A stretch of 64,000 nt of DNA from an uncultured Gammaproteobacteria bacterium (lineage in GTDB: Bacteria; Patescibacteriota; Patescibacteriia; UBA9934): contig CAZMTL010000002.1 of NCBI GenBank assembly GCA_964569575.1, positions 19,618 through 83,617 on the forward strand, written 5' to 3'. The position numbers and the translations under genes were made by a program. This document shows, in pieces, positions 1 through 64,000 of the stretch (positions are counted from its first letter, which is position 1; each line of letters opens with the position of its first letter). The notes under the pieces were generated by a model that saw nothing but the letters and a program-made list of their open reading frames with translations, was not told where the DNA came from and ran no database searches.

Positions 1-408
1 TGCAAGGTGTTCCTTGAATCCGATGTTGAAATTACCTGCCGAATCTACAGCCGATTCTGGAATTCCACGAAAATCTCGAACACGAGGGAAAACGATATTC
101 ACCAACTTATCAAGAAAGCTCCACATTCGTTCGTTACGCAATGTAACCATTGCACCAACGGTCATACCTTGTCGAATCTTGAATCCCGCTTCAGATTTTC
201 GAGCCTTTGTAGCAACAGGCTTTTGACCTGTAATCTTTTGCAAAGTTTCGAGGATGACTTCAATAAATTTTGGATCACGCTTTGTGTTCAATCCTGAATT
301 GATCACAATCTTCTCAATTCGAGGAACAGCGTGAACGTTCTTACCTTCCATCAATTTTTGCAATTGAGGAAGTACTTCCTTTTTATACTTTTGTTTAATA
401 TTCGTCAT
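1..408 (-). CDS. rplE: 50S ribosomal protein L5 (uL5), N-terminal part; gene runs off the window start
   Basis: Minus-strand frame open to position 1 with ATG at about 408-406. Hand translation MTNIKQKYKKEVLPQLQKLMEGKNVHAVPRIEKIVINSGL...GMTVGAMVTLR is uL5-like. Sits directly after rplX as in the spc operon. Confidence 0.85.
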   Translation of the reverse strand, partial: MTNIKQKYKKEVLPQLQKLMEGKNVHAVPRIEKIVINSGLNTKRDPKFIEVILETLQKITGQKPVATKARKSEAGFKIRQGMTVGAMVTLRNERMWSFLDKLVNIVFPRVRDFRGIPESAVDSAGNFNIGFKEHLA

Positions 409-409
409 A

Positions 410-727
410 CTACTCTAAATCTTCGCGACCTTTTTTTGTTTTTAGTGTTCTGACCTTTTTTGTCGAACCGTTCTTTTCGATATGCTTATATCCTACTCGG
501 CCTCGCTCTTCACCTTTCATGACCTGTACATTTGAAACATGAACCGGTGCACTATATTCCACTTTTTGACCAGCTTGATTTCCAGATCGTTTCACGTGCT
601 TCAAAGCCTTATTCAAACCTTCAACAACGATTTTATCCATCTTCGCAAGTACCTGAGCTACCTTTCCGCTTTTTCCCTTATCTTTTCCTGAAATAATCAG
701 TACTTTATCTCCAACTTTTATTTTCAT
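410..727 (-). CDS. rplX: 50S ribosomal protein L24 (uL24)
   Basis: 105-aa KOW-type protein MKIKVGDKVLIISGKDKGK...; position between rplN and rplE. Confidence 0.9.
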   Translation of the reverse strand: MKIKVGDKVLIISGKDKGKSGKVAQVLAKMDKIVVEGLNKALKHVKRSGNQAGQKVEYSAPVHVSNVQVMKGEERGRVGYKHIEKNGSTKKVRTLKTKKGREDLE

Positions 728-738
728 ATAGTAGTTGA

Positions 739-1092
739 TTAAAGCACCTCGGGAGCGAGGGAAACTATTTTAGTAAAACCAGCACTTCGCAATTCTCGAG
801 CAACCGGTCCAAAGATACGCGTTCCTTTTGGTTCCTTCGAATTTCGGTCGATAATAACTCCTGCATTTTCGTTAAAACGAATGTATGTACCATCTGCTCG
901 TCGAGTTTCTTTCTGCGTACGAACAATCACAACGTGTACAACGTCGCTTTTCTTAACGGCCCCGTGAGGTGAAGCTTCCTTCACAACAGCGGTAACAATA
1001 TCAGCAATACGCCCGTAACGCTTCTGATAACCACCAAGTACTCGAATAACCTGAAGTTTTTTCGCTCCAGTGTTGTCCGCCACTTTAATCAT
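739..1092 (-). CDS. rplN: 50S ribosomal protein L14 (uL14)
   Basis: [12 protein letters not shown]...FGPVARELR typical uL14. Track ORF begins 18 nt upstream (MLQHRS, likely alt-start artefact); I place the start at the MIKV ATG. Confidence 0.9.
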
Positions 1093-1111
1093 TGATCGAT
1101 GTTGCAACATA

Positions 1112-1369
1112 TTATTTTACCTTAGTGACAACGCGCCAATTTTTCGTCTTAGAATATGGACGAGTTTCTTCGATGGTAACAACGTCACCAATTTGAAATT
1201 GATTCTGCTCGTCATGAGCCTTGTACTTCTGACTTACCTTGAAGCGCTTCAAATACTTCGAGTGTATTACCGTGCGATCAACTCGAACAACAACGGTTTT
1301 ATCCATCTTGTTCGAAACAACTTCTCCTTGAAGCTGTCGTCGCTTTGACTGTGTGTTTTTCTCGGTCAT
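1112..1369 (-). CDS. rpsQ: 30S ribosomal protein S17 (uS17)
   Basis: 85 aa; ...[20 protein letters not shown]... OB-fold S17 pattern; operon position after rpmC. Confidence 0.9.
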
Positions 1370-1371
1370 AA

Positions 1372-1581
1372 CTATGAATTATTTACAGACTCTTCTTGTG
1401 TTAAGTCATTCAACTTCGTCAACATGCGCGCAATGTCTTTCTTGGCTGCACGCAACGATCGTACATTTTTCAACTGTCCAACGGACATTTTAAGCTTCAA
1501 ATCGTACAAACTTCCCCGAGCTTCCGCGATCATTTTTTCTAATTCCTTCGCGCTTTTTTTCTCTAAATCTTTATAGTTCAT
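1372..1581 (-). CDS. rpmC: 50S ribosomal protein L29 (uL29)
   Basis: 69-aa helical protein, [26 protein letters not shown]; position between rplP and rpsQ. Confidence 0.85.
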
Positions 1582-1592
1582 AAGAGTATATA

Positions 1593-2003
1593 TTAGCGTG
1601 AAACAACTTTTGTCTTACAAGGAAGCTTGTGAGAAGCAAGTCGCAGCGCTTCACGCGCAACTGTTTCATCAACTCCATCGATTTCGAACATAACTGTTCC
1701 TGCTCTAACCGGAGTCATGTAGTAATCAACTCCTCCCTTTCCTTTACCCATCGGAGCTTCCGCACCGTGAGAAGTAACTGGATGTTGTGGGAAAATACGA
1801 ACCCAGATCTTTCCACCACGCTTGATCGATCGAGTCATCGCTCGTCGAGCAGCTTCGATTTGTCGAGCAGTAATCCATGATTCAGTAAGCGCCTTTAGTC
1901 CAAAGGAACCGAATGCTACTTCAATTTTTCGCCCGGCAACACGATCACCCTTGGTGCGTCGTTTATGCCACTTGCGATATTTCATTTTTTTCGGGATCAA
2001 CAT
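1593..2003 (-). CDS. rplP: 50S ribosomal protein L16 (uL16)
   Basis: MLIPKKMKYRKWHKRRTKG...GKGKGGVDYYMTPVRAGTVMFEI is uL16 signature. Start placed at the MLIPKK ATG rather than the track start at 2015. Confidence 0.9.
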   Translation of the reverse strand: MLIPKKMKYRKWHKRRTKGDRVAGRKIEVAFGSFGLKALTESWITARQIEAARRAMTRSIKRGGKIWVRIFPQHPVTSHGAEAPMGKGKGGVDYYMTPVRAGTVMFEIDGVDETVAREALRLASHKLPCKTKVVSR

Positions 2004-2025
2004 ATAGTGCGTCAATCAATTTTCC

Positions 2026-2727
2026 TTAGTTAAAACGCTTTCGCTTCACCTGTCGACTTTCTGCAGAAGCACTTACCTCTTCTTTTCCTTCAAATACCTC
2101 TCCTCGGTACACCCAAACCTTAATTCCGATCGCTCCGTAAATAGTTCTTGCTGTTACACGAGAGAAGTTTACGTCTGCACGAAGATTGTGCAGAGGAATG
2201 CTGCCGCGAGAAATAATTTCGCGTCGTGCAATTTCTGCTCCGTTCAATCGTCCAGAAAGACAAATCTTCACTCCCTTCGCGCCGGCCTTCATCACCTTTT
2301 CCGCAGACATCTTCATCGAACGTCGGAAAGGCATACGCTTTTCAATTTCGGCAGCAATTTGCAAACCAACAATACGAGCAGAAAGCGCTGGATTAGCAAC
2401 TTCCTTAATGTTGATGTTCAAAACAACACGTCGACCTCGGTAAAAAGTTTTTTGAATTTTCTTCTTCAACTCTTCAATTCCAGCTCCTTGCCGACCAATA
2501 ATGAATCCAGGCTTTCCAGATTCAATGGTGATTGTAACGTCATTCGAATTACGATCAATTAGAACTGAATCAACACTTGCTTCACGTAATTCTTGCAATA
2601 AAAATTCTCGAAGACGAACATCGTCGCGAAGAAACGGAATATAATCTTTCGCCTTAGCAAACCACTTAGAATCCCAAGTGTAGATTGTTTGTAATCGAAA
2701 CAGTTTTGGATGAATTTTATTTCCCAT
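2026..2727 (-). CDS. rpsC: 30S ribosomal protein S3 (uS3)
   Basis: 233 aa with KH-like GKPGFIIGRQGAGIEELKKKI and an S3 C-terminal domain. Confidence 0.92.
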   Translation of the reverse strand: MGNKIHPKLFRLQTIYTWDSKWFAKAKDYIPFLRDDVRLREFLLQELREASVDSVLIDRNSNDVTITIESGKPGFIIGRQGAGIEELKKKIQKTFYRGRRVVLNINIKEVANPALSARIVGLQIAAEIEKRMPFRRSMKMSAEKVMKAGAKGVKICLSGRLNGAEIARREIISRGSIPLHNLRADVNFSRVTARTIYGAIGIKVWVYRGEVFEGKEEVSASAESRQVKRKRFN

Positions 2728-2731
2728 AGGA

Positions 2732-3136
2732 TTATTTGGTTGCTTTTGAAGTCTTCTTCGTCGAAACTTTCGCCTTTACTGCATCATCTTCCTTTGCAGA
2801 AACACCTTTTGGCGCTACTTCAATCGTAATGTGCGACATTCGCTTTCGAATAGGCGTTGCTCGACCCTGTGCACGAGGCATAACTCGGTGCATTGTAGGA
2901 CCTTCGTCAACGTACGCTGTTTCAACAACGAAATTTGTCGTATCAAGATTAAAGTTATTCTGCGCGTTAGCGATAGCAGAATTAAGAACTTTCAATACAG
3001 GTTTAGCTGCTGCTTTTGCAGAAAACTGAAGCTGGCGTTGCGCGGCAACGATCGGAAGTCCTCGTACTAGATCAACAACAAGTCGAACCTTTCGAGGCGA
3101 CATGTGTATGAATTTTGCTGTAGCTCTTACATTCAT
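2732..3136 (-). CDS. rplV: 50S ribosomal protein L22 (uL22)
   Basis: 134 aa; MNVRATAKFIHMSPRKVRLVVDLVRG...ITIEVAP matches uL22; extra K-rich C-terminal tail. Confidence 0.9.
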   Translation of the reverse strand: MNVRATAKFIHMSPRKVRLVVDLVRGLPIVAAQRQLQFSAKAAAKPVLKVLNSAIANAQNNFNLDTTNFVVETAYVDEGPTMHRVMPRAQGRATPIRKRMSHITIEVAPKGVSAKEDDAVKAKVSTKKTSKATK

Positions 3137-3152
3137 ATAAATATTTCTCTAA

Positions 3153-3440
3153 CTACGCTTTCTTTACAACAGCCACTTCAGCAACCTTTCCACCATGACG
3201 TGAAAAGCGACGAGTTGGCGCAAACTCACCCAACTTGTGACCCACCATGTTTTCCACAATCTTTACCTGCACAAAATCTTTTCCATTGTGCACAGCAAAT
3301 GTGAAACCAACCATTTGTGGAGTAATTGTAGACGATCGCGCCCAAGTCTTAACAACAGTTTTGTCGCCAGCCTTTAGCTTGTCTACTTTTTTCGCCAAAT
3401 TTTCATCGATGTATGGTCCTTTTTTCAAACTTCGAGACAT
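3153..3440 (-). CDS. rpsS: 30S ribosomal protein S19 (uS19)
   Basis: [19 protein letters not shown]...[17 protein letters not shown] is near-universal S19 sequence. Confidence 0.95.
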
Positions 3441-3450
3441 AGACTAGATG

Positions 3451-4278
3451 TTACTTTCTTCGACCTTTTAGAATAAATTTATCTGAAGGCTTTTTCTTTC
3501 GTGTCTTCACACCAAGGGCCTTCTTACCTGTAGGAGTCTTTGGACTCTTCAAACCAATCGCGTTTCGTCCTTCTCCTCCTCCGTGAGGGTGATCAACTGG
3601 GTTCATCGCCTTACCTCGAACGGTTGGGCGAATACTTCGGTGTCGCGTACGACCCGCTTTACCCCATCGAATCAATCGCCAATCAGGATTTGAAACGTTT
3701 CCAATAGTTGCCATGCAGGTCTTTTGAACCATTCGCATTTCTCCAGAAGGAAGACGCACAGTTGCTCGATCTCCTTCTACAGCGAGCAATGTAGCGCTCG
3801 TTCCCGCCCCTCGAACAATCTGCGCTCCAGCTCCAGGCTGAAGTTCGATTGCATAAATAGGCATTCCTGGAGGAATTACTTCTAGAGGGAAACGGTTTCC
3901 TGGATCAGGTTCACCTTTCTTCTTCGAAGCAACAACCACGCTACCAACCTTCATTCCTTGCGCAGCGAGGATATAACGCTTTTCACCGTCAGCGTAAGTA
4001 ACAAGAGCGATACGTGCTCCACGATTTGGATCGTATTCGATCGTTTGAACAGTCGCAGGAATATCCATCTTTTCTCGCTTCCAATCGATTACACGAATAT
4101 GACGCTTCGCTCCACCCCCTCGGTGACGCACAGCAATCTTTCCACCAGACCGTCCAGCCTGTTGCTTCTTGCTTACAATTAATTTTTTGTATCCACTCTT
4201 CGCAGTAACGTCATCGAATGTTTGTACACTCGAATTTCGTCGCCCTGCAGATGTTGGTTTGTAGATTCTGATTCCCAT
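3451..4278 (-). CDS. rplB: 50S ribosomal protein L2 (uL2)
   Basis: 275 aa; ...GGGAKRHIRVIDWKREK...HPHGGGEGR... L2 motifs. Confidence 0.95.
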   Translation of the reverse strand: MGIRIYKPTSAGRRNSSVQTFDDVTAKSGYKKLIVSKKQQAGRSGGKIAVRHRGGGAKRHIRVIDWKREKMDIPATVQTIEYDPNRGARIALVTYADGEKRYILAAQGMKVGSVVVASKKKGEPDPGNRFPLEVIPPGMPIYAIELQPGAGAQIVRGAGTSATLLAVEGDRATVRLPSGEMRMVQKTCMATIGNVSNPDWRLIRWGKAGRTRHRSIRPTVRGKAMNPVDHPHGGGEGRNAIGLKSPKTPTGKKALGVKTRKKKPSDKFILKGRRK

Positions 4279-4281
4279 ATA

Positions 4282-4695
4282 TTAAACGCCTTCAAAAACA
4301 TCAACACGAGTTCCCTTTGGAAGGGTAATCAATGCCTTTTTATAATCTTTCGACTTTCCTGAAACTTTCCCAAATCGCATTTGCGCTCCACGTACTTTGA
4401 TAAAGTTCACCTTTGTAGGAGTTACTTTATAAAGTTCTCGGAAGGCATTACGAACCTCTACCTTGTTAGCACCGATGGCAACTTGAAATACAAGTACTCC
4501 TGCATCAGATAGCTTCGCTGCTTTTTCAGAAACAACAGGGCTGTAGAGAGTGTTTACAACTTTCTTCGAAAGTGAAAAGACTTTCTTTTCTTTCGCAGCA
4601 GCTGCCTTTTTCTTAGCAGCTGGTTTCTTCACGGTCTTTTCTGATTTTTCAGAAGCTTTAGTCGTCGTTTTCTTTTTTCGATCTAGAATGCTCAT
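4282..4695 (-). CDS. rplW: 50S ribosomal protein L23 (uL23) with about 40-aa Lys/Ala-rich N-terminal extension
   Basis: C-terminal 95 aa (VVNTLYSPVVSEKAAKL...ITLPKGTRVD) is uL23. N-terminal KKKTTTKASEKSEKTVKKPAAKKKAAAAKEKK is low-complexity extension. Confidence 0.85.
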   Translation of the reverse strand: MSILDRKKKTTTKASEKSEKTVKKPAAKKKAAAAKEKKVFSLSKKVVNTLYSPVVSEKAAKLSDAGVLVFQVAIGANKVEVRNAFRELYKVTPTKVNFIKVRGAQMRFGKVSGKSKDYKKALITLPKGTRVDVFEGV

Positions 4696-4700
4696 ATAGA

Positions 4701-5330
4701 CTACTTAGAATATTGATCAATAAGTAAATCCAATGCGGCCTTCGTAAGAACAAGATATTGGAATTTAACCACATCTCGAACGTTCAAACTCTTTACAGAA
4801 ACCGCGTCAGTTTTCTCCAAATTACGAATCGCTTTCTTCAAACCAGCTTGTTCAGGCGCCGCTACGAACAAAACATTCGAATTTTCAACCGGCAACATTC
4901 CTCGCAAAGCTTTGATGTCCTTAGTCTTCACGACCGCGTCAGTCAAATCTTCAACAACAATAAACTTTTGATCGTTTACCTTGTCTGTCAAAGCCATCAT
5001 CAATGCCTTTGTCTTTGCTTTTTTGTTAATCTTTTTTCCAAACACTCGAGCAGCAATTGGACCGAACGTAATACCTCCACCGATCCAGATAGGTGAACGT
5101 CGAGAACCGTGTCGAGCACGTCCTGTTCCCTTCTGTTTCCATGGCTTCTTTCCAGTTCCCGCAACTTCTGAACGATCTTTTGTTTGCGCGTATCGAACAC
5201 GGCTATTTGCTTCTTGAGTCAAAATAGCTTCATGAACAATACCAGGGTTGATTGTCACAGCGAACAAAGACTCAGGAAGAGTAATCTTCCCGCCTTTTTC
5301 ACCGTTCATTTTGTACATGGTTAATTCCAT
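4701..5330 (-). CDS. rplD: 50S ribosomal protein L4 (uL4)
   Basis: 209 aa; ...GTGKKPWKQKGTGRARHGSRRSPIWIGGGITFGP... uL4 signature. Confidence 0.93.
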   Translation of the reverse strand: MELTMYKMNGEKGGKITLPESLFAVTINPGIVHEAILTQEANSRVRYAQTKDRSEVAGTGKKPWKQKGTGRARHGSRRSPIWIGGGITFGPIAARVFGKKINKKAKTKALMMALTDKVNDQKFIVVEDLTDAVVKTKDIKALRGMLPVENSNVLFVAAPEQAGLKKAIRNLEKTDAVSVKSLNVRDVVKFQYLVLTKAALDLLIDQYSK

Positions 5331-5941
5331 ATATTTCCTTCAGTTGATGTCAGAACTACGAAACCTCCTCGGCTACCTGGAACTGCTCCCTTGATAGCAA
5401 TAATGTTTTCCTCTTTATTAACTTGAACGACTTCCAAATTCTTTACCGTCACACGATCTCCTCCCATGCGACCTCCCATGCGAATTCCTTTAAATACTCG
5501 CTGCGGACCTCCGGCTCCGATAGAACCAGGCATACGCAATTGGTCTTTGTGACCGTGAGTCGCAGGACTTCCGCTAAATCCATGTCGTTTAACAACACCC
5601 TGGAAACCTTTTCCTTTAGATGTTCCAACTACATCGATCGCTTCACCTGTTTCGAATAATGATGCATCAATAACCGCACCACGTTCTAAATTGATTCCTT
5701 CAGGCATTGGGAATTCTCGGGTATGAGAAAATGCACCCAATTCCTTCCAGTCTCCAGCCTGAGCTTTCGCTACATGCTTTTTCGTTCCAAATCCAATAAC
5801 AACCGTATTTACGCCTGCTGGATTTGTTTTCACAGCCGTAACGGTACAAGGCCCCGCCTGTACTAAGGTAACTGGTACAACTGTACCGTCATCCTTAAAT
5901 ACCTGCGTCATTTCAAGTTTCTTTCCTAGGAGGAATTTCAT
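5321..5941 (-). CDS. rplC: 50S ribosomal protein L3 (uL3)
   Basis: MKFLLGKKLEMTQVF...GKGFQGVVKRHGF...; overlaps rplD by 10 nt. Confidence 0.93.
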   Translation of the reverse strand: MKFLLGKKLEMTQVFKDDGTVVPVTLVQAGPCTVTAVKTNPAGVNTVVIGFGTKKHVAKAQAGDWKELGAFSHTREFPMPEGINLERGAVIDASLFETGEAIDVVGTSKGKGFQGVVKRHGFSGSPATHGHKDQLRMPGSIGAGGPQRVFKGIRMGGRMGGDRVTVKNLEVVQVNKEENIIAIKGAVPGSRGGFVVLTSTEGNIWN

Positions 5942-6217
5942 AGAGGAAGATTATCTTCTTATATATCTGGCATCAAAAAAACCAGAAGTCGTAACGCGTT
6001 TTTAAACACGAAACAGCTTCTAGTCCCTAAGCACTCCTTAAGCTTTGGGTTGATTGTTTGAGTAAAAGAGTCCTTTCGCTGTTGCTCAATCTATCGACAA
6101 GAAGGTTTTCCAATGGATCTATCTTCTTAGTAAATCGAGAAACGATTGTTGCGAACTCAGAAAAGTACCTATCAAGATGCTTTTTTGAATTCACAACTCC
6201 TCCTAATTAACTGTGAA

Positions 6218-6550
6218 TTACATTTTAATTTCGATGTCCACACCTGCTGGAAGATTCAATGTCATAAGGGCATCGATCGTTCCTTCGCTTGGACCAAGTA
6301 TGTCAATAAGACGCTTGTGAATACGCATCTCGTACTGATCTCGAGATTTCTTGTGAACGAATGTTGATCGGTTCACGGTGTACTTTCTCTTTTCAGTAGG
6401 AAGCGGCATAGGACCGACAACCTTCGCGCCAGTGCGTTCAGCGGTTTTAATAATCGTCTGTGTAGCAGTGTCGATTATTTTGTGGTCATACGCTCGAATC
6501 TTAATTCGAATTCGTTGCTTTACTTCTTCTTTCACGTCTGTTTTTGCCAT
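6218..6550 (-). CDS. rpsJ: 30S ribosomal protein S10 (uS10)
   Basis: 110 aa; ...[14 protein letters not shown]...[17 protein letters not shown]... S10 signature. Confidence 0.93.
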
Positions 6551-6565
6551 ATAAGGTACGAAATC

Positions 6566-6600
6566 AAGAAAGGAAAAGGCTCAAAAGCCTTTTCCTTGCT
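6566..6600 (-). terminator. Stem-loop between tuf and rpsJ (likely tuf terminator/attenuator preceding the S10 operon)
   Basis: aggaaaaggc-tcaaaa-gccttttcct inverted repeat (10-bp stem). On the minus-strand transcript it is followed by uucuugauuucg, immediately 3' of the tuf stop. Confidence 0.55.
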
Positions 6601-6607
6601 TTGAAAT

Positions 6608-7801
6608 TTATTCAATAATCTTTGTTACAACTCCTGCTCCAACTGTTCGTCCACCCTCTCGGATAGCGAATCGCATCTTTTCTTCCATAGCTACAGGCTG
6701 AATCAACTGAATAGTTGCGTTCACTGTATCTCCTGGCATAACCATTTCAGTTCCAGCTGGAAGTTCAGCAACATCACCAGTTACGTCAGTAGTTCGGATG
6801 AAGAACTGAGGCTTGTATCCCTTGAAGAACGGCTTGTGTCGTCCACCTTCTTCCTTTGTAAGAGCGTACATTTCAGCTTCAAACTTTGTGTGAGGCTTTA
6901 CTGTTCCAGGCGCTGCCAAAACCATACCACGTTCAACGTCGTCTTTCTTCAAACCACGAAGAAGTAGACCAGCGTTATCTCCAGCCATACCCTTGTCAAG
7001 GTTCTTGTTGAACATTTCGATTCCAGTCACAACGCTCTTCTGAGTGTCGCGCAAACCAACAACTTCAATTTCATCGTTCAAGTTAATCATTCCACGTTCA
7101 ATACGACCAGTAACAACTGTTCCACGTCCTTCAATAGAAAACACGTCTTCAACTGGCATCAAGAAAGTCTTATCAGTATCTCGAACTGGCTGAGGGATGT
7201 ATTCATCCAATTTCTTCAACAATTCCTTTACCGGACCTGCAGCTGCGTCATCTGAAGGATTTTCAAGTGCTTTAAGAGCTGATCCACGAATTACTGGAAT
7301 TTCATCTCCTGGGAAATCGTACTTCTTCAACAAGTCTCGTACTTCTTCTTCTACAAGATCAATCAATTCTGGATCATCAACCATGTCAACTTTGTTCAAG
7401 AAAACAGTGATTGCTGGAACACCTACCTGCTTAGCAAGAAGGATGTGCTCTCGAGTTTGAGGCATTGGACCATCAGCAGCAGAAACAACAAGGATAGCTC
7501 CGTCCATCTGAGCGGCACCAGTGATCATGTTCTTAACGTAGTCAGCGTGTCCTGGACAATCAACGTGCGCGTAGTGACGTGCATCAGTTTCGTATTCACA
7601 GTGAGCTGTCGCGATAGTGATACCACGAGATCGAGATTCTGGAGCTTTGTCCAAATCTTCAATACCTTTCTTTTGTGCATTTCCACCAGCCGCACTTGTA
7701 ACTGCAAGTAAAGCCGCTGTTAGAGTGGTTTTTCCGTGGTCGACGTGACCAATAGTTCCCACGTTTACGTGTGGCTTGCTTCGATCAAATTGTTCTGCCA
7801 T
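6608..7801 (-). CDS. tuf: Elongation factor Tu
   Basis: 397 aa; [22 protein letters not shown]-motifs and canonical EF-Tu domains II/III. Confidence 0.97.
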
Positions 7802-7858
7802 ATGAATTGATTAATTTGTTGGGCAATTGCCCTTTTAAACATTAGTTTAAGTGCCAGG

Positions 7859-7887
7859 AGTATAACAAACATTGAAAAATCTTGCAA
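7859..7887 (-). promoter_or_regulatory. Putative sigma70-type promoter for tuf (TTGCAA-N17-TATACT on minus strand), with a 12-bp perfect palindrome GGGCAATTGCCC in the 5' UTR (7821-7832)
   Basis: Read directly: minus-strand ttgcaagatttttcaatgtttgttatact about 55 nt upstream of the tuf ATG. Palindrome lies between putative TSS and start codon. Confidence 0.45.
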
Positions 7888-7972
7888 GTCATACTGTGTA
7901 TTCCTAAATCTCTTCTAAACCTACCTCCAAAAACCACTAAATGAACATGGGAATTTTTGCTGAGAAAAGCAA

Positions 7973-8341
7973 TTATTCAATAGGTTCAAGGTAAAAACGC
8001 TCCTCTATCCCTTGAGCAGGAACCTGCTCAGACTGAACTTCAGGAACATTCACCGACGAAGACGGTTCCGGAAGATCTGTTTCGGTAGGCAAATCCACCA
8101 ATTCCGACAATACCTCTTCCTCGCTAACTCCTTCGTTCCAAACCTCTTCTTGAGCGATCGAGGGCGAGCTCACCGAACTCGCGTCAGATTCACCTACCGA
8201 AACAAAGTCATCTACCAACATTTCATACTTTTCAACCGGCAAAATGACAACCGATTTTACCATGTTTTCACCAGCAATAATCAGTGTATCACCTGTTTTT
8301 TGCGACAGTTTTAACAGTCGATTCAATTCGTTCTCATTCAT
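7973..8341 (-). CDS. Small acidic protein with Phd/YefM-antitoxin-like N-terminal segment, inserted between fusA and tuf
   Basis: GDTLIIAGENMVKSVVILPVEKYEMLVDDF resembles the YefM/Phd N-terminal fold motif. C-terminal 70 aa is low-complexity S/E/V/P-rich acidic. Track ORF starts at a TTG at 8377; I prefer the ATG (MNENEL) at 8341. Confidence 0.4.
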   Translation of the reverse strand: MNENELNRLLKLSQKTGDTLIIAGENMVKSVVILPVEKYEMLVDDFVSVGESDASSVSSPSIAQEEVWNEGVSEEEVLSELVDLPTETDLPEPSSSVNVPEVQSEQVPAQGIEERFYLEPIE

Positions 8342-8378
8342 ATGAAAACATCTTAACGTTTTTTTTACTTCGGTCAAG

Positions 8379-8407
8379 AAAATAACAGGGAATTTCCCTG
8401 TTATTTT
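8379..8407 (-). terminator. Near-perfect 13-bp palindromic hairpin immediately 3' of the fusA stop
   Basis: aaaataacaggga-at-ttccctgttatttt; both arms end in A/T tracts (bidirectional-terminator-like). Confidence 0.5.
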
Positions 8408-10495
8408 CTATTTAGCCGATCGTTTTTCTACAATTTCTTTCGCTACGTTATTCGGAACTTCCTGATATTCATTAAATTCCATTGAATAACTCGCTCGCCC
8501 CTGAGTCATCGAACGCAAGTTCGTTGCGTATCCGAACATTTCTGCCAAAGGCACTACAGCTCGAACCGTCTTCACGTTACCACGGTCTCCCATTTCCTGA
8601 ATTTGACCACGCTTTCCGTTCAAGTCACCTACAACTGTACCCATGAAATCTTCCGGAGTCACAACTTCCACTTTCATCGTAGGTTCTAGCAAGACTGGCT
8701 TTGCTTTTCGACAAGCTTCTTGCATTGCAAGTGAACCTGCCATTTTAAACGCCGCTTCGTTCGAGTCAACTTCGTGGTATGAACCATCGAATACAGTCGC
8801 CTTAATGTTGATAAGTGGGTACCCAGCGATAACACCTCGATCCATCGCTTCTCGAGCTCCCTTTTCAATCGCAGGAATGTATTCGCGAGGAATAACACCG
8901 CCTTTAATTTCTTCTTCAAATTCGAAGTTATCCGCTTCTGGATCAGTCTGAGGTTCAACACGAATCCAACAATGACCATACTGACCACGTCCTCCAGACT
9001 GCTTAACATACTTCCCTTCTGCTTGCGCTTCCTGACGAATCGTTTCACGGTAACTAACCTGCTGCTTACCAACATTTACTTCCACGCTAAACTCACGCTT
9101 CATTCGGTCCACGATAATCTCGAGGTGAAGTTCTCCCATTCCAGAAATAATCGTCTGATTCGTTTCTTCATCTGTTCGAACACGGAAGGTAGGATCTTCT
9201 TCTGCCAACTTCGACAACGCAAGCGACATCTTTTCTTGGTCAGCCTTTGTTTTTGGCTCAAGTGCCTGCGAAATAACTGGCTCTGGGAAGGTGATCGATT
9301 CAAGAACAACAGGCTTTGCTGGATCACAAAGCGTATTACCTGTTGTTGTATTCTTCAATCCAACCGCCGCGGCAATATCTCCAGCATGTACTTCGTCTAC
9401 TTCTTCTCGAGTATTCGCGTGCAATCGCACAATTCGAGAAATTCGTTCTTTTTCACCAGTTGAAGTGTTTAATACGTAGCTTCCAGACTTTACAACTCCA
9501 GAATACACACGGAAGAATGCCAACTTTCCAACGAAAGGATCTGTAGCGATCTTAAATGCAAGCGCAGCAAAAGGCTCTGTATCTGAAGCAGGTCGCGCAA
9601 CTTTCTTTTCCGAATCATCTGGATCAAAACCTTCTACCGGAGGAATATCTAGTGGTGAAGGAAGATAATCAACAACAGCGTCAATCATCATCTGAACACC
9701 TTTGTTCTTCAAAGAAGAACCACAAAGTACAGGGAACACCTGCAAAGCAATCGTTGCTTTTCGAAGCGCTACTTTCAAATCAGCCATTGGAATTTCTTCT
9801 CCTCCAAGATATTTTTCCATCAAGACTTCGTCGTTTTCTACAATCGCTTCAATCATCTTTCCACGATATTCTTTTGCCTTTGCTTGGTACTCTTCTGGAA
9901 TATCAATTTCGTCTACCTGCTTTCCTTCTTCGTCTCGGTACATGAAGGCCTTCATCTTCAACAAATCGATAATTCCTTCGAATTTTTCTTCTGTTCCGAT
10001 TGGAAGCTGAATAGGAAACGCGCGCTTTGTAAGTCGTGCATGAATTGAATCCAAATCTTTATAAAAATCTGCACCTGTTCGATCTAGCTTGTTAATGTAA
10101 CAAACTCGAGGAACTTTGTACTTATCCGCTTGGTGCCAAACAGTTTCTGACTGCGGTTCTACACCAGCAACTCCGTCAAATACGGTTACACCACCATCCA
10201 AAACACGTAGAGAACGCTCTACTTCAACAGTAAAGTCAACGTGACCTGGTGTGTCAATAATGTTAATTCGGTGCTCCTTCCAAAAACAAGTTGTCGCAGC
10301 TGAAGTGATCGTAATTCCACGTTCACGTTCCTGTTCCATCCAGTCCATTTCTGCTTCACCTTCGTGTACTTCACCAATTCGGTGTTTCTTTCCTGTGTAA
10401 AACAAGACACGTTCCGTCGTAGTCGTTTTTCCAGCATCAATGTGAGCAATGATACCGATATTTCGAGTTCGTTCGAGGGAATATTCACGGGCCAT
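8408..10495 (-). CDS. fusA: Elongation factor G
   Basis: 695 aa; [22 protein letters not shown]-domain motifs plus EF-G domains III-V. Confidence 0.97.
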
Positions 10496-10531
10496 AATAT
10501 AGTTGAGCTAATTGAGATGACTAAATTGAGA

Positions 10532-10999
10532 TTATCGAGCAAAGTGTGCGAATGCGCGGTTTGCTTCTGCCATTCGCTGAACATCCTGTCGCTTCTTGAT
10601 TGCTTCACCTTCATTGTTTGAAGCGGCGATTACTTCCGCTGCTAGTCGCTGAGCCATTGGCTTTCCTTTTTTCGCTCGTGCCGCCACAAGAATCCATCGG
10701 TACGCAAGTGCATATCGGCGGTCTCCTCGTACCGGAATCGGGACTTGATAGTTCGCTCCTCCAACACGTCGAGATTTTACTTCAACCGCTGGAATAACGT
10801 TCTTCAACGCCTTTTCAAAAATTTCAATTGGACTTTGCTTTGTTTCTTTCGAAATAATTTCAAACGCATCGTACACAACACGTTCTGCAACGGTTTTCTT
10901 TCCGTCATGCATCACGTAATTAATCAATTTTGTAACTAAAACATTACCGAACTTAGCATCCGGTAGCAATTCTCGTTTTTCTGCTTGTTTTCCACGCAT
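10532..10999 (-). CDS. rpsG: 30S ribosomal protein S7 (uS7)
   Basis: 155 aa; ...[23 protein letters not shown]...[14 protein letters not shown]... S7 signature. Confidence 0.93.
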
Positions 11000-11097
11000 A
11001 ATATATTCGTTAATTCCGGTTTCTTCCTCCCGTGGGCAGGAGTACTCGGAATAATAGTTAGATAGACAGAGAGCGCCACAAATGTGACGCTTTCATT

Positions 11098-11517
11098 TTA
11101 TTTCTTTGGACGCTTCGCTCCATATTTAGAGCGACCTCGGTTACGACCTTCTACTCCAGAGGCGTCGTAACGACCACGTACGATGTGGTAGCGGACACCC
11201 GGAAGATCTTTTACTCGCCCACCTCGGATCATAACGATCGAGTGTTCCTGCAAGTTGTGACCTTCTCCTGGAATGTAAGCAGTAACTTCAGTTCCGTTCG
11301 AAAGACGAACACGCGCTACTTTACGCAAAGCTGAGTTCGGCTTTTTTGGCGTTGTTGTATACACACGTGTACACACTCCGCGCTTAAATGGTGAACCTTT
11401 TGGAAGGTTCGTTCGCTTACGATGAAGCGTATCGAGAGCATACTGCATGGCCGGAGACTTTGACTTCTTCGACTGCGATGTACGCCCTTTTCTGATAAGT
11501 TGGTTTACAGTTGGCAT
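11098..11517 (-). CDS. rpsL: 30S ribosomal protein S12 (uS12)
   Basis: [12 protein letters not shown]...[19 protein letters not shown]... canonical S12. Confidence 0.96.
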
Positions 11518-11582
11518 AATTTTAGATGGCGGAAATGTATCACGCGAAACGATTTAGGTCAAGAATTCAGTGATATTTCATC

Positions 11583-12287
11583 TTAGCGAAGACTTTGATT
11601 CAAAAGCATGGTGCACGAATCACCTACCGTCGCATCACAAATAGCATACGCAGGGGCACTGATAAAGAAGAATACGTTAAATGGGGTAAGAAGCGAAATC
11701 AATACCAAAACGAGCAATAATTGAGGCCCATAAGTCGCAATAAACAACCGAGTTTTCGCATGTTTTGGAGCAGAAAGCAGCACATCTACAATCTTTGATC
11801 CATCAAGCGGGTGAACTGGAAGCAAATTGAATAACATCAAAAATAAATTGATAATGATCAGCAGCACCAAAAACGGCTGCAATAACGTTCCAGCACCAAT
11901 CCCTGCACCTAAAACAACAAATCGAAGTAAAAGCGCAGAAAGTAGAGCTAAAAACAAATTCGAAAATGGGCCCGCAAGCGCAATATGCAGCGCATCAACA
12001 AACGGATTCTTCAAGTTATAAGGATTATAAGGAACTGGCTTTGCCCAACCAAAACCAAATAACAACAAGGGAACAAACCCCCACAAGGTAAGGTGAGCAA
12101 AAGGATTCAACGTCAATCTACCAGCCGCCTCGGCCGTTGAATCACCTTTTAAATGCCCGAGCAACGCATGTGAAAATTCGTGGACAGTTAGCGACAAAAC
12201 AATCACCACTATCCACACGATAGCAACAGCTGGGGATAAACTAAGTAATTCGAAAAACATACTATTCAACTTCGATCTGAGCCCCAA
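11583..12287 (-). CDS. Site-2 protease family (peptidase M50) membrane metalloprotease
   Basis: Polytopic membrane protein with HEFSHAL (HExxH) in a TM helix and downstream NLLPVHPLDG (NxxPxxxLDG) motif typical of M50/S2P. Confidence 0.75.
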   Translation of the reverse strand: MGLRSKLNSMFFELLSLSPAVAIVWIVVIVLSLTVHEFSHALLGHLKGDSTAEAAGRLTLNPFAHLTLWGFVPLLLFGFGWAKPVPYNPYNLKNPFVDALHIALAGPFSNLFLALLSALLLRFVVLGAGIGAGTLLQPFLVLLIIINLFLMLFNLLPVHPLDGSKIVDVLLSAPKHAKTRLFIATYGPQLLLVLVLISLLTPFNVFFFISAPAYAICDATVGDSCTMLLNQSLR

Positions 12288-13554
12288 TCGACCTCAATTT
12301 TCCAACCAAATCCTCGTACCCACGCTCCAAATGATCAACTCCATCAATCTCCGACGTCCCTTCCGCGACCAATGCTGCTGCTACATAAGCAAGTCCTGCA
12401 CGAATATCTGGAACCGTCATCTTCCCCGCCTTCAAAGGCGTTACGCCTCGAATGATAGCCGACTGTTGATAATTTTGATGCTTAAACGGTCCCGACACGC
12501 GGTCCGGCAAATACGTAATTTCGATATTCGCGCCCATCGTATTCAATGTCTCTGTATATTTAAACCGATCTTCATAAACCGTTTCATGAATAACCGACTC
12601 CCCATCTGCCTGCGTCAATACAACCGCCAACGGCTGTTGCCAGTCGGTAGAAAACCCCGGAAATGTATCTGTTTCAACCTCGATCGGTCGATACGAACTC
12701 TTTCCACGGAACCAAATTCCGCTGTCAGTTACTTCAAATTCCGCCCCAAGTTGCCGAACCGCATTCAAAAACGTCACCATATGCCCCTGCCGCGCTCCTT
12801 CACAAAAAATCTCTCCCTTCGTCGCAAGCGCAATACACGCAAAACTAGCTGCCTCCAAACGATCAGGCAGCACCGTATGCTCACATCCATGCAACTTTTC
12901 CACACCAATAATCTCAATTTCGCGCCCAGCCTTCTGGTGAATGATCGCCCCCATCTTCTGCAACATCATCATTAATCCCATGATTTCCGGCTCAATCGCA
13001 GCGTTCCGAATCACCGTCTTCCCCTTCGCCAACACTCCCGCGTACATCAACGTTTCAGTTGCTCCAACTGATGGATACGGCAATTCAAACGAAACACCTT
13101 TCAATCGACCTTCGACCCAAAATTTCCAACCTTCTTCCGACTCCTCAACCTTCGCCCCCATTTTTTGCAACGCCTTCAAGTGATAATCCACCGGTCGAGC
13201 TCCAATCTTGTCCCCGCCAACACGCGCAACATACGCTTCACCCGTGCGATGCAAAAGTGGCGCTACAAGCAAAATAGACAATCGATTTTTTCGACTCTGC
13301 GCCATCGTAGAAGCTGACGCAATTTCCTTCGTCGTCGCCCGCAGCGTATGATCTTCAATCGTCACCTGCGCCCCAACCGTTTCGATCAACTCCTTCGCAA
13401 TATCCGTCTCCTGTTGCAACGGAACATTCCGCAAGGTAACCGTTTCGTCTGTAAGTAAGGTCGCAATAATCATCTTACTCGCCGCATTCTTCGCACCAGC
13501 AATCTTGACCGAACCATTCAAAGCAAGTCCACCAGTAATTTTCATTCGTTCCAT
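12262..13554 (-). CDS. murA: UDP-N-acetylglucosamine 1-carboxyvinyltransferase
   Basis: MERMKITGG...KIAGAKNAASKMIIATLL... EPSP-synthase/MurA fold, about 430 aa. Start placed at the MERM ATG (13554), not the track start at 13629. Confidence 0.85.
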   Translation of the reverse strand: MERMKITGGLALNGSVKIAGAKNAASKMIIATLLTDETVTLRNVPLQQETDIAKELIETVGAQVTIEDHTLRATTKEIASASTMAQSRKNRLSILLVAPLLHRTGEAYVARVGGDKIGARPVDYHLKALQKMGAKVEESEEGWKFWVEGRLKGVSFELPYPSVGATETLMYAGVLAKGKTVIRNAAIEPEIMGLMMMLQKMGAIIHQKAGREIEIIGVEKLHGCEHTVLPDRLEAASFACIALATKGEIFCEGARQGHMVTFLNAVRQLGAEFEVTDSGIWFRGKSSYRPIEVETDTFPGFSTDWQQPLAVVLTQADGESVIHETVYEDRFKYTETLNTMGANIEITYLPDRVSGPFKHQNYQQSAIIRGVTPLKAGKMTVPDIRAGLAYVAAALVAEGTSEIDGVDHLERGYEDLVGKLRSIGAQIEVE

Positions 13555-13659
13555 AATGTTGAGATAAGTGCGTCCATTTTCGCATATTTCAAGAAAAAGA
13601 AGAAGCGCGCCGATTTCTCGACGCGCCACGTAGTCAACCCTCGCGCAGCTCGCGCACGA

Positions 13660-14949
13660 TCACGAGGTGGAATTTTTCACAGAAGGAAGACGCGAACGCC
13701 AATCCTTCTCGAGCGTCTCTCGCGTATGCTTACTTCCCCAATTGATGTTAGGGATGTGTCCGAAATACTCCGGAGCGATGAACCTAAGTGCACGACGACC
13801 CGCGTACAACCTATGATTCTCTTCTGCGGTGGTCATCAGGTCGGAGATATGATCGCCAACCGGAATCACAATCTGCTCCGTGCTCACAGCAGTAAACCAC
13901 CCTTCATCCCGCCTTGGCATCAGAATGCAGCCAGCGGTCTTCACATCCCAGTAACCAGATGCCGTCATGTGGTTTTGAGGCTTCTCTGTGTCTTCAGACC
14001 GGAGAGGATCCGTCCAGAGCACGCCCTTCAAGTATTCACTCAGAGAGCGAGCATCCTCGCGTGTCGCCACGCGAATGCGACCACCCTTTACAGGCATAAC
14101 ACCCATCACCACGTAACGCCAACCAGCACTATCGGTCACCTTTCCCCGGCGCTCAAGCTTGATCAAGCGCGACTCCTGAGTCTTCCTACGACTCCGGACC
14201 CACACGATATAGCAAGCATCCTTTGTCCGAATCACACGACACTCCTGTCGCTCGTGCGCGAAGAAGCGATCCTGCTTCTTTCGTCGTGATCGAAACTCAT
14301 TCCACGACGACTCGTTCATGAACAGTCGAATCGCAGGCTCGTCAGTCGCCCCACCCACGACACGTCGATCGCCTTCGCTCAACTCCGCAGCGACCCAGAG
14401 ATGCTTCAGGTCAGCCTCGAAGACACGCTCATTCGCGAGCTCGTTGACACGCTGAATCGCGTTCGAAATCAGCAGATGCCGTTCGATCATCTCCATCACC
14501 ATCAACTGAAGAGCGATGGTGAGATTACGACGCGCCTCATAGTAAAGACGTCGTTCGCGAATGCGCGGATCACGCTTACTGGGCTTCCTTGGCTCACGAC
14601 GTACCCACTCGATCTGGCGACGCGGATCAGTCGTACTCGACACTTCTTCGAGCGTTTCGAGTCGCCCGGAATACGGAGCAAAGTACATGTTTGCCATGGT
14701 GCGCACATGATCTTCCGCCGCATTCAATGCCTCGCAGAATCGATCGAAAAACTCCTCAACTCCCAGCTCGGTCGAAACACCATGAGCGGACTTGTGATAC
14801 CTCACGAACGCTGCATGCAACGCCGCCTTGGAGTCGTAACCGATTTCGATCAGTCGAAAGTATTCTTTCGTCATGCGCTTCAGCGCCTGTGCCTCTGGAG
14901 CGAATTGCCGAAACGGCATCGCGTCAATCTGCGGACTGAAGATTTTCAA
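13660..14949 (-). CDS. Hypothetical Arg-rich protein encoded in a GC-rich (foreign-looking) segment
   Basis: 429-aa ORF; no motif I can assign. Local sequence is visibly more GC-rich than neighbours and several other frames are also open here (shadow ORFs 13726-14289+, 14401-15054+). Strand and frame assignment therefore only moderately secure. Confidence 0.45.
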   Translation of the reverse strand: MKIFSPQIDAMPFRQFAPEAQALKRMTKEYFRLIEIGYDSKAALHAAFVRYHKSAHGVSTELGVEEFFDRFCEALNAAEDHVRTMANMYFAPYSGRLETLEEVSSTTDPRRQIEWVRREPRKPSKRDPRIRERRLYYEARRNLTIALQLMVMEMIERHLLISNAIQRVNELANERVFEADLKHLWVAAELSEGDRRVVGGATDEPAIRLFMNESSWNEFRSRRKKQDRFFAHERQECRVIRTKDACYIVWVRSRRKTQESRLIKLERRGKVTDSAGWRYVVMGVMPVKGGRIRVATREDARSLSEYLKGVLWTDPLRSEDTEKPQNHMTASGYWDVKTAGCILMPRRDEGWFTAVSTEQIVIPVGDHISDLMTTAEENHRLYAGRRALRFIAPEYFGHIPNINWGSKHTRETLEKDWRSRLPSVKNSTS

Positions 14950-15042
14950 GAATCACCTCTAACTGAATTGTTTTCACCAACACGACCCCTTACTCTTACA
15001 AAAATCCCAACAAAAATCAACCTCAATCACCTCCCTAAAACA

Positions 15043-15069
15043 AAAAACAGCTAATGAAAGCTGTTTTTT
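15043..15069 (-). terminator. Rho-independent terminator downstream of ndk (bidirectional-looking)
   Basis: aaaaaacagc-taatgaa-agctgtttttt: 6-bp GC-containing stem flanked by A-run and T-run, 14 nt after the ndk stop. Confidence 0.55.
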
Positions 15070-15082
15070 GCACCACGAAGGA

Positions 15083-15550
15083 CTAAACTCCTTCTCCAAA
15101 GTGATACTTATCAGTCAATTTTTCGTATGTAAACAATTCGTTTTCTGAGAAGAATCGGTTGATCTCTGTTTCTGCCGCTTCCGGAGAATCTGACGCGTGA
15201 ACCATATTTGATGGTACATTCATCGAAAGATCTGCTCGGATCGTTCCAGCGTCCGCTTGTCGAGGATTTGTTGAACCAACGATTTTTCGAATTTCATCAA
15301 TCACCTCCAACCCTTCGAACACAGCCGCTACTACCGGAGTTTGCATCATGAATTTCTTCAAATCTCCAAAAAATGGCTTATCTTTCAAGTGTCCGTAGTG
15401 TTCAACCAATGTCTGTTCGTCTAGGTTGATCATCTTAAGCGCCACCATCTTCAAGCCTTTTCGCTCGAATCGGCACAATACTTCACCAACTAATTCGCGC
15501 TGAAGTGCATCTGGTTTAATAAGAACGAGGGATCGTTGAATGTTCGACAT
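15083..15550 (-). CDS. ndk: Nucleoside diphosphate kinase
   Basis: 155 aa; LVLIKPDA...; NMVHASDS (NxxHxSD active-site His motif). Confidence 0.92.
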   Translation of the reverse strand: MSNIQRSLVLIKPDALQRELVGEVLCRFERKGLKMVALKMINLDEQTLVEHYGHLKDKPFFGDLKKFMMQTPVVAAVFEGLEVIDEIRKIVGSTNPRQADAGTIRADLSMNVPSNMVHASDSPEAAETEINRFFSENELFTYEKLTDKYHFGEGV

Positions 15551-15617
15551 AAATCTAATGTTATTTTGCTCACAGACTACTCAAAAAAACCAAAAATGTA
15601 AAGAAAAGACACGCGCA

Positions 15618-16481
15618 TCAAAAATCAAATGTCGCCACCTGCGGTTCGCCTCCATCAAATAGAACTCGCAAATCACCGTGCAAATCCGTACGTAAAATGA
15701 CATCCGAAAATTGCGCGAGGCGCTCCATAACCGTCGCATGCGGATGTCCATACGAATTCTCCCCCACCGAAATCAACGAAATTTCTGGAGTAACTGCAGA
15801 AAGAAATCGCTGACCCGTTGAAGTAGCACTTCCATGGTGAGCCACCTTCAACACATCAACATCACCTATCACATCCAAAATTCGCTCCTCCTCTTCAAGA
15901 CCGATGTCACCCGTAAACAACATATCCCCTTCTAAATACTCGAACAACAATGTAATCGAACCGGCGTTTGGATCATCCAACTCCTGTTGCTTTAATGATT
16001 GAAACGGAAACACAACACTCAATTCCGCAAATTCGTGAAGCGAAATCGCATCTCCTCGTTGCACAAACCGAACTTTCTGATCGGCCAAATCCAAAAATCG
16101 TTCACTCAACAACGAATCATACCCCTGTCCCGTCACCCAGACTTCTCCCACGTCATACTGATCAAGCACTGCAACCAATCCCTCCACATGATCAGCATGC
16201 GGATGCGTATTAATCACCACATCAATTGACCGATCCCAAAACGGCATCACTCGACCAAGTTTTTCGAGCACCGCATCGCCGTAACCACCATCAATTAAAA
16301 CCTGAGCCTTCTTCGAATCAATAAAAATCGCATCCCCTTGCCCGACATCAAACACCCAAACGACCACGCGATCCGGTTGAAATGCACGCGCACTTAAAAA
16401 TAATTGAACAATAATACCCAAAACAATAAGCGCAAAAAAGAACGCTATTTTTTGAATTTGTGTTTTTGTAGAGCGACGCAT
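15618..16481 (-). CDS. comEC: ComEC/Rec2 C-terminal metallo-beta-lactamase domain fragment (frame-shifted relative to upstream comEC ORF)
   Basis: DVGQGDAIFID and HPHADHVEG MBL motifs. Its ATG lies inside the 3' end of ORF 16445-17920 in a different frame, across caaaaacacaaattcaaaaaa. Confidence 0.7.
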   Translation of the reverse strand: MRRSTKTQIQKIAFFFALIVLGIIVQLFLSARAFQPDRVVVWVFDVGQGDAIFIDSKKAQVLIDGGYGDAVLEKLGRVMPFWDRSIDVVINTHPHADHVEGLVAVLDQYDVGEVWVTGQGYDSLLSERFLDLADQKVRFVQRGDAISLHEFAELSVVFPFQSLKQQELDDPNAGSITLLFEYLEGDMLFTGDIGLEEEERILDVIGDVDVLKVAHHGSATSTGQRFLSAVTPEISLISVGENSYGHPHATVMERLAQFSDVILRTDLHGDLRVLFDGGEPQVATFDF

Positions 16482-17920
16482 ACAGCAAAAAGAAATAACC
16501 AGGCAATGCCAGCAAGAATAAATTGAACCACTCCATGCACTTCAATCACCGCAAACGGAAGAGCAGAGAAAAAGCGAATAACCCACAGAATCACATTCAA
16601 AAACAACCACCCCGGAGCAAGAAAAAGAACACCGAGTGGATCAAGTAAAAACGACAACCCTACCGCCATCGAACCAAACAACATGGCATACGGCAAAAAT
16701 GGAAGCACGAGCAAATTCGCAAGTGGTGCAACAAAAGAGATTGTGCCAAAACCAGAAATGGTGACAGGAAGTGTAAAAAACGTCGCAGCAAGTGTCGCCA
16801 CAAACCCTTCTCGAATTCCAAAATCTTTCGGCAAAAAAGAAAAACGCGGTTCCAAAATTGGCACAAAAAATAATAATCCTGTCGTCGCAAGAACAGACAA
16901 CTGAAACCCAATATCATCACGCAACAAAAACGGGTTAACCGCCAGCATTACCGCAACCGTCAAAAGCAACACATTTGTTGAAGTTGATCGCCGACCAATT
17001 TGTCGCGCCACAAGCAAACACGCTCCCATCACTCCAGCTCGGACCACAGCCGCTTCACCGCCCGCAATACCGATATAGAAAATGATTCCCAAAATCAACA
17101 CCCAAAACGCACGCTGACGTCGCACACCTACCGAAGTCAAAAATCCAAACAACAAAAACACAACCAAGGCAATATTGTATCCCGAAGCAGCCACGATATG
17201 CGATGTTCCGGTTCGCGCAAAACGATCTTCCCATTCATCCGAAAACGTTTTTTCACCAAGAAGCAATCCGGCGAGCAACGTACTTTGCGGCGGTGAAAAC
17301 GTACGAGCAATCGCTTCACTTGCAAAACCTCGTGCTCGATCCACCACCATCAACGGCGAAACGGTATTAGTTGATTCGATGCTCAGTTCACGCACAAAAC
17401 ATGTCTTATACACTCCTTTCGCAGCCAAGTATCGATCATACCGAAATCCTTCAAACGGTTCCGGATCCGCCAATTCACAAGCAAATACAATTCGATCACC
17501 TACCCGAGGAGCCTCAATATGTTGCGAAAAAATAAGAGCGCGATCGGAATAAAATTGCTCATCAATCTGAATCGAACGAACCGTGATTTGATCAGTCACT
17601 CCCGACTGAACACGCACCACTTCGCCCGCCACATCGCGATATTCACCATCGTAAAAAACAATCGAATCAGACATTGGTTCGTGCAGTGCAAACGAAAACC
17701 ATCCGAGCGAAAAGAAAAATAAACACACCGCCGAAAGCAGCGCCGACTTGTGGCGTTGAAAAATAAACGCATCAATCAATACCGCGAACAGTGCAATCGC
17801 AACAGTCACCAAAACCCAAACAACCGAATCCAAACGAATCCAAGAAAGGGCCGCGACTCCAGCAATGAATCCAAATAACGCCGAACGCAAAACCTGTGAA
17901 GGAGTTCCTATGCGTTCCAT
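16445..17920 (-). CDS. comEC: ComEC/Rec2 N-terminal (DUF4131-like + competence channel domain) fragment
   Basis: 491-aa polytopic membrane protein with the ComEC competence-domain hydrophobic pattern. Together with 15618-16481 it would give about 770 aa, normal ComEC length. Confidence 0.7.
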   Translation of the reverse strand: MERIGTPSQVLRSALFGFIAGVAALSWIRLDSVVWVLVTVAIALFAVLIDAFIFQRHKSALLSAVCLFFFSLGWFSFALHEPMSDSIVFYDGEYRDVAGEVVRVQSGVTDQITVRSIQIDEQFYSDRALIFSQHIEAPRVGDRIVFACELADPEPFEGFRYDRYLAAKGVYKTCFVRELSIESTNTVSPLMVVDRARGFASEAIARTFSPPQSTLLAGLLLGEKTFSDEWEDRFARTGTSHIVAASGYNIALVVFLLFGFLTSVGVRRQRAFWVLILGIIFYIGIAGGEAAVVRAGVMGACLLVARQIGRRSTSTNVLLLTVAVMLAVNPFLLRDDIGFQLSVLATTGLLFFVPILEPRFSFLPKDFGIREGFVATLAATFFTLPVTISGFGTISFVAPLANLLVLPFLPYAMLFGSMAVGLSFLLDPLGVLFLAPGWLFLNVILWVIRFFSALPFAVIEVHGVVQFILAGIAWLFLFAVCVALQKHKFKK

Positions 17921-19197
17921 AATCCCATCCCATGAACCCTAAAACCAGCACGAGCAACGTCTGCACGCGGCAAACAATTTTTTCCGTCAAAAATCAAACC
18001 ACCCGAAATTGCTCCAGCAACTCGCTCCCAATCAGCTGTTAAAAATTCATCCCACTCCGTCAACACGAATAGCGCATCAACACCTTCTAGTGCCACCTCC
18101 TTCGAATCACACCAAACAACATCCGCCGACACAATCTCCTTCTTTGCATTTTCCATCGCCTCTGGATCAAACACGCGCAACTTCGCACCACGCGACAATA
18201 ATTCCTGCGAAATCCGCACCGCAGGCGATTCCCGCACATCATCGGTATTCTTATTAAACGCCATTCCCCAAACCGCAATCGTTTTCCCAGAAATACCTCC
18301 AAGTAATCGATCTGCCTTTTCTACAAAATACATTCCTTGGCGAATATTCGCTTCAATAATTGGCTGAATCAACAAACTTTCCACCCCATGAGTAGAAGCA
18401 ACTCTCGCAAGTGCCTGAACATCTTTCGGAAAACACGAGCCACCAAATCCGGCCCCCGCACGCAAAAACGGCGAACCAATGCGCGTGTCCGAACCAATGC
18501 CACGTTCAACATCCTGAATATCCGCACCAACAACATCCGCAATGCACGCCAATTCATTCATAAGCGAAAGTCGCATCGCAAGCATCGTATTTGCCGAATA
18601 TTTTGTAAGCTGAGCGCTCGCAATCGACATGACAAAAATAGGCACATCCAAAAATGCATACACGTCTCGAAGCACCTGCTCATCACGCGACGAAGAAACG
18701 CCAATCACAATCCGATCCGGCGCAAAAAAATCTTCCATCGCCCGACCTTCACGCAAAAATTCCGGATTTGCAGCGAGTCGCCCACCTGTGCCAAGCCAGC
18801 CACACATCTCTTCTTCAAGCCCAGGCGGCACAGTACTTTTTACAACCACCAAACAATCCAACCCAACACGCCCAATTTCTTTCATCACCGCTTCCACCGC
18901 CGACAAATCACAGCTTCCATCCTCGCGCGAAGGAGTTTGAACACACACGAACACGCATACACTTTCAAAATCCCGCGAAGCATCTTCAAGAGACGAAAAA
19001 AAACGCAACCGTCCCGCAGCGCTATTCGCTTCCAATTTTTCTGCCAACCCAATTTCAAAAAATGGCACTTCAGCACGCCGCAAACACTCGACTCGTTCAA
19101 CATTTACGTCAACACACCGAACAACATGTCCGGCTTCCGCAAGACCAACCGCCTGCACCAACCCAACATATCCCGCTCCTATAACCGTAATATTCAT
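17908..19197 (-). CDS. ugd: UDP-glucose 6-dehydrogenase family (UDP-sugar dehydrogenase)
   Basis: NITVIGAGYVG Rossmann motif and catalytic-Cys motif GGSCFPKD; about 430 aa. Confidence 0.8.
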   Translation of the reverse strand: MNITVIGAGYVGLVQAVGLAEAGHVVRCVDVNVERVECLRRAEVPFFEIGLAEKLEANSAAGRLRFFSSLEDASRDFESVCVFVCVQTPSREDGSCDLSAVEAVMKEIGRVGLDCLVVVKSTVPPGLEEEMCGWLGTGGRLAANPEFLREGRAMEDFFAPDRIVIGVSSSRDEQVLRDVYAFLDVPIFVMSIASAQLTKYSANTMLAMRLSLMNELACIADVVGADIQDVERGIGSDTRIGSPFLRAGAGFGGSCFPKDVQALARVASTHGVESLLIQPIIEANIRQGMYFVEKADRLLGGISGKTIAVWGMAFNKNTDDVRESPAVRISQELLSRGAKLRVFDPEAMENAKKEIVSADVVWCDSKEVALEGVDALFVLTEWDEFLTADWERVAGAISGGLIFDGKNCLPRADVARAGFRVHGMGLWNA

Positions 19198-19237
19198 ATG
19201 TATCACTGTATAAAGTCTTCACGCTTCTGTGAAGCGA

Positions 19238-19960
19238 TCAACGCGAAAGCAAAAAACGTTGATCAAAATGCACACTGCACCGCGCGCATGAACGTGGTTT
19301 TTTAAAAATAATCGCCGTCTCGGTTTGATGCCCATTTGGACAACTATACACATACACCTGCTTACATGCATGTTGAAATTCAACCGTACGAATCTTTACA
19401 TGCTTTTCATCCCAGCGTTTTTGTTCGACACGCGACGACATCACTGTTCCAATAATACCCTTTGGAACAAATAAAATGCTCGGCTTTTCACGACCCCGCC
19501 ATTCCTGTACACGCACCTTTTGAACACCTGAGAGAACAGGAAGATCAACCCCTCCGGCATCTAGATATTCCTTCACCATCGCCTTCACTGTGCGATCGAA
19601 CGACTTGCCGTGCCGCGCACTACGCAAACGCCCGTCACATGCATCAGCTACATGCCACAATTCGTGCATGACCACTTCGAGCGCACATTCTTTTTTTCGA
19701 TACGTCTCGTGAAGTAAGTACGGATTAAACGTAATCAAATAACGAATATCACGACCATGATGAGTTACTTCGGGAAACACAGGTGTGTACACGCGCCCCT
19801 GCCGAGCATGACGCAATCCTGCAGTATGACCATACTGCCGCAAACTCATCTTCTGCGTTAGTACCAAAATCCGCTCTGGCTGAACATACTTCAGGCGATC
19901 AACAACCAAAGCAGCGCGCTCGATTACCTCAGAAAAAACATCCGCAAGCGAAATGATCAC
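19238..19960 (-). CDS. SprT-like zinc metallopeptidase with C-terminal zinc ribbon (family-level guess)
   Basis: VMHELWHV (HExxH) followed by CPNGH...CARC ribbon; 240 aa. Confidence 0.4.
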   Translation of the reverse strand: MIISLADVFSEVIERAALVVDRLKYVQPERILVLTQKMSLRQYGHTAGLRHARQGRVYTPVFPEVTHHGRDIRYLITFNPYLLHETYRKKECALEVVMHELWHVADACDGRLRSARHGKSFDRTVKAMVKEYLDAGGVDLPVLSGVQKVRVQEWRGREKPSILFVPKGIIGTVMSSRVEQKRWDEKHVKIRTVEFQHACKQVYVYSCPNGHQTETAIIFKKPRSCARCSVHFDQRFLLSR

Positions 19961-19962
19961 AT

Positions 19963-21315
19963 TTATTCTCCACGCGTCATCAATTCTACCAACTCATCAA
20001 CGCGCGCGCGCATCACATCCTCGCTTGTCGCCTCAACTGTCAAACGAATCACCGGTTCGGTATTAGAAGCGCGCACAATAAACCACCAATCCCGTCCAAA
20101 TTCACAACGAATTCCATCCAATTCATTCACAATAGTTGCTTGCGGAATATACACTTCCTTCACACGTGCAATCACCGCATCCTTTGCCTCAACTTCAATA
20201 TTTACTTCTCCGCTGTTCACAAACGTACGCAACGGCCGAACCAAATCTGCAAACGTACTGCCCGAACGCTTCCAAGCAAGCAAAATGAGTAAAAAAGTAT
20301 AATCGATCGACTCCAAATCACGGAACGGTTTAAAGAAAAAGTGACTCGAAATCTCACCTCCAATTTCCGCCCCCGATTCGCGCATTTTGCGAATCGCAAA
20401 CGTGCGTCCGATACGATCTTCGATCAACTCCGCACCCGCCTCACGCATCGCATCCGCACTCGCCCATCCGTGGTTTGGCGCTACAACCACCTTTGCGGAA
20501 TCATGATCCTGCAAATACGCCTGTACAAGCAACGCCAATGTTTGATCCCCGCGCAATGTTACTCCCTCACTATCAACAAATCCGATCCGATCCCCATCTC
20601 CATCAATCGCCACACCAAAATCAGCACCAATTTCCTTCATCTTCGCCTTCAAATCAATCAATGTACTTTCTTTGGCAGGATTTGCTTCATGATACGGAAA
20701 TCGCGCATCTGGTTCCTCGTACAGCTCCACGGCCTGAATACCCAAACGTGCAAGCAACGGCGCAAATGTAACAGCCCCCATTCCGCTACCGTAATCAACA
20801 ACTAACTTAACATCCTTCACAGAAGGAAGCGTACCAGCTGCAGCAAGTACATACGCCAAATACTCACCAATGAATTCTTTTTCTTCCACACGTCCCGCGA
20901 CATCAGCATTCGGCACAACCAAATTCATCAACGTAAACAATCGCTCACCCGAAACCGGTTCACCATCTGCGAGCGCAACCTTGATTCCATTATATTCGGC
21001 TGGATTATGCGAGGCTGTAATCATCACACCAACATCCACCCCCTGCGTCGTCACCGCCCAATTAAACAACGAAGTCGTCACCATTCCCATCGAAACCACA
21101 TCCGCGCCAGCAGCCGTAATCCCAGCGATCATCGCTTCGGCTAGCTGAGGACTTGTTTCACGCATATCGCGCCCAACCAACACTTTTTTTGCTTGATATT
21201 TCTGCACTAACACGCGCCCAACCTGTTCAGCTAATTCTACCGTAATTTCGGGAAGCAAACCGCGAATATCATTCGCTTTAAAAATCCCTTTCGGAAATTC
21301 CATATTCGTTGACAT
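19963..21315 (-). CDS. glmM: Phosphohexomutase (phosphoglucosamine mutase/phosphomannomutase family)
   Basis: TASHNPAEYNGIK phosphoserine loop and DGDGDR metal-binding loop; 450 aa fits GlmM; exact substrate not determinable by eye. Confidence 0.75.
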   Translation of the reverse strand: MSTNMEFPKGIFKANDIRGLLPEITVELAEQVGRVLVQKYQAKKVLVGRDMRETSPQLAEAMIAGITAAGADVVSMGMVTTSLFNWAVTTQGVDVGVMITASHNPAEYNGIKVALADGEPVSGERLFTLMNLVVPNADVAGRVEEKEFIGEYLAYVLAAAGTLPSVKDVKLVVDYGSGMGAVTFAPLLARLGIQAVELYEEPDARFPYHEANPAKESTLIDLKAKMKEIGADFGVAIDGDGDRIGFVDSEGVTLRGDQTLALLVQAYLQDHDSAKVVVAPNHGWASADAMREAGAELIEDRIGRTFAIRKMRESGAEIGGEISSHFFFKPFRDLESIDYTFLLILLAWKRSGSTFADLVRPLRTFVNSGEVNIEVEAKDAVIARVKEVYIPQATIVNELDGIRCEFGRDWWFIVRASNTEPVIRLTVEATSEDVMRARVDELVELMTRGE

Positions 21316-21418
21316 TTAGTAAAAAAATACGTACTGTTTAGAAGGATAAGCCCTTCTATTCACACGTAAGTGTAGTGAAAAACTAATAACTCGGCAACCG
21401 CCGAAAATAAACATCTTT

Positions 21419-21973
21419 ATGGAAATTATTCTTATCGTCATTCTTGCAGTGCTTGGCGTGACAGCCCTGTGGCTCATGATGGTCTTCAACGGCCTCATTC
21501 GTCTTCGAAATCGTGTCGACGAAGCATGGTCAGACATCGAAGTTCAACTAAAACGACGATACGACCTAATTCCAAACTTGGTAAATTCGGTAAAGGGGTA
21601 CGCAAAACATGAAGAAAACGTCTTCACAAAGGTAACCGAAGCACGAGCGAACGCCATCGGCGCACAGACTCCAGCTGAACACGCACAAGCAGAAGGCATG
21701 CTAACAGGAGCATTGAAAAGCCTGTTCGCGGTTGCGGAAAGTTACCCAACACTTCAAGCATCAGAAAACTTCCTCCACTTGCAACGCGAACTGGTTGACG
21801 CAGAAGACAAGATTCAAGCATCACGACGCTTCTACAACGGAAATGTCCGAGACTTCAACACGCGACTTCAAGTATTTCCAAACAATTTAGTCGCAGGCGT
21901 TCTAGGATTTACAAAATATGATTTCTTCGACGCACCAGACGAAGTAAACGCCACTCCAAACGTCCAATTCTAA
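21419..21973 (+). CDS. lemA: LemA family membrane protein
   Basis: N-terminal TM then ...VDEAWSDIEVQLKRRYDLIPNLV...FYNGNVRDFN... LemA signature; upstream of htpX as often seen. Confidence 0.85.
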   Translation: MEIILIVILAVLGVTALWLMMVFNGLIRLRNRVDEAWSDIEVQLKRRYDLIPNLVNSVKGYAKHEENVFTKVTEARANAIGAQTPAEHAQAEGMLTGALKSLFAVAESYPTLQASENFLHLQRELVDAEDKIQASRRFYNGNVRDFNTRLQVFPNNLVAGVLGFTKYDFFDAPDEVNATPNVQF

Positions 21974-22073
21974 ATCGTAACCAAGGATTCTTGCATCTTC
22001 TTTGCAGAGATCCAAAAAAAGAAGTAGCGAGCTCTGCATCCGTCCGCGGTCAGTCACTCTCTACTTTTTTCTT

Positions 22074-22979
22074 ATGTACAATTCCATCGCTTCAAACAAA
22101 CGAAAAACTTGGGCGCTCTTAATTGCCTTCACCATCCTGTGTACCGCACTGTTTCTTGTACTTGGAATAAACCTAGGCATGAACTACTGGCAATCCATCG
22201 CTCTCGGCGCAGGATTCAGCATCTTATACGGAAGCATCAGCTATTTCTTCAGCGACAAAGTAGCCCTCTTCGCAGCAGGAGCAACGCCAATCAAAAAACA
22301 AGATCATTTCGAGCTCTACACGATGGTAGAAAATCTCGCGATCACCGCCGGATTACCAACGCCAAAAATCTACATCATCAACGACCCAACGCCGAACGCA
22401 TTCGCAACCGGCCGAAATCCAGAACACGCATCCGTCGCCTACACAACGGGAATTCTTCAAATTCTGAACAAACAAGAACTGCAAGGAGTCACCGCACACG
22501 AATTGTCACACATCAAAAATTACGACATCCGTATTATGACCATCGTGGTCGTGCTCATTGGACTGGTTGTATTAATTTCCGACATCCTGCTTCGCGTAGG
22601 ACTATTTGGTGGCGGTGGACGTTCGCGCGAAAATAACGGACAGGCTGCAATCGCCTTTCTAGTGATCGGTCTGATCGCGGCAATCCTCGCTCCATTCATC
22701 GCGCAAATTATTCAACTAGCCGTGTCTCGTTCACGAGAATACCTAGCAGACGCAAGCGGCGCGATGCTGACACGCTACCCGCAAGGACTTGCATCCGCTC
22801 TACAAAAAATCCAACAGCACGCCGGAAAACTACAAAATGCAAACCACGCAACCGCACACCTCTACATCGCAAATCCATTCGGAGGAAAAAATGCACACCG
22901 AGGATTCTTCAACCGTCTATTCGCCACACATCCTCCAACAGAAGAACGAATTAAACGATTGCTCGACGCAGGAAGATAA
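22074..22979 (+). CDS. htpX: Zinc metalloprotease HtpX (peptidase M48)
   Basis: TAHELSHIKNYD (HExxH), later EYLADASGA; four TM segments; about 300 aa. Confidence 0.85.
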   Translation: MYNSIASNKRKTWALLIAFTILCTALFLVLGINLGMNYWQSIALGAGFSILYGSISYFFSDKVALFAAGATPIKKQDHFELYTMVENLAITAGLPTPKIYIINDPTPNAFATGRNPEHASVAYTTGILQILNKQELQGVTAHELSHIKNYDIRIMTIVVVLIGLVVLISDILLRVGLFGGGGRSRENNGQAAIAFLVIGLIAAILAPFIAQIIQLAVSRSREYLADASGAMLTRYPQGLASALQKIQQHAGKLQNANHATAHLYIANPFGGKNAHRGFFNRLFATHPPTEERIKRLLDAGR

Positions 22980-22990
22980 CCAGCAAATAT

Positions 22991-25465
22991 ATGAATGACA
23001 TTATCGGAAAATTCACCAACCATCTGAAAAACGCACTCACCCGAGCGCTTTGCTTAGCGGTCGAAACACAAAAATCCGAAATCACCCCACTTCACCTAGT
23101 CTGGGCACTTCAATCACAACAAGGCTGTGTTGCGGCAGAAATTCTGGAAAAATCAGGATCTTCATTTAAGCAACTACAGCTTACCGTAGGCGACAGTGGA
23201 CAAACCTTCGAAGAAAAAGCTGAACAAAAATCAACTGTTCCAGCGCTTTCTGAAGCGGCAAAAATCGCCATCGAAAAAGCCGTACTCGCAGCAAACACGT
23301 ACGAACACAAATACATCGGCACCGAACATCTTCTCTCCGGTCTACTTCAGTCATCACGCGAAGTACGAGAATATTTCGAAGAGGCAAAAGTAAATGTTTC
23401 GAGCATTCAAACACACCTCACTGCGATCTTCCGAACAAGCGCCTCATTTCCAGATCTCGCACAACCAACAAAATCAATTCAAAATTTATTCCACGAACTA
23501 GAACACGAGGAAGAAGAAGACGACAGCAAGCAACTGGCGATTGATTTCTTTACGGACGAAATGACCACCGAAGAAGCAGTAGAAAAAATCACGCCAGTCA
23601 TCGGTCGCGATACCGAAATTCATCGACTCGCAAACATCCTTGCGCGCAAACAAAAAAACAATCCAATCCTAATTGGTAAACCGGGTGTTGGAAAAACAGC
23701 CGTCGTCGAAGGGCTCGCGAAAAACATTCTAGAAGACAACGTACCGGCAGCTCTTTCAGGCAAACGCATTTTGCGTCTAGACTTAGCTTCAATGATCGCC
23801 GGCACGATGTACCGAGGTGAATTCGAATCACGCTTGCGACAACTGATCGAAGAAGTGACAGAACGTCCCGACATCATTCTGTTCATCGACGAAATCCACA
23901 CCATCATGGGAGCAGGTGCCGCTTCAGGCTCGCTCGACGCAGCAAACATTCTAAAACCCGCCCTCGCGCGCGGTGAAATTCGCTGTATCGGCGCAACAAC
24001 GCCAGACGAATTCAAAAAGTTTATCGAAACCGACGGCGCGCTCGAACGACGATTCCAACAAATCCCACTCCGCGAACCAACCAAAGAAGAAACGCGCAGC
24101 ATCCTAGAAGGCATTAAATCATTCTACGAAAAACATCATCACGTAGAATACTCAGACGAAGCACTGGCACGTACAATCGAGCTAGCTGACAAGTACCTCC
24201 ACGGAAAAGCCTTCCCCGACAAAGCAATCGACGTCCTCGACGAAGCAGGATCACTTGCAAATCACCTAAAACGAAAACGCAAAAAAGACGCGTCTATTTT
24301 CGAACTACAGAAAAAACTGGCAGCAGTAAAAAAACAAAAGAAGACAGCTGTTACCGAAGAACGATTCGAGGAAGCGATGCAGTTGAAAGAAGAGGAACTG
24401 TTGCTCGAAAAAACCATGAAAGAACGCCGCGACAAAGCAACAAAAAATCTTCAAATCATCTCGGTAGACGAATCCATTATTACCGAAACTGTGTCACACA
24501 TGTGCGGTATTTCGCTTGATAAATTAAGCGCTAGCGAACAAAAAGAACTAAAAAAACTAGAAACGACACTAAACGAACAAGTCATCGGCCAAAACAAAAT
24601 TGTCGCCGAAGTAGCAAAAGCCATCCAGCGATCAAAACTAGGACTCGGCAAAAAAGAACGACCGCTTGCGTCATTCCTCTTCCTTGGACCTTCCGGCGTA
24701 GGAAAAACGCACCTCGCAAAAACGCTGGCAAAAAATCTCTTCGCACACGAAGACAGCTTTTTGCGACTCGACATGTCTGAATACTCGGAACCGTTTACGA
24801 TCAGTAAATTAATCGGCTCACCAGCTGGCTACGTTGGCTATCGCGAATCAACAAAACTGACCGACCACATCAAACAGCATCCACACACCGTCATCCTGTT
24901 CGACGAAATCGAAAAAGCACACGGCGATGTTCACAATTTGTTGCTTCAAATTCTAGACGACGGAATGCTTACCGACGCCACGGGAAGAAAAATCAACTTC
25001 CGAAATACGTACATTATCCTGACAACAAATGCCGGAAAAGAATTTCTCGACAGCTCAACGCTCGGCTTTGCCTTAAGTGATGGCGCCGACGTAAAACAAC
25101 AACGCATGCGCGAAGCACTCGAGCAACAGTTCAAAGTTGAACTGCTCAATCGCATTCAACACATCTGCGCATTCGAACGTCTTTCGCAGGAAAGCATTCA
25201 AAAGATTTCCGAAAAAGAACTTGCCGAAATCGGAAACCGATTGGAAGAAAAAAACATTCATTACTCGCTTCACAAAGAAGTCGCAGAACACATTGCAAAA
25301 AAGGTACGAGCAGAACACGGCGCACGCGATATCCACAGAGTCATCGAAGAACAAGTAGAACACGCGATCGCCGAACAACTCCTCTCTGCCACAAAACAAC
25401 CAAAGAAAATTCAAGTTTCGACCAACAAAACAGGAAAAATCCTAGTAAAAAGCCTGTCTCGATAA
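22991..25465 (+). CDS. clpC: Clp/Hsp100 AAA+ chaperone, ClpC-type (two NBDs, Clp_N repeats, short M-domain with UVR-like motif, LGF loop)
   Basis: GKPGVGKTA and GPSGVGKTH Walker A; ILFIDEIH Walker B; linker EERFEEAMQLKEEE; about 65-aa middle domain argues ClpC not ClpB. Confidence 0.85.
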   Translation: MNDIIGKFTNHLKNALTRALCLAVETQKSEITPLHLVWALQSQQGCVAAEILEKSGSSFKQLQLTVGDSGQTFEEKAEQKSTVPALSEAAKIAIEKAVLAANTYEHKYIGTEHLLSGLLQSSREVREYFEEAKVNVSSIQTHLTAIFRTSASFPDLAQPTKSIQNLFHELEHEEEEDDSKQLAIDFFTDEMTTEEAVEKITPVIGRDTEIHRLANILARKQKNNPILIGKPGVGKTAVVEGLAKNILEDNVPAALSGKRILRLDLASMIAGTMYRGEFESRLRQLIEEVTERPDIILFIDEIHTIMGAGAASGSLDAANILKPALARGEIRCIGATTPDEFKKFIETDGALERRFQQIPLREPTKEETRSILEGIKSFYEKHHHVEYSDEALARTIELADKYLHGKAFPDKAIDVLDEAGSLANHLKRKRKKDASIFELQKKLAAVKKQKKTAVTEERFEEAMQLKEEELLLEKTMKERRDKATKNLQIISVDESIITETVSHMCGISLDKLSASEQKELKKLETTLNEQVIGQNKIVAEVAKAIQRSKLGLGKKERPLASFLFLGPSGVGKTHLAKTLAKNLFAHEDSFLRLDMSEYSEPFTISKLIGSPAGYVGYRESTKLTDHIKQHPHTVILFDEIEKAHGDVHNLLLQILDDGMLTDATGRKINFRNTYIILTTNAGKEFLDSSTLGFALSDGADVKQQRMREALEQQFKVELLNRIQHICAFERLSQESIQKISEKELAEIGNRLEEKNIHYSLHKEVAEHIAKKVRAEHGARDIHRVIEEQVEHAIAEQLLSATKQPKKIQVSTNKTGKILVKSLSR

Positions 25466-25475
25466 ACACAAAAGA

Positions 25476-25511
25476 AAAATCATCCCAGCAAATTGTCGGG
25501 ATGATTTTTTT
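25476..25511 (+). terminator. Rho-independent terminator after clpC
   Basis: atcatccc-agcaaattgtc-gggatgat followed by ttttttt. Confidence 0.6.
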
Positions 25512-25571
25512 GATTACAAAAAAGTGAAAAGAGAGCCACAAAAACAGCACATTTTCTGCTATAATACAGGC

Positions 25572-26450
25572 ATGGCAGAAGCCGTTCAGCAACAAGTAAA
25601 CCCGCGCGCACAACTTCAACAAGCAAGAATCGCCGCACAAAAAAACAGCACGCAAAACCGCGCGTCTAATTCGCGATCGAATCGAAGCAAAATTCAACAA
25701 CAAGTCACCTCTCGAAACGTCGACATCGAAGCAATCACCAACCGCCCACGAAACGAACGCGAAGAAGAAGCACTCGAAAACGAAAAACGCGTCAAAGAAC
25801 TAAACAACAAAAAACGTTTGCACATCCAAAAAATGCAAACACGCGCGATGCTCCAAAACTACATCGCCGCCCCACGAGAATTCACCGAACTGCAAACACC
25901 CCAAGAACAAGAGCAGCAACAGATGCAAGAAGCGTACGACGAATATCAGGAAGAAAATGCCAACGTCATGCAATCAACCGAAGGCACGCTAAAGAAAGTA
26001 CGCCAACTGGCAAAAAATAAACAAGAATTGATGGCAAAAGCCCGTAAAGTAAAAGAAAGCATCGATAAAGCAAAGAAAGCAAAAGACATTCTTTGGACCG
26101 CAGGACAATACGTCACGCTCACGGAACACGTCGCACCAGCAGCCGCAGAAACAATTTTTACCGGAGGTGGAACGATTGGCGCCTACCGATTCGTAAAACT
26201 CTTAGCTGGTAAAGACGACTTCTTTCCCGGAATGTTTTCGTTTCTGGAACCATCACGCTACAAACTAAGTGACATTACTTCCTGGCTTTCGATGCTGCAT
26301 TTCGCGTACTTCAGCCTTATCGCCCTACTCGTCATCGCCGCAATTCTCGCAGCGCTCATCCTGCTCGTCATCCCGATCGCACTCGCCGGCACCGTCGCAG
26401 GCACAGCCTCGTACCAGCTCTACAACTTCCTTCAAACATACATTCTCTAA
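25572..26450 (+). CDS. Hypothetical Gln-rich coiled-coil protein with C-terminal TM anchor
   Basis: Start at MAEAVQQQ (tataat 8 nt upstream). Q/E/K-rich helical region, then C-terminal LIALLVIAAILAALILLVIPIALAG TM segment. Confidence 0.5.
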   Translation: MAEAVQQQVNPRAQLQQARIAAQKNSTQNRASNSRSNRSKIQQQVTSRNVDIEAITNRPRNEREEEALENEKRVKELNNKKRLHIQKMQTRAMLQNYIAAPREFTELQTPQEQEQQQMQEAYDEYQEENANVMQSTEGTLKKVRQLAKNKQELMAKARKVKESIDKAKKAKDILWTAGQYVTLTEHVAPAAAETIFTGGGTIGAYRFVKLLAGKDDFFPGMFSFLEPSRYKLSDITSWLSMLHFAYFSLIALLVIAAILAALILLVIPIALAGTVAGTASYQLYNFLQTYIL

Positions 26451-26454
26451 CCCT

Positions 26455-27678
26455 ATGTCTCCCAAGCAAAAGCAAATCATTCTCGTCATCCTGTTCATCG
26501 CCGCAACCGCGCTTATCGCAGCGGGAATTATTTTCATCTTATTCCGTCCACCATCGCTCACGCCAACGCCAACTCCAAACGAAGAGCCTGGAAATATTGG
26601 TCAGCTACCAGAATCACAACCAGGAACAGGCGGAAATGTGATACCAGACAACGAAAATGGCGAAGGAACAAACACACCAGGTACCCTTCCTGGGTCCGAA
26701 GTAGCAAGCGGAGGATTAACCAACGTACAGCAACTCACAACAGGCACAATCTCGACGCCAACCATCTCGGGAAACAACATTGCGTACTACGATCCAGCTG
26801 ATGGACGCTTCTACACCATCAACGCAAACGGTGAAGTCGTCGCACTCACCGACACACCTTTCCCAAATGCTGAAAATGTCACCATCGCCCCAAGCGCCGA
26901 AGCAGCCGCGATCGAATTCCCAGACGGAAGTAACATTTTGTATAACTTTACAACACAAAAACAAATCAACCTTCCAAGCCATTGGGAAGATTTTGCTTTT
27001 TCTTCCACTAGCACAGAAGTGGCATCTAAAAGCATTGGTGTAGACGCAAACAATCGCGCCCTTGTCGTCACTTCAGCAGACGGATCAAGAACAACCCCAA
27101 TCGCTGCACTTGGCAACAATCAAGACCGAGTCACCGTCAACTGGTCACCAAACAACCAAATCGTCGGATTCTCTGACACAGGCAGCGTACAAAACAGCTT
27201 TGGCCGAAAACAAATCTTCCTCATCGGAAGCGACGGCGGAGAAAAAGGCGCGCTCATCGTAGAAGGCGGAAATTTTTCAGGCACCTGGTCCCCTTCTGGA
27301 AACAACATCCTCTATTCCATCGCCTACAGTGCCCGTAACAACCGACCATCCCTCTGGCTTGCAAACGCCACCGGAACCGTCGGCACAGAACGAAAATACC
27401 TAAACATCGAAACCTGGGTAGAAAAATGCACATTTCAGAACGAGACGACTATTTTATGTGCCGTACCAAACTCGGTCCCAGACGAATCTGGATTTGATCA
27501 AGATCTAGTAACCGCTCCTGACAACCTGTTCAGCATAAACATCTCAAGCGGTCGATCAACACTTCTTGCTATCCCGTCAGACCAGATGCAAATGCACAAC
27601 CTCTCTATCTCCGAGGATGGAACGGTTCTCTATTTTACAAATGAAAACGGACAACTCAGTTCAATGAACCTACGCTAA
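26455..27678 (+). CDS. Membrane-anchored TolB-like/PD40 beta-propeller repeat protein
   Basis: N-terminal TM, Thr/Pro-rich linker, then repeated ...WSPNNQIVGFSD..., ...GTWSPSGNNILYS..., ...ISEDGTVLYF... blades. Starts 4 nt after upstream stop. Confidence 0.5.
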   Translation: MSPKQKQIILVILFIAATALIAAGIIFILFRPPSLTPTPTPNEEPGNIGQLPESQPGTGGNVIPDNENGEGTNTPGTLPGSEVASGGLTNVQQLTTGTISTPTISGNNIAYYDPADGRFYTINANGEVVALTDTPFPNAENVTIAPSAEAAAIEFPDGSNILYNFTTQKQINLPSHWEDFAFSSTSTEVASKSIGVDANNRALVVTSADGSRTTPIAALGNNQDRVTVNWSPNNQIVGFSDTGSVQNSFGRKQIFLIGSDGGEKGALIVEGGNFSGTWSPSGNNILYSIAYSARNNRPSLWLANATGTVGTERKYLNIETWVEKCTFQNETTILCAVPNSVPDESGFDQDLVTAPDNLFSINISSGRSTLLAIPSDQMQMHNLSISEDGTVLYFTNENGQLSSMNLR

Positions 27679-27682
27679 TGCT

Positions 27683-28291
27683 ATGAATATTTCTGCAAAA
27701 CAACTAGCGATCACAGCTTGTTTAATAAGCCTTTTGATTTTTATCGCACTTGCAGGAAAAATGCTGGAAAAGAATGCGAATAGCAAAGAAACAAGAACTA
27801 CGAACGAAGCCCTTCCGGCCGTCTACGGAAATCCCAAAGCTGAAACAATTATAGAAATCATCGGCTACCCAGGATGCCAACAATGCGAAACACAATCCAT
27901 CAACCTACGAGCGGTCATCGATCAAAATCCGAACATCCAACTCCACTGGTACGATCTTCCAAACGACTCTCTCGATATGAGCGCGACACAAACAACGATT
28001 GCAACACACTGCGCCGAAGAACAAGATCAATACTGGCAATATTTCGATCTTATCAATAGCCAACAACAAAAAAACAAAACCGTTTACATCGAAGCGGCAA
28101 AAACGCTCGAACTAAACGAGAAAAAATTCACTCGATGTTTGGAAAAACAAAAACCGCTCAAAAACATCGAACAAAACAGCCTCTACGCGAACGAAAAAAA
28201 TCCCACCGCACTTCCAACCACTTTCATTCAACAAAAACGCTACACAGGAGTGATGTCCATAAACGAAATCCAAACCGCTTTGCAAAACTAA
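27683..28291 (+). CDS. Membrane-anchored thioredoxin-fold/DsbA-like protein (CxxC = CQQC)
   Basis: N-terminal TM then YPGCQQCETQ in thioredoxin-like context; 202 aa. Confidence 0.45.
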   Translation: MNISAKQLAITACLISLLIFIALAGKMLEKNANSKETRTTNEALPAVYGNPKAETIIEIIGYPGCQQCETQSINLRAVIDQNPNIQLHWYDLPNDSLDMSATQTTIATHCAEEQDQYWQYFDLINSQQQKNKTVYIEAAKTLELNEKKFTRCLEKQKPLKNIEQNSLYANEKNPTALPTTFIQQKRYTGVMSINEIQTALQN

Positions 28292-28292
28292 T

Positions 28293-29822
28293 ATGAAAAA
28301 AATTCTCGCTCTCCTATTCGTTGCGTGTACAACCCTGTTCTTACCCACGCAAACCTTCTCCGCAGAACTCATAACGCCCTCGGTTCAATGCGATAACGGA
28401 GAAGAAGGTCTCTACTGCATCTGCTCGACACACTTTCCAAATCCGGGAGTTTTTACCAATGGAATCAGTGATGTTTACGGAACCATCACAGGGTTTGAAT
28501 CCTATCCAGATATCACTACCTACCCAACTACCGTAAATAAATTCGATAAATGCACCGAAGTCTGTTTACAAAACTTGAGAGACAGCGCAGCTAGCAACCC
28601 AACAGCTGTAAGAGAAATTTATACAAACAGCAATAATCCACTAGATTTTTACGCAACCCTCTACTGCGTTGACGCATCAGCAAACGCAACAAATCAAAAA
28701 ACAGAAGTAATCAAATTGGACAATCAGCTAAATTCGGAAGGCAATGCACAATCGGCGAACGCAGACCTACTAAACAATCAGCCACCCAGATTAAACATCA
28801 AAATCCCTGGATTCGGAGAAACTTTCACTACAAGCAACTACATCGGTGAATACATTAAAGCGATTTATCAATTCCTACTGGGAATATCTGCCCTTATTGC
28901 TATTTTGATGTTCACCATTGCAGGATTTCAATGGATGTTAGCTGCAGGAAATTCTGCAGGCATAGCTCAAGCAAAAAAACGAATGGCAGACACCCTAGCC
29001 GGTATCATTCTTTTACTTTGCGCTTACGCAATCGCACAATTAATCGATCCATCCTTTACAACATTTGAAAGAATAAACGTAAGCAATGTTGCAAGAATTG
29101 AAGACGAACTACACTTCGACAACGAATCACAAACCACATCCTCTGAAAATATAACCTTGCCAGATCCAAGCCTCGTGGCGATTACAGGCCCTCACTTACA
29201 GGTAATGACAACGAGCAGATATATGGATGCAAAGGTTCTAGAAGCACTCAACGCCGCAGCAGAACAATTCTACGAAGAAGAAGAATTAAATATAAGAGTC
29301 ACGTCTGGAAGCAGAAGCGTGCAAAGACAAGTAGAAATATTCTACGATCAGTGCCTAACGCCAGGAAAAAATTGTTTAGCTTGCAATCCTGTACCAAGTA
29401 GCAGCCCGTTGTTACAAAAACAGAATTCGCGATATGTCGTTGGCGCAGAGTTACAAGGAAAATCACGAGCAGAAGTTGTCGCAGCACTCACTGCCGTAGG
29501 AAGAGCATCAAAGTGTCCTCACACAAGTAATATCGCCGTAGACGCATGGTGTCCACGAGGCCAAAAAACCGGATACATTACCGAAATTTATTGCCAAGAA
29601 AAGCTCATACAAATCATGAGCGAACACGGTTTCTGTAGACTAGGGATTGAAGCATGGCATTTCGAATACAACGTCCAACCGTATACAAAACTCTCGACCG
29701 ATTGCTCGATGACTCCATCAATAACTTACAAATCCAAAACAACAGGAGCGGCAATTACTCCGGACAAGGCAACTTGCAGTGTATGGGATTGGGATGATCA
29801 CAAATGCGTTGTAGCAAAATAA
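28293..29822 (+). CDS. Fusion protein: Cys-rich extracellular domain + TrbC/VirB2-pilin-like two-TM segment + C-terminal peptidase M15 (VanY-like) cell-wall hydrolase domain
   Basis: Signal peptide; ...FLLGISALIAILMFTIAGFQWMLAAGNSAGIAQAKKRMADTLAGIILLLCAYAIAQ (VirB2/TrbC-like helix-loop-helix); then SGSRS, H-x6-D (HTSNIAVD), EAWHFEY = M15 motifs. Confidence 0.55.
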   Translation: MKKILALLFVACTTLFLPTQTFSAELITPSVQCDNGEEGLYCICSTHFPNPGVFTNGISDVYGTITGFESYPDITTYPTTVNKFDKCTEVCLQNLRDSAASNPTAVREIYTNSNNPLDFYATLYCVDASANATNQKTEVIKLDNQLNSEGNAQSANADLLNNQPPRLNIKIPGFGETFTTSNYIGEYIKAIYQFLLGISALIAILMFTIAGFQWMLAAGNSAGIAQAKKRMADTLAGIILLLCAYAIAQLIDPSFTTFERINVSNVARIEDELHFDNESQTTSSENITLPDPSLVAITGPHLQVMTTSRYMDAKVLEALNAAAEQFYEEEELNIRVTSGSRSVQRQVEIFYDQCLTPGKNCLACNPVPSSSPLLQKQNSRYVVGAELQGKSRAEVVAALTAVGRASKCPHTSNIAVDAWCPRGQKTGYITEIYCQEKLIQIMSEHGFCRLGIEAWHFEYNVQPYTKLSTDCSMTPSITYKSKTTGAAITPDKATCSVWDWDDHKCVVAK

Positions 29823-29825
29823 CCT

Positions 29826-31094
29826 ATGTTCACCTGCACACACTGCGATGCGCAAAGTCTTAAGTGGCAAGGACGATGCACTGAATGCGGAAAATGGGGT
29901 TCGCTTGTGGAGGAAGCAGCAACATCATCAGCAAAAAAACCAACTGTAAAATCAAAACCAGCTTCAGTCATTGATTTTAAAAACGCCACAACAAAAGCTG
30001 TTACTCATGCAAAAACGGGCATCGACGAATTAGATCGAGTTCTTTCGGGCGGAATCGTTTCAGGATCCGTCATCCTTCTCGCCGGTGAACCAGGGATAGG
30101 GAAATCGACCCTCGTCGCTCAACTTGCAGGACTCTTCCCTACCTCAACCTACTACGTTTCCGGGGAAGAATCGGAAGGACAAGTTATGATGCGACTGGAA
30201 CGTCTCAACATTCCAACCACAAAACTTCTCTTCTCAAACGCCATCGAATTAGGCAGCGTAATCGAAACAGCAAAAACCCAAAAACCGGGACTGCTTATTG
30301 TTGACTCCATCCAAACCATGCTACCCGACCAGGTAGAAAACATGCCCGGAACTCCTACCGCCGTCCGCGCTGCAACCTCACAACTTGTCGAATTTGCAAA
30401 ATCAACAAACATCCCAGTTCTCCTAATCGGACAAGTCACAAAAGAAGGAAACGTCGCAGGACCAAAAACACTCGAACACCTTGTCGACACAGTATTAACA
30501 CTCGAAGGCGATCGTCAAACTTCGTACAGAATTCTACGCGCAACCAAACATCGCTTTGGGACAACGGACGAAGTAGGCGTGTTCGAAATGACAGAAAAAG
30601 GAATGATTGCTGTTGAAAATCCTTCTGCGAAATTTCTCGCAGAACGCCAAGCAACTCCTGGATCCGTCATCACCTGCATCATGGAAGGAACGCGACCATT
30701 CTTAGTCGAAATCCAAGCTCTCGCTGAAAAATCAGTCTTCGCAAACCCGATTCGCCGAACTTCAGGCTACGACACAGGTCGCCTTCAAATGCTACTTGCG
30801 ATCATCGGAAAACGTACCGGCGTCAGTGTTAGCGGCCATGACGTCTATGTAAACGTTGTGGGAGGAATGAAGGTAAAAGAAACCGCAACAGATCTAGCCG
30901 TAGCAGCAGCCATCATTTCGTCCGTCAAAGACAAAATGATCACCAAAGATGCCGTCGTGATCGGCGAACTAGGCCTAGGTGGAGAAGTCCGATCGATCCC
31001 CTTCTTAGACAAGCGCCTAAAAGAAGCATCAAGACTAGGACTCAAAGAATCCCTGAATCCAAAAAATACAAAGAATTTAAAAGAACTTATCTAA
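29826..31094 (+). CDS. radA: DNA repair protein RadA (Sms)
   Basis: CxxC-x10-CxxC zinc finger, GEPGIGKST Walker A, KNRFG, Lon-like C-terminal domain; 422 aa. Confidence 0.92.
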   Translation: MFTCTHCDAQSLKWQGRCTECGKWGSLVEEAATSSAKKPTVKSKPASVIDFKNATTKAVTHAKTGIDELDRVLSGGIVSGSVILLAGEPGIGKSTLVAQLAGLFPTSTYYVSGEESEGQVMMRLERLNIPTTKLLFSNAIELGSVIETAKTQKPGLLIVDSIQTMLPDQVENMPGTPTAVRAATSQLVEFAKSTNIPVLLIGQVTKEGNVAGPKTLEHLVDTVLTLEGDRQTSYRILRATKHRFGTTDEVGVFEMTEKGMIAVENPSAKFLAERQATPGSVITCIMEGTRPFLVEIQALAEKSVFANPIRRTSGYDTGRLQMLLAIIGKRTGVSVSGHDVYVNVVGGMKVKETATDLAVAAAIISSVKDKMITKDAVVIGELGLGGEVRSIPFLDKRLKEASRLGLKESLNPKNTKNLKELI

Positions 31095-31106
31095 CTTCCA
31101 CAAAAG

Positions 31107-31139
31107 CAAAAACACACCGCATCAAACGGTGTGTTTTTT
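31107..31139. terminator. Bidirectional terminator between convergent radA and recG
   Basis: aaaaacacaccg-catcaaa-cggtgtgtttttt. Confidence 0.6.
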
Positions 31140-31145
31140 ATAACC

Positions 31146-33221
31146 TTACTCAAAATGCACTTCTTCTACATATTCGAACACGCGTTCTCTCAACATTGGC
31201 CAAGTCTGCAAATCTTCGTCTTCGTCCAAATAATCACGCGCATAATCCTTTGCAAGGAAGATAAGATCACGATCAGCGAACGAACCAAGTTTGAATGTTT
31301 CGAACCCAGACTGTTCTGTTCCGAAAATATTTCCAGGTCCACGCAATTCCAAATCTTTATCTGCAAGCACGAACCCATTTTGCGTAGCAACTACAGCCTT
31401 CAAACGTTTACGTGCCAGCTCTCCCAAATCCCCCGTCGGATGCAAGAAACAATAACTTTGATGATCTCCGCGCCCAACACGACCACGCAATTGGTGAAGC
31501 TGAGCCAATCCAAATCGTTCAGCTCCTTCAATAAACATCACGGTCGCATTACGAACATCCACTCCAACTTCCACAACCGTTGTCGAAACTAACATATCCA
31601 ATTCACCTCGCACAAATCGTTGCATTACTTCATCCTTTTCTTGCTGCTTCAACTTACCGTGAAGCATCCCAATATTATACGCGCGGAATGGACCGTCTTC
31701 AAAATCACGGAACACTTCGTTCACGGAATTCACCCCAAGCGCATCAGATTCTTCGATAATCGGACACACCACAAACACCTGACGACCAGCATCCATTTCT
31801 TCGCGCATTTTTTCGTAATACGGTTCTTCTTTCAATTTTTCTACAATAAACGTCTCAATCTTCTTGCGTCCCGCCGGATACTCGTCGAGCAATGAACGGT
31901 CTAAATCACCATACATCACTAGCGCGAGAGAACGAGGAATCGGCGTTGCCGTCATTGAAAGCAAGTGAGGAATACCATCACCATCCCCTTCCCTGTCCTT
32001 TAACGCCTTACGCTGCTTCACTCCGAAGCGGTGCTGTTCATCGACCACAATTAACCCAAGTCGATTAAACAAAACATGTTCCGAAAGCAAGGCGTGTGTT
32101 CCAATCGCAAGATCAATCTTTCCATTCGCAAGCGCATCAAGCATTTGCTTCTTCGTGACTTCGTTTCCAGAAACTCGTCGCTTTGTACGAGTAAACAATG
32201 CAACGCGCATTTCGTGTCCAAATAATTTTTCCAAATTCGTCGCATGCTGTTCCGCCAAAATTTCGGTCGGAGCAAGAAAAGCCGTCTGCCATCCACCATG
32301 CGAAGCATTTAACGCAGCCAACGCAGCAACAATTGTTTTCCCCGTTCCCACATCTCCTTCAAGCAATCGGTTCATCGGCTGCACACGATCCATGTCCTTA
32401 ATAATCGCCCAGGTCGCTTTTTTCTGCGCAGCTGTCAAAGCAAATGGAAGACGTTTAACCGCATCTTTAATAATATCCTCCTGAAACTTCACCTTAGATG
32501 CTTTCTGCTGCAGTAATTCTCGTCGCGCCTTCGCGTGCAAGATTTGATGCAAGAAAAATTCGTCGAATTTCAAACGAGTCGTCGCGCGTTCCAGATCTTT
32601 CTTTGAAGAAGGAAAATGCATCGAACGAATAGCATCTTGGAGCGAAACAAATCCTTCGCGTTTAATAATTTCTTCCGGAAGCCATTCCGGCAAATCATTC
32701 ATTGCATCAATCGCAGTTTCCGCCAACATACGTCGCATTTTTTGCGTAATGCCACCAGCAAGTGCATACACCGGCAAAATACGCCCCGTGTGCTTAGTCG
32801 TTTTTTGCTTCCCAATCACCTCGTACGTTGGGTTCACAAAAGAAAGACCATACTTATCGTCCACCTTCCCTGAAAGCGAAATAACAACGCCTGGTCGCAA
32901 CACTTTCGTTAAAAATCCTTGGTGAAACCACATCGCCTTCACCTGCCCAGTTCCATCTTCTAAAATAGCTTCAGTAATAATCATCCGTCGATTATTTTTG
33001 CTCTTCCGATTGGTAATCAATGAAACGGTCGCGCGAATAGTCACCTTTTGACCACTCTTCAACTGACTAATCGTAGCACTTTCCGAAAGATCGTCGTGAC
33101 GGAATGGAAAATCAAAAAGGACGTCTTTCAACGTCACAATTTCAAGTCGCGCAAAGTCTTTTGCCTTTGCAACACCAATCCCTTTTATATAACGAACCTC
33201 TTGGTTGAGCTTCTCAGACAT
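31146..33221 (-). CDS. recG: ATP-dependent DNA helicase RecG
   Basis: 691 aa; wedge/OB N-terminal domain, GDVGTGKT Walker A, DEQHRFG helicase motif II. Confidence 0.92.
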   Translation of the reverse strand: MSEKLNQEVRYIKGIGVAKAKDFARLEIVTLKDVLFDFPFRHDDLSESATISQLKSGQKVTIRATVSLITNRKSKNNRRMIITEAILEDGTGQVKAMWFHQGFLTKVLRPGVVISLSGKVDDKYGLSFVNPTYEVIGKQKTTKHTGRILPVYALAGGITQKMRRMLAETAIDAMNDLPEWLPEEIIKREGFVSLQDAIRSMHFPSSKKDLERATTRLKFDEFFLHQILHAKARRELLQQKASKVKFQEDIIKDAVKRLPFALTAAQKKATWAIIKDMDRVQPMNRLLEGDVGTGKTIVAALAALNASHGGWQTAFLAPTEILAEQHATNLEKLFGHEMRVALFTRTKRRVSGNEVTKKQMLDALANGKIDLAIGTHALLSEHVLFNRLGLIVVDEQHRFGVKQRKALKDREGDGDGIPHLLSMTATPIPRSLALVMYGDLDRSLLDEYPAGRKKIETFIVEKLKEEPYYEKMREEMDAGRQVFVVCPIIEESDALGVNSVNEVFRDFEDGPFRAYNIGMLHGKLKQQEKDEVMQRFVRGELDMLVSTTVVEVGVDVRNATVMFIEGAERFGLAQLHQLRGRVGRGDHQSYCFLHPTGDLGELARKRLKAVVATQNGFVLADKDLELRGPGNIFGTEQSGFETFKLGSFADRDLIFLAKDYARDYLDEDEDLQTWPMLRERVFEYVEEVHFE

Positions 33222-33344
33222 CTCGCAATACTAACAGATTGGAGCAAAAAAGCAAGCCCTCGCACATTTGTAAAATCAAAAACCCGCCGATGTTTTCGAC
33301 AGGTTTTTGTGATTTTAAAAATACTCGTAAAAGCATTTTCAACA

Positions 33345-33421
33345 TGGTGCACCCGGCACGACTTGAACGTACGACCCTCAGCTCCGCAAGCTGATGCTCT
33401 ATCCAACTGAGCTACGGGTGC
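33345..33421 (-). tRNA. tRNA-Arg, anticodon GCG (CCA encoded)
   Basis: Hand-folded: GCACCCG/CGGGTGC acceptor; D-arm GCTC-AGTTGGATA-GAGC (A20); anticodon stem TCAGC/GCTGA; loop TTGCGGA; T-arm GTACG-TTCAAGT-CGTGC; A73; CCA. Confidence 0.75.
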
Positions 33422-33554
33422 AAAATATGAAAGAACTCCAACCGACGTACATCTTAACGGACATATGTCATCCGATCAAGTCCCACTAACCAGTACAGCG
33501 AAACGGGTGACGGGAATCGTGAGCAAAAAAAGAGGCCAACTTCAAACGTTTCGC

Positions 33555-34082
33555 TTAGAGTTTATACAGTCTTCGCATCATGTCCGTCAAGCTCTCTTCG
33601 CTACGTTCAATGTTCTCGATACAGTACGGCAACAACGCCTCTCGAACAAGAATCGGGTCAGCGTCTTCAAGCGGAATCGTCAGCATTGGCAACCAACCTT
33701 TTTGAAAAGAAACGTACAGCCATTTAATCTCGGGAGGGGCATAAATGACCGAAAAATCCTTCACTTCCTCGAACGAATAAAATTTATCATCAACCACAAT
33801 CCCTAAATCGGTAATATGCACCTGAATACGCGCTGGTTTTCGCAAATCGAGTGCCAGAAAAATCACCGCAATCATCAACACAATAATGGCAAACATAAAG
33901 TTCGCCGTCCACAAAGAATACACAATTAAAAGCGCCGTAATAATCCCTGCAACAATATACCAACGCTTCGAACGCAGATGCGGTAAAAATTCCCAAGTCT
34001 CCCAAGAATACGCCGCCAAACCAGCATCCATCACTTCTTCCTGTGGAGAATTATTTCCCTGATTTTGGTCATTTTTTTCCAT
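33555..34082 (-). CDS. Hypothetical membrane protein (2 TM)
   Basis: Start placed at MEKNDQNQ ATG (34082); the longer track ORF would run through the tRNA-Ser gene. No recognisable motifs. Confidence 0.45.
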   Translation of the reverse strand: MEKNDQNQGNNSPQEEVMDAGLAAYSWETWEFLPHLRSKRWYIVAGIITALLIVYSLWTANFMFAIIVLMIAVIFLALDLRKPARIQVHITDLGIVVDDKFYSFEEVKDFSVIYAPPEIKWLYVSFQKGWLPMLTIPLEDADPILVREALLPYCIENIERSEESLTDMMRRLYKL

Positions 34083-34156
34083 ACTTCTTCCAGTATACCA
34101 AACAACTCTTGATTCCAGGAACAATTTCGGGTACTCTATGCACACCTCAATACTGA

Positions 34157-34246
<90 letters not shown>

Positions 34247-34372
34247 AAAACATCCAACGCAAGTTGGATGTTTTTGTTTTTAGAAGAGAACAAGTCCTTG
34301 CACTACGATTTTCGCGCAAAACAAAAAAACGACCACTCAAGGTCGTTTTTTTGTGTTTACAATCACGTGAAG

Positions 34373-34846
34373 TTATTCGCAATCTTCTTCGTTAATCACC
34401 ACAAGGTAACTCTCGTCACTATCAGCGACGGCGTACGAATACTTCAACTCGATACCAGCATCAAACAACACAGGTGCGTCTGGATTTGCGCACACAGTTG
34501 GAAGAAGGAATTCTTTCAAGAACTCGTTCGAAAACCCTGTTCGATCAAGATCAGCGGCGATTTCGTATTCGTATCGAACCGCATCACCTTCCGCAACCAA
34601 ATCAACAAGCGTCGTAGAAGAATCAACGGCCATTGGCAAATCAAGATTTTCCTTCGCCTCCGAAACGAAACTCTGGATCATTTCATCCTGAACCTTTCCC
34701 GAATTTCCACCAGCAAGCACAGCTACAACCGCCACAATAACAGCAAGAACCAACAAACCTCCCACAACAGCAGCACCCATCATCGACGATTTCTTTTGAT
34801 TAGGCATCTGCTGACCCGGAACCGACTGTGTATTCATATCACTCAT
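34373..34846 (-). CDS. Hypothetical membrane-anchored protein
   Basis: Start at MSDMNTQ; single TM (AAVVGGLLVLAVIVAVVAVLAG) then acidic soluble domain; no assignable motif. Confidence 0.45.
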   Translation of the reverse strand: MSDMNTQSVPGQQMPNQKKSSMMGAAVVGGLLVLAVIVAVVAVLAGGNSGKVQDEMIQSFVSEAKENLDLPMAVDSSTTLVDLVAEGDAVRYEYEIAADLDRTGFSNEFLKEFLLPTVCANPDAPVLFDAGIELKYSYAVADSDESYLVVINEEDCE

Positions 34847-34952
34847 ATTCGAAAGGTAATAATTTATATTGAAGAAGTATACCAAGAAAAGACTATAAAA
34901 TAAAAGCTCTTACAAGAAAAGAAAAAGCCTCACCGAAGTGAGACGTTTTCCA

Positions 34953-35042
34953 TGGCGGAGAGGAGAGGATTCGAACCTCCGAGGGATTTGACTCCCTGCC
35001 ACGTTAGCAATGTGGTGCCTTCGGCCACTCGGCCACCTCTCC
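34953..35042 (-). tRNA. tRNA-Ser, anticodon GCT (long variable arm; CCA encoded)
   Basis: Reverse complement GGAGAGGTGGCCGAGTGGCCGAAGGCACCACATTGCTAACGTGG...GGAGGTTCGAATCCTCTCCTCTCCGCCA; loop TTGCTAA. Confidence 0.75.
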
Positions 35043-35098
35043 AGATAAGAACTCGAGGGTAGTTTAGTAAAAATCACGCCGACTGTCTAGTGCAGAAA

Positions 35099-36436
35099 CT
35101 AGGCGACATCCTGCTCAACAGCTGGTGCAAGCAGCCTGTACGAACGTGAATTTCGAGCCAAAATAGTCACAAACAATCCAATAATTCCGGCACAAATAAA
35201 CACAAGTGCAATTCCACGATCCATTCCGACTCCAAACCAATCTCCGATCAATCCAACTCCGGCCCCAGTAGTCATAAACGGAATGAACACTGTTTGCGCG
35301 ATCGGACCAATCAAAAATGCAGTAAACGGAGTCGCTGCCGATTCAACACTTTGCGCAAACCCAAACACACGCCCTTGCCGTTCATACGGCACCACTTTCT
35401 GCAAAATAGTCTGTTCCGAAGCCTCCATAAACGGTACAAGCAACATCCAGAAAAATAGCCCAATAATCAACAGCACAATCGACGCCTGAATAGTAAAGAA
35501 AATACACACGGTCCACGTGATCATATTAATTGCAAACAGTGTTCGTAAAGGATTTCGACCAAGTCCAAATTTTGCAATCAACAATCCGCCAGCAATAAAG
35601 GCAAAACTTAAACACCCAAAAATCAATCCCCACGCCTGAACAGACACGAGCGATAACCCATAAGCGTCCATCAGCGCCATAAACACACCGCCTAGAAAAT
35701 TGTTGAACGTGGTAAAGAAAATAAGTGCAAACAATCCCGGAACAGCAGAAATAATCGCGACCGTTCGACCAAAATCCATTCGCTTTACCGGCTCATCTCC
35801 CTTTCGCCAAACCGCTTTTTTCTCAGGAATAACAACAAACATTAAGTGTGCCAATACCGCCATAGTAATCACACAGGCGATCAACATCGCAAACCACATA
35901 TTCAAAAACCCGATGACCAATCCGCTAAATACCGAAGTAATCGCAAACGCCGCCCCATTCACGGCCCCAACCATTCCATTCGCCTTCGCTCGCTCACCTT
36001 CCGGAAACAGCAAGGTAACCGTCGTAGAAAGCGCGATAGTTCGCAAATTTCCAACAACCACGCCAACAAGCAACACAACAATCAATAGCCAAAGCATTGG
36101 TGAAGAAACGGTCGCAAACACCTCACCAGGAAAAGCTTGAAGCAAAAAAAGCCCAGCTGTAAACGAAACTAAAGAAAAAGCACTCGAAAACATCATCACG
36201 TTTTTCTTCAAATTATGATCAACGATCGCTCCAAAAAACACAGCCGAAAAAGCATTTGCAACGGCAAAAGTACCGGCAAGCAATGATGTCGCAAGCACCG
36301 ATTGAGTTTCGAGAAAGACCCAAAACGTCAACGCAAACCAAACAAAGGTATTGGTAACCGATGCAAACAAGGTATTAAATAAAAGCCCATAAAAAGATTT
36401 CCAAGCCTTTTTCTGGGAAATAGTTTGTTTTTTCAT
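35099..36436 (-). CDS. Major facilitator superfamily transporter
   Basis: About 445 aa, 12 predicted TM helices in two 6-TM halves; start at MKKQTISQ. Confidence 0.6.
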   Translation of the reverse strand: MKKQTISQKKAWKSFYGLLFNTLFASVTNTFVWFALTFWVFLETQSVLATSLLAGTFAVANAFSAVFFGAIVDHNLKKNVMMFSSAFSLVSFTAGLFLLQAFPGEVFATVSSPMLWLLIVVLLVGVVVGNLRTIALSTTVTLLFPEGERAKANGMVGAVNGAAFAITSVFSGLVIGFLNMWFAMLIACVITMAVLAHLMFVVIPEKKAVWRKGDEPVKRMDFGRTVAIISAVPGLFALIFFTTFNNFLGGVFMALMDAYGLSLVSVQAWGLIFGCLSFAFIAGGLLIAKFGLGRNPLRTLFAINMITWTVCIFFTIQASIVLLIIGLFFWMLLVPFMEASEQTILQKVVPYERQGRVFGFAQSVESAATPFTAFLIGPIAQTVFIPFMTTGAGVGLIGDWFGVGMDRGIALVFICAGIIGLFVTILARNSRSYRLLAPAVEQDVA

Positions 36437-36580
36437 AATGCAAATCAGCCGGGATAATAGCACGAAAACGAAATAAAATCCAGTCCAACAACATGGGTTT
36501 CGTTTTCAAAAAAAATACACTACAATACCGACAAATATATGATTTTTCACACCATCAACCGTAAACTGCAATCGATCACC

Positions 36581-38056
36581 ATGTACAACGTGGTCTTGTA
36601 CACGCTATTCGTCATCACCCTCGCGAGCTTCTGCGCAAGCGCGCTCGGGCTGATCACCTACTCCCCACTCGATCTACTCCTGTCGTTTATCTCAATAAAC
36701 GTAGCAGCCATTACCGCACACCTTATCTTTCAATGGATGTTCCGCGCACCCGCGCACCTTCCCTCCACAGGCGTCACAGCCCTACTACTCTTTCTTATCC
36801 TCTACCCATCCACAGACCAAGCAATTCTGGCAGGTAACGCGATCGCAACCATCGTGGCCATCGCCTCAAAATACTTGCTCGCCTTCCGAAAACAACACTT
36901 CTTCAACCCAGCGGCATTCGGCGCAGCATTTGCTGGAATAAGCGGATTAAGCTTTGCGCTTTGGTGGATAGGAAATCCCTACCTACTAGCGATCGTGGCA
37001 CCAATGGCATTACTGGTTGTAGCAAAAATGCGCCGATTTGGAGTGTTCGCCGCCGTCCTGATTTCGAGCACCCTGACCGTCATCGCGCTCGCTCTTGCAA
37101 AAGACGCTCCCGTTGTTGATCAAATTCGCCAACACTTCCTATCGTGGCCAATCGTCTTCTTTGCCGCGTTTATGATCACCGAACCATACACCGCTCCCGT
37201 GCGAAAATGGCAGCAATACGTATTCGCCCTATTCATTGGAATCATCTCAAGCTGGCCAATTCACGCAGGTAGCATTTACTCGACTCCAGAATTAACACTC
37301 CTAATCGCCAACTTCTTCGCCTTTTTTACAGGAATGAAACAGCGGCTTCTCTTGAAGCTGGAAGAAAAACGCACAATCGCAAAAGACACCGTAGAATTTA
37401 TTTTCTCTACCGCAAAAAAACCATGGTTCTTGGCCGGTCAGTATCTTGAATGGACTCTTCCACACGCATCGGAAGACAACCGAGGAATACGCCGATACTT
37501 CACCATCGCATCCGCCCCAACCGAAGACAGCATTCGCCTTGGAATAAAATTCAACACACCTTCTAGTTCATTCAAAACACACCTCGCTAAAATGAAGGTA
37601 GGTGAAACGATCACAGCGTCACAGCTGGGCGGTAATTTCGTTCTTCCAAAATCAACAAGCACTCCACTCGTATTCGTCGCCGGAGGAATCGGTGTTACGC
37701 CATTCCGTAGCATGCTGCAGTACGCCATGGATCAAAAGAGCGATCAACCAATCACCCTCTTCTACTGCAACAAAACAGCCGCAGACATCGCCTACAAAGA
37801 ATTCCTCGCGTCAGCAACCGAAGCGCTCAACCTAACACCGGTGCACGTTCTTTCTGACGACGCTACAAACAGTGAAGCAACCGAGCATGGATTCATCAAC
37901 AAAACGATGGTCGAAAAGTATGTTAAAAATCATCAAGACGCCATTTACTACCTATCTGGACCAAGCGGCATGGTGGACGCCTACAAAAAAATGCTCACCG
38001 AAATGGGAATAAAACGAAGCAAAATCAAAACCGACTACTTCCCTGGCTTCGCTTAA
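36581..38056 (+). CDS. Fusion oxidoreductase: RnfD/NqrB-like polytopic membrane domain (FNPAAFG motif) + C-terminal FNR-like FAD/NAD(P)-binding domain
   Basis: N-terminal about 270 aa, 6-7 TM, with FFNPAAFGAAF (RnfD/NqrB hallmark). C-terminal RRYFTIASAP (RxY[ST] FAD motif) and VFVAGGIGVTPFRSML (NAD(P) motif). Confidence 0.55.
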   Translation: MYNVVLYTLFVITLASFCASALGLITYSPLDLLLSFISINVAAITAHLIFQWMFRAPAHLPSTGVTALLLFLILYPSTDQAILAGNAIATIVAIASKYLLAFRKQHFFNPAAFGAAFAGISGLSFALWWIGNPYLLAIVAPMALLVVAKMRRFGVFAAVLISSTLTVIALALAKDAPVVDQIRQHFLSWPIVFFAAFMITEPYTAPVRKWQQYVFALFIGIISSWPIHAGSIYSTPELTLLIANFFAFFTGMKQRLLLKLEEKRTIAKDTVEFIFSTAKKPWFLAGQYLEWTLPHASEDNRGIRRYFTIASAPTEDSIRLGIKFNTPSSSFKTHLAKMKVGETITASQLGGNFVLPKSTSTPLVFVAGGIGVTPFRSMLQYAMDQKSDQPITLFYCNKTAADIAYKEFLASATEALNLTPVHVLSDDATNSEATEHGFINKTMVEKYVKNHQDAIYYLSGPSGMVDAYKKMLTEMGIKRSKIKTDYFPGFA

Positions 38057-38057
38057 T

Positions 38058-38918
38058 ATGAATCTATTCCTCTCGTTCGATTCCATGGGCAGCACTTGGA
38101 ACATCTACACCAACCAAACACAGGAGGAAGAACTTAAAAAATTAATCACTACCCAAGCATCCGAATTCGATGCTCAATTTTCTCGCTTCAAAAAAACCTC
38201 CCTCATCCAAAAAATAAGTAAGCAGGCAGGAATCTACAATGTACCGACAGACCTGATTGAAATGTTGAAGATCTATAAACAACTCTACACCCCAAGCAAC
38301 AAAACCTTCACACCACTTATCGGAAAAACGCTCGAAGACATCGGCTACGACGAACACTACAGTCTAAAAGAACAACAAACGCTCACACAAACTCCAGATC
38401 TAGACACAGTGCTTCAGATACAAAACAGCACCACAATCAAACTCACACAACCAGTTCTGATCGATATCGGAGGCATCGGGAAAGGATATTTTGTCGATAA
38501 AATTGCTTCAATCCTCGCAAGCCACAACATTACAGAATATCTCATCGACGGCAGCGGCGACATTCTTCACAAAGGCGCAAAGGCGATCCAAACCGCCCTC
38601 GAAGACCCAAACAACACAACAAAAGCGATCGGCATCGCCACATTCCAAAACGGATCCATGTGCGCATCTGCAACCAATCGTCGTACTTGGAAAAAATGGC
38701 ATCACATTGTAAACCCACACACAAACACAAGCGATAACACCATCATTGCGACATGGGTCTACGCACAAAGCACCGCGCTCGCCGACGCGCTCGCAACCGC
38801 CTTATTCCTTGCGCCACCAGAAGCATTCCACGAACAACAGTTCGAATACCTCATCATGAACAATGCACGCAAAATAAAAAAGTCCGCAGGTTTCCCCGCG
38901 GAACTCTTTTTGAAATAA
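38058..38918 (+). CDS. apbE: FAD:protein FMN transferase (ApbE family)
   Basis: 286 aa; ...VLIDIGGIGKGYFVDK... ApbE signature; 2 nt after upstream stop. Confidence 0.8.
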   Translation: MNLFLSFDSMGSTWNIYTNQTQEEELKKLITTQASEFDAQFSRFKKTSLIQKISKQAGIYNVPTDLIEMLKIYKQLYTPSNKTFTPLIGKTLEDIGYDEHYSLKEQQTLTQTPDLDTVLQIQNSTTIKLTQPVLIDIGGIGKGYFVDKIASILASHNITEYLIDGSGDILHKGAKAIQTALEDPNNTTKAIGIATFQNGSMCASATNRRTWKKWHHIVNPHTNTSDNTIIATWVYAQSTALADALATALFLAPPEAFHEQQFEYLIMNNARKIKKSAGFPAELFLK

Positions 38919-38919
38919 C

Positions 38920-39438
38920 TTACGCAGCTGCTTCTTCTCGAATCTGCTCAACAGCGTCCATGAATCCTTTTGGAGTAAGTGATGAACCGTTTACAACACC
39001 CAAGGAAAGCTCATCAAGCGACTTGCCTACCACTTCCGACTCAAATCCTTCTGCAAACATTCCTTGCAACAACACACTTGTCGGATTAGAAGCCTTTCCA
39101 TCAAATTCTGCTGCAACAATCACATCATTTTCTACCGTCAACACAACTTCGACCTCTTCCTGACCAGCAGGTGAAGTGTACGCCCCTGTCGCTGTGTATT
39201 CCCCATCTACATACATTCCCATATCTTCCGCGTCATCTTGCGCCGAATCATCTTCATCCATCATTTCATCTCCGTTCGCTCCCTCTACCTGTTCCATTTC
39301 TTCGGTATTTGTCGAATCTTCAACAGGTGTACGCATCGATTCATTCGTAGCAATCCACACAATAAGAGCAATAACGACACCTAGAGCCAGAACTCCGCCG
39401 ATAATTCGTGCGGGAGAAGTAGTTGTTTCTTGTGACAT
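38920..39438 (-). CDS. Membrane-anchored FMN-binding-domain protein (candidate ApbE flavinylation substrate)
   Basis: N-terminal TM, acidic linker, then YVDGEYTATGAYTSPAG...EVVLTVENDVIVAAEF...LGVVNGSSLTPKGFMDAV, which aligns to FMN_bind consensus (...VDavSGATvTS...) with Ser/Leu at the usual SGAT position. Confidence 0.55.
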   Translation of the reverse strand: MSQETTTSPARIIGGVLALGVVIALIVWIATNESMRTPVEDSTNTEEMEQVEGANGDEMMDEDDSAQDDAEDMGMYVDGEYTATGAYTSPAGQEEVEVVLTVENDVIVAAEFDGKASNPTSVLLQGMFAEGFESEVVGKSLDELSLGVVNGSSLTPKGFMDAVEQIREEAAA

Positions 39439-39510
39439 AGTAGTTCGATAATAGTAACGCCGCCTATTTTAGTAAAATTTAGCAGGAAGAACAATCAAAG
39501 TTCTCCACAG

Positions 39511-40239
39511 CTACCCGCGACCAAGCGAGAATACATGCACCCGCTTTACCCCTGAACGCTTCAATGCGCGCGCAGCGGCCGAAGCCGTTGCCCCCGTTGT
39601 CCACACATCATCCACCAATAAACATCGTTTCGAAGAAAAATCAGAACAAACCAAAAACGGCGAATTCTCCATTTCTAACTTCCGCGCCTGATCACTGCGC
39701 TCCACCTGCCGACCCGTCGAACGTACCCGAACGCAACTCTCCACAACAGGCAAAGAAAACGCAGCACCCAAGTGCTCGGCAATCAATCGAGACTGATCAA
39801 ATCCCCGTTCGCACAATCGTTGAGCATGCAACGGAACATACGCGATTGCATCAATTTTTTGAAATTGTAAAAAAGGCTCTAATTGAACTAAATAGAGACC
39901 AAACTTTCGCTGCAACAACTTCCAAGCAGAATCATCGTAAAAATATTTCCAAGCATGAAGAAGTTCACGAAAAACCGGATCCGCATACACAAAGGCAGAT
40001 TGAACAGAATCAGGTAACAGCTCTTCTCTACATCCAACACACGCAAAACCATACGGTGAAGAAGCGGCGCAAACAAAACACACCGCATGCGGAACAGTTG
40101 GCACCCACGAAACAAAACAATCACCACACAACAAATCCCCTTCCCGCGAACACCGAACACAAAAACGCGGAAAAACAGCCTCCTCCAAAACGGAAACAAG
40201 CTCTTTTAGTCGACCCATGCAAATGAATTCACAAGCCAA
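39511..40239 (-). CDS. comFC: ComF family protein (ComFC-type phosphoribosyltransferase)
   Basis: N-terminal CxxC...CxxC zinc finger; C-terminal LLVDDVWTTGATASAAARAL PRTase motif; about 235 aa. Confidence 0.75.
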   Translation of the reverse strand: MACEFICMGRLKELVSVLEEAVFPRFCVRCSREGDLLCGDCFVSWVPTVPHAVCFVCAASSPYGFACVGCREELLPDSVQSAFVYADPVFRELLHAWKYFYDDSAWKLLQRKFGLYLVQLEPFLQFQKIDAIAYVPLHAQRLCERGFDQSRLIAEHLGAAFSLPVVESCVRVRSTGRQVERSDQARKLEMENSPFLVCSDFSSKRCLLVDDVWTTGATASAAARALKRSGVKRVHVFSLGRG

Positions 40240-40763
40240 CGATCACCACTTTTCACTAACTCAATTTCAATATCTTGGTAGCGTACAGACGTATTCGAAG
40301 GACTATCAATGGACTCACTTCGCTGTGTTGTGACTCGATATCGAACCGCTTCCGCTGTTTCCGAAACCGTGTTCATCGCGATCACACGTGTCGAAACACC
40401 ATAATATCCGCCAGGCGTTGTCGCGAGCGATTCATTGGTCAAATTTCCAAGCGACGCTTGAAGCGAAGGACTCGAAAGCGCAGCAACATCATCCACATTG
40501 GCAAAATCCACATCCGTTGAATAACTAGCGTATCGCTCGACAAATGAACGCGCAATCACATTCGAAGGCGAAGTCATCGTTCGGCTATCAACTTCCGTCA
40601 CACGCTCAATGCGCGCTCGCTCTTCTTCAGTCAATTGGTCTTCAGGTAACGGAACTTCATCTATCGCACCGTCACGTCGCAAAAGCAAGAAGAGAATCAA
40701 TGCAATCAATCCTGCAATAATCAGCACCGCACCAATCACTTCGAACATGGTTTTTCTTGTCAT
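40206..40763 (-). CDS. Bitopic membrane protein, possibly VirB8-like (N-terminal TM + NTF2-like-looking C-terminal domain); inference only
   Basis: MTRKTMFEVIGAVLIIAGLIALILFLLL TM; C-terminal ...VRYRVTTQRS...YQDIEIELVKSGDRWLVNSFAW. Located immediately downstream of virB4. Confidence 0.3.
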   Translation of the reverse strand: MTRKTMFEVIGAVLIIAGLIALILFLLLRRDGAIDEVPLPEDQLTEEERARIERVTEVDSRTMTSPSNVIARSFVERYASYSTDVDFANVDDVAALSSPSLQASLGNLTNESLATTPGGYYGVSTRVIAMNTVSETAEAVRYRVTTQRSESIDSPSNTSVRYQDIEIELVKSGDRWLVNSFAWVD

Positions 40764-40768
40764 AAAAT

Positions 40769-42766
40769 CTATTTTGGAGAAATAGGAATACTACTCGATC
40801 CCTGCACTTCAGCTCCATCAAGTGCATTTTTCGAACTATTCGGTTTTACCTCATCTTCGTCATCCGTAAACGATGAAGCAAATTCCTTTTTCGCACGCTC
40901 AATTTCGAGCAACTGCTCAGGATTCGTCGTAACCAATTGATCTTCAGTATACGAAGCGACAATTTTAATCGCCGCATGCTTCGGTCCAGCAAAGAAAATC
41001 CCCTCCCCTACAGCCGCTTCAAGCAACAAATATTTTTCACTCTGAGTTAAATTAAACGTGGTCGCAATACGCTCCACTCCCGCCGGCGACTGCTTTAGTA
41101 ACAATTGAAGCGACGAGTTTGTCACAATCGCCTGCCCATACGCGTTCCCCAAGAAGTCGTTCACGTCCTGGGTAATAGTCGTTACTCCTAAATAATACTT
41201 TCGAGCACGCTTCACAAGCGCAAAAATAAACTTCGCCGAATCTTCGTATTGCATCAGCCACCAAGCTTCATCAATCGCCAACACGCGCTTTCGACGACTA
41301 GATCGCACCACATTCCAAATATAGTTTACGATGGTATAAATCGCGATCGGTCGCAATTCATCTTCCAAGTCTCGCACCGAAAAAATCACCAGCTGATTAT
41401 CCATCTCCACGTTAGTCGGCGAATTCAACAATCCAGAAAACGTTCCCTGTGTATACTTACGCAAACGCGCAACCAATTCCTTCGTTCCTTCCATTCCCTC
41501 CAACACTTCTTCCAAATCTTGCAACACCGGAAATTCAGCCGTTGCTAAATTCTGCATCGGAATATCGGAAGTAATATCTTTTTTCGCATACGACTCAATC
41601 AGTGCACGGTCTAACATCGAATCTTCTTCCGGCGTAAATCCAATCACGCCAGCCCCACCCTGCGGCTGACCAATCATAATACGCAACAATCCCTTCAAGG
41701 TAATCACCGCACTTCTCAAAATATCTTCCACCGACGTTTCTTCCCCGACAGGACGTGGTAAATCGAACGGGTTAATTTTTGCTTCGGAAGCAAGCGAAAC
41801 ATTCACGAATGTTCCCCCAACCGCGTCTGAAAGATTGCGATACTCCATTTCCGGATCGATAATAATCACGTCCGTTCCCATCATCAAACTACGCAATACT
41901 TCCAATTTTACCGCATAACTTTTTCCGGCACCGGACGTCGCAAACACGACCGAATTCGCATTCTGCAACGAAAAACGATCAAACAAAATCAACGAATTGT
42001 TATGACGATTAATCCCGTACAAAATCCCTTTATCGCTCGTTAAATCAGAAGAAATAAATGGAAACGAAGAAGCGATCGGTGACGTGTTCATGTTGAACGT
42101 AATCATCAACTCGTCGTTACCAAGCGGCATGGTGGAATTGAAGCCTTGTTCCGATTGATAAAACCCACGCTTCGAATAAATCAACTTCGCACCAAAAATA
42201 GATTCAATGTCTTCAGTACGCTTATCAAGCTCTTCTTTATCCTTCGCGTACACCGTAATATAAAAAGCAAACTGGAAAAAGTGCTCAATCCCCTGTGTTA
42301 AATCGTCACGCAATTGTTCCATATCGCGCAACGCGGTTTCGCGAATCGGATCACGCGGCGCTCCTTTTTCGTTGTCCGAAATAATCTGTGCCTCCACAAT
42401 ACCAACACGGTTTCGCAACTGCTTCAAAATAACCGGTGATTCTACCGGATAAAAAAACATCGCAATGTCGAGCGTTCCATTATAATTGATCACCGGCGCA
42501 CCCCATCCAATCCCAACGTATCGCGGATACGTCACCACAAACAATGTGCGAATATACGTATTTCCTAACAACAAATGATCAGGATTTACCTGAAAAGAAG
42601 CCGGAGCAATCAGATCGCGAACCGTAACAGTTCCACGTCGATACACGCGCTCTTCTTCAAGGGTCGCCTTTTCTTGAACAACACGTTCTTGCTCAGGCGT
42701 AAGCGGCTTCGCCTCTTGCGGCGCAGCCTGCTTCTTTTGATTCAAGTCATTAATATCAAATGCCAT
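40769..42766 (-). CDS. virB4: VirB4/TrbE/CagE-family type IV secretion ATPase (ATPase portion)
   Basis: VFATSGAGKSYAV Walker A, VLAIDEAWWLM Walker B, VirB4-like C-terminal region; 665 aa. Confidence 0.8.
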   Translation of the reverse strand: MAFDINDLNQKKQAAPQEAKPLTPEQERVVQEKATLEEERVYRRGTVTVRDLIAPASFQVNPDHLLLGNTYIRTLFVVTYPRYVGIGWGAPVINYNGTLDIAMFFYPVESPVILKQLRNRVGIVEAQIISDNEKGAPRDPIRETALRDMEQLRDDLTQGIEHFFQFAFYITVYAKDKEELDKRTEDIESIFGAKLIYSKRGFYQSEQGFNSTMPLGNDELMITFNMNTSPIASSFPFISSDLTSDKGILYGINRHNNSLILFDRFSLQNANSVVFATSGAGKSYAVKLEVLRSLMMGTDVIIIDPEMEYRNLSDAVGGTFVNVSLASEAKINPFDLPRPVGEETSVEDILRSAVITLKGLLRIMIGQPQGGAGVIGFTPEEDSMLDRALIESYAKKDITSDIPMQNLATAEFPVLQDLEEVLEGMEGTKELVARLRKYTQGTFSGLLNSPTNVEMDNQLVIFSVRDLEDELRPIAIYTIVNYIWNVVRSSRRKRVLAIDEAWWLMQYEDSAKFIFALVKRARKYYLGVTTITQDVNDFLGNAYGQAIVTNSSLQLLLKQSPAGVERIATTFNLTQSEKYLLLEAAVGEGIFFAGPKHAAIKIVASYTEDQLVTTNPEQLLEIERAKKEFASSFTDDEDEVKPNSSKNALDGAEVQGSSSIPISPK

Positions 42767-42768
42767 AC

Positions 42769-43473
42769 TTAAAATCCGTCCTCAACGCGCAATTCGTTCA
42801 CGTTGGTTAATTTTTCATTATCGTACACGTCCGGGTTGTACACCGTGTAATACAACTCAATCAGCCCCTGTGTATCGAGTACCACGCTCTTCAATCCCAT
42901 TCCGTTCAAGCCCCCTTCCACAATACTGACACGCTGCATTAACGCCTGTTTGCGCTCTTTAAATTGCTTGGCATTCAACTTCACCACCGAAGCCGGCACA
43001 AGCGCACTCGAAATACGAGAAAAAAATCCATTCTTTTTATCGCTCGCCGTACTATACGGAACAACAACATAAAAACGCTTCTCCATAATCTCGCCCAAAT
43101 CCACCAAATCCTTCACGAATGCACGGTAATCTTTAATTTGCGTACGTAACAATTCATTCGCAATCTTTTCCTCTTGTTCAATTAAATAATTCATGTACCG
43201 ATCAACGTTCATCTTTCGTGACTGGATAACGATTTGCAAAGGATGTTCCAATCCATTCAAAAACTGCATGTACGACTGAATAGTCGCCTGCTGTTCATCA
43301 ACTGATTTAAGCGCAAAATTAATCGACGATACCATCATAACGGCACGCAACGTACCATCCTTCAAGATCACCACATTCTCTCGAATTTCGGCAATATCCA
43401 AATATCGCTGAGTCGGAGGACCTGGTTTTACTTTACTAATTTTTTTGGATTGCATTTCGTTCGACTTTGCCAT
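42769..43473 (-). CDS. VirB4 N-terminal-domain-like protein (split VirB4, translationally coupled to 40769-42766)
   Basis: Stop TAA at 42769-71 and downstream ATG at 42766-64 (2-nt gap). Sequence ...QRYLDIAEIRENVVILKDGTLRAVMMVSSINF... resembles VirB4/TraC N-terminal domain; combined length about 900 aa. Confidence 0.45.
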   Translation of the reverse strand: MAKSNEMQSKKISKVKPGPPTQRYLDIAEIRENVVILKDGTLRAVMMVSSINFALKSVDEQQATIQSYMQFLNGLEHPLQIVIQSRKMNVDRYMNYLIEQEEKIANELLRTQIKDYRAFVKDLVDLGEIMEKRFYVVVPYSTASDKKNGFFSRISSALVPASVVKLNAKQFKERKQALMQRVSIVEGGLNGMGLKSVVLDTQGLIELYYTVYNPDVYDNEKLTNVNELRVEDGF

Positions 43474-43474
43474 A

Positions 43475-43954
43475 TTAAAGCAGTTGTTTCGAAGTAACCG
43501 GATCAATAAGAATTTCTTGATCAACGCCAGATTCGTACACGCCACCCGTATTCACCACCAACGCCAATTCAGACAATTTTGATCGTTCCAACCCACGTTT
43601 CACAGGGACAGGCGGAGGAAGAACTTCAACGTCTTTTTTCAGACGCATCTTCAAATCAGAATCGAGCAACGTCTTATCCCAAACCCGCAGCATCGGCTTG
43701 CGCAACGTTTGCACCATATTCAAAGCAATATAATGAAACGGCCGCCCATTCACCCGCGCAAACGCAAAGACCACGCCAATCACCAGCACCGGAATTCCTA
43801 ATAAAAGAAAAATAATGATGCTCGAAAAAAGACTATAGATAAAAAATTCCACCAAAATAACCGCAAGCAAAATCAAAAACTGCCGACCAGTAATCGGACC
43901 AATAATCTTCGACTCGACATCAAGAAATTGTGGAACGACAAATTGCTGCGCCAT
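43475..43954 (-). CDS. PrgI/VirB3-like small two-TM protein
   Basis: MAQQFVVPQFLDVESKIIGPITGRQFLILLAVILVEFFIYSLF...LLLGIPVLVIGVVFAFARVNGRPFHYI; stop 1 nt before the VirB4-N ATG. Start at 43954 rather than track start 44278 (which runs into the repeat region). Confidence 0.5.
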   Translation of the reverse strand: MAQQFVVPQFLDVESKIIGPITGRQFLILLAVILVEFFIYSLFSSIIIFLLLGIPVLVIGVVFAFARVNGRPFHYIALNMVQTLRKPMLRVWDKTLLDSDLKMRLKKDVEVLPPPVPVKRGLERSKLSELALVVNTGGVYESGVDQEILIDPVTSKQLL

Positions 43955-44047
43955 GCCTTCAGTATAACACGAAAACAAAAACCAACAGGGATAATAAAGT
44001 GGATAGAAAAAGAGAAATTTAAACCCGACAGCAAACAAAGAAGCGAT

Positions 44048-44097
44048 CAACGCGTAACCACCCCTAGCCCCTCCTTGTGGATCTAAGAAGGAGGGGG
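44048..44097. repeat. Direct repeat copy 1 (caacgcgtaaccacccctagccc + GC hairpin cccctcctt...aaggagggg)
   Basis: Read directly; 9-bp perfect stem cccctcctt/aaggagggg with 11-nt loop. Confidence 0.7.
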
Positions 44098-44565
44098 AAC
44101 GAGCTCGATTTTCGCCGAGAGATTGCTTCGTCGCAAGACTCCTCGCAATGACCAAGTCGAGGCGCATAGATCCTTCACTTCGTTCAGGATGACAAAGTCG
44201 TTTGTTCTGATGTCCTTCCCGCACGAAGAGAGGCGAAGCCGAACGCCAGCGGAGCTCAACGCGCTGTGACAAAGGCACTGTAACAAAATCACGCGAAGGT
44301 CGAGCAGTTCGTCGAACCGGCTGGAGGGGGCCTGACCCCCGTAGGACCGGTGTAGCGAAAAGAACTGCGATCGGTCACTTTCCATAATTTAAAAAATGAA
44401 GCGTGCCGCCGAGCCACGAAAGGCTCTTTCTTTTGCCTACTTCTCTTTGAGCCAGCAAAGAAAAGTAGGTCGGGGTTCGGGGGTGAAACTCCCGATCGCT
44501 GTGACAAAGTCGAGTGTAACAAAATCAAAGCGGCGGAGTCGCGTCAGCCTCGCGGGCACACACGA

Positions 44566-44607
44566 CCAACGCGTAACCACCCCTAGCCCTTCCTTGAAAA
44601 GGAGGGG
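44566..44607. repeat. Direct repeat copy 2 (caacgcgtaaccacccctagccc + hairpin ccttcctt-gaaa-aggagggg)
   Basis: Same 23-nt leader and same hairpin arms as copy 1 but with a GAAA tetraloop; copies about 520 bp apart. A second internal repeat pair (gctgtgacaaag..tgtaacaaaatca..gcg) lies at about 44263-44300 and 44498-44537. Confidence 0.7.
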
Positions 44608-44694
44608 GAAGCGCTTGCGAGAACCGATAGATCCCGGATCAAGTCCCGGATGACGAGAAATGAGAGCTCGATTAACGCAGAAGCGTCACCCTTT

Positions 44695-47019
44695 TTAAAA
44701 CTTCATCTTCTTATTCAACTCCACAATCGCCTGCACCTCGGCAGGAGAAAGCGATTCTTTCCCTTCATTTCTACGATCAGTCGCAATTTCCGCAAACGAA
44801 CGCCCGGCTGTAAGCGATTCACGCGCCATATCTAAATACAACCGATTTACCGGACTCTTGCGCCAACCAGCAACACCAGCAATACGCTGTTCGTAGGCCG
44901 TCGCCTGCAACAACATTAATTTATCCAAAATCTTGCGCCCTGCTTCTTTAGGATCGCTACTCAATCGTCTAAATTCAGAAACCGTCATTGTCCCCAATTC
45001 CTCCACAGGCCCAACCAATTTCTTCACATACGAAACATCCGTCACCTTCCCACCAGATTCTTTATGAACAGGCGCCGCACTTCCAGCGCTCACAAACGCC
45101 TTCGCTTTCTTTGGTCGAGCAGAAACTTCTGCCTCAACAAGAGCCTGCGAACTCACAGAACCTCCCTGCAACTTCAGTTCCTCCTCTTTTGTTCGCGCAG
45201 CACTTACGCTTGCATGCGGAAGCACCGGCTCGACAGATTCTGTCGAACGACTTTTCGTTAACGCAGAAAAACGCTGATCAAGCACCTGGCGCTCTGCTGT
45301 ATCAAAATCCTTCTTCACCTCAGGTACAGCTTTCACTGGCATTTGATGCACACTCGCACGTTTCGCAGCCAACACCACACGCGCAGCATCTTCGTGAGTA
45401 AACGAAAACTTATCAATCAAATACCTCTCCGCTTGATGCAATTCACGCGTTCCTCGCACTACCGAAGCAATCACATCACGAGCCTGCTTTTCTTCAACGG
45501 TATATTTATTAAAGATCTCTGAAGTACTTCGGTACACTTCTTCCACAGTCGTCTCGATAGAAGTAGCCGCAGGAGCAACAGCACGTCTCTGCATCTTGCG
45601 CTTCTCGGCAAGCACCTCCTTCTCTTCCTCTGGTCCAAGCATCATCGAGGCATCTTTCGCTGCAACCACCGAAACGCGTTCGAGCGATTGCGCAGGAGAA
45701 CGCACCGAAAGCGGGCGATCAAACTGTACAGGCGTCTTTTTTGCCTTTATCTCAACCGCAACATCAGGCCCAGACATCATACGCGTCCGTTCCTTGCTTA
45801 ACTTAGCTAAAATATCGCCTGCTTCTTCTTTCGAAAAACCGTGAACATGCTCCAAAATCTGCCGCGTCTTCCCCTTCGAACGCCCTTCGTGCAAAAACCC
45901 GATCGTTAAATCTTTATACGCCACTTCGGACAAACCTTTATTTAGAAAAGTAGCGTGAATCGACTCAAGCGAATCACCCGCATCAACAGTCTGATTTACA
46001 GCACCACGGTCAATAGGAACATCGCGCCAATTCGAAGGTACATCAAGCGCCGCAAATAACGAATCCCAAGACAAATCTTCATCGTCAACCGGAAGCTGAA
46101 CGTCGGGCGCAGGAGCTGTATCACGTGAAGAAAAAAGAGCCATAAACTGATTCCAAACAGCCGCCTTCGATCGCTCGAGTGGTACATCGCTCGCAACATG
46201 CACATCTGTTCGACCAATCTGAACAGACTGATTTGCGCCACTCAACGTAGATTTATACCGATCCGCTTCGCGCTTTGTTAATACCCCAGGCTGTCTGCGC
46301 TGTAACGTCGTCGGACCACCCACTTTAAATACATAAGCAGGATCATCGGCCGCACGCGCAGGCAACCTCGAATCCAAAGACGGTTCAACGACAGGCGCTT
46401 CTGTTTCCAAATCCGAAACATCAGACACATCGAGCGCAAATTTCTTCCCTTCTTTATCGAGCGCATCCAAAAATTTCTCCGAAACAGCCGCATCCAACTC
46501 CATCCCACCAACCGAGACAGGACGACCAAGTGTATGCAAAATAGATTCCTTCGTTCGCGCCTTGGTTAAATACGAAGTAGCCAAGTAAATCAACCGTCGC
46601 AACAAATGTTCCGACAAATTCATCCCCCACTTCTGCACCATGTGACGCACAAACTCGTCGGGAGAAATTTGCTCCTTCTCAACTACCTTTGTTTCATAGT
46701 GCGTCACATCTCCTCCCAAATGCGAAATCTCGGCAACCACGGTTGGTAAATATAACTTCAACGGCAACAACACCATTCCCAAAAAATCCGCCGTCACTTC
46801 CTTCGACTTCGCCTCTTCCAGTCCAAACGCCGCCCGAATCAATTCCTCAACGCCCGTAATTTCCAAATTCCCCCGCACCACCGCATCGCGTAAATCTAAA
46901 AACTCCTCCAACCGATCGGCCGGTAACTGATGCTTTTCAACTAACTGCCTAAGTCGACTAAACACTGAAACGTCGAGCACATAAACAGCAACTGGCTTGT
47001 AAACACGTAAATCCTCCAT
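44695..47019 (-). CDS. Large hypothetical soluble protein (774 aa) inside the T4SS-like cluster
   Basis: Long ORF, no TM, no P-loop found by eye (GRSKGKT is G-x3-GKT, not a Walker A); no assignable motifs. Confidence 0.5.
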   Translation of the reverse strand: MEDLRVYKPVAVYVLDVSVFSRLRQLVEKHQLPADRLEEFLDLRDAVVRGNLEITGVEELIRAAFGLEEAKSKEVTADFLGMVLLPLKLYLPTVVAEISHLGGDVTHYETKVVEKEQISPDEFVRHMVQKWGMNLSEHLLRRLIYLATSYLTKARTKESILHTLGRPVSVGGMELDAAVSEKFLDALDKEGKKFALDVSDVSDLETEAPVVEPSLDSRLPARAADDPAYVFKVGGPTTLQRRQPGVLTKREADRYKSTLSGANQSVQIGRTDVHVASDVPLERSKAAVWNQFMALFSSRDTAPAPDVQLPVDDEDLSWDSLFAALDVPSNWRDVPIDRGAVNQTVDAGDSLESIHATFLNKGLSEVAYKDLTIGFLHEGRSKGKTRQILEHVHGFSKEEAGDILAKLSKERTRMMSGPDVAVEIKAKKTPVQFDRPLSVRSPAQSLERVSVVAAKDASMMLGPEEEKEVLAEKRKMQRRAVAPAATSIETTVEEVYRSTSEIFNKYTVEEKQARDVIASVVRGTRELHQAERYLIDKFSFTHEDAARVVLAAKRASVHQMPVKAVPEVKKDFDTAERQVLDQRFSALTKSRSTESVEPVLPHASVSAARTKEEELKLQGGSVSSQALVEAEVSARPKKAKAFVSAGSAAPVHKESGGKVTDVSYVKKLVGPVEELGTMTVSEFRRLSSDPKEAGRKILDKLMLLQATAYEQRIAGVAGWRKSPVNRLYLDMARESLTAGRSFAEIATDRRNEGKESLSPAEVQAIVELNKKMKF

Positions 47020-47028
47020 GTATCAAGT

Positions 47029-49860
47029 TTAAGGGGTTCCTGTAGAGCCTGGCGTTGGCGTTGACGGCGTCCCAGAAGTTGCCATACCCGGAGCCGATCT
47101 AATATCTCGAGCTACCAAATTAGCATAATCCTTCAAACGTTCACGCTCTTCGCTCTTCCGAATAACAACCGCTCCTTTTCGAGCAGCCACCGCATCATCT
47201 GCTCGAAGTACACGCATAACATTCATAACAGCAGCTTGAATATCTTTTAATTCAGTAGCATTTGCACGCTGTGCGCGCGAATGCAAATCACTAAGTAATT
47301 TTGAAGCATTCTGAGCAATCACCTTTCCGGCATCAGTATGATTACCGCCACCCGTCAGCGAAGGCGTAGACAACATCTTCGCATCAAATTGGGCAACAGC
47401 GGCAGGAGCTGTAGAAATAACTTGTTGCAACAAAATTGGATTAGCAACAGAACCCGTCGCAGAATTAACCTCCACGTCGTTCAAATTACCTGTTGATAAA
47501 TATTTAGCTTGCTTATATTTACTCTGTTCAGCTAGCGAAAGAGTGTTGGAAGCCTGAATAGCATCGATCTTCGCGACAAGAGCATCTCGAACATCAGTCG
47601 CCATATCACTCAAATCCGCTCCACTCACAGCCGCATCAACCGTAGCCTGAACAACACGCCGAGCCTGTTCTTCTGCTTTAGGGTCTGTAGCAGAGCCAGC
47701 AAAATCAAGTGCCGCGATTGGATAAACGCCTGCTTTGACTTCTTCGTCGGTGACCGGCCTCAAAACAGCCTGCTTAGCTCCAATAGCCTCGCTCATTTTT
47801 TGAATATTATTACTTACGGCAGGATTATAATTCTTATTCTGACTAAGCTTAGACAAGTAATTTTGGACGTCTTTATTAACGCCGCCAACGCCAGTATTTA
47901 ATTGATCCAGTGCAGTAGACGCGGTTCGTTTACCACCATTCTCCTGGTCATTAAAGTAACCCATGACTCGCTCATCCAAGGCATCAAGAATCTTTTGATT
48001 AGGCACTGTCTTATATTTCTTTGTCTGAGGATCCATAACGTATTCACCCGTCTTCGGATCAACATAAAATTCCTGCAACGATTCCGCCGAAATCATGCTT
48101 GTCTTGAAACGTTCATCTGAAATAACCTTTTTAACATCTTTTTCATCAAGCAAATGCAAATTTTTAACCTTTGCTTTATACAAATTATCGCTGAAAGACT
48201 TGTCTTCCGCTCCAAAAACCTCTTCCTTCGCATCAGCAACCTTAAGAGCCTGTTTCATTGCAAGATCATAACGCTCTTGTCCTCCAGGTTCACCATACTG
48301 CTTCTGCAATCGTTCCTTCAATCGCTTCTGCTCAAACTTATTTTGCATTAAATTTGAAGCAATAAACATTGAAAACGCTTGGTCACTTTCGTTAAGCTTA
48401 CTAATATCAAAACCAGGCGTCATCATGCGCTCATAATCCATCGCGCGCTGCGTATCGCTTCGAGATTCATATCGCTTCTTCGCCGAATCACGAACAGCAT
48501 TTTCTTGTAACTCAAGTCGATTTTCAGCCATTCCTGCTACATTGGATGTAGCACGCCCAACGGCAGCCAAGGGAGCGAAGGAACTTTGAGCTTGTCGCTC
48601 TCCAAATCTAACAGCATTCTGAGCGTAATCTTTGAAAACTGCAGGAGCGCCTGTACGCCGGTACCCTGCATACGCACCCTTCCCTGCATAATTTGCACCC
48701 GTCGCCAATGTTCGACGCGCAAGCATAGTCGCCATTCCTCCATCCGCCGAAATTGCTTTCGCAGCAAACCCTCCAACCGAAGAAGCTTGCTGACTTGCTG
48801 TCTGAAAGCCAACCATAATCAAAGCAACTCCAACAATCACTCCCATAATCTGATCAAGTGAAAATACTTCAACCAAAAAGTCTGATTCAAAATAATTTCC
48901 ACTTGCGTCTAACTGAGGATCAAACCCAGCGTCTGTGGCAATCGATCCACTAGACGCAACTGCTAGCCCAAGCCAAAGGAAAAAAAGCATGATTGGACCA
49001 AACGCAATCGCGCCAGTCAATCGCTTCCACCAATCTCCGTAGACTCCCTGCAACCCCCCAAGCGTCGCACCCACGCCTTGCGCAAAAAACGCCAACGGTG
49101 AAATAACAATCAAAATCCAAAGTACAACAATGCGATACATCAACGCTGCCGTTAACAAAATAAGCGTAGACGCAACCAGCGCAAGCAGCCAAACCATCGC
49201 AATGGTTGTACCAAGCAATTTAAACGCCTCGATTCCAGAACCAACCGTACCAGCAACTAAACCAGCGTCTTCATTCAATTCGTAAAATCGGCTAAGATTA
49301 AAAAATTCGGCAAAATTCCCTGCCCCTACTTCCGAAATCGCATTAGCAAATGTCACCATGATCACCTGACCAATATCAATCATGAACAAAGTGATCGTCT
49401 TTGAGAAATTCATCGCAATCACAGCGATAAATAATTTCGGCAATTGCTGCTTCCAATCAACTCGACCGGCACCAACCATTGTTTGAACCGCAATCACGAG
49501 CAAAATTACAATCACGAACATGTTCATCAAGTCTCGCACCAACTGCCAACCAACCAACACAACCTGACTACTTCCAAATGCATCATACTGAATCAACGTC
49601 AGCATGATAGAGATAAGCAAAACAATTAATTGCCCAAGCATCCAGGCGATCACGTTAAAGATTCCAGCAATCAAACCCATCAATGTATTTCGAGCAGTAG
49701 CGGTAATCGCTCCAAGTGTATCGCTTTGAGCCAAAACAACATCAGCGCCCCCGAAAACTCCCCCAACAATAACCGCACTCAAAATAAAAAAACTTAAAAA
49801 CAATCTGTGTTTGAACAGAAAAACGCTTGCCTGCGAAAACCATGTACGCAACCGGTTCAT
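47029..49860 (-). CDS. VirB6/TrbL-like polytopic membrane protein with about 550-aa hydrophilic C-terminal extension
   Basis: Start at MNRLRTWF (49860): signal-like segment, then at least 7 hydrophobic helices over about 400 aa, then long soluble region rich in A/K/Q. Confidence 0.45.
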   Translation of the reverse strand: MNRLRTWFSQASVFLFKHRLFLSFFILSAVIVGGVFGGADVVLAQSDTLGAITATARNTLMGLIAGIFNVIAWMLGQLIVLLISIMLTLIQYDAFGSSQVVLVGWQLVRDLMNMFVIVILLVIAVQTMVGAGRVDWKQQLPKLFIAVIAMNFSKTITLFMIDIGQVIMVTFANAISEVGAGNFAEFFNLSRFYELNEDAGLVAGTVGSGIEAFKLLGTTIAMVWLLALVASTLILLTAALMYRIVVLWILIVISPLAFFAQGVGATLGGLQGVYGDWWKRLTGAIAFGPIMLFFLWLGLAVASSGSIATDAGFDPQLDASGNYFESDFLVEVFSLDQIMGVIVGVALIMVGFQTASQQASSVGGFAAKAISADGGMATMLARRTLATGANYAGKGAYAGYRRTGAPAVFKDYAQNAVRFGERQAQSSFAPLAAVGRATSNVAGMAENRLELQENAVRDSAKKRYESRSDTQRAMDYERMMTPGFDISKLNESDQAFSMFIASNLMQNKFEQKRLKERLQKQYGEPGGQERYDLAMKQALKVADAKEEVFGAEDKSFSDNLYKAKVKNLHLLDEKDVKKVISDERFKTSMISAESLQEFYVDPKTGEYVMDPQTKKYKTVPNQKILDALDERVMGYFNDQENGGKRTASTALDQLNTGVGGVNKDVQNYLSKLSQNKNYNPAVSNNIQKMSEAIGAKQAVLRPVTDEEVKAGVYPIAALDFAGSATDPKAEEQARRVVQATVDAAVSGADLSDMATDVRDALVAKIDAIQASNTLSLAEQSKYKQAKYLSTGNLNDVEVNSATGSVANPILLQQVISTAPAAVAQFDAKMLSTPSLTGGGNHTDAGKVIAQNASKLLSDLHSRAQRANATELKDIQAAVMNVMRVLRADDAVAARKGAVVIRKSEERERLKDYANLVARDIRSAPGMATSGTPSTPTPGSTGTP

Positions 49861-49993
49861 AGATAGGTACAGTATAACAAATTTTCGCTCACTCTTGTGA
49901 AAGTTTTGCACATGCAACCGAAAGAAAAATCCCCACTTCTTCCAAACGCCGTTTGCGTGCAGAAAAAGTAGGGATCAGTTGAGCGAACACGAC

Positions 49994-52450
49994 TCAGGGA
50001 GCCGTCAGTACACCGAAGACAGGGACGTGTGACTCGTAGCCGTCGACCGTTCCTTCGTTCGGAACCGTCGAGAACATGACGTCGCCCGGATTGGTACCAC
50101 TCGACACAGGCACGCCATCGAACGGCGCACCAGCATGGCGGTACACACGCGAAGCCCACGAAGGAAGTGCGTCGTCTTCGTGAAACACGAAGCCGAGACG
50201 ATCACACACGTACCCAGGTCGGAACAGGTACGCGTTGAATTCGACCGAGTCTTCCTGCAGTAGAAGCGAGAGGTGCAGTCCCGAGGGCTCGACGCCGTAA
50301 CACTGAGAAATGGCAACCAAGCGGTCACCACCCCCAAACGCCACCACGCCACCCGCCTGCCCCGAACAGCCCGAACCGTACGTGGGATTGGTGCACAAAT
50401 CGGGCGGATAGAGCGTGATCACGCGTCCATCCGTCACCCACTGCGCACCAGGCGAAGCAGAGCCGTAGCGATGTTCGAAATCGCGATACACCTCATGCAC
50501 GCCATTACCATCGATATCAGCGACCACATTCGGCCACTCGCGGTAGTACCGCTGAAGCGTCAGTCGACCGTCTTCGTCCACCGCGCCGTCGCAGTCGTTG
50601 TTCGCCAAGTCCCACAGCTCGACGTGTCCCGGGTGAATTGCGGCATTACTGTCCACGCAGTCCCCGGTACACAAGCCGTATCCGTCGCCATCCACATCCG
50701 CACACCCCGCGTCAGTGTCGGTGTCCGAATCAGAATCCGCATCACTGTCTGCATCCGCGTCAGAATCGGCATCCGCATCACTGTCGGAGTCTGCGTCAGA
50801 ATCCGAATCGGCATCGCTATCCGCATCTGCGTCCGTGTCAGCATCCCCTTCTGCACAACCGAGTTCGGAATGATCCGAAGCTCCGTTGCAATTGAGGTCA
50901 CCATCCACGTAATCACACATGCTCCACCCCAGTCCCGCGAGCGGCGCACCTGGATACGAGTATTCGTACCCGTCGTCGCAATCACCCTGACAGGTGGTGA
51001 AGCCATCGAAGTCCGAGTCCGGACACAAATCGCCCGTATCGGCGTCTGCATCAGAATCGGCATCCGAGTCAGCATCGCTGTCCGCATCTGCGTCGGAATC
51101 TGCGTCGCTATCCGAATCCGCATCCGCGTCGGCATCCGACTCACCCAGCAAGGAAACCCACTCGTCCGCAGGTCCTCCACAGGTGTACACGTCCTGCTCG
51201 GTCAAGCAAAAGTAATCCGTGGCGCAATCGCCCACACGCCCCTGAACCGCCGTGATGGCACCGTCCAGAACGTGCAGAATGTCGCGATCACCAAAACCGA
51301 GCAACAAGTACGTCGACCAGTTCGCGATCGGCATCGCAACGCCGTCCGAAACCAGGTAGACGGTAGGCGTATGTTCTTCGCGCATCACCGTTCCGTCCCG
51401 AAATTCCGCCAAAGCGAAGTCCGAAACGTACTGCGAATACGAAGCGATCTGCGCCGGCACCGCCAGTTCGGACACCGAATTGATCGACATCCCCCAGCTC
51501 GCCAACACCTCACGCCAGTATTCGTGCGGAACACGCAGACGACGCTTGGCACCACCCTCACCGAGCAGCAACCACACCTCGCCTGCGTCGTGCACGGCAT
51601 CCACCGACCAATCCCCATTAACCATGCCACCCGTTTGGTAGCAGGCGAATTCCTGAGGAGAGATCACTTCCACGTTCCGGAAGTCGAATTGACCACCCCA
51701 GAACACCGACTCCGACACGAACGGTCGTAGCACACCTTCCTGCAACCAATACACCGTGCTCGAAGAAGGCTGCTTCACCAACATCCCGTTTGGATGCCAG
51801 CGAGGCGTGCTCAACCGCGAACGGTACAACCGCCCACCCGGCAGTGCACACACCATGTCACTCACAGGGTAACCAGCTTCGATTCCCGTTAGAACATCGG
51901 ACGCATACACGTCCAAGCCCTCGATCGAAGTTCCGTACACCGCATCCTGCCGTGCGTTCCCCTGGTGACGCCCCATGTGGACATGATCACCCGTCGACAT
52001 CCCCGTCGTTCCTTCGTATCCGATCAACGAACCGGCCGCCACCTGCGTACCGTCCGCCACGAACACGTCAGAGAGATGCCCAAGCAACACGTACGTACCG
52101 TCCCCCATCTCGATGTTCACATGAATGCCGAAATTGGTATTCGGCGAATCCTCGTGAACGAACGCCGTGCCCTCGACTGGCGAGTACACCAGATCACGCC
52201 GGTCGTTCGGCGTGTCGAGATCGACGTCGTACCGCGTGCTGTTCCCGCTATGCGAGAAATCACCACCCGGACCCTGAACACACATGCTGGTGTAGCCGTA
52301 GTCGAACGGCATATCCACCATCACCACATCCTGCCCACCACCAACGCCACCGGTCTGATCCCAATCCTCCAAGCCACCCGGCATACGCCAGCAGCCCGAG
52401 TTCAGAATCAGAATCAACAGCAGCATCAGCACCTGAAGATGCTTTCGCAT
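49994..52450 (-). CDS. Secreted (possibly lipoprotein) peptidase M23 (LytM-type) with long Asp/Ser/Ala acidic repeats and Cys-rich CxxDCDD...NDCDG repeats; encoded in GC-rich DNA
   Basis: MRKHLQVLMLLLILILNSGC signal; M23 motifs ...GHLSDVFVADGTQVAAGSLIGYEGTTGMSTGDHVHMG (HxH); runs of DADSDSDADSDADAD; GDCVDSNAAIHPGHVELWDLANNDCDGAVDE repeat. Confidence 0.65.
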   Translation of the reverse strand: MRKHLQVLMLLLILILNSGCWRMPGGLEDWDQTGGVGGGQDVVMVDMPFDYGYTSMCVQGPGGDFSHSGNSTRYDVDLDTPNDRRDLVYSPVEGTAFVHEDSPNTNFGIHVNIEMGDGTYVLLGHLSDVFVADGTQVAAGSLIGYEGTTGMSTGDHVHMGRHQGNARQDAVYGTSIEGLDVYASDVLTGIEAGYPVSDMVCALPGGRLYRSRLSTPRWHPNGMLVKQPSSSTVYWLQEGVLRPFVSESVFWGGQFDFRNVEVISPQEFACYQTGGMVNGDWSVDAVHDAGEVWLLLGEGGAKRRLRVPHEYWREVLASWGMSINSVSELAVPAQIASYSQYVSDFALAEFRDGTVMREEHTPTVYLVSDGVAMPIANWSTYLLLGFGDRDILHVLDGAITAVQGRVGDCATDYFCLTEQDVYTCGGPADEWVSLLGESDADADADSDSDADSDADADSDADSDADSDADADTGDLCPDSDFDGFTTCQGDCDDGYEYSYPGAPLAGLGWSMCDYVDGDLNCNGASDHSELGCAEGDADTDADADSDADSDSDADSDSDADADSDADADSDADSDSDTDTDAGCADVDGDGYGLCTGDCVDSNAAIHPGHVELWDLANNDCDGAVDEDGRLTLQRYYREWPNVVADIDGNGVHEVYRDFEHRYGSASPGAQWVTDGRVITLYPPDLCTNPTYGSGCSGQAGGVVAFGGGDRLVAISQCYGVEPSGLHLSLLLQEDSVEFNAYLFRPGYVCDRLGFVFHEDDALPSWASRVYRHAGAPFDGVPVSSGTNPGDVMFSTVPNEGTVDGYESHVPVFGVLTAP

Positions 52451-52997
52451 GCGTAACCCTTCTGTTCAATTGTAAATGTTCGCGAGACGCTTATTCGTCT
52501 CGAAGCATGAAGGAGTACGCGGTCTAATCAAACTTCGAGCAAAACAAGTAAAGAACCAGCCGAGAGGGTAAAGGGGGCTAAACCCTCTCGCATGGACGGA
52601 CAACGCCTACTCCCATAAACGTCGTCTGTAAATTGTAAAGATCTAGGAAAAGCACGTCGTTTTACTCTTCCAGCAAAGAAACCAAGGAACCCGATCGCGC
52701 CGCTCATTGAATGAAGAACCTGTCACCTCCCCACCCACCTTACGAACGCCTCAGCATTCCGCGTTCAAACCTGAACGTACTTCCATTGCACCTCAGCAAA
52801 CACCCCCAAACAAGCAAAAACCTAAACAATCCTGTCAAACACAAATAACACCTAAACTATTTTCAAAAAGAAACCCTAGCAAAATCCCACAAAAACCCTG
52901 TCGGAACCCCCCGACAAATCGTGGGGATAAAGAAATAATTAAAATTTTAAAACCTTAAAACAAGAGCAACAAGACATTAGGCAAAAATACAAAAATC

Positions 52998-54158
52998 TCA
53001 AGGGTACGTTTTTTGATTCTTCAGCCTTGGATACAAAATCGAATTTTTTATATCATCCCTGCACAAAATCCAAGTAATAAACCTCTCTACCCCCAAACCA
53101 AAACCCGAAGTAATCTGATAACCCTTCTGCCTTCGTAAATTTATGTACCATTCGTAAACTTCGGAATCAATGCCTTGCCTAAAAAGCGATTCATACATTT
53201 CATCCACATTATCCTGACGTTGACCGCATCCAACAATCTCACCACCAAAAGATCCTTCAATAATTGGGGGAAAAATCAAGTCCGCGTTGAAGACCTTACT
53301 CGAACCTTCAGAAACAGGCTTCTGATAAAATGGCACTCTATCTCGATCGTAATGCGTAATCCAAAACGGCGTAACAAATCCCAAGATCTCTGCTATCTTC
53401 AACTCACCCTCGGAAGTTAAATCCCGACCAAACGGAGTAGTACGTACAAAATCCCCATAGCCAGACTGAACTAAAGTTGAAATTGCTCGATCAAACGTAA
53501 TTACTGGAAATTTTTGTGATTGCAAAACCCTGTTCGCGGCAATCAATGATCTCTCGGAGGCTAAACTTATTTGCTGCAAAATATTCGGCAATGAAATCAA
53601 CGTATACGACAATATCTTGACATAATTCTCCACTAGAGGAATCAAGTCACTGATGCCGCCCCGTATCTCCGCCTCACAATGAAAAAATTGATTCAAATGT
53701 CGTTTATCTGGATCTTCTCCGCGCATCGAAGGCATGTAACAATAAACTTTTTCGATACCATTCAACAAAATTGGCTCAAAACCAAACTGAGAAGAATCCA
53801 CAAGATTTGAAGCATACTTTCCGAATTGAATTGGAATTGCTTCAGAATCAGAACCAGGTCCCATTGGCGAAGAAACGCTGGGAGTCAACATGAACAGATC
53901 AATATTTTTCGCTCCACATTCTACGGAGAAATAATAATCCGAAACAATTTTGACATGATGTCGCAGATAAATGAGAGCCTGAAAATAACCACTCGTCGTT
54001 AGATCAAGATAATGAGTTTCTGAATGATACTGTGGTAAAACAAATTTTTTCTGATCAATATTTTTAAAGATCAAATCATCCTTCACTATTTCCTGCATTA
54101 AATATGACGGCAACATAAAATCAATGTTCAAGTATTCTAATTCTTGCTTTATTTTCAT
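52998..54158 (-). CDS. Class IIb aaRS (AsnRS/AspRS)-like catalytic-core protein lacking an anticodon-binding OB domain (AsnA-type ligase or aspartyl-adenylate-forming enzyme)
   Basis: Motif 1-like NIDLFMLTPSVSSPMGPGSDSEAIPIQFGKYASNLVDSSQFGFE; motif 2-like MRGEDPDKRHLNQFFHCEAEIRGG; motif 3 SGFGLGVERFITW; N-terminal 60 aa not OB-like; 386 aa. Confidence 0.6.
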   Translation of the reverse strand: MKIKQELEYLNIDFMLPSYLMQEIVKDDLIFKNIDQKKFVLPQYHSETHYLDLTTSGYFQALIYLRHHVKIVSDYYFSVECGAKNIDLFMLTPSVSSPMGPGSDSEAIPIQFGKYASNLVDSSQFGFEPILLNGIEKVYCYMPSMRGEDPDKRHLNQFFHCEAEIRGGISDLIPLVENYVKILSYTLISLPNILQQISLASERSLIAANRVLQSQKFPVITFDRAISTLVQSGYGDFVRTTPFGRDLTSEGELKIAEILGFVTPFWITHYDRDRVPFYQKPVSEGSSKVFNADLIFPPIIEGSFGGEIVGCGQRQDNVDEMYESLFRQGIDSEVYEWYINLRRQKGYQITSGFGLGVERFITWILCRDDIKNSILYPRLKNQKTYP

Positions 54159-55140
54159 GCGCCATTATCTCTGCACTACCTCCAACAGGCAAAGTTGCAA
54201 GAGAAGATGTATGTCCAAAATCAACATTTGCAATAATAGGCAGATCGCTCAACTCACGCTTAGTGCCCACAATCTGATTCAGCAAATCCCTTGTCATCTT
54301 GCTTGATTTTTGAAAACGACCGATCAATATTCCTTTAACTCCCGCGAAATCAGGCTGTTGAATAAACGACTGCAAATGTCTATCGAATAGTTGGGGGTTA
54401 ATTTCAGCATCCTCTTCTAAGATCAAAATCGAATCATCAAGTCCTGGCCAAAATTCAGTTCCCTGCAAAGCGCTCAAACTTCGAACATGACCACCGATAA
54501 CTCTACCGACCGCATGGCCAGGATTAACAATCCAGTACCCTTCGTTTAAAATAAAATGTCTTTTTTCTTGATCCAAATACCAAGCATCGTCACTCCACTC
54601 CCGAGAAGATACAAGATCATAGGCGGATTCCTGCATACAACATTCCACGAAACTATCTATAGAGTAATCAAAACCATGCTTCATAGCCCAACTAGAAAAA
54701 TGAGGTCCTAAATAAGTAATCATTCCCGTTTTTGCAGTAATCGCATTAATTAACGCTGTTATATCCGAAAATCCGCAAATAATCTTTGGATTATTCTGAA
54801 TTAACTCATAATCAATATACTGAAGCAACTGGTTCGAATTATACCCTCCAATAACAGTCAAAATTGCATCTACTCGACGATCTCGAAAAGCATCGTGTAA
54901 ATCGGACACCCGGGCGCTAACCGAAGAAGAATGAAACGACTCCACTTCATTAATACGCTCGCCAAAAGACAAGGTAAATCCAAAACGGCGCAATCGATCT
55001 AACGCATCCTCAAAAATCACATCAGATAATAAGCTCAAATTTCGCGCAGGCGCTATCACGCGGATATGAGAACCTTTAACAATTCTTTTTGGCTTAATGA
55101 TATTTTTAATCTCAATAGTATCTGGCATATAAATAGACAT
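54121..55140 (-). CDS. S66-family LD-carboxypeptidase (MccF/LdcA-like serine peptidase)
   Basis: 339 aa; nucleophile motif ICGFSDITALINA; overall LdcA/MccF two-domain pattern. MccF versus LdcA cannot be distinguished by eye. Confidence 0.6.
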   Translation of the reverse strand: MSIYMPDTIEIKNIIKPKRIVKGSHIRVIAPARNLSLLSDVIFEDALDRLRRFGFTLSFGERINEVESFHSSSVSARVSDLHDAFRDRRVDAILTVIGGYNSNQLLQYIDYELIQNNPKIICGFSDITALINAITAKTGMITYLGPHFSSWAMKHGFDYSIDSFVECCMQESAYDLVSSREWSDDAWYLDQEKRHFILNEGYWIVNPGHAVGRVIGGHVRSLSALQGTEFWPGLDDSILILEEDAEINPQLFDRHLQSFIQQPDFAGVKGILIGRFQKSSKMTRDLLNQIVGTKRELSDLPIIANVDFGHTSSLATLPVGGSAEIMAHENKARIRILEH

Positions 55141-55142
55141 CT

Positions 55143-56288
55143 TTAACTTAACGCATCTACAATCTTCTTTTCATCTTCTGTTAAATTTCGCTTCATAAAT
55201 AATTCATTTTCAAATGCTTGAATATATTCCCGAATAGTTTCAGCGGACAATGATTGTTCTGAATGCTGAAATTGAACATTCTCGAAACTAGAAATGAGTT
55301 CCTGAACACGATCAAGTTCAAAACCAGCTCGTCCCCTAAAATAGCTTAACGATCTAACATACTGCTTTAAAATTCTATTTCGATTACCTTGCCCAAACGG
55401 CCGCAAACCCTCTCTATACAAAACACAACTAGTAATAATTGAATCTTCAAATTTTCGTCTTATAACTTGATCCTCGATAACTTCAAGCCCAATAACGGGT
55501 ATGCAGTCCTGAACATGATCTAAGGCATGCAATTGTTTTAGAATTACACTAGACCCCAAAGCAACTTCAATACCCAGCGAACCTTGATCATCTTCCAATA
55601 AAATAACATTTCCAATATCACTAAAGCCCTCACCAACAGGGTCACGCAACGCGATATTAAAATTCCTTCCGATCACACCCGGCACACCAATTTGATGCCG
55701 ATAATACTCAGGTTTCCTACTATCCATCTCTAACCTATCATCACAATACACCCGGGCCGCAGCAATTAAATCAGAATCCTCCGAAAAGGCTCTTACCAAA
55801 ATATTATTCGGCTGAATATGCAGCGTTCTTTCTAAAAAAGAAAACACATCACGACACCCTTCCTCTAATCCAGTTGGCGTAGAAAGAACGCCCATACTCG
55901 AAAAATACGAACCCCACTGCGGAGAAAAAGAATCATCAAACAACTTATCTACATTTCTCGTTCTTAAACAATCCTGCTGCATGAAAAGTCCTGGCGGAGC
56001 AATTGACTGCGAATTTAGATACGGTTTAAAAACACTAATATGAGAACCGATAAATCTAACCGTCGGGTCAATACCTGAAGTAATTTTTACCGAAGGTACT
56101 TGTTGATAACCAAGTAAAGCATAGTGCTCAGAAAAACTATTCAATAAATCATCAACTACCTCCTTTGCTGTTTCTGGAGAAAAACGCTCTTTGCCGTAAA
56201 TATTTTCTTCAGGAGTCTCGACGGATTTTTTCTCAAACTCTAAATGTGGCTTAAATTTCTCACTCATACTAATTAAACTTACAAACAA
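55143..56288 (-). CDS. Stand-alone alanyl-tRNA-synthetase-like catalytic domain paralogue (no tRNA-recognition/editing/C-Ala domains)
   Basis: N-terminus aligns to the AlaRS aminoacylation domain: SEHYALLGYQQVPSVKITSGIDPTVRFIGSHISVFKPY vs AlaRS F..F...GH..V.SS.LVP..DPTLLFTNAGMNQFKP; QQDCLRTRNVD vs SQRCVRAGGKHND; WGSYFSSMG vs FFEMLGNFS. Region corresponding to GMGLERI is divergent (LGSSVIL). Alternative start MSEKF at 56267. Confidence 0.5.
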   Translation of the reverse strand: MFVSLISMSEKFKPHLEFEKKSVETPEENIYGKERFSPETAKEVVDDLLNSFSEHYALLGYQQVPSVKITSGIDPTVRFIGSHISVFKPYLNSQSIAPPGLFMQQDCLRTRNVDKLFDDSFSPQWGSYFSSMGVLSTPTGLEEGCRDVFSFLERTLHIQPNNILVRAFSEDSDLIAAARVYCDDRLEMDSRKPEYYRHQIGVPGVIGRNFNIALRDPVGEGFSDIGNVILLEDDQGSLGIEVALGSSVILKQLHALDHVQDCIPVIGLEVIEDQVIRRKFEDSIITSCVLYREGLRPFGQGNRNRILKQYVRSLSYFRGRAGFELDRVQELISSFENVQFQHSEQSLSAETIREYIQAFENELFMKRNLTEDEKKIVDALS

Positions 56289-57042
56289 TTAAAATCAAGA
56301 ATTTATTCCGCCCAAAAATCTTCGCAACAAAATTACCGATCGAATTCAAGATAAATTTTGGCGTTTCCATAATCAACGGATTACCAAAGCGCTCAACCGA
56401 TACAACATCAATTTGTTTACCCGCCCCGCTAGAGACTTTATGGAAAATCCGAACAATTTCTTCTATTTTATAAAACCTCTCTGTATCTAGCTTGTAACCC
56501 GGGAGAAATTTAATCTTTTTCAAAAACCAGGCTTTTACAATAGGACCAGAGTAAAAATTCGGCATACCCACAGCAACAGCTCCACCGGAACGACAAACTC
56601 GAAACATCTCCTCAAGAATTAATTCGATATTCTCCAAGCTATAATGCTCAATGACACCAATATTCCAAACAAAATCAAATTCACCCGATTTGAAAGGCAT
56701 CTTGTATAAATCGCCTTCAACAAACTCAATACCATCGGATTCAAATTTTTTAGATAAATGAGAGGCATACTGCAACGCAACCGAAGAAATATCTAAAAGA
56801 GTCTTAGAAAACGAACGATCTAACAAAATTGTCGCCTTGCCAGAGCCACTACCCGCCTCAAGAATACGAGTCAGCTGATTCTTTTGTAAAAACTGGTCAA
56901 CAAAAACCTTCAACTCCTCGTAGTAACACTGCCACCAATATGAAGAAAATCGCTCCATTCGATCAGCTTTTAATTCCGACTCAAAAATCTTGCTCCAAAA
57001 GTCATTTTCGTGCTCAACAATCTTTTGTAAATCTTCTGTCAT
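56269..57042 (-). CDS. Class I SAM-dependent methyltransferase
   Basis: Motif I ILEAGSGSGKAT, acidic post-I LLDIS, motif II FDFVWNIGVIEH; 257 aa. Confidence 0.7.
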   Translation of the reverse strand: MTEDLQKIVEHENDFWSKIFESELKADRMERFSSYWWQCYYEELKVFVDQFLQKNQLTRILEAGSGSGKATILLDRSFSKTLLDISSVALQYASHLSKKFESDGIEFVEGDLYKMPFKSGEFDFVWNIGVIEHYSLENIELILEEMFRVCRSGGAVAVGMPNFYSGPIVKAWFLKKIKFLPGYKLDTERFYKIEEIVRIFHKVSSGAGKQIDVVSVERFGNPLIMETPKFILNSIGNFVAKIFGRNKFLILIVCKFN

Positions 57043-57174
57043 ACAACTCGATAGAAATCATCAAAATCTATAAATATTGTACGCTACATACGCAAAAAAC
57101 AAAATTTCACAGAAAAACATCATGAAATAGCTCAATAAATATAAACAAAATAACCCAAACCTTATCCCCAAGCA

Positions 57175-57203
57175 TTGACAAAACCGCTAAAATAAGCTAT
57201 GTT
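57175..57203 (+). promoter_or_regulatory. Putative sigma70 promoter (TTGACA-N17-TATGTT) for the lipoprotein gene, followed by a GNRA-tetraloop leader hairpin (57220-57237)
   Basis: Read directly; hairpin gacactc-gcaa-gagtgtc then gcttcttgctctttggg; AGGAG SD 8 nt before ATG at 57307. Confidence 0.4.
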
Positions 57204-57306
57204 TGAAGCAAAGGAGAGAGACACTCGCAAGAGTGTCGCTTCTTGCTCTTTGGGCAATGTCGCCCGTACACCACCGCGCCGCAGGGCGCCCAGATAGGAG
57301 AACCCC

Positions 57307-57978
57307 ATGCGCAACAGCATGACCTTCATCGCGTTCGCCCTCTCCCTCGTCGCCTGCAAGGCCGGCAAGGACACGGGCATCGACACCTCCAACCCGGAAG
57401 AGGTCGCGTTCATCGAGTACAACGTCACGATCGGCAACCAGCCGGTCAACATGTTCGTCTTCAATGCCGACGGACAGTCGGTCGCCAGCACCAACCGCGA
57501 AGTCCAGGTCGAACCGGGACCCTACCGGCTCCTGGTCGGCGACGGCAGCGCGTGGCACCCGAACGGCGAGTGGCCGCTGTGCCTGTACACCGACGGCAAC
57601 TACTGGGGCTGTCCGGAGACCGAGACGCTCGTCCTCGAGGACGGCGACGTGTTCCAGAGCTCCTGCGACATGTCCCTGGTCTTCTGGGGAACGTACACGC
57701 TCACCAGCCAAAGCTGCAACGAGTCTGCGTGCAACGAACCTCGCACTGAGACCAATGTCTACGTCGAGGTGCAGCCGAACCTCACGATTCTGCTCGAAAG
57801 CGGAGACGGAGACAACATCGCGAACGAGTTCAACGGAACGCTCGAAGTACAAGGAGCAAGCCTGTCGATCAACACCGATGCAACCCTTGAAGTCAACGAG
57901 TTCAACGTCGACTACATCGACTTCATCCGGTACCAGCCTAGCGGAAGCTGGAGCAACATCACCATGTCGCGCCAGTAA
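57307..57978 (+). CDS. Hypothetical lipoprotein (GC-rich gene)
   Basis: MRNSMTFIAFALSLVACK: canonical lipobox L-V-A-C; Cys-containing Asn/Thr/Glu-rich mature part; antisense ORFs 57187-58026 and 57162-57494 are shadow frames. Confidence 0.6.
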   Translation: MRNSMTFIAFALSLVACKAGKDTGIDTSNPEEVAFIEYNVTIGNQPVNMFVFNADGQSVASTNREVQVEPGPYRLLVGDGSAWHPNGEWPLCLYTDGNYWGCPETETLVLEDGDVFQSSCDMSLVFWGTYTLTSQSCNESACNEPRTETNVYVEVQPNLTILLESGDGDNIANEFNGTLEVQGASLSINTDATLEVNEFNVDYIDFIRYQPSGSWSNITMSRQ

Positions 57979-58094
57979 CAACTTTGCACGACGGCATTCA
58001 AGACCCCCTAGTTCCACCTTCCGCACACGGCAGAAGGCGCAGCGAACAAGGGGGTCTCGCTATTTCAAAAAATTTAATTAAACTACGATAAATA

Positions 58095-58121
58095 AAAAGA
58101 GAGCTTTATTGCTCTCTTTTT
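58095..58121. terminator. Bidirectional rho-independent terminator between convergent lipoprotein gene and giant-protein gene
   Basis: aaaaagagagc-tttatt-gctctcttttt perfect 11-bp stem with A/T tracts on both sides; giant-gene stop TAA at 58124-58126. Confidence 0.7.
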
Positions 58122-58123
58122 AT

Positions 58124-61100
58124 TTATCGTGGCGAAACAAGAATCACTCCATCAAACTCTATCCAAGGGTCAATGCCAGGCTCTAAAACATCCGGAAAAG
58201 CTTGATAATCACACTGTACGCGTTCCGTTGGATCAGTACCTAGCCCGGCTGTACTGTTCGTATCCACCGTCCCCTCAAAACATCCATCCTCTCCATTACA
58301 CGTTCCTGCACACCATCCCCAGTTATCACGAACGTGAACTTTTGGCTTAAATGCACATTGTGCAGTATCGCCTTCACCTACACGACAAGGCGTGTTTGAG
58401 TAGTCAGCGTTACACACCGACGTGCCAGGAAGAGTTACAGCGTTACAAGTATACGTATGCGTATACGATAGATAATTCTCACTACATGATTCGCTTGTTA
58501 ATCCCCATTCGGAGTTAAGTGAACACAGCGTTGTGGATTCGTCACCTTGCACCAATCCACGGTGATTTCGGAAGAAGTTGTCTTCTGAAGGTGACCCACT
58601 TTCATCACCATCACCCCAATCCACAATCACACGTCGAATCGGCAACTGATCAGGCAACGCGAAGGCAAAGAAGTTTGCTGTTACTCGCAAGAATCCGCCC
58701 TGTCCGATAACCGTTCCAGAATTTTGACCATTTACGGTAATTGTATCTTCCTGACCTTCTTCACACAAATCCCCGAAACATCGATCCGTATTCAATCCTC
58801 GAACGCGCGGAGGACCACCTTGAGCCGCACGCACATCCCACAGCGCTCGATCAGCCTCTGCCAATTCACCTCCAAGAGAATCCTCGACAGTGTACTCAGG
58901 AGCATACTCAGTAGATTGCCAGTTCGCTGCCGGCGTAATCAAATCTTGAGTCCAAGTAAACCAATCCTGAGTGTCCGGAAGGTTCAAACTAGCAAACATC
59001 TGCGTCGCACGGGCATAGAAGTTGTTTGCTGGATTTGCCTCGACAGTCCAGAAATCAACCAGGTCATCGAAAGCTACATCTTCGTAATCATAACCGAAAT
59101 CCATCAACGATGAGATTTCAGGATCTGAAGGAACATGGCCGTCTACTCCATAAAACAGCGCACCACTCTCCATTTCTTCGTATGGGTACACACAGTTTAC
59201 TGTCGTAGGGGCCGCAAGATCATTCAACCAAGCACTTTCTTCAGAAGAACTTTGGAAACTTGTTGAAGCAGTACTAGAAGTTGTATCAAAATTAATATTC
59301 GAATCGTACACAGGTGCATTTGGCAATGGAGTTCCTGGAGCAAACTCATTGTCTGCCTTATTCGCGATACACGCACCGATTCTTAACGGAGCTTTTTCAA
59401 GTAAAGTATCCGAAGCATTAATAGCGGAAGGCGAATACTTCGCGGCACCTGCAATATTATCTGCTCCAAAAGAATAATTCATTCGAGGATTATTCGATGC
59501 AATTACGCCGCCTTGGAAAAGCTTATTTGTAAACGCATATCCCTCCCCAGAAGACGAAGACACTTGCAATAAATCTTTACAGGCAGGATAAACATCAAGA
59601 TTGATATAAGCATGTCGATAACGTCGGTTTGCTGTTATTGCAACATCTTCGTTTGTACGGAAATCATAAATGCTATCCAACTGATCCGCCGCAACACCTG
59701 GAAGCACACAATCCTGATAAGCATTCAACACAGCACTAAACGCTTGAATCTGCTGCGCACCTCCATCATTGCGATCATTCAAAGGCTGACTAGTAGCTGC
59801 CCATGTATAAACCTCGTTGCCAAAGTTACTAGTACGAACACCACCATTAATAGCAGATTCGGCACCTTGTAGACCGTCTATCGCGGCAGCCACAGCATCA
59901 TCTGAGCTTGGCGCAAGACATTCACGCTGCTCCAGATTTTCATTCGCCTCGGATGCATGGAAAGAATTTTTCGGAATACAGGCGTATGGACAATCGTTAT
60001 CAGAACCATCTCCGGCACACATACCTGCGGCACCACCAAAATTCGCATTTGGTGCTGGCTGACCCACCACGGCGAAATATCCTTCAGGACAAGCTGCATT
60101 CTGCCAACAACCATCAGCATTAGAAGTAAGTCTTTGATAACTATTATTGACGTTGACTCCTTGAACTCCTGGAGCTTCTGCACAGGCAACGCCTGGCTGA
60201 TTCGCATTATTCGACAACTGAATATCACTCGTCCTCAAATTCGCGAACAGGCGAACGTCTGAACACACGAATGTGTCTTCGAAGAATCCGGCTGTTTTGT
60301 ATTTTGCGTACAAATCAGTTGTTCCCTGCAATTGATCTACTGGGTACCAAGTAATACATGCTCCAACATCTGTTGTTCCATCAATATTAATTGACGTATC
60401 ACGCTCCAAACAGAATCCTTCCATTCCATAGAGGGTATCGAGTCGGTTAATTGGCTGACAAACGGCTCCAGAATCAACATCTCCACAGTCAGTGTCTTCG
60501 GTACAAATCGAACCAGCAAGCGCTCCACCGCTACACACTCCAGAATACGGAGTTGTTGAATCGTATGGATCTGTATCCAAATCTAAGTACGCAAATTGAT
60601 TACTCGAATCCGAAATCTTCACATACGAACACATACAGTCTTCACCCGGCGCGCAGAAATTCGCATTTTCGTAGCCGGAAACTGTCGAGAACGGCGAAAC
60701 AGAAGATTGATTTAGACCACCGCCAACAATTGGATCACCAACTTCCGACGACGACTTAGGCACGCCATCTTTTCCAATCCATTGTGTAACAAGCGAAGAA
60801 TCAAACGGACTTGTCGCTTCTGGATATGCGCGACAAATATGAACTTCACCGCTATCTTCCGCGATTTGCTCACCATCTACTCCCACAACACAACTATCGC
60901 GGTAGCAAGTTCCTTCCGTAGTCGCAACCGACTGGAAACACACGCCCGCTCCACACGATCCATTAATACACGTTCCCGCCAAACTACAATCTCCCACATC
61001 GTTATAACAAGTTCCGGCAACAAACACCTGACCAGCCGAACAATCTGCTTGGCTGTCGGCACCCGTTGATCCAACTGAATAATATTCACCAATAATACAA

Positions 61101-64000
61101 CTTCCACCACCCGCGCCACATTGACCATCGCCCGCACACGGCGAACCAGTTTCTGAACAATACCCAACCGTACAACTATCTCCATGGTTCAATCCAGCAG
61201 AACACGAACCAGCATCAAAGGCGAGTCGGTAATCTTCTTCCGGATTCGATCCACATACAAGCGTCGAACCGCAGTCTGCATCCGTTTCACAAACAGTCAC
61301 CTCACCATTGAAAACAAACGGAGTACCACTTACGCTCAGACAAATTTGAGCCGGCGCGATATTCACCTGATCCAAATGTTGAACTGGGTAAGAATTCGGC
61401 AATGAATAACCAGAATATTCTTCCCCATACCAACCAACATTTCGCGCTGCGTATCGATTAACATCCAACACAACCGCAGGATCGTTAATAACCGGATTGA
61501 TACATCCTTCTTCATTCGACTCCGAACACAAGGTAAGTCCAGATGAAATTTCGCGCCACGCGCCGATTGATTGATCAAACACCGGGCGAGTATCACTTGG
61601 TGCCAACCATTCACTACATTCACGATCGCGATTCACCTTCAACACGCGATTTGTATCGTTCTGCAATCGAGGAACAGCCTGAGTAGCAAATGTTCCTGAA
61701 GGATCAACCAATGACGTTTCACACGTTCCGCTCACCAAATCGCCTGTAAACGATTCGACTGGCAAACAATCTGTATCTACATAACAAGAACCACCAAGCG
61801 TGTATAAGTCAGAAGCTGAACTCGAGCTAAACGAAGGCTGCAATCGCGAACGATCGTACACACATCGCTGTGCACACAAATCCACAACCTCACCTGTCGA
61901 AGTCGTCATCAAACTGCTGCCAGACGAACAATCAACCGGGTCTACCAAATCAAACGGCTGACCACCGGTAAACGCATCTGCATGTTCACTCTTCACCAAC
62001 GTCGCGCTTGCGTTAAACGTAAGTGAAGTATTCCCCGTATCTTCAAACAACACACAACCAAGCGTTTGGCTCACGCGCCCATTACATCGCTCGCTCGAAA
62101 GCAATGTTGTGTCGTCCAAACTGTCGTCGTCGAGGAAGTAATACGAAGCACCCGAATTTGGCGTTGCATATTCAGTCGCACTCGCGACATCCAATGTATC
62201 AATAAATTCACTACATCCATCTTCTCCTTCCGGACATGTCCCAACCCAACCAGAGTAAGAAGCATCCCCATTTCGCCACACTCCCGCATCCGTGCCACCG
62301 ATCAAATAATTACTCTGAGTCACTCGACACGTACCAGCTCCAGCAGCCGCACATTCCGAATCGAGAGAACACGAAATGCCCGTGTTGTCCGAACAAACAC
62401 CTGTCCCGTAACAGAAATTTGTCGTTCCAGTTCTAAACCACCCATTATACTGAACACCATTCACCGACACATTTTCTTTGTATTCACACGTCTTCGCAAG
62501 CGGATTTCGGAAATACCAAGTTCCTTCGCTTCCAGCGCTCCATTCTTCACAGAACAACGATTCGTCATCACACAAAATATCGGCATACCGATCCGGGTCA
62601 TTCAATACAAATGTCGACTGCCATTCTTCCACCACCGATTGATCGGCGCTCAATTTTGGCAATGCCACTTCTTCACAACCAGCGACTCCGGCAGCACACG
62701 TATACGAAGCATCGTACACGGCATACACCACATGATCTTGTGGAACAACCTGCGTATGCGCGTCATAAGAAATATGCGCGTAGGCACCTGAACCTAATTG
62801 GAAATCTGGAAGATAATACTCAAGATCAAACTGACAAGAAGAAGCTCCTGGCGCAATATCACACGCTTTCGGAGAATTTAAATCGTAACCAGTACCAACA
62901 GTCTGCAAATGACACGCAGTTCGAGTCGAAACCGGCAATCCGTTCAACGTAGAACACGTAGCATTAAACACCTGAGCATTTACCGCTACTGAATTTGAAG
63001 TGTCATAAAACGCTCGACATCCCACCATATCGTCTCCACACAATCGCGAGAACGACTTCAAGAAATGCGTATTATTCAACTGATCTGTATATTCCTGACA
63101 TCCAAGCTGGAATTGCGGCACCACCTGACCTTCAAAATTTTCGTCACACATCGCCGGAGTCACCCAAGAATCACGAATAATTGTGATATTCGATTCACCT
63201 TCTCGCAAAATTACGTTATCGATATAAAACTCACTTGCCGTCGTAGGATCGAAGGAAAGAATAGTACCGACATCAAAATTCGCTGCTTGCGCCGCAGACA
63301 ACACAACCGGACCAACGCTATAACGTTCCCATGCCGGCGAAAGCTGCAGATCATCCGCAAACACCGCATCAACTCCAGGGCCATTCACCGTATTATTGAA
63401 GACCACGTCCATTGCCCCATTTCCTTTTGCCCAGAATGTAAGTGTGTACGTTTTTCCAGCAAAAATTTCATTATTCAACACTCCACAATATTGCTGACCA
63501 TTTACTACCGTACAGTTTCCACCAAGCGTACCAGTCGGACTCGCGCAACCAGCTGGATCGGTACACGCCGAACCAAGGTTAAATACATGGGTAGAAACAG
63601 TGACTCCGCCAGTTGAATAAAGCGACTGCCCTCCTGCCGCCACTGATTCATTACTCAACGTAACCGCCGTTGCGCTCGCTGCTGTCCAGTTTGTTAAATC
63701 AATTTCAAAATTATCATTCAATACCACGCGACTATTCCGACTCTGACCACCCGTATATTCGCGACATCCGTTTTCGGCCGCCGAACACACAGCACTTTCG
63801 GTCGAAAGACCAAAGTACAAACACGCATTCGTTGCTGTATCGAAATATCCACCCGAACCAGAACAGTTCGCGGCTCCATCATCAATCGCGTCCGCATTCG
63901 AATCCGATCCCAATCCAGCCAAATCCGTCTTTCGATACACCGTACAGCTATTATCAACACTCACCGTATTTCGCCAATCGCGATAGTGAATATTTCCAAG
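58124..64000 (-). CDS. Giant (>1,950 aa) Cys-rich, Gly/Thr/Asn/Asp-rich secreted/surface protein; 5' end lies beyond the window
   Basis: Single uninterrupted minus-strand frame from the window end to 58124; very high Cys content (CxxGxC-type spacing recurring); no TM in the visible part; track start at 63964 is probably internal. Confidence 0.7.
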   Translation of the reverse strand, partial: LGNIHYRDWRNTVSVDNSCTVYRKTDLAGLGSDSNADAIDDGAANCSGSGGYFDTATNACLYFGLSTESAVCSAAENGCREYTGGQSRNSRVVLNDNFEIDLTNWTAASATAVTLSNESVAAGGQSLYSTGGVTVSTHVFNLGSACTDPAGCASPTGTLGGNCTVVNGQQYCGVLNNEIFAGKTYTLTFWAKGNGAMDVVFNNTVNGPGVDAVFADDLQLSPAWERYSVGPVVLSAAQAANFDVGTILSFDPTTASEFYIDNVILREGESNITIIRDSWVTPAMCDENFEGQVVPQFQLGCQEYTDQLNNTHFLKSFSRLCGDDMVGCRAFYDTSNSVAVNAQVFNATCSTLNGLPVSTRTACHLQTVGTGYDLNSPKACDIAPGASSCQFDLEYYLPDFQLGSGAYAHISYDAHTQVVPQDHVVYAVYDASYTCAAGVAGCEEVALPKLSADQSVVEEWQSTFVLNDPDRYADILCDDESLFCEEWSAGSEGTWYFRNPLAKTCEYKENVSVNGVQYNGWFRTGTTNFCYGTGVCSDNTGISCSLDSECAAAGAGTCRVTQSNYLIGGTDAGVWRNGDASYSGWVGTCPEGEDGCSEFIDTLDVASATEYATPNSGASYYFLDDDSLDDTTLLSSERCNGRVSQTLGCVLFEDTGNTSLTFNASATLVKSEHADAFTGGQPFDLVDPVDCSSGSSLMTTSTGEVVDLCAQRCVYDRSRLQPSFSSSSASDLYTLGGSCYVDTDCLPVESFTGDLVSGTCETSLVDPSGTFATQAVPRLQNDTNRVLKVNRDRECSEWLAPSDTRPVFDQSIGAWREISSGLTLCSESNEEGCINPVINDPAVVLDVNRYAARNVGWYGEEYSGYSLPNSYPVQHLDQVNIAPAQICLSVSGTPFVFNGEVTVCETDADCGSTLVCGSNPEEDYRLAFDAGSCSAGLNHGDSCTVGYCSETGSPCAGDGQCGAGGGSCIIGEYYSVGSTGADSQADCSAGQVFVAGTCYNDVGDCSLAGTCINGSCGAGVCFQSVATTEGTCYRDSCVVGVDGEQIAEDSGEVHICRAYPEATSPFDSSLVTQWIGKDGVPKSSSEVGDPIVGGGLNQSSVSPFSTVSGYENANFCAPGEDCMCSYVKISDSSNQFAYLDLDTDPYDSTTPYSGVCSGGALAGSICTEDTDCGDVDSGAVCQPINRLDTLYGMEGFCLERDTSINIDGTTDVGACITWYPVDQLQGTTDLYAKYKTAGFFEDTFVCSDVRLFANLRTSDIQLSNNANQPGVACAEAPGVQGVNVNNSYQRLTSNADGCWQNAACPEGYFAVVGQPAPNANFGGAAGMCAGDGSDNDCPYACIPKNSFHASEANENLEQRECLAPSSDDAVAAAIDGLQGAESAINGGVRTSNFGNEVYTWAATSQPLNDRNDGGAQQIQAFSAVLNAYQDCVLPGVAADQLDSIYDFRTNEDVAITANRRYRHAYINLDVYPACKDLLQVSSSSGEGYAFTNKLFQGGVIASNNPRMNYSFGADNIAGAAKYSPSAINASDTLLEKAPLRIGACIANKADNEFAPGTPLPNAPVYDSNINFDTTSSTASTSFQSSSEESAWLNDLAAPTTVNCVYPYEEMESGALFYGVDGHVPSDPEISSLMDFGYDYEDVAFDDLVDFWTVEANPANNFYARATQMFASLNLPDTQDWFTWTQDLITPAANWQSTEYAPEYTVEDSLGGELAEADRALWDVRAAQGGPPRVRGLNTDRCFGDLCEEGQEDTITVNGQNSGTVIGQGGFLRVTANFFAFALPDQLPIRRVIVDWGDGDESGSPSEDNFFRNHRGLVQGDESTTLCSLNSEWGLTSESCSENYLSYTHTYTCNAVTLPGTSVCNADYSNTPCRVGEGDTAQCAFKPKVHVRDNWGWCAGTCNGEDGCFEGTVDTNSTAGLGTDPTERVQCDYQAFPDVLEPGIDPWIEFDGVILVSPR

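Follow-up and report, generated by a model that had tools for sequence, protein, structure and literature searches.

A GC-rich M23 lipoprotein gene heading a Patescibacteria T4SS-like cluster is probably of vertical descent and a candidate for the wall opener

The type IV secretion systems (T4SS) of Patescibacteria are homologous to monoderm (MPF-FATA) machinery (PMC12102498). T4SS loci with comF, recG and radA have been reported for class ABY1, with comF beside the T4SS, and the saccharibacterium Ca. S. epibionticum cannot grow epibiotically without its T4SS-linked peptidase and lysozyme genes (PMC12102498). In Patescibacteria, linkage of VirB1 homologues to VirB4 is rare, and other hydrolases may take their place; the 2025 survey that described this poor linkage left the question of the wall opener open (PMC12102498).

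We analysed a stretch of 64,000 nucleotides, hereafter the window, in which a T4SS-like cluster begins with an ORF for a protein that has an M23 peptidase domain (Table 1). An identical protein is present on an independent Logan contig. The best explanation has three parts, which we consider probable when taken jointly. The protein would be a lipid-anchored zinc endopeptidase and the peptidoglycan hydrolase of the cluster, a functional analogue of VirB1/PrgK. Its gene would be an old, vertically inherited component of an Uhrbacteria-type T4SS-like cluster. Its GC excess, seen as high GC3 and very low A3, would be a property of the gene that is actively maintained and common to nearby small acidic lipoprotein genes, and not a mark of import.

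Table 1. Positions in the window of the M23 gene, the segments of its product and the genes around it.
Feature	Position	Strand	Remarks
M23 lipoprotein gene	49994..52450	(-)	818 aa ORF; first gene of T4SS-like cluster
Signal peptide with lipobox-like end (MRKHLQVLMLLLILILNSG-C20)	52391..52450	(-)	read from sequence
M23 (LytM/lysostaphin-type) catalytic domain	51911..52318	(-)	aa ~45-180; PF01551 and alignment to solved M23 enzymes
Family-specific middle domain	51140..51910	(-)	aa 181-437; repeats weakly similar to PlyCB/endolysin cell-wall-binding domains and the EccB1 repeat
Acidic tract 1, (Asp-Ser/Ala)n	51041..51139	(-)	aa 438-470; tandem repeat, period 12
Degenerate MopE-like Cys-rich repeat	50846..51040	(-)	aa 471-535; aligns to P0001 repeat
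Acidic tract 2, (Asp-Ser/Ala/Thr)n	50711..50845	(-)	aa 536-580; tandem repeats, period 18/36
Canonical MopE-type putative metal-binding motif (PF11617)	50573..50710	(-)	aa 581-626
Beta-rich C-terminal domain	49997..50572	(-)	aa 627-818; module also on other secreted wall hydrolases
Antisense shadow ORF, not a gene	50273..51730	(+)	485 aa; bounded exactly by sense CTA codons 241 and 730
Second shadow ORF	50560..51180	(-)	ORF listing
Large polytopic membrane protein, second cluster gene	47029..49917	(-)	962 aa; VirB6/PrgH-like by position only
774-aa cluster protein	44695..47019	(-)	position conserved in related loci; no family match
PrgI/VirB3-like protein	43475..44278	(-)	PF12666, E 2.6e-7
TraC-like (PF26593-type) cluster protein	42769..43545	(-)	homologous to PF26593-labelled genes in L002-L006; Pfam scan of window protein gave no match
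VirB4-like T4SS ATPase	40769..42766	(-)	P-loop_TraG E 8.3e-26, plus AAA_10 and DUF87
185-aa membrane protein and ComF-like phosphoribosyltransferase, last two conserved genes	39511..40763	(-)	Pribosyltran, DZR_2
Divergent small acidic lipoprotein gene	57307..57978	(+)	223 aa; signal peptide ...ALSLVAC; GC3 0.86

The signal peptide and the conserved C20, which is nearly invariant (at least 90%) among 34 homologues, predict a Sec-exported lipoprotein. The M23 catalytic domain named in the original prediction is confirmed by Pfam (PF01551, aa 84-167; E 2.9e-13; 50.3 bits vs a gathering score of 28.7), and phmmer gave significant matches to LytM (E 1.4e-7) and lysostaphin (E 2.9e-4), and also to zoocin A and ShyA. 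In the LytM alignment H125 pairs with the catalytic His and H156-V-H158 with the HVH (HxH) motif. H67, D77, D79, H125, H156 and H158 are invariant among the 34 homologues, which are 30-43% identical to the window protein. At the HxxxD position the Asp is kept as D77 and the His is replaced by R73, at a site that varies in the family. The invariant H67, located 9 residues ahead of D77, is a candidate substitute for the missing His and may bind zinc as in M23A enzymes with long His-Asp spacing, for which beta-lytic protease (M23A; H22, D36, H82, H121 and H123) is the precedent (PMC8715609). The active site, judged from these residues, is apparently intact.

The missing HxxxD His could instead mean that the domain is no enzyme and acts as a degenerate (dLytM-type) regulator or wall-binding module, like EnvC, NlpD, DipM and the inactive, regulatory LytM domain found in PrgK, a T4SS hydrolase (PMC11323569). 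We regard this as quite unlikely: four of the five canonical catalytic or ligand residues (D77, H125, H156 and H158) are invariant together with H67, whereas degenerate LytM domains lose such residues (PMC11323569), activity with a distant first His has a precedent in M23A enzymes (PMC8715609), and a family search of the cluster genes found no second hydrolase that the domain could regulate.

The middle domain, which has three repeats, matched no Pfam family; its low-scoring likeness to PlyCB/EccB1 (identity 11-15%) suggests that it may bind peptidoglycan. The two acidic low-complexity tracts noticed in the original prediction are both present. At the DNA level they consist of imperfect 12-, 18- and 36-nt repeats, tract 2 being 61-76% identical to tract 1, and as stalks they amount to 78 residues, with a distal module of the binding type at their end. 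Two Cys-rich repeats had been proposed as well, and the Cys/Asp-rich pattern DxDGDG...C..DCDD...PGA.E.C...DNDCDG..DE does occur in the protein; the 39-mer quoted with that proposal was found at 50588-50626. The second repeat (aa 597-626) passes PF11617 if scanned alone (34.5 bits vs 27; E 2.5e-8). The first had no PF11617 match when scanned alone and, from its alignment to the first MopE repeat of the orthologue P0001, appears to be a degenerate MopE copy; a full-length Pfam scan recovers neither. The proposal thus holds for the second repeat and, for the first, only in this degenerate form, while an NCBIfam search gave no match of the TIGR03382 type that had been expected. MopE motifs and Asp-Ser/Thr/Ala tracts are frequent in other secreted Patescibacteria proteins, those with the motif including P0001, P0005, P0079, P0104 and P0123-P0130. 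The motif is a 30-aa module and is uninformative on gene origin.

The full architecture, including the C-terminal module, is common to the window and P0001/L002, the closest relative by VirB4 (84% identity). These two orthologues combine MopE motifs with a module that is present on unrelated hydrolases, among them CHAP+SLT hydrolases. Most orthologues have no stalks and carry a short, different C-terminal domain. The C-terminal domain of the window protein has no confident structural relative, and a similarity to aegerolysin was not confirmed by Foldseek (E 1.1).

The original prediction placed the gene at the head of a T4SS-like operon, and a PrgI-like protein and a VirB4-like ATPase are indeed encoded downstream. 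The true start of the PrgI/VirB3-like gene is probably downstream of the ORF start, and the 962-aa membrane protein had no Pfam or NCBIfam match. Gene order in L002-L006 is that of the window: M23, a ~900-aa membrane protein, a ~600-770-aa protein, PrgI, TraC-like, VirB4, a 185-aa protein and ComF. Presence in relatives had been proposed as a check on the gene, and it was found at the same place in 27 non-redundant loci (the window and 26 species-level loci), where it heads the same 8-gene cluster or adjoins T4SS genes; a homologue of the 962-aa protein directly follows it in the 26 further loci. In four related genomes the M23 orthologue lies beside parAB or in another housekeeping context, away from T4SS genes, and the linkage is therefore frequent but not obligatory. 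This synteny strengthens the predicted role of a VirB1-like opener, which is plausible as a function but not as a family assignment: the protein does not belong to the VirB1 family, and Pfam and NCBIfam searches found no SLT, CHAP or lysozyme family in it.

We hypothesize that lipidation of the N-terminal Cys would hold the catalytic domain near the cell's own membrane, and that this domain, with the set H67...D77, H125 and H156-x-H158 in a spacing resembling M23A, would cut the peptide cross-links of peptidoglycan. The three-repeat middle domain would bind the wall and position the enzyme, producing a local gap in which the T4SS-like channel could assemble; such local opening would be the job of VirB1, PrgK or TraG in other systems. 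In the lineage of the window, the two Asp-Ser/Ala stalks and the MopE-type Cys motifs would carry the distal beta-rich C-terminal module, which is probably surface- or partner-binding.

The same parts could serve a weapon or adhesin directed at a host bacterium, in which the lipoprotein is displayed or released, the stalks and the C-terminal module reach the host, the M23 domain cuts the host wall, and the linkage to the T4SS reflects co-regulation. The original prediction had likewise allowed for an opener aimed at the wall of a prey or host. We think this rather unlikely, although several observations agree with it: the Patescibacteria studied so far are epibionts, with the essential T4SS-linked genes of Ca. 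S. epibionticum as a case in point (PMC12102498), the stalks are long and end in a binding-type module, the protein is fast-evolving, and its orthologue is unlinked from the T4SS in the four genomes above. However, the catalytic domain is the part closest to the lipid anchor, ~25 residues from C20, and the distal module is non-catalytic. This domain order favours the cell's own wall as the target. The stalks are also absent from most orthologues, and the aegerolysin similarity is unconfirmed.

The gene is compositionally atypical, as had been predicted. Its GC content is 0.593 and its GC3 0.669, compared with 0.454 +/- 0.040 and 0.421 +/- 0.068 for the 43 other ORFs of the window (z = 3.5 and 3.6, respectively); ribosomal-protein and EF genes have a GC3 of 0.31-0.38. 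The 1-kb bins inside the gene have GC values of 0.599 and 0.592, the flanks are at about 0.44-0.45, and the drop in GC lies no more than about 100 nt from the stop codon. GC1 and GC2 are raised too. The bias acts on synonymous codon choice: for 17 of the 18 degenerate amino acids GC-ending codons are over-represented, A3 falls from 0.257 to 0.072, and the observed GC3 of 0.69 compares with the 0.41 that background codon usage would give for this amino-acid composition. Both shadow ORFs of the original prediction exist. The gene has only 4 TTA/CTA/TCA codons in 819, vs 14-25 in neighbours, and the shadow ORFs are thus a mechanical by-product of the depletion of A-ending codons.

The original prediction took this composition, together with the Cys-rich repeats, as a sign of horizontal acquisition of Myxococcales type. 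Under that reading the gene came recently from a high-GC donor such as Myxococcota and its GC excess is donor composition that has not yet ameliorated. The GC and GC3 values more than 3 SD above those of the window genes, the Lys-poor protein, as in high-GC organisms, and the MopE motifs common in Myxococcota proteins (e.g. P0102) are all in its favour. The homologues are not. The best ~94 (E 5.5e-159 to 1.5e-39) all carry PF01551, and wherever source names are given for these they are Uhrbacteria or 'Patescibacteria group'. The sole Myxococcota-named match, P0102, is through the MopE motif only (E 2.8e-19), and the sole match outside the Patescibacteria-type lineage that extends past this motif is the truncated, Poribacteria-labelled L045. 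Since the best homologues come from one lineage, which was the outcome that the original prediction itself named as refuting it, and the motif is common in Patescibacteria, neither the horizontal nor the Myxococcales-type part of the claim is supported.

Import is further opposed by the synteny in 27 loci and by the co-divergence of M23 with VirB4: judged from pairwise identities, r = 0.83 for M23 vs VirB4 and 0.835 for the membrane protein vs VirB4. No adjoining tRNA (nearest ~15 kb), flanking or att-like repeats, or mobility gene was found at the M23 gene. The protein is poor in Arg (3.1% vs 5.1%) as well as in Lys, so the Lys deficit reflects acidity and not GC-driven K-to-R replacement. 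The GC3 excess is present in every orthologue of the 27 loci, including that of a genome with a background GC3 of 0.80 (M23, 0.95), and has outlasted the turnover of synonymous sites between orthologues. Import is largely refuted by these results, and we consider it very improbable.

In 27/27 loci, which are phylogenetically non-independent, M23 has a higher GC3 than the syntenic genes, by +0.06 to +0.40 (mean +0.21), and its GC3 follows that of the neighbours (r = 0.79, slope 1.15). Four-fold sites differ by 30-46% between the closest strongly GC3-biased orthologues, with the bias persisting. Because the excess is kept in all syntenic orthologues despite this synonymous turnover, we conclude that it is probably maintained and gene-specific. 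It extends to other lipoprotein genes. In these loci dGC3 is +0.22 for other lipobox ORFs and +0.007 for the remaining ORFs (p = 4e-5), and in L046 four lipobox genes in a row have GC3 values of 0.80-0.97. Upstream lipoproteins of L019 and L002, which are GC3-rich, show weak similarity (E 1.5e-5 and 1e-3) to the product of the small lipoprotein gene at the end of Table 1.

The candidate causes are locally GC-biased gene conversion and selection acting on the structure or stability of the mRNA. M23 mRNA folds more than synonymous-shuffled controls, in which codon-junction dinucleotides are not preserved, in four of five orthologues (gene-level z -5.9, -4.6, -3.0 and -5.6), which hints at selection on the RNA. 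The GC-rich genome L003 lacks this signal (z -1.7), and values for VirB4 and the ~600-770-aa protein are between -2.5 and +1.5.

Gene conversion would be central if this fast-evolving surface gene were repeatedly replaced or recombined among Uhrbacteria, the GC3 excess being a by-product of GC-biased conversion at a hot spot. M23 does evolve much faster than VirB4 (76-85% vs 91-98% amino-acid identity for the same genome pairs), its C-terminal region has been swapped, the window and L002 differing from most orthologues, the repetitive Asp-Ser/Ala-coding DNA could be a recombination substrate, and the elevation of GC1 and GC2 would also fit. Nevertheless, the identity of M23 follows that of VirB4 no less closely than the identity of the neighbouring membrane protein does, so that wholesale replacement must be infrequent; conversion tracts should ignore a stop codon, but GC falls sharply at the ORF end; and the four-fold divergence of close M23 orthologues is lower than that of neighbours. 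Four near-identical loci of one species have too few SNPs to gauge recombination. We judge this explanation unlikely.

As a tentative proposal, possible but short of probable, Uhrbacteria-type Patescibacteria may keep a compositional 'dialect' for a small group of acidic, Lys-poor, Cys-containing lipoprotein genes, including the T4SS-linked M23 gene, recognizable by very high GC3, a near absence of A-ending codons and local mRNA folding in excess. Its persistence through synonymous-site saturation and across genomes of 42-61% GC would mean that it is upheld by selection at the nucleic-acid level or by gene-targeted biased conversion.

For the T4SS of Patescibacteria, whose wall-opening enzyme has been missing, the M23 protein is a concrete candidate. 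As the T4SS is essential to the epibiotic lifestyle in the one lineage tested, such a hydrolase is a natural handle on how ultra-small cells breach walls. The locus is also a caution for island-calling: a 3.5-SD outlier in GC and codon usage, with shadow ORFs and a protein composition like that of high-GC organisms, appears nonetheless to be vertically inherited, and its outlier status is itself conserved. If the 'dialect' is real, it would be a clear bacterial case of a strong intragenomic GC island that marks function and not foreign origin. The conserved GC3/A3 bias, common to nearby lipoprotein genes, can be approached with existing metagenomes.

Among known proteins, the stalks resemble those of staphylococcal MSCRAMMs (ClfA/B, SdrC/D), which have long acidic dipeptide repeats between functional domains of a wall-associated protein, but are Asp-Ser/Ala/Thr here and not strictly Ser-Asp. 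MSCRAMM family models gave low-complexity matches only (33-55 bits vs cut-offs of 999-2500; SdrD, 54.6 vs 2500), and a MSCRAMM ligand-binding region is thus not indicated. MopE-type PF11617 motifs are abundant in Myxococcota and in many secreted multidomain proteins; one repeat here passes the threshold, and metal binding by the motif is putative. With LytM/lysostaphin (M23B) and beta-lytic protease/LasA (M23A) the protein shares the fold family and the HxH motif, and the five residues proposed as its catalytic set have an M23A-like arrangement (PMC8715609). Unlike LytM/LasA-type enzymes, it has its first His outside HxxxD, is fused to family-specific domains and is a predicted lipoprotein. 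Like VirB1 of the Agrobacterium type, it is a proposed T4SS wall opener encoded at the operon start. VirB1 cuts glycan strands as a lytic transglycosylase, whereas the M23 protein is a predicted peptidase for peptide cross-links; with no sequence or fold relationship between them, it is a functional analogue at most. The nearest parallels are PrgK (Enterococcus faecalis pCF10), TraG (pIP501) and CwlT (ICEBs1), which are likewise encoded in T4SS clusters, extracytoplasmic, membrane-tethered and thought to open the wall, features that for the M23 protein are read from sequence. PrgK also has a LytM/M23 domain, but one without HxxxD and HxH that is inactive, the activity being in its muramidase (SLT-like) domain (PMC11323569). 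The M23 protein differs in being anchored by a lipobox Cys in place of a transmembrane helix, in having no SLT/CHAP domain and in its accessory parts (PlyCB/EccB-like repeats, MopE motifs and a new C-terminal module), and its M23 domain is the sole hydrolase domain, retaining the HxH motif, the catalytic His and the Asp.

The M23 peptidase gene departs sharply in base composition from the rest of the window, as the original prediction had described. GC content is 0.599 and 0.592 in two 1-kb bins within the gene and about 0.44-0.45 in the flanks. Over the whole gene, GC is 0.593 vs. 0.454 +/- 0.040 for the 43 other window ORFs, and GC at third codon positions (GC3) is 0.669 vs. 0.421 +/- 0.068 (z about 3.5 in both cases). 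For 17 of the 18 degenerate amino acids, the gene favors codons ending in G or C, and third-position A (A3) falls from a background of 0.257 to 0.072. The compositional bias is synonymous, and amino-acid composition was ruled out as its source, given a predicted GC3 of 0.41 vs. 0.69 observed. Translational optimization was also ruled out, since the lowest GC3 values (0.31-0.38) are those of genes for ribosomal proteins and elongation factors (2-11 kb); the bias is thus the reverse of what highly expressed genes show in their codon usage. The shadow ORFs over the gene are present, as predicted, and are a mechanical by-product. TTA, CTA and TCA codons account for 4 of its 819 codons, compared to 14-25 such codons in neighboring genes, and the limits of a 485-aa antisense ORF are exactly sense CTA codons 241 and 730, a coincidence with rare codons that rules out a functional antisense gene. 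A promoter and terminator scan near the gene gave hits at chance level only.

Features of the M23 protein and of a divergent lipoprotein gene in the window
Feature	Position	Strand	Details
M23 gene	49994..52450	-	818 aa
Signal peptide	N-terminus		ends in lipobox-like NSG-C20
M23 peptidase domain	aa 84-167		Pfam, 50.3 bits (cut-off 28.7)
Middle domain	after M23 domain		257 aa; no Pfam family matched
Asp-Ser/Ala tract 1	aa 438-470
Cys-rich segment	aa 471-535
Acidic tract 2	aa 536-580
MopE-type motif	aa 597-626		PF11617, 34.5 bits (cut-off 27), segment scanned alone
C-terminal domain	protein end		192 aa; no family matched
Small acidic lipoprotein gene	57307..57978	+	223 aa; starts MRNSMTFIAFALSLVAC; signal ...ALSLVAC; GC3 0.86; A3 0.09

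An identical M23 protein is encoded by an independent 3.6-kb assembly contig. The MopE-type motif was absent from full-length Pfam/NCBIfam scan output and was seen only when sub-sequences were scanned, and the NCBIfam scan gave no match of the TIGR03382 type. The Myxococcales affinity proposed for the repeats did not hold, as the MopE motif and acidic tracts are common in secreted proteins of Patescibacteria and are no fingerprint of myxobacteria. NCBIfam matches to staphylococcal SD-repeat adhesins are low-complexity and far under cut-offs, and this identity was rejected. At the DNA level, the acidic tracts are imperfect, mutually related repeats of 12/18/36 nt. The C-terminal domain alone gave no matches in a word-indexed protein search, and its homologues were obtained by exhaustive HMMER search; Foldseek found no structural relative in the PDB. 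The C-terminus of most M23 orthologues is another domain, Cys-containing and ~130 aa long (...SWSC..P.PPG...GCGL.V.VP; alignments A3/A4), in place of which the lineage of the window and its closest relative, locus L002, carries MopE motifs and a 190-aa module. The same module recurs in fusions with CHAP+SLT, CHAP and M12/M43-type enzymes (proteins P0127, P0130 and P0135). We interpret the C-terminal differences among orthologues as domain shuffling.

Horizontal acquisition of the gene, as originally proposed, is refuted by the distribution of its homologues. A query without the acidic tracts, searched against 5.8 billion proteins, returned about 94 matches at E values of 5.5e-159 to 1.5e-39, all with PF01551 and most spanning ~50-60% of the query; the source names given for them are all Candidatus Uhrbacteria or 'Patescibacteria group', a single lineage. 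The one Myxococcota-named match (P0102) aligned solely via the MopE motif. With a 6-sequence N-terminal alignment as query, a scan covering a single genome for each GTDB species recovered 39 loci, nearly all from Uhrbacteria/Patescibacteria MAGs, some obviously mislabelled. Gene order in related loci is conserved (M23, ~900-aa membrane protein, ~600-770-aa protein, PrgI, TraC-like, VirB4-like ATPase, ~185-aa protein, ComF-like), and the window cluster has the same order with M23 first. Judged from their N-termini, the window genes at 29826-31094 and 31146-33221 look like radA and recG, respectively; T4SS loci with comF, recG and radA have been described in class ABY1 (PMC12102498). Across 24 loci, pairs with more similar M23 regions also have more similar VirB4 proteins (r = 0.83 between pairwise identities), and the adjacent membrane protein tracks VirB4 equally well (r = 0.835). 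The closest VirB4 is that of L002 (84%), whose M23 orthologue, P0001, is the only one with the complete domain architecture of the window protein, C-terminal domain included (38% identity over the full length). The M23 gene of the window is not adjoined by a tRNA, a flanking repeat or a mobility gene. Taken from these comparisons, the gene does not appear to be a recent import.

Several loci depart from this arrangement. In L016, L018, L025 and L026, the M23 orthologue (~9.5-11.7 kb of each locus) lies away from T4SS genes, adjoining parA/parB in the latter three (L025 and L026 also have glyS upstream) and in another housekeeping context in L016. In L003, from an 839-kb genome, an inserted GIY-YIG gene (11868-12218) separates M23 from the membrane protein; immediately upstream (1-8214) are a Y1 transposase and a 1902-aa toxin-like gene of the SpvB/RHS/TcdB type. 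In the window, the PrgI-like (43475-44278, minus strand) and TraC-like (42769-43545, minus strand) ORFs overlap by 71 nt as listed and have N-termini far longer than those of their orthologues (PrgI 267 vs. ~146-172 aa), so the true starts of both genes are probably internal. Between M23 and the upstream lipoprotein gene is a low-GC block of four genes (52998-57042, minus strand; GC 0.37-0.39, GC3 0.29-0.38) encoding an AsnRS-catalytic-core/AsnA-like paralogue, an S66 LD-carboxypeptidase (MccF-like), a protein with a weakly AlaRS-like N-terminus and a SAM methyltransferase. Since these genes are absent from the corresponding position in L002, the block is a better candidate for insertion than the M23 gene. 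The pairing of an aaRS-like enzyme with an S66 peptidase presumably recalls peptide-nucleotide antibiotic or immunity loci.

The compositional bias is shared by the gene family. In all 27 non-redundant syntenic loci, the M23 orthologue has a higher GC3 than the T4SS genes beside it (+0.06 to +0.40, mean +0.21; sign test p = 1.5e-8), and the four orthologues not beside T4SS genes are also GC3-high. M23 GC3 follows that of the neighbors (r = 0.79, slope 1.15), with the excess holding from a neighbor GC3 of 0.27 through 0.80, at which M23 reaches 0.95. In the closest strongly GC3-biased orthologue pairs, 30-46% of four-fold sites differ in M23, vs. 35-66% in other cluster genes; synonymous sites have thus turned over while the bias persisted, which excludes an un-ameliorated relic composition. 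The GC3 bias must therefore be actively maintained.

Selection on RNA structure or stability is one means by which it could be. Local folding energies of the M23 mRNA were compared with those of within-gene synonymous-codon shuffles that do not preserve codon-junction dinucleotides, and the mRNA was more stably folded than its shuffles in four of five genomes (gene-level z of -5.9 in the window and -4.6, -3.0 and -5.6 in L005, L010 and L027), over most 150-nt windows. In the same test, VirB4 and the ~600-770-aa protein gave z of -2.5 to +1.5. M23 of L003 is not distinct (z -1.7; GC-rich neighbors -1 to -2), and its GC3 of 0.95 leaves little room to shuffle. These results are suggestive of such selection and are not proof. 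A rival explanation is GC-biased gene conversion at a surface gene that evolves fast and shuffles domains, although the lower synonymous divergence of M23 and a sharp, ORF-bounded drop in mean GC (from about 0.58 to 0.42 in the ~100 nt next to the stop codon) are somewhat against it. Four loci of a single species that are nearly identical (L004, L005, L006 and L009) differ by 0-4 SNPs per gene, too few to judge recombination or diversifying selection.

The bias extends to a class of genes. Other GC3 outliers in related loci are mostly small, encode a signal peptide plus Cys, and are typically divergent and 2-3 kb upstream. Lipobox-positive ORFs besides M23 have a dGC3 of +0.22, whereas the other 395 ORFs are at +0.007 (Mann-Whitney p = 4e-5). 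In the window, the small acidic lipoprotein gene is divergent from M23 and weakly similar to lipoprotein genes, equally GC3-rich, that other Uhrbacteria loci carry 2-3 kb upstream of M23; the longer minus-strand ORF 57187-58026 (GC1 0.81) is an artefact, the shadow of this gene. Locus L046, reached via the C-terminal domain, has four adjacent lipobox genes (1010-5974) with GC3 of 0.80-0.97 and Lys <= 1%, at least two with Asp-Ser/Thr/Ala tracts, adjoining Wzy and glycosyltransferase genes at GC3 0.51-0.55. One of the four products, P0121, shares its C-terminal domain with the window protein (59% identity). M23 orthologues are acidic, with more Cys (2.1% vs. 0.4%) and less Lys (1.2% vs. 6.2%) than their neighbors; Arg is depleted as well (3.1% vs. 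5.1%), so acidity, and not GC pressure, accounts for the low Lys content, and GC-driven Lys-to-Arg replacement was ruled out. Secreted proteins are not GC3-rich as a whole, as seen from the signal-peptide protein at 28293-29822 (GC3 0.38) and the 1946-aa protein at 58124-63964 (GC3 0.37). A second compositional outlier (13660-14949, minus strand; 429 aa, GC 0.545, GC3 0.61), which adjoins a MurA/EPSP-synthase-family gene, falls outside the lipoprotein class; its product is basic, with no signal peptide and no Pfam/NCBIfam family. We found no report of such a compositional pattern in the literature, and this conserved, class-specific GC3/A3 bias is a second point of interest besides the candidate hydrolase.

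With regard to catalysis, alignment to LytM places H125 opposite the catalytic His and H156/H158 opposite HxH. The His position of the LytM HxxxD motif is R73, variable in the family, and D77 is invariant; across 34 homologues with 30-43% identity to the window protein, no substitution occurs at H67, D77, D79, H125, H156 or H158. The five-residue set proposed here is the same as in M23A enzymes such as beta-lytic protease (H22, D36, H82, H121 and H123), which also have a long His-Asp spacing (PMC8715609). From the invariant residues, the LytM alignment and this precedent, the enzyme is probably active, with H67 as an inferred zinc ligand, and we assign it to peptidase family M23 with a putatively non-canonical first ligand position. 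The catalytic domain lies ~25 residues from the lipid anchor, with the stalks and C-terminal module distal, an order that favors action on the cell's own wall and would leave the distal end free to touch something further out.

The original suggestion of a VirB1-like role is strengthened, with M23 first in a conserved T4SS-like cluster in which profile scans of the genes revealed no second hydrolase. In Patescibacteria, VirB1 homologues are seldom linked to VirB4, and other hydrolases may substitute (PMC12102498). Together, these observations make wall opener of the T4SS-like machine the best-supported role for the M23 protein. It is thus a candidate hydrolase for the ABY1/Uhrbacteria T4SS, absent from the main text of a 2025 survey (PMC12102498), and we found no report of a Uhrbacteria T4SS hydrolase in the literature. 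In contrast to the probably active M23 protein, the T4SS hydrolase PrgK has a LytM domain that is missing both the HxxxD and the HxH motif and is inactive (PMC11323569). The M23 protein falls outside the VirB1 family, since it has no SLT or CHAP domain, and its proposed working would be similar to that of PrgK, TraG and VirB1.

Follow-up and report, generated by a model that had tools for sequence, protein, structure and literature searches.

Processed microcin C is detoxified by enzymes of three known classes, S66, HIT and GNAT. In the building of ascamycin, AcmF acts as an aminoacyl-tRNA-dependent transferase, whereas AcmD is an ordinary AlaRS; the original prediction, which had cast both as stand-alone alanylating enzymes, was right that AcmF is a transferase but overlooked its dependence on tRNA and misplaced AcmD. 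Aminoacyl-adenylate mimics are held very tightly by the catalytic cores of aminoacyl-tRNA synthetases (aaRSs), and in MccE an immunity domain and a biosynthetic one are joined in a single protein. Here we analyze a cluster of four genes within a 64,000-nucleotide stretch of DNA (the window) from a bacterium of the candidate phyla radiation (CPR). No earlier description of this cluster family was found.

Gene layout

The four co-directional minus-strand genes that had been predicted at 52998-57042 are all present, in the order MT–AlaRSl–S66–AsnRSl (Table 1). The ORF finder had placed AlaRSl at 55143-56288 and AsnRSl at 52998-54158. Homologue comparison and reading of the sequence moved the AlaRSl start to an ATG 1 nt past the MT stop, the TTG at 56288 probably not being used, and the AsnRSl start to an ATG 4 nt past the S66 stop, giving a protein of a length typical of its family. 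Because both starts move, the genes are separated by spacers of 1-4 nt rather than joined by a 38-nt overlap; of the 'overlapping or abutting' arrangement first described, only the abutting part stands.

Table 1. Features of the cluster and its borders, with positions in the window
Feature	Position	Strand	Remarks
Class I SAM-dependent methyltransferase (MT), 257 aa	56269..57042	-	operon gene 1; Pfam Methyltransf_11/25/31
Truncated AlaRS-like protein (AlaRSl), 374 aa	55143..56267	-	start at ATG 56267
S66 serine peptidase, Lmo1638/BA_5613 'MccF-like' subfamily, 339 aa	54121..55140	-	
AsnRS-type class II catalytic core (AsnRSl), 372 aa	52998..54116	-	start at ATG 54116; PF00152
Terminator-like hairpin, then T-run	52897..52918	-	~80 nt past last gene; consensus scan
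AT-rich intergenic region between operon and divergent lipoprotein gene	57043..57306	.	presumed promoter region

The promoter role of the AT-rich intergenic region is presumed from the gene arrangement, and promoter-like hexamers showed no enrichment over shuffles. The hairpin was recognized by pattern alone, and terminator-like sites in the region are no more numerous than shuffling would give. At 38% GC the cluster is poorer in GC than the remainder of the window (46%) and than its two immediate flanks (54-60%), and across loci it lies below its flanks in 24/27. It is thus the AT-rich cluster that is compositionally foreign, and not the flanking genes, as had been thought. An M23 cell-wall hydrolase gene adjoins the cluster in the window. 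Within the window cluster we found no exporter, no HD, HAD or HIT gene, no extra aaRS copy and no dedicated tRNA gene. Nor is there any enzyme with an obvious capacity to form P–N or S–N bonds, which leaves the chemistry of any stable mimic hypothetical.

Sequence features of the four proteins

AsnRSl matches tRNA-synt_2 (PF00152, E 2e-24) and aligns by hhalign to residues 131-461 of E. coli AsnRS (probability 99.4%), a span indicating that it is a catalytic domain only, without the anticodon-binding domain. P. horikoshii AsnRS is its top match in the PDB (E 3e-30), and PDB scores place it nearer AsnRS than archaeal AsnA (108 vs 34 bits). Every family member keeps the motif-2 Arg (R146), the motif-3 GFGLGxER (R359), E307 and R314; the AsnRS-type 'SSQFGFE' is present and the AspRS Lys is absent. 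With all motifs kept, the adenylate-forming site is, as judged from these residues, intact. The protein falls far under every NCBIfam equivalog cutoff, including those of the AsnA models (E 1e-36, score 125 vs cutoff 389).

For AlaRSl, Pfam gives tRNA-synt_2c only at E 0.003, under threshold. Its AlphaFold model, a confident one (pLDDT 88, pTM 0.87), has an AlaRS fold: AlaRS catalytic fragments lead the Foldseek matches (1riq, 9jdn, 3hxu; E 1e-14 to 1e-12; TM 0.65-0.69). Besides the aminoacylation domain, the protein has the initial helices of the tRNA-recognition domain, but neither an editing nor a C-Ala domain. It belongs to a family of 272 clusters (50% identity, E<=1e-30) that is distinct from true AlaRS and has the invariant motifs YYxHxxG and GRNxNxA. 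When its residues are mapped onto AlaRS with hhalign and MAFFT (R109 to R69, D224/N227 to E209/N212, E241 to D235, A243 to G237), the motif-2 Arg proves to be kept, whereas the canonical motif-3 Arg is lost and Glu replaces Asp235. A conserved basic residue, K251/R252, lies one helical turn past the absent Arg, so AlaRSl might still use ATP. The kept motif-2 Arg, the lost motif-3 Arg and the Asp235-to-Glu change together make up the pattern of AcmF. Although the AcmF sequence itself was not aligned, its functional residues R93/W100/F104/E216/Q219/E232 correspond to R109/W125/F129/D224/N227/E241 of AlaRSl, all of which are invariant, and the N-to-E spacing of 14 residues is close to that of AcmF (13) and unlike that of E. 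coli AlaRS (23). On this residue pattern, the likelier role of AlaRSl is that of an AcmF-type transferase, rather than that of an adenylate-former.

The S66 protein matches Peptidase_S66 (E 2e-34) and S66C (E 2e-26) in Pfam and is ~57% identical to PDB entries 4h1h and 4e5s (E 1e-103). Its PDB scores (E 1e-40 to 5e-32 for MccF vs 4e-17 for LdcA), its position in a tree with Lmo1638/BA_5613 and MccF and away from LdcA, its triad and its MccF-type inter-domain loop all agree that, by sequence, it is MccF-like and not an LdcA, as had been proposed; the NCBIfam LdcA model scores 97 vs a cutoff of 378 (E 9e-28). S125, the His, the Glu and the R254 equivalent are kept in 34/34 cluster copies. Compared with verified EcMccF, however, both contacts to the Asp side chain are changed (N220 to R, K247 to I/T) and the equivalent of W186 aligns two residues off, which suggests that the substrate may differ from that of MccF. 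The nearest kin of the S66 protein, Lmo1638 and BA_5613, are encoded by genes that stand alone. A separate S66 paralogue is present in the same CPR loci.

The MT matches Methyltransf_11/25 (E 3e-17), and no informative solved relative of it was found. Its similarity to MccD is one of generic fold only; the window MT is not MccD-like.

Distribution and partner genes

The AlaRSl gene was found in only 42/185,579 species genomes, as 42 species-level loci. S66 accompanies it in 36 of these (<=200 bp away in 31), AsnRSl in 26 and MT orthologues, in the same position, in 24; all four genes occur together in 18/42, so that they are co-conserved in relatives. Zambryskibacteria, Moranbacteria and many more Patescibacteria share the order MT–AlaRSl–S66–AsnRSl, as do Firmicutes and a Calothrix plasmid. 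Recurrence of the same gene set in dozens of distantly related genomes places the arrangement far beyond chance. Patescibacteria predominate among the hosts, which also take in Firmicutes, Alphaproteobacteria and one plasmid each of Calothrix and Bradyrhizobium; the cluster had been called unusual for a small-genome bacterium, yet such bacteria are its main home. Elsewhere the cluster sits on plasmids and beside IS elements and integrases, and AsnRSl is a patchy accessory gene of islands and plasmids, not a lineage-wide AsnA. The four genes are best explained as one transcription unit belonging to a horizontally mobile cluster family.

Fusions join AlaRSl to S66, AlaRSl to MT (P0313), MT to S66 (L045), AlaRSl to HD and GNAT to AlaRSl. 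A REC-domain fusion is also seen, and a histidine kinase is a recurrent neighbour. S66 can occur with one aaRS-like partner only, as in Bradyrhizobium (S66–AsnRSl–HAD–MT) and alphaproteobacterial MAGs (AlaRSl–S66), and in Nocardia it occurs with another aaRS-related core. An HD or HAD phosphohydrolase is a partner in 16 loci; other partners are HIT with a P-loop kinase, dCTP-deaminase-like, NUDIX and metallophosphoesterase proteins, MoaA/viperin-like radical SAM proteins, ATP-grasp amino-acid ligases, MFS and SDR. The recurrent partners are all nucleotide enzymes or known types of resistance to aminoacyl-nucleotides. In 4 loci a true GlyRS gene lies directly beside the cluster, and in L011 the cluster is flanked by two copies. 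Clusters bearing S66 have no exporter, whereas in the Serratia/Pseudomonas type S66 is missing and an MFS exporter is present.

The sister cluster L059 pairs an orthologue-grade AlaRSl (E 1e-66) and AsnRSl (43% identity, E 2e-97) with a full-length MccD homologue (E 3e-31), a homologue of the MccE N-terminal decarboxylase (E 4e-16), GNAT and S66; neither ThiF/MccB nor MccA is present in it. Locus L056 has an alpha/beta hydrolase, as does ascamycin in AcmE.

Proposed pathway and alternatives

Based on homology and gene context, we propose, with somewhat better than even confidence, that the cluster encodes aaRS paralogues that build an aminoacyl-nucleotide antimetabolite, self-immunity being provided by hydrolysis. 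This undescribed family most likely makes a microcin-C-like antimetabolite and protects its owner, the aaRS paralogues replacing the ribosomal peptide and MccB. The product would most likely be a stable aminoacyl-adenylate mimic, comparable to microcin C, ascamycin or phosmidosine, and would act by poisoning an aminoacyl-tRNA synthetase. AsnRSl, whose site is intact, is expected to activate Asn (or Asp) with ATP to give an Asx–nucleotide species. AlaRSl, acting like AcmF, would then grip the nucleotide through its motif-2 Arg and W/F stacking pair, while its invariant Glu would hold an aminoacyl group of small size, Ala or Gly. As residue pattern and precedent suggest, this group, whose donor is probably aminoacyl-tRNA, would be moved to an amine on the nucleotide intermediate. 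The MT, which takes the same slot as the MccD homologue of the sister cluster, may decorate the conjugate. Finally, in the cytoplasm of the producer, the MccF-clade S66 would cut the amide between aminoacyl group and nucleotide, a self-immunity role suggested by its family membership and its alternation with other resistance types. A toxin pathway with MccF-type immunity, as first predicted, is accordingly the best-supported reading, and the HIT, GNAT, MccD-like and MccE-like partners, the gene fusions and the neighbouring GlyRS genes have strengthened it.

It is also conceivable, though we consider it unlikely, that the aminoacylated nucleotide is not secreted but stays within the cell, where it acts as a signal or as an effector of phage defence or abortive infection, with S66 as the off-switch. 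Relatives of the AlaRSl gene do occur in settings resembling defence islands: between integrases and IS66 (L055), near a restriction enzyme, Nmad2/3 and NucS (L056), and adjoining phage terminase and portal genes (L057). The dCTP-deaminase-like, NUDIX and radical SAM partners and the exporter-free CPR clusters would also fit, and the REC fusion and histidine kinase suggest a regulated activity. However, PADLOC gave no match for the three core proteins, the radical SAM proteins score far under the viperin cutoff, and neither aaRS-like family was found on viral contigs. The MFS exporter and the ATP-grasp ligases of the Serratia/Pseudomonas variant are typical of a secreted peptide-nucleoside, and the MccD- and MccE-type decoration genes of L059 point to an exported, microcin-C-like toxin.

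Less probable still is a harmless product, such as a precursor for the cell envelope, a modified nucleotide cofactor or a small peptide made independently of tRNA, for which the aaRS-like enzymes would supply aminoacyl-adenylates and S66 would pass the acyl group on via an acyl-enzyme intermediate. Such a role would suit S66 as a hub gene that pairs with either aaRS-like partner alone, is fused to an AlaRS-like domain or to MT, and has an acyl pocket unlike that of MccF. We know of no S66 enzyme that works as a transferase, however; MccE already provides a precedent for immunity–biosynthesis fusion, the exchange of S66 for exporters or other hydrolases in some clusters fits protection, and a patchy, island-borne distribution speaks against a core metabolite.

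Slightly more doubtful again is an island for resistance only, directed at exogenous aminoacyl-nucleotide antibiotics, in which the aaRS cores, devoid of the anticodon domain, act as high-affinity decoys or sponges for aminoacyl-adenylate mimics, S66 (elsewhere HIT or GNAT) breaks down the captured toxin and MT inactivates it. The tight binding of mimics by aaRS cores, the three enzyme classes known to resist processed microcin C, the lack in the window of an exporter and of an obvious P–N-forming enzyme, and the stand-alone occurrence of the S66 subfamily in Firmicutes would all be in keeping with it. But strict conservation of the Mg2+/ATP catalytic residues would be needless in a binding-only decoy, several partners (radical SAM, SDR, ATP-grasp ligase, MccD-like, decarboxylase and kinase) have a biosynthetic look, and the invariant AlaRSl motifs suggest a new catalytic activity.

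The plain reading as a housekeeping archaeal-type AsnA and a murein LD-carboxypeptidase LdcA among unrelated neighbours, to which the generic family matches and the M23 gene next door lend some color, is effectively refuted by equivalog scores far below cutoff, by a core nearer AsnRS than AsnA, by an S66 protein that carries the MccF loop and groups away from LdcA, by the co-conservation and fusion of the four genes, by their rarity and their occurrence on plasmids and AT-rich islands, and by an M23 gene that is not conserved with the cluster.

Operon organization and genomic setting

All four minus-strand genes of the original prediction are present in the window by ORF check (see the table). 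Based on comparison with homologues and a direct reading of the gene junctions, we shifted two of the called starts: that of the truncated AlaRS-like protein to ATG 56267, with the methyltransferase stop 1 nt before it, and that of the AsnRS-like catalytic core to ATG 54116, with the stop of the MccF-like S66 peptidase 4 nt before it. From this start the AsnRS-like core is 372 aa long, the same as the whole family, and the spacers between the operon genes are only 1-4 nt. Upstream of the operon are a 264-bp AT-rich intergenic region and then a divergent lipoprotein gene. Promoter and terminator patterns near the operon show no enrichment over shuffled sequence.

The operon has a GC content of 38%, the remaining window 46% and the two flanking genes 54-60%. 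These side-by-side blocks of 60%, 38% and 54% GC suggest a recombination or insertion hotspot. Downstream lies a type IV secretion gene set of the kind found in the candidate phyla radiation (CPR, or Patescibacteria), a neighbourhood that is not kept beside the cluster at other loci.

Features of the operon and its surroundings in the window
Feature	Coordinates	Strand	Evidence or description
Methyltransferase, class I	56269-57042	-	Pfam and NCBIfam
AlaRS-like protein	55143-56288 (as called)	-	Pfam tRNA-synt_2c (AlaRS), E 0.003 only
S66 peptidase	54121-55140	-	Pfam S66 and S66C; NCBIfam
AsnRS-like core	52998-54158 (as called)	-	Pfam/NCBIfam tRNA-synt_2 (Asp/Asn/Lys) core
Terminator-like hairpin	52918-52897		Downstream of operon; pattern scan
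CPR-type type IV secretion gene set	40769-52450	-	Downstream of operon
M23 peptidase lipoprotein	49994-52450	-	Long (D-A-D-S)n acidic repeats; 60% GC
Polytopic membrane protein	47029-49917	-	962 aa
Protein in type IV secretion set	within 40769-52450	-	774 aa; no Pfam match
PrgI-family protein	43475-44278	-	
VirB4/TraG-like ATPase	40769-42766	-	
Small lipoprotein	57307-57978	+	Upstream of operon; 54% GC; no Pfam match
Cys-rich giant protein	58124-63964	-	Upstream of operon; 1946 aa; no Pfam match

The AsnRS-like core

The AsnRS-like core aligns only to residues 131-461 of E. coli AsnRS (hhalign, probability 99.4%), and the OB-fold anticodon domain is therefore absent. Across 27 family members of 60-72% identity, the invariant residues comprise R146 (the motif-2 Arg), E148, H154, E162/E164, the Mg2+/amino-acid residues E307 and R314, and GFGLGxE-R359 of motif 3. 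The segment 'SSQFGFE' is of the AsnRS type (AsnRS 'SAQLYLE') and lacks the AspRS Lys. Canonical AsnRS was rejected on the missing N-terminal OB-fold domain and a TIGR00457 score of 152 bits against a cutoff of 343, and archaeal-type AsnA on a best model score of 125 bits against a cutoff of 389, lower than the 152 bits of the asnS models. Judged by these residues and scores, the protein is predicted to form adenylates at an intact site and to be distinct both from a translation AsnRS and from a housekeeping AsnA. Its AlphaFold model falls below pLDDT 50 over residues 84-163 and was left out of the fold search because of this low confidence.

Class II paralogues without an anticodon domain include the archaeal AS-AR (PDB 3p8t, 1nnh), EpmA/PoxA, HisZ and amino acid:carrier-protein ligases. 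The AsnRS-like core resembles the AS-AR/EpmA/HisZ group in having a class II core that has lost the anticodon domain, and by analogy its adenylate, like theirs, may not serve translational tRNA charging. The likeness has limits. The core has 372 aa where AS-AR has ~294, is much nearer AsnRS than AS-AR (PDB scores of 108 bits, E 3e-30, versus 34 bits, E 1.5e-7), misses every AsnA and EpmA model cutoff, and is always linked to S66, with no carrier-protein or EF-P context.

The AlaRS-like protein and its resemblance to AcmF

AlphaFold, given 30 homologues, models the AlaRS-like protein with confidence (pLDDT 88.4, pTM 0.87), and the PDB entries that match the model best are without exception AlaRS catalytic fragments (1riq, 9jdn, 3hxu and 4xem; E 1e-14 to 1e-12, TM 0.65-0.69, identity 13-19%), so that the AlaRS-like identity first assigned from sequence is correct. 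In the alignment, its C-terminal helices fall on the first part of the AlaRS tRNA-recognition domain, and the protein stops ~330 residues into the AlaRS frame, with the editing and C-Ala domains absent.

Residues were mapped both by an E. coli AlaRS profile alignment and by a superfamily alignment reaching from CPR bacteria to Serratia, and the two agree. An AlaRS-type active site, which the original prediction had singled out for a residue check, is kept in part: the motif-2 Arg (E. coli R69) stands as invariant R109, whereas D235 is replaced by an invariant Glu (E241) and the motif-3 Arg is absent throughout, with V/T in its place. E209/N212 correspond to invariant D224/N227, and G237 is changed to a small residue (Ala). 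Canonical AlaRS is rejected by the replacement of the motif-3 Arg, Asp235 and Gly237 and by Pfam and NCBIfam scores far below cutoff. The family conserves a basic residue one helical turn past the missing motif-3 Arg, and for this reason the protein may still use ATP. R109, E241 and W125-x3-F129 are invariant across the superfamily, and the new invariant motifs W-x-S-x-F, YYxHxxG and GRNxNxA appear to mark a distinct active site.

A close parallel is AcmF of the ascamycin system, a truncated AlaRS-like enzyme without the residues for ATP use and alanine activation, which holds sulfamoyl-adenosine via R93, W100/F104 and E216/Q219, depends on an essential E232 standing in for Asp235, and moves Ala, and also Gly or Ser, from aminoacyl-tRNA to a nucleoside, giving an aminoacyl-adenylate mimic (PMC12945691). 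Compared by these published residues rather than by sequence alignment (PMC12945691), AcmF of Streptomyces sp. 80H647 and the AlaRS-like protein both combine the aminoacylation domain with a portion of the tRNA-recognition domain, and both have the motif-2 Arg, an aromatic stacking pair, an acidic-x2-N/Q pair and a Glu in place of AlaRS Asp235, the Glu that is essential in AcmF. The spacing from N/Q to this Glu is 13 in AcmF and 14 here, against 23 in E. coli AlaRS. The two differ at the N/Q position itself, where our protein keeps Asn (N227) and AcmF has Gln (N219Q; AlaRS Asn212-to-Gln). At the level of residues, then, the pattern appears to match the published AcmF description closely. The parallel may extend to the neighbours: S66 can be likened to AcmE, the hydrolase that reverses aminoacylation in ascamycin, although its fold is S66 rather than alpha/beta, and the full-length aaRS neighbour AcmD has a counterpart in a GlyRS beside some clusters. 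Unlike ascamycin, the cluster has no sulfamate-forming or halogenating genes.

The S66 peptidase lies on the MccF side

Both Pfam domains of the two-domain fold, S66 and S66C, are matched by the peptidase, which is ~57% identical over its full length (E 1e-103) to Lmo1638 and BA_5613 (PDB 4h1h, 4e5s, 5fd8, 5usd). It matches B. anthracis MccF at 1e-40 and E. coli MccF at 5e-32, but LdcA only at 4e-17, in matches that cover one domain at a time. The original prediction had posed MccF against LdcA as a matter for phylogeny, and a neighbour-joining tree places the proteins on the MccF side. The cluster S66 proteins form one clade, sister to Lmo1638/BA_5613; verified MccF lies closer to this clade than LdcA does, and a second S66 paralogue found in the same CPR loci falls outside it. 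An assignment to LdcA was rejected on this placement, on the E-values and on an NF008424 score of 97 bits against a cutoff of 378.

The Ser-His-Glu triad comprises S125 in GFSDITAL, the residue mutated in PDB 4inj, the His in FGHT and the Glu in LEED; together with the R254 equivalent these are kept in 34/34 cluster copies. An MccF-type inter-domain loop aligns with E. coli and B. anthracis MccF, whereas LdcA is gapped there, and it carries a conserved W[YF]xDQE motif whose Trp aligns 2 residues off the adenine-stacking W186 of E. coli MccF. The positions of N220 and K247, which contact the Asp/Glu side chain in E. coli MccF, are R (28/34) and I/T/V in the cluster clade, and because of these replacements the acyl specificity probably differs. 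Lmo1638 and BA_5613 have in common with the cluster proteins the triad, the loop motif (WSDDxWYxDQE) and R or small residues at the pocket positions. They are stand-alone Firmicutes chromosomal genes, whereas cluster S66 sits in an operon of aaRS paralogues and is elsewhere fused. We found no description of their natural substrate or role in the literature.

A conserved mobile operon

At least 185 close homologues of the AlaRS-like protein were found, nearly all in Patescibacteria and every one annotated 'hypothetical'. An exhaustive profile search of 1.84 billion representatives retrieved 619 relatives, 272 of them at E<=1e-30, and no true AlaRS; this is a rare and diverse family with sharp boundaries. 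Scanning 185,579 species genomes yielded 42 loci, whose gene content we scored by our own ORF calling and phmmer. An S66 orthologue is present at 36 of the 42, within 200 bp of the AlaRS-like gene at 31; the AsnRS-like core occurs at 26, with a divergent tRNA-synt_2 core in 3 further loci, and the methyltransferase at 24. Synteny across relatives thus bears out the grouping of the four genes, the complete set being found at 18/42 loci. The gene order is HD–methyltransferase–AlaRS-like–S66–AsnRS-like in Zambryskibacteria and HAD–methyltransferase–SDR–beta-helix–AlaRS-like–S66–AsnRS-like–radical SAM in Moranbacteria. Patescibacteria are the main reservoir; further hosts are a Calothrix parasitica plasmid, Gracilibacteria, Firmicutes MAGs, Alphaproteobacteria and a Methanosarcinales MAG, and a Bradyrhizobium elkanii symbiosis plasmid carries S66 (54% identity)–AsnRS-like (56%)–HAD–methyltransferase (40%) without the AlaRS-like gene.

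The cluster is a conserved mobile operon. Its GC content is below that of the flanks in 24/27 loci, identical copies in three loci (L001-L003) have differing downstream neighbours, and IS elements or integrases adjoin several copies. Scans of IMG/VR found no viral relatives of either aaRS-like family, and the cluster was therefore rejected as a phage module. Terminal overlaps indicative of circularity are absent from the many ~5 kb contigs carrying it, a PHROGs search gave nothing informative, and PADLOC had no match for the three core proteins. Four loci (L007, L015, L016, L017) have assorted tRNA genes (Ala/Ser, Asp, Glu, Trp) 0.7-2 kb upstream. No dedicated tRNA gene accompanies the cluster, and these assorted genes, in few loci only, fit insertion of an island near tRNA genes better than they fit a dedicated tRNA.

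Fusions and partner genes

Six types of fusion show that the proteins belong to one pathway: AlaRS-like–S66 (L026), methyltransferase–S66 (L045), AlaRS-like–methyltransferase (P0313), AlaRS-like–HD (L045/P0387), REC–AlaRS-like (P0335) and GNAT–AlaRS-like (P0306). The GNAT domain of P0306 has no detectable similarity to the C-terminal GNAT of MccE. An HD (YedJ-like) or HAD phosphohydrolase precedes the methyltransferase in 16 loci, and an alphaproteobacterial/archaeal variant reads radical SAM–P-loop kinase-like–HIT-family protein–AlaRS-like–S66. Processed microcin C is known to be detoxified by three enzyme classes, S66, HIT and GNAT (PMC8323819). The window itself holds no HD, HAD, HIT, kinase, radical SAM or GlyRS accessory genes. 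Across the loci, the accessory genes all point to nucleotide–amino-acid chemistry.

Other variants change the partners. In a gammaproteobacterial clade (Serratia, Pseudomonas viridiflava, Erwinia, Pectobacterium), the related cluster lies on an island bounded by integrase/IS66 in the order methyltransferase–two dCTP-deaminase-family genes–AlaRS-like–metallophosphoesterase–one or two ATP-grasp L-amino-acid ligases–MFS exporter. Genes resembling dCTP deaminase also occur with S66 in L057 and with an alpha/beta hydrolase and NUDIX in L056. In L056 (13838-16052), Nmad3, Nmad2, NucS and a BsuBI/PstI restriction enzyme surround the variant radical SAM–DCD–AlaRS-like–DCD–hydrolase–NUDIX, which is a defence-island or DNA-modification-island context. 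A Nocardia plasmid has a different anticodon-less class II core with S66, radical SAM and SDR genes. The accessory radical SAM proteins were rejected as viperins, since they match the pVip models (PADLOC) only weakly and their NCBIfam scores fall well short of the cutoff for viperin.

In L011, L022, L025 and L044 the cluster is directly adjoined by a genuine GlyRS, which scores 606 bits where the cutoff is 312. In L011, two full-length copies with a mutual identity of only 67% flank it (1872-3272 and 8870-10273), the first sharing 77-78% identity with the GlyRS beside the cluster in L022 and L025. By analogy, such a GlyRS could be a resistant-target or self-resistance copy, or an AcmD-like supplier of Gly-tRNA.

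A histidine-kinase-like protein of 536-585 aa (HATPase_c) is found near the cluster, in variable position, in L001 (2041-3702) and 10 other loci; HisKA is present in L004, and an unannotated 275-aa protein is often alongside. This recurrent kinase and the REC–AlaRS-like fusion suggest two-component regulation. Just upstream of the cluster in the Zambryskibacteria loci L001-L003 (3761-6111) are a PheRS-alpha-like protein (tRNA-synt_2d and FDX-ACB, 385 aa), an MvdD-type ATP-grasp (329 aa) and a 53-aa ORF, which may be a graspetide/microviridin-like RiPP set using another aaRS paralogue.

Comparison with microcin C

In microcin C biosynthesis, MccB adenylates the C-terminal Asn, and MccD and MccE put an aminopropyl group on the phosphoramidate. 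The microcin C operon and ours both contain an S66 hydrolase of the MccF side and a class I SAM-dependent enzyme, and the Asn/Asp plus ATP chemistry performed by MccB would here fall to the AsnRS-type pocket. The precursor peptide, ThiF-type MccB and MFS exporter of microcin C have no counterpart in the window, neither the window nor 40+ related loci have a ThiF domain or short Asn-terminated ORF beside the cluster, and the window S66 is unlike MccF at the Asp-binding residues. Adenylation by tRNA-synthetase paralogues, as we propose, is not described for any microcin-C-like compound.

A sister cluster, L059, encodes GNAT–AlaRS-like, which is 36% identical to the window protein (E 1e-66), and a tRNA-synt_2 core that matches 97% of the AsnRS-like core at 43% identity (E 2e-97). 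It also encodes S66, a PurD-like ATP-grasp, an MccD homologue of full length (26% over 256 aa, E 3e-31) and a protein homologous to the N-terminal decarboxylase of MccE (E 4e-16). Homologues of MccD and MccE thus accompany the same aaRS-like pair without MccA or MccB. The window methyltransferase occupies the slot equivalent to the L059 MccD; it was rejected as an MccD homologue itself, the likeness being only generic fold similarity.

Proposed function and alternatives

Building on the gene identities, the intact and altered active sites, and the co-conservation, fusions and partner repertoire, we on balance favour the view that the operon is a small biosynthesis and immunity unit for an aminoacyl-nucleotide antimetabolite. 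The AsnRS-like core would activate Asn or Asp with ATP, the AcmF-like AlaRS paralogue would transfer an aminoacyl group to a nucleotide amine, the methyltransferase would decorate the conjugate, and the MccF-clade hydrolase would protect the producer. In this scheme the product, the donor (aminoacyl-tRNA or ATP), the formation of a stable P–N-type linkage, the target and the ecological role are inferred.

A more specific version, which we offer tentatively and regard as doubtful, is that a microcin-C-type warhead is made by tRNA-synthetase paralogues in place of a ribosomal peptide and MccB, with ultra-small Patescibacteria as producers. The AsnRS-like core would then take free asparagine through MccB-like steps (adenylation, succinimide formation and a second adenylation) to give a P–N-linked isoasparaginyl-adenylate. 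The AcmF-like protein would add tRNA-borne Ala or Gly as a 'Trojan-horse' handle, capping of the phosphoramidate, known from phosmidosine, would fall to the methyltransferase, and the MccF-like S66 would shield the producer. If so, ultra-small Patescibacteria would make aaRS-inhibiting antimetabolites against hosts or competitors.

Of the other explanations, an intracellular nucleotide-based conflict or defence system seems unlikely; it draws on the defence-like contexts of some AlaRS-like relatives, such as L056 with its restriction enzyme, Nmad2/3 and NucS. It is quite unlikely that S66 acts within the pathway as a biosynthetic acyl-transfer or processing enzyme, and about as unlikely that the operon is a resistance-only island whose aaRS cores are decoys. 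Housekeeping AsnA plus LdcA, the plainer alternative of the original prediction, is effectively excluded, and the toxin pathway with MccF-type self-immunity that it had set against this is the best-supported model. The operon is best filed under aminoacyl-nucleotide toxins with MccF-type immunity, its novelty being the biosynthetic logic of tRNA-synthetase paralogues. We found no description in the literature of the cluster, of either aaRS-like family or of phosmidosine biosynthesis.

If the favoured model is true, it defines two uncharacterised enzyme families, one AlaRS-derived with at least 272 clusters at 50% identity and one an AsnRS-derived core so far annotated only as 'amino acid--tRNA ligase-related protein', which together would constitute a non-ribosomal, non-NRPS route to aminoacyl-nucleotide antimetabolites. 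It would also provide a physiological setting for the solved but functionally orphan MccF-like peptidases Lmo1638/BA_5613. Genome-reduced CPR bacteria are usually assumed to be without secondary metabolism; a small toxin/immunity operon would be widespread among them and would bear on their life as epibionts. In practice, aaRS inhibitors could be synthesised chemo-enzymatically with these enzymes, and the hydrolases would be candidate resistance determinants for aaRS-inhibitor drugs. An experimentally tractable way into the AlaRS-like family is offered by Serratia plymuthica, S. nevei and Pseudomonas viridiflava (L047, L048 and L055), cultured, plant-associated carriers of the related uncharacterised cluster.
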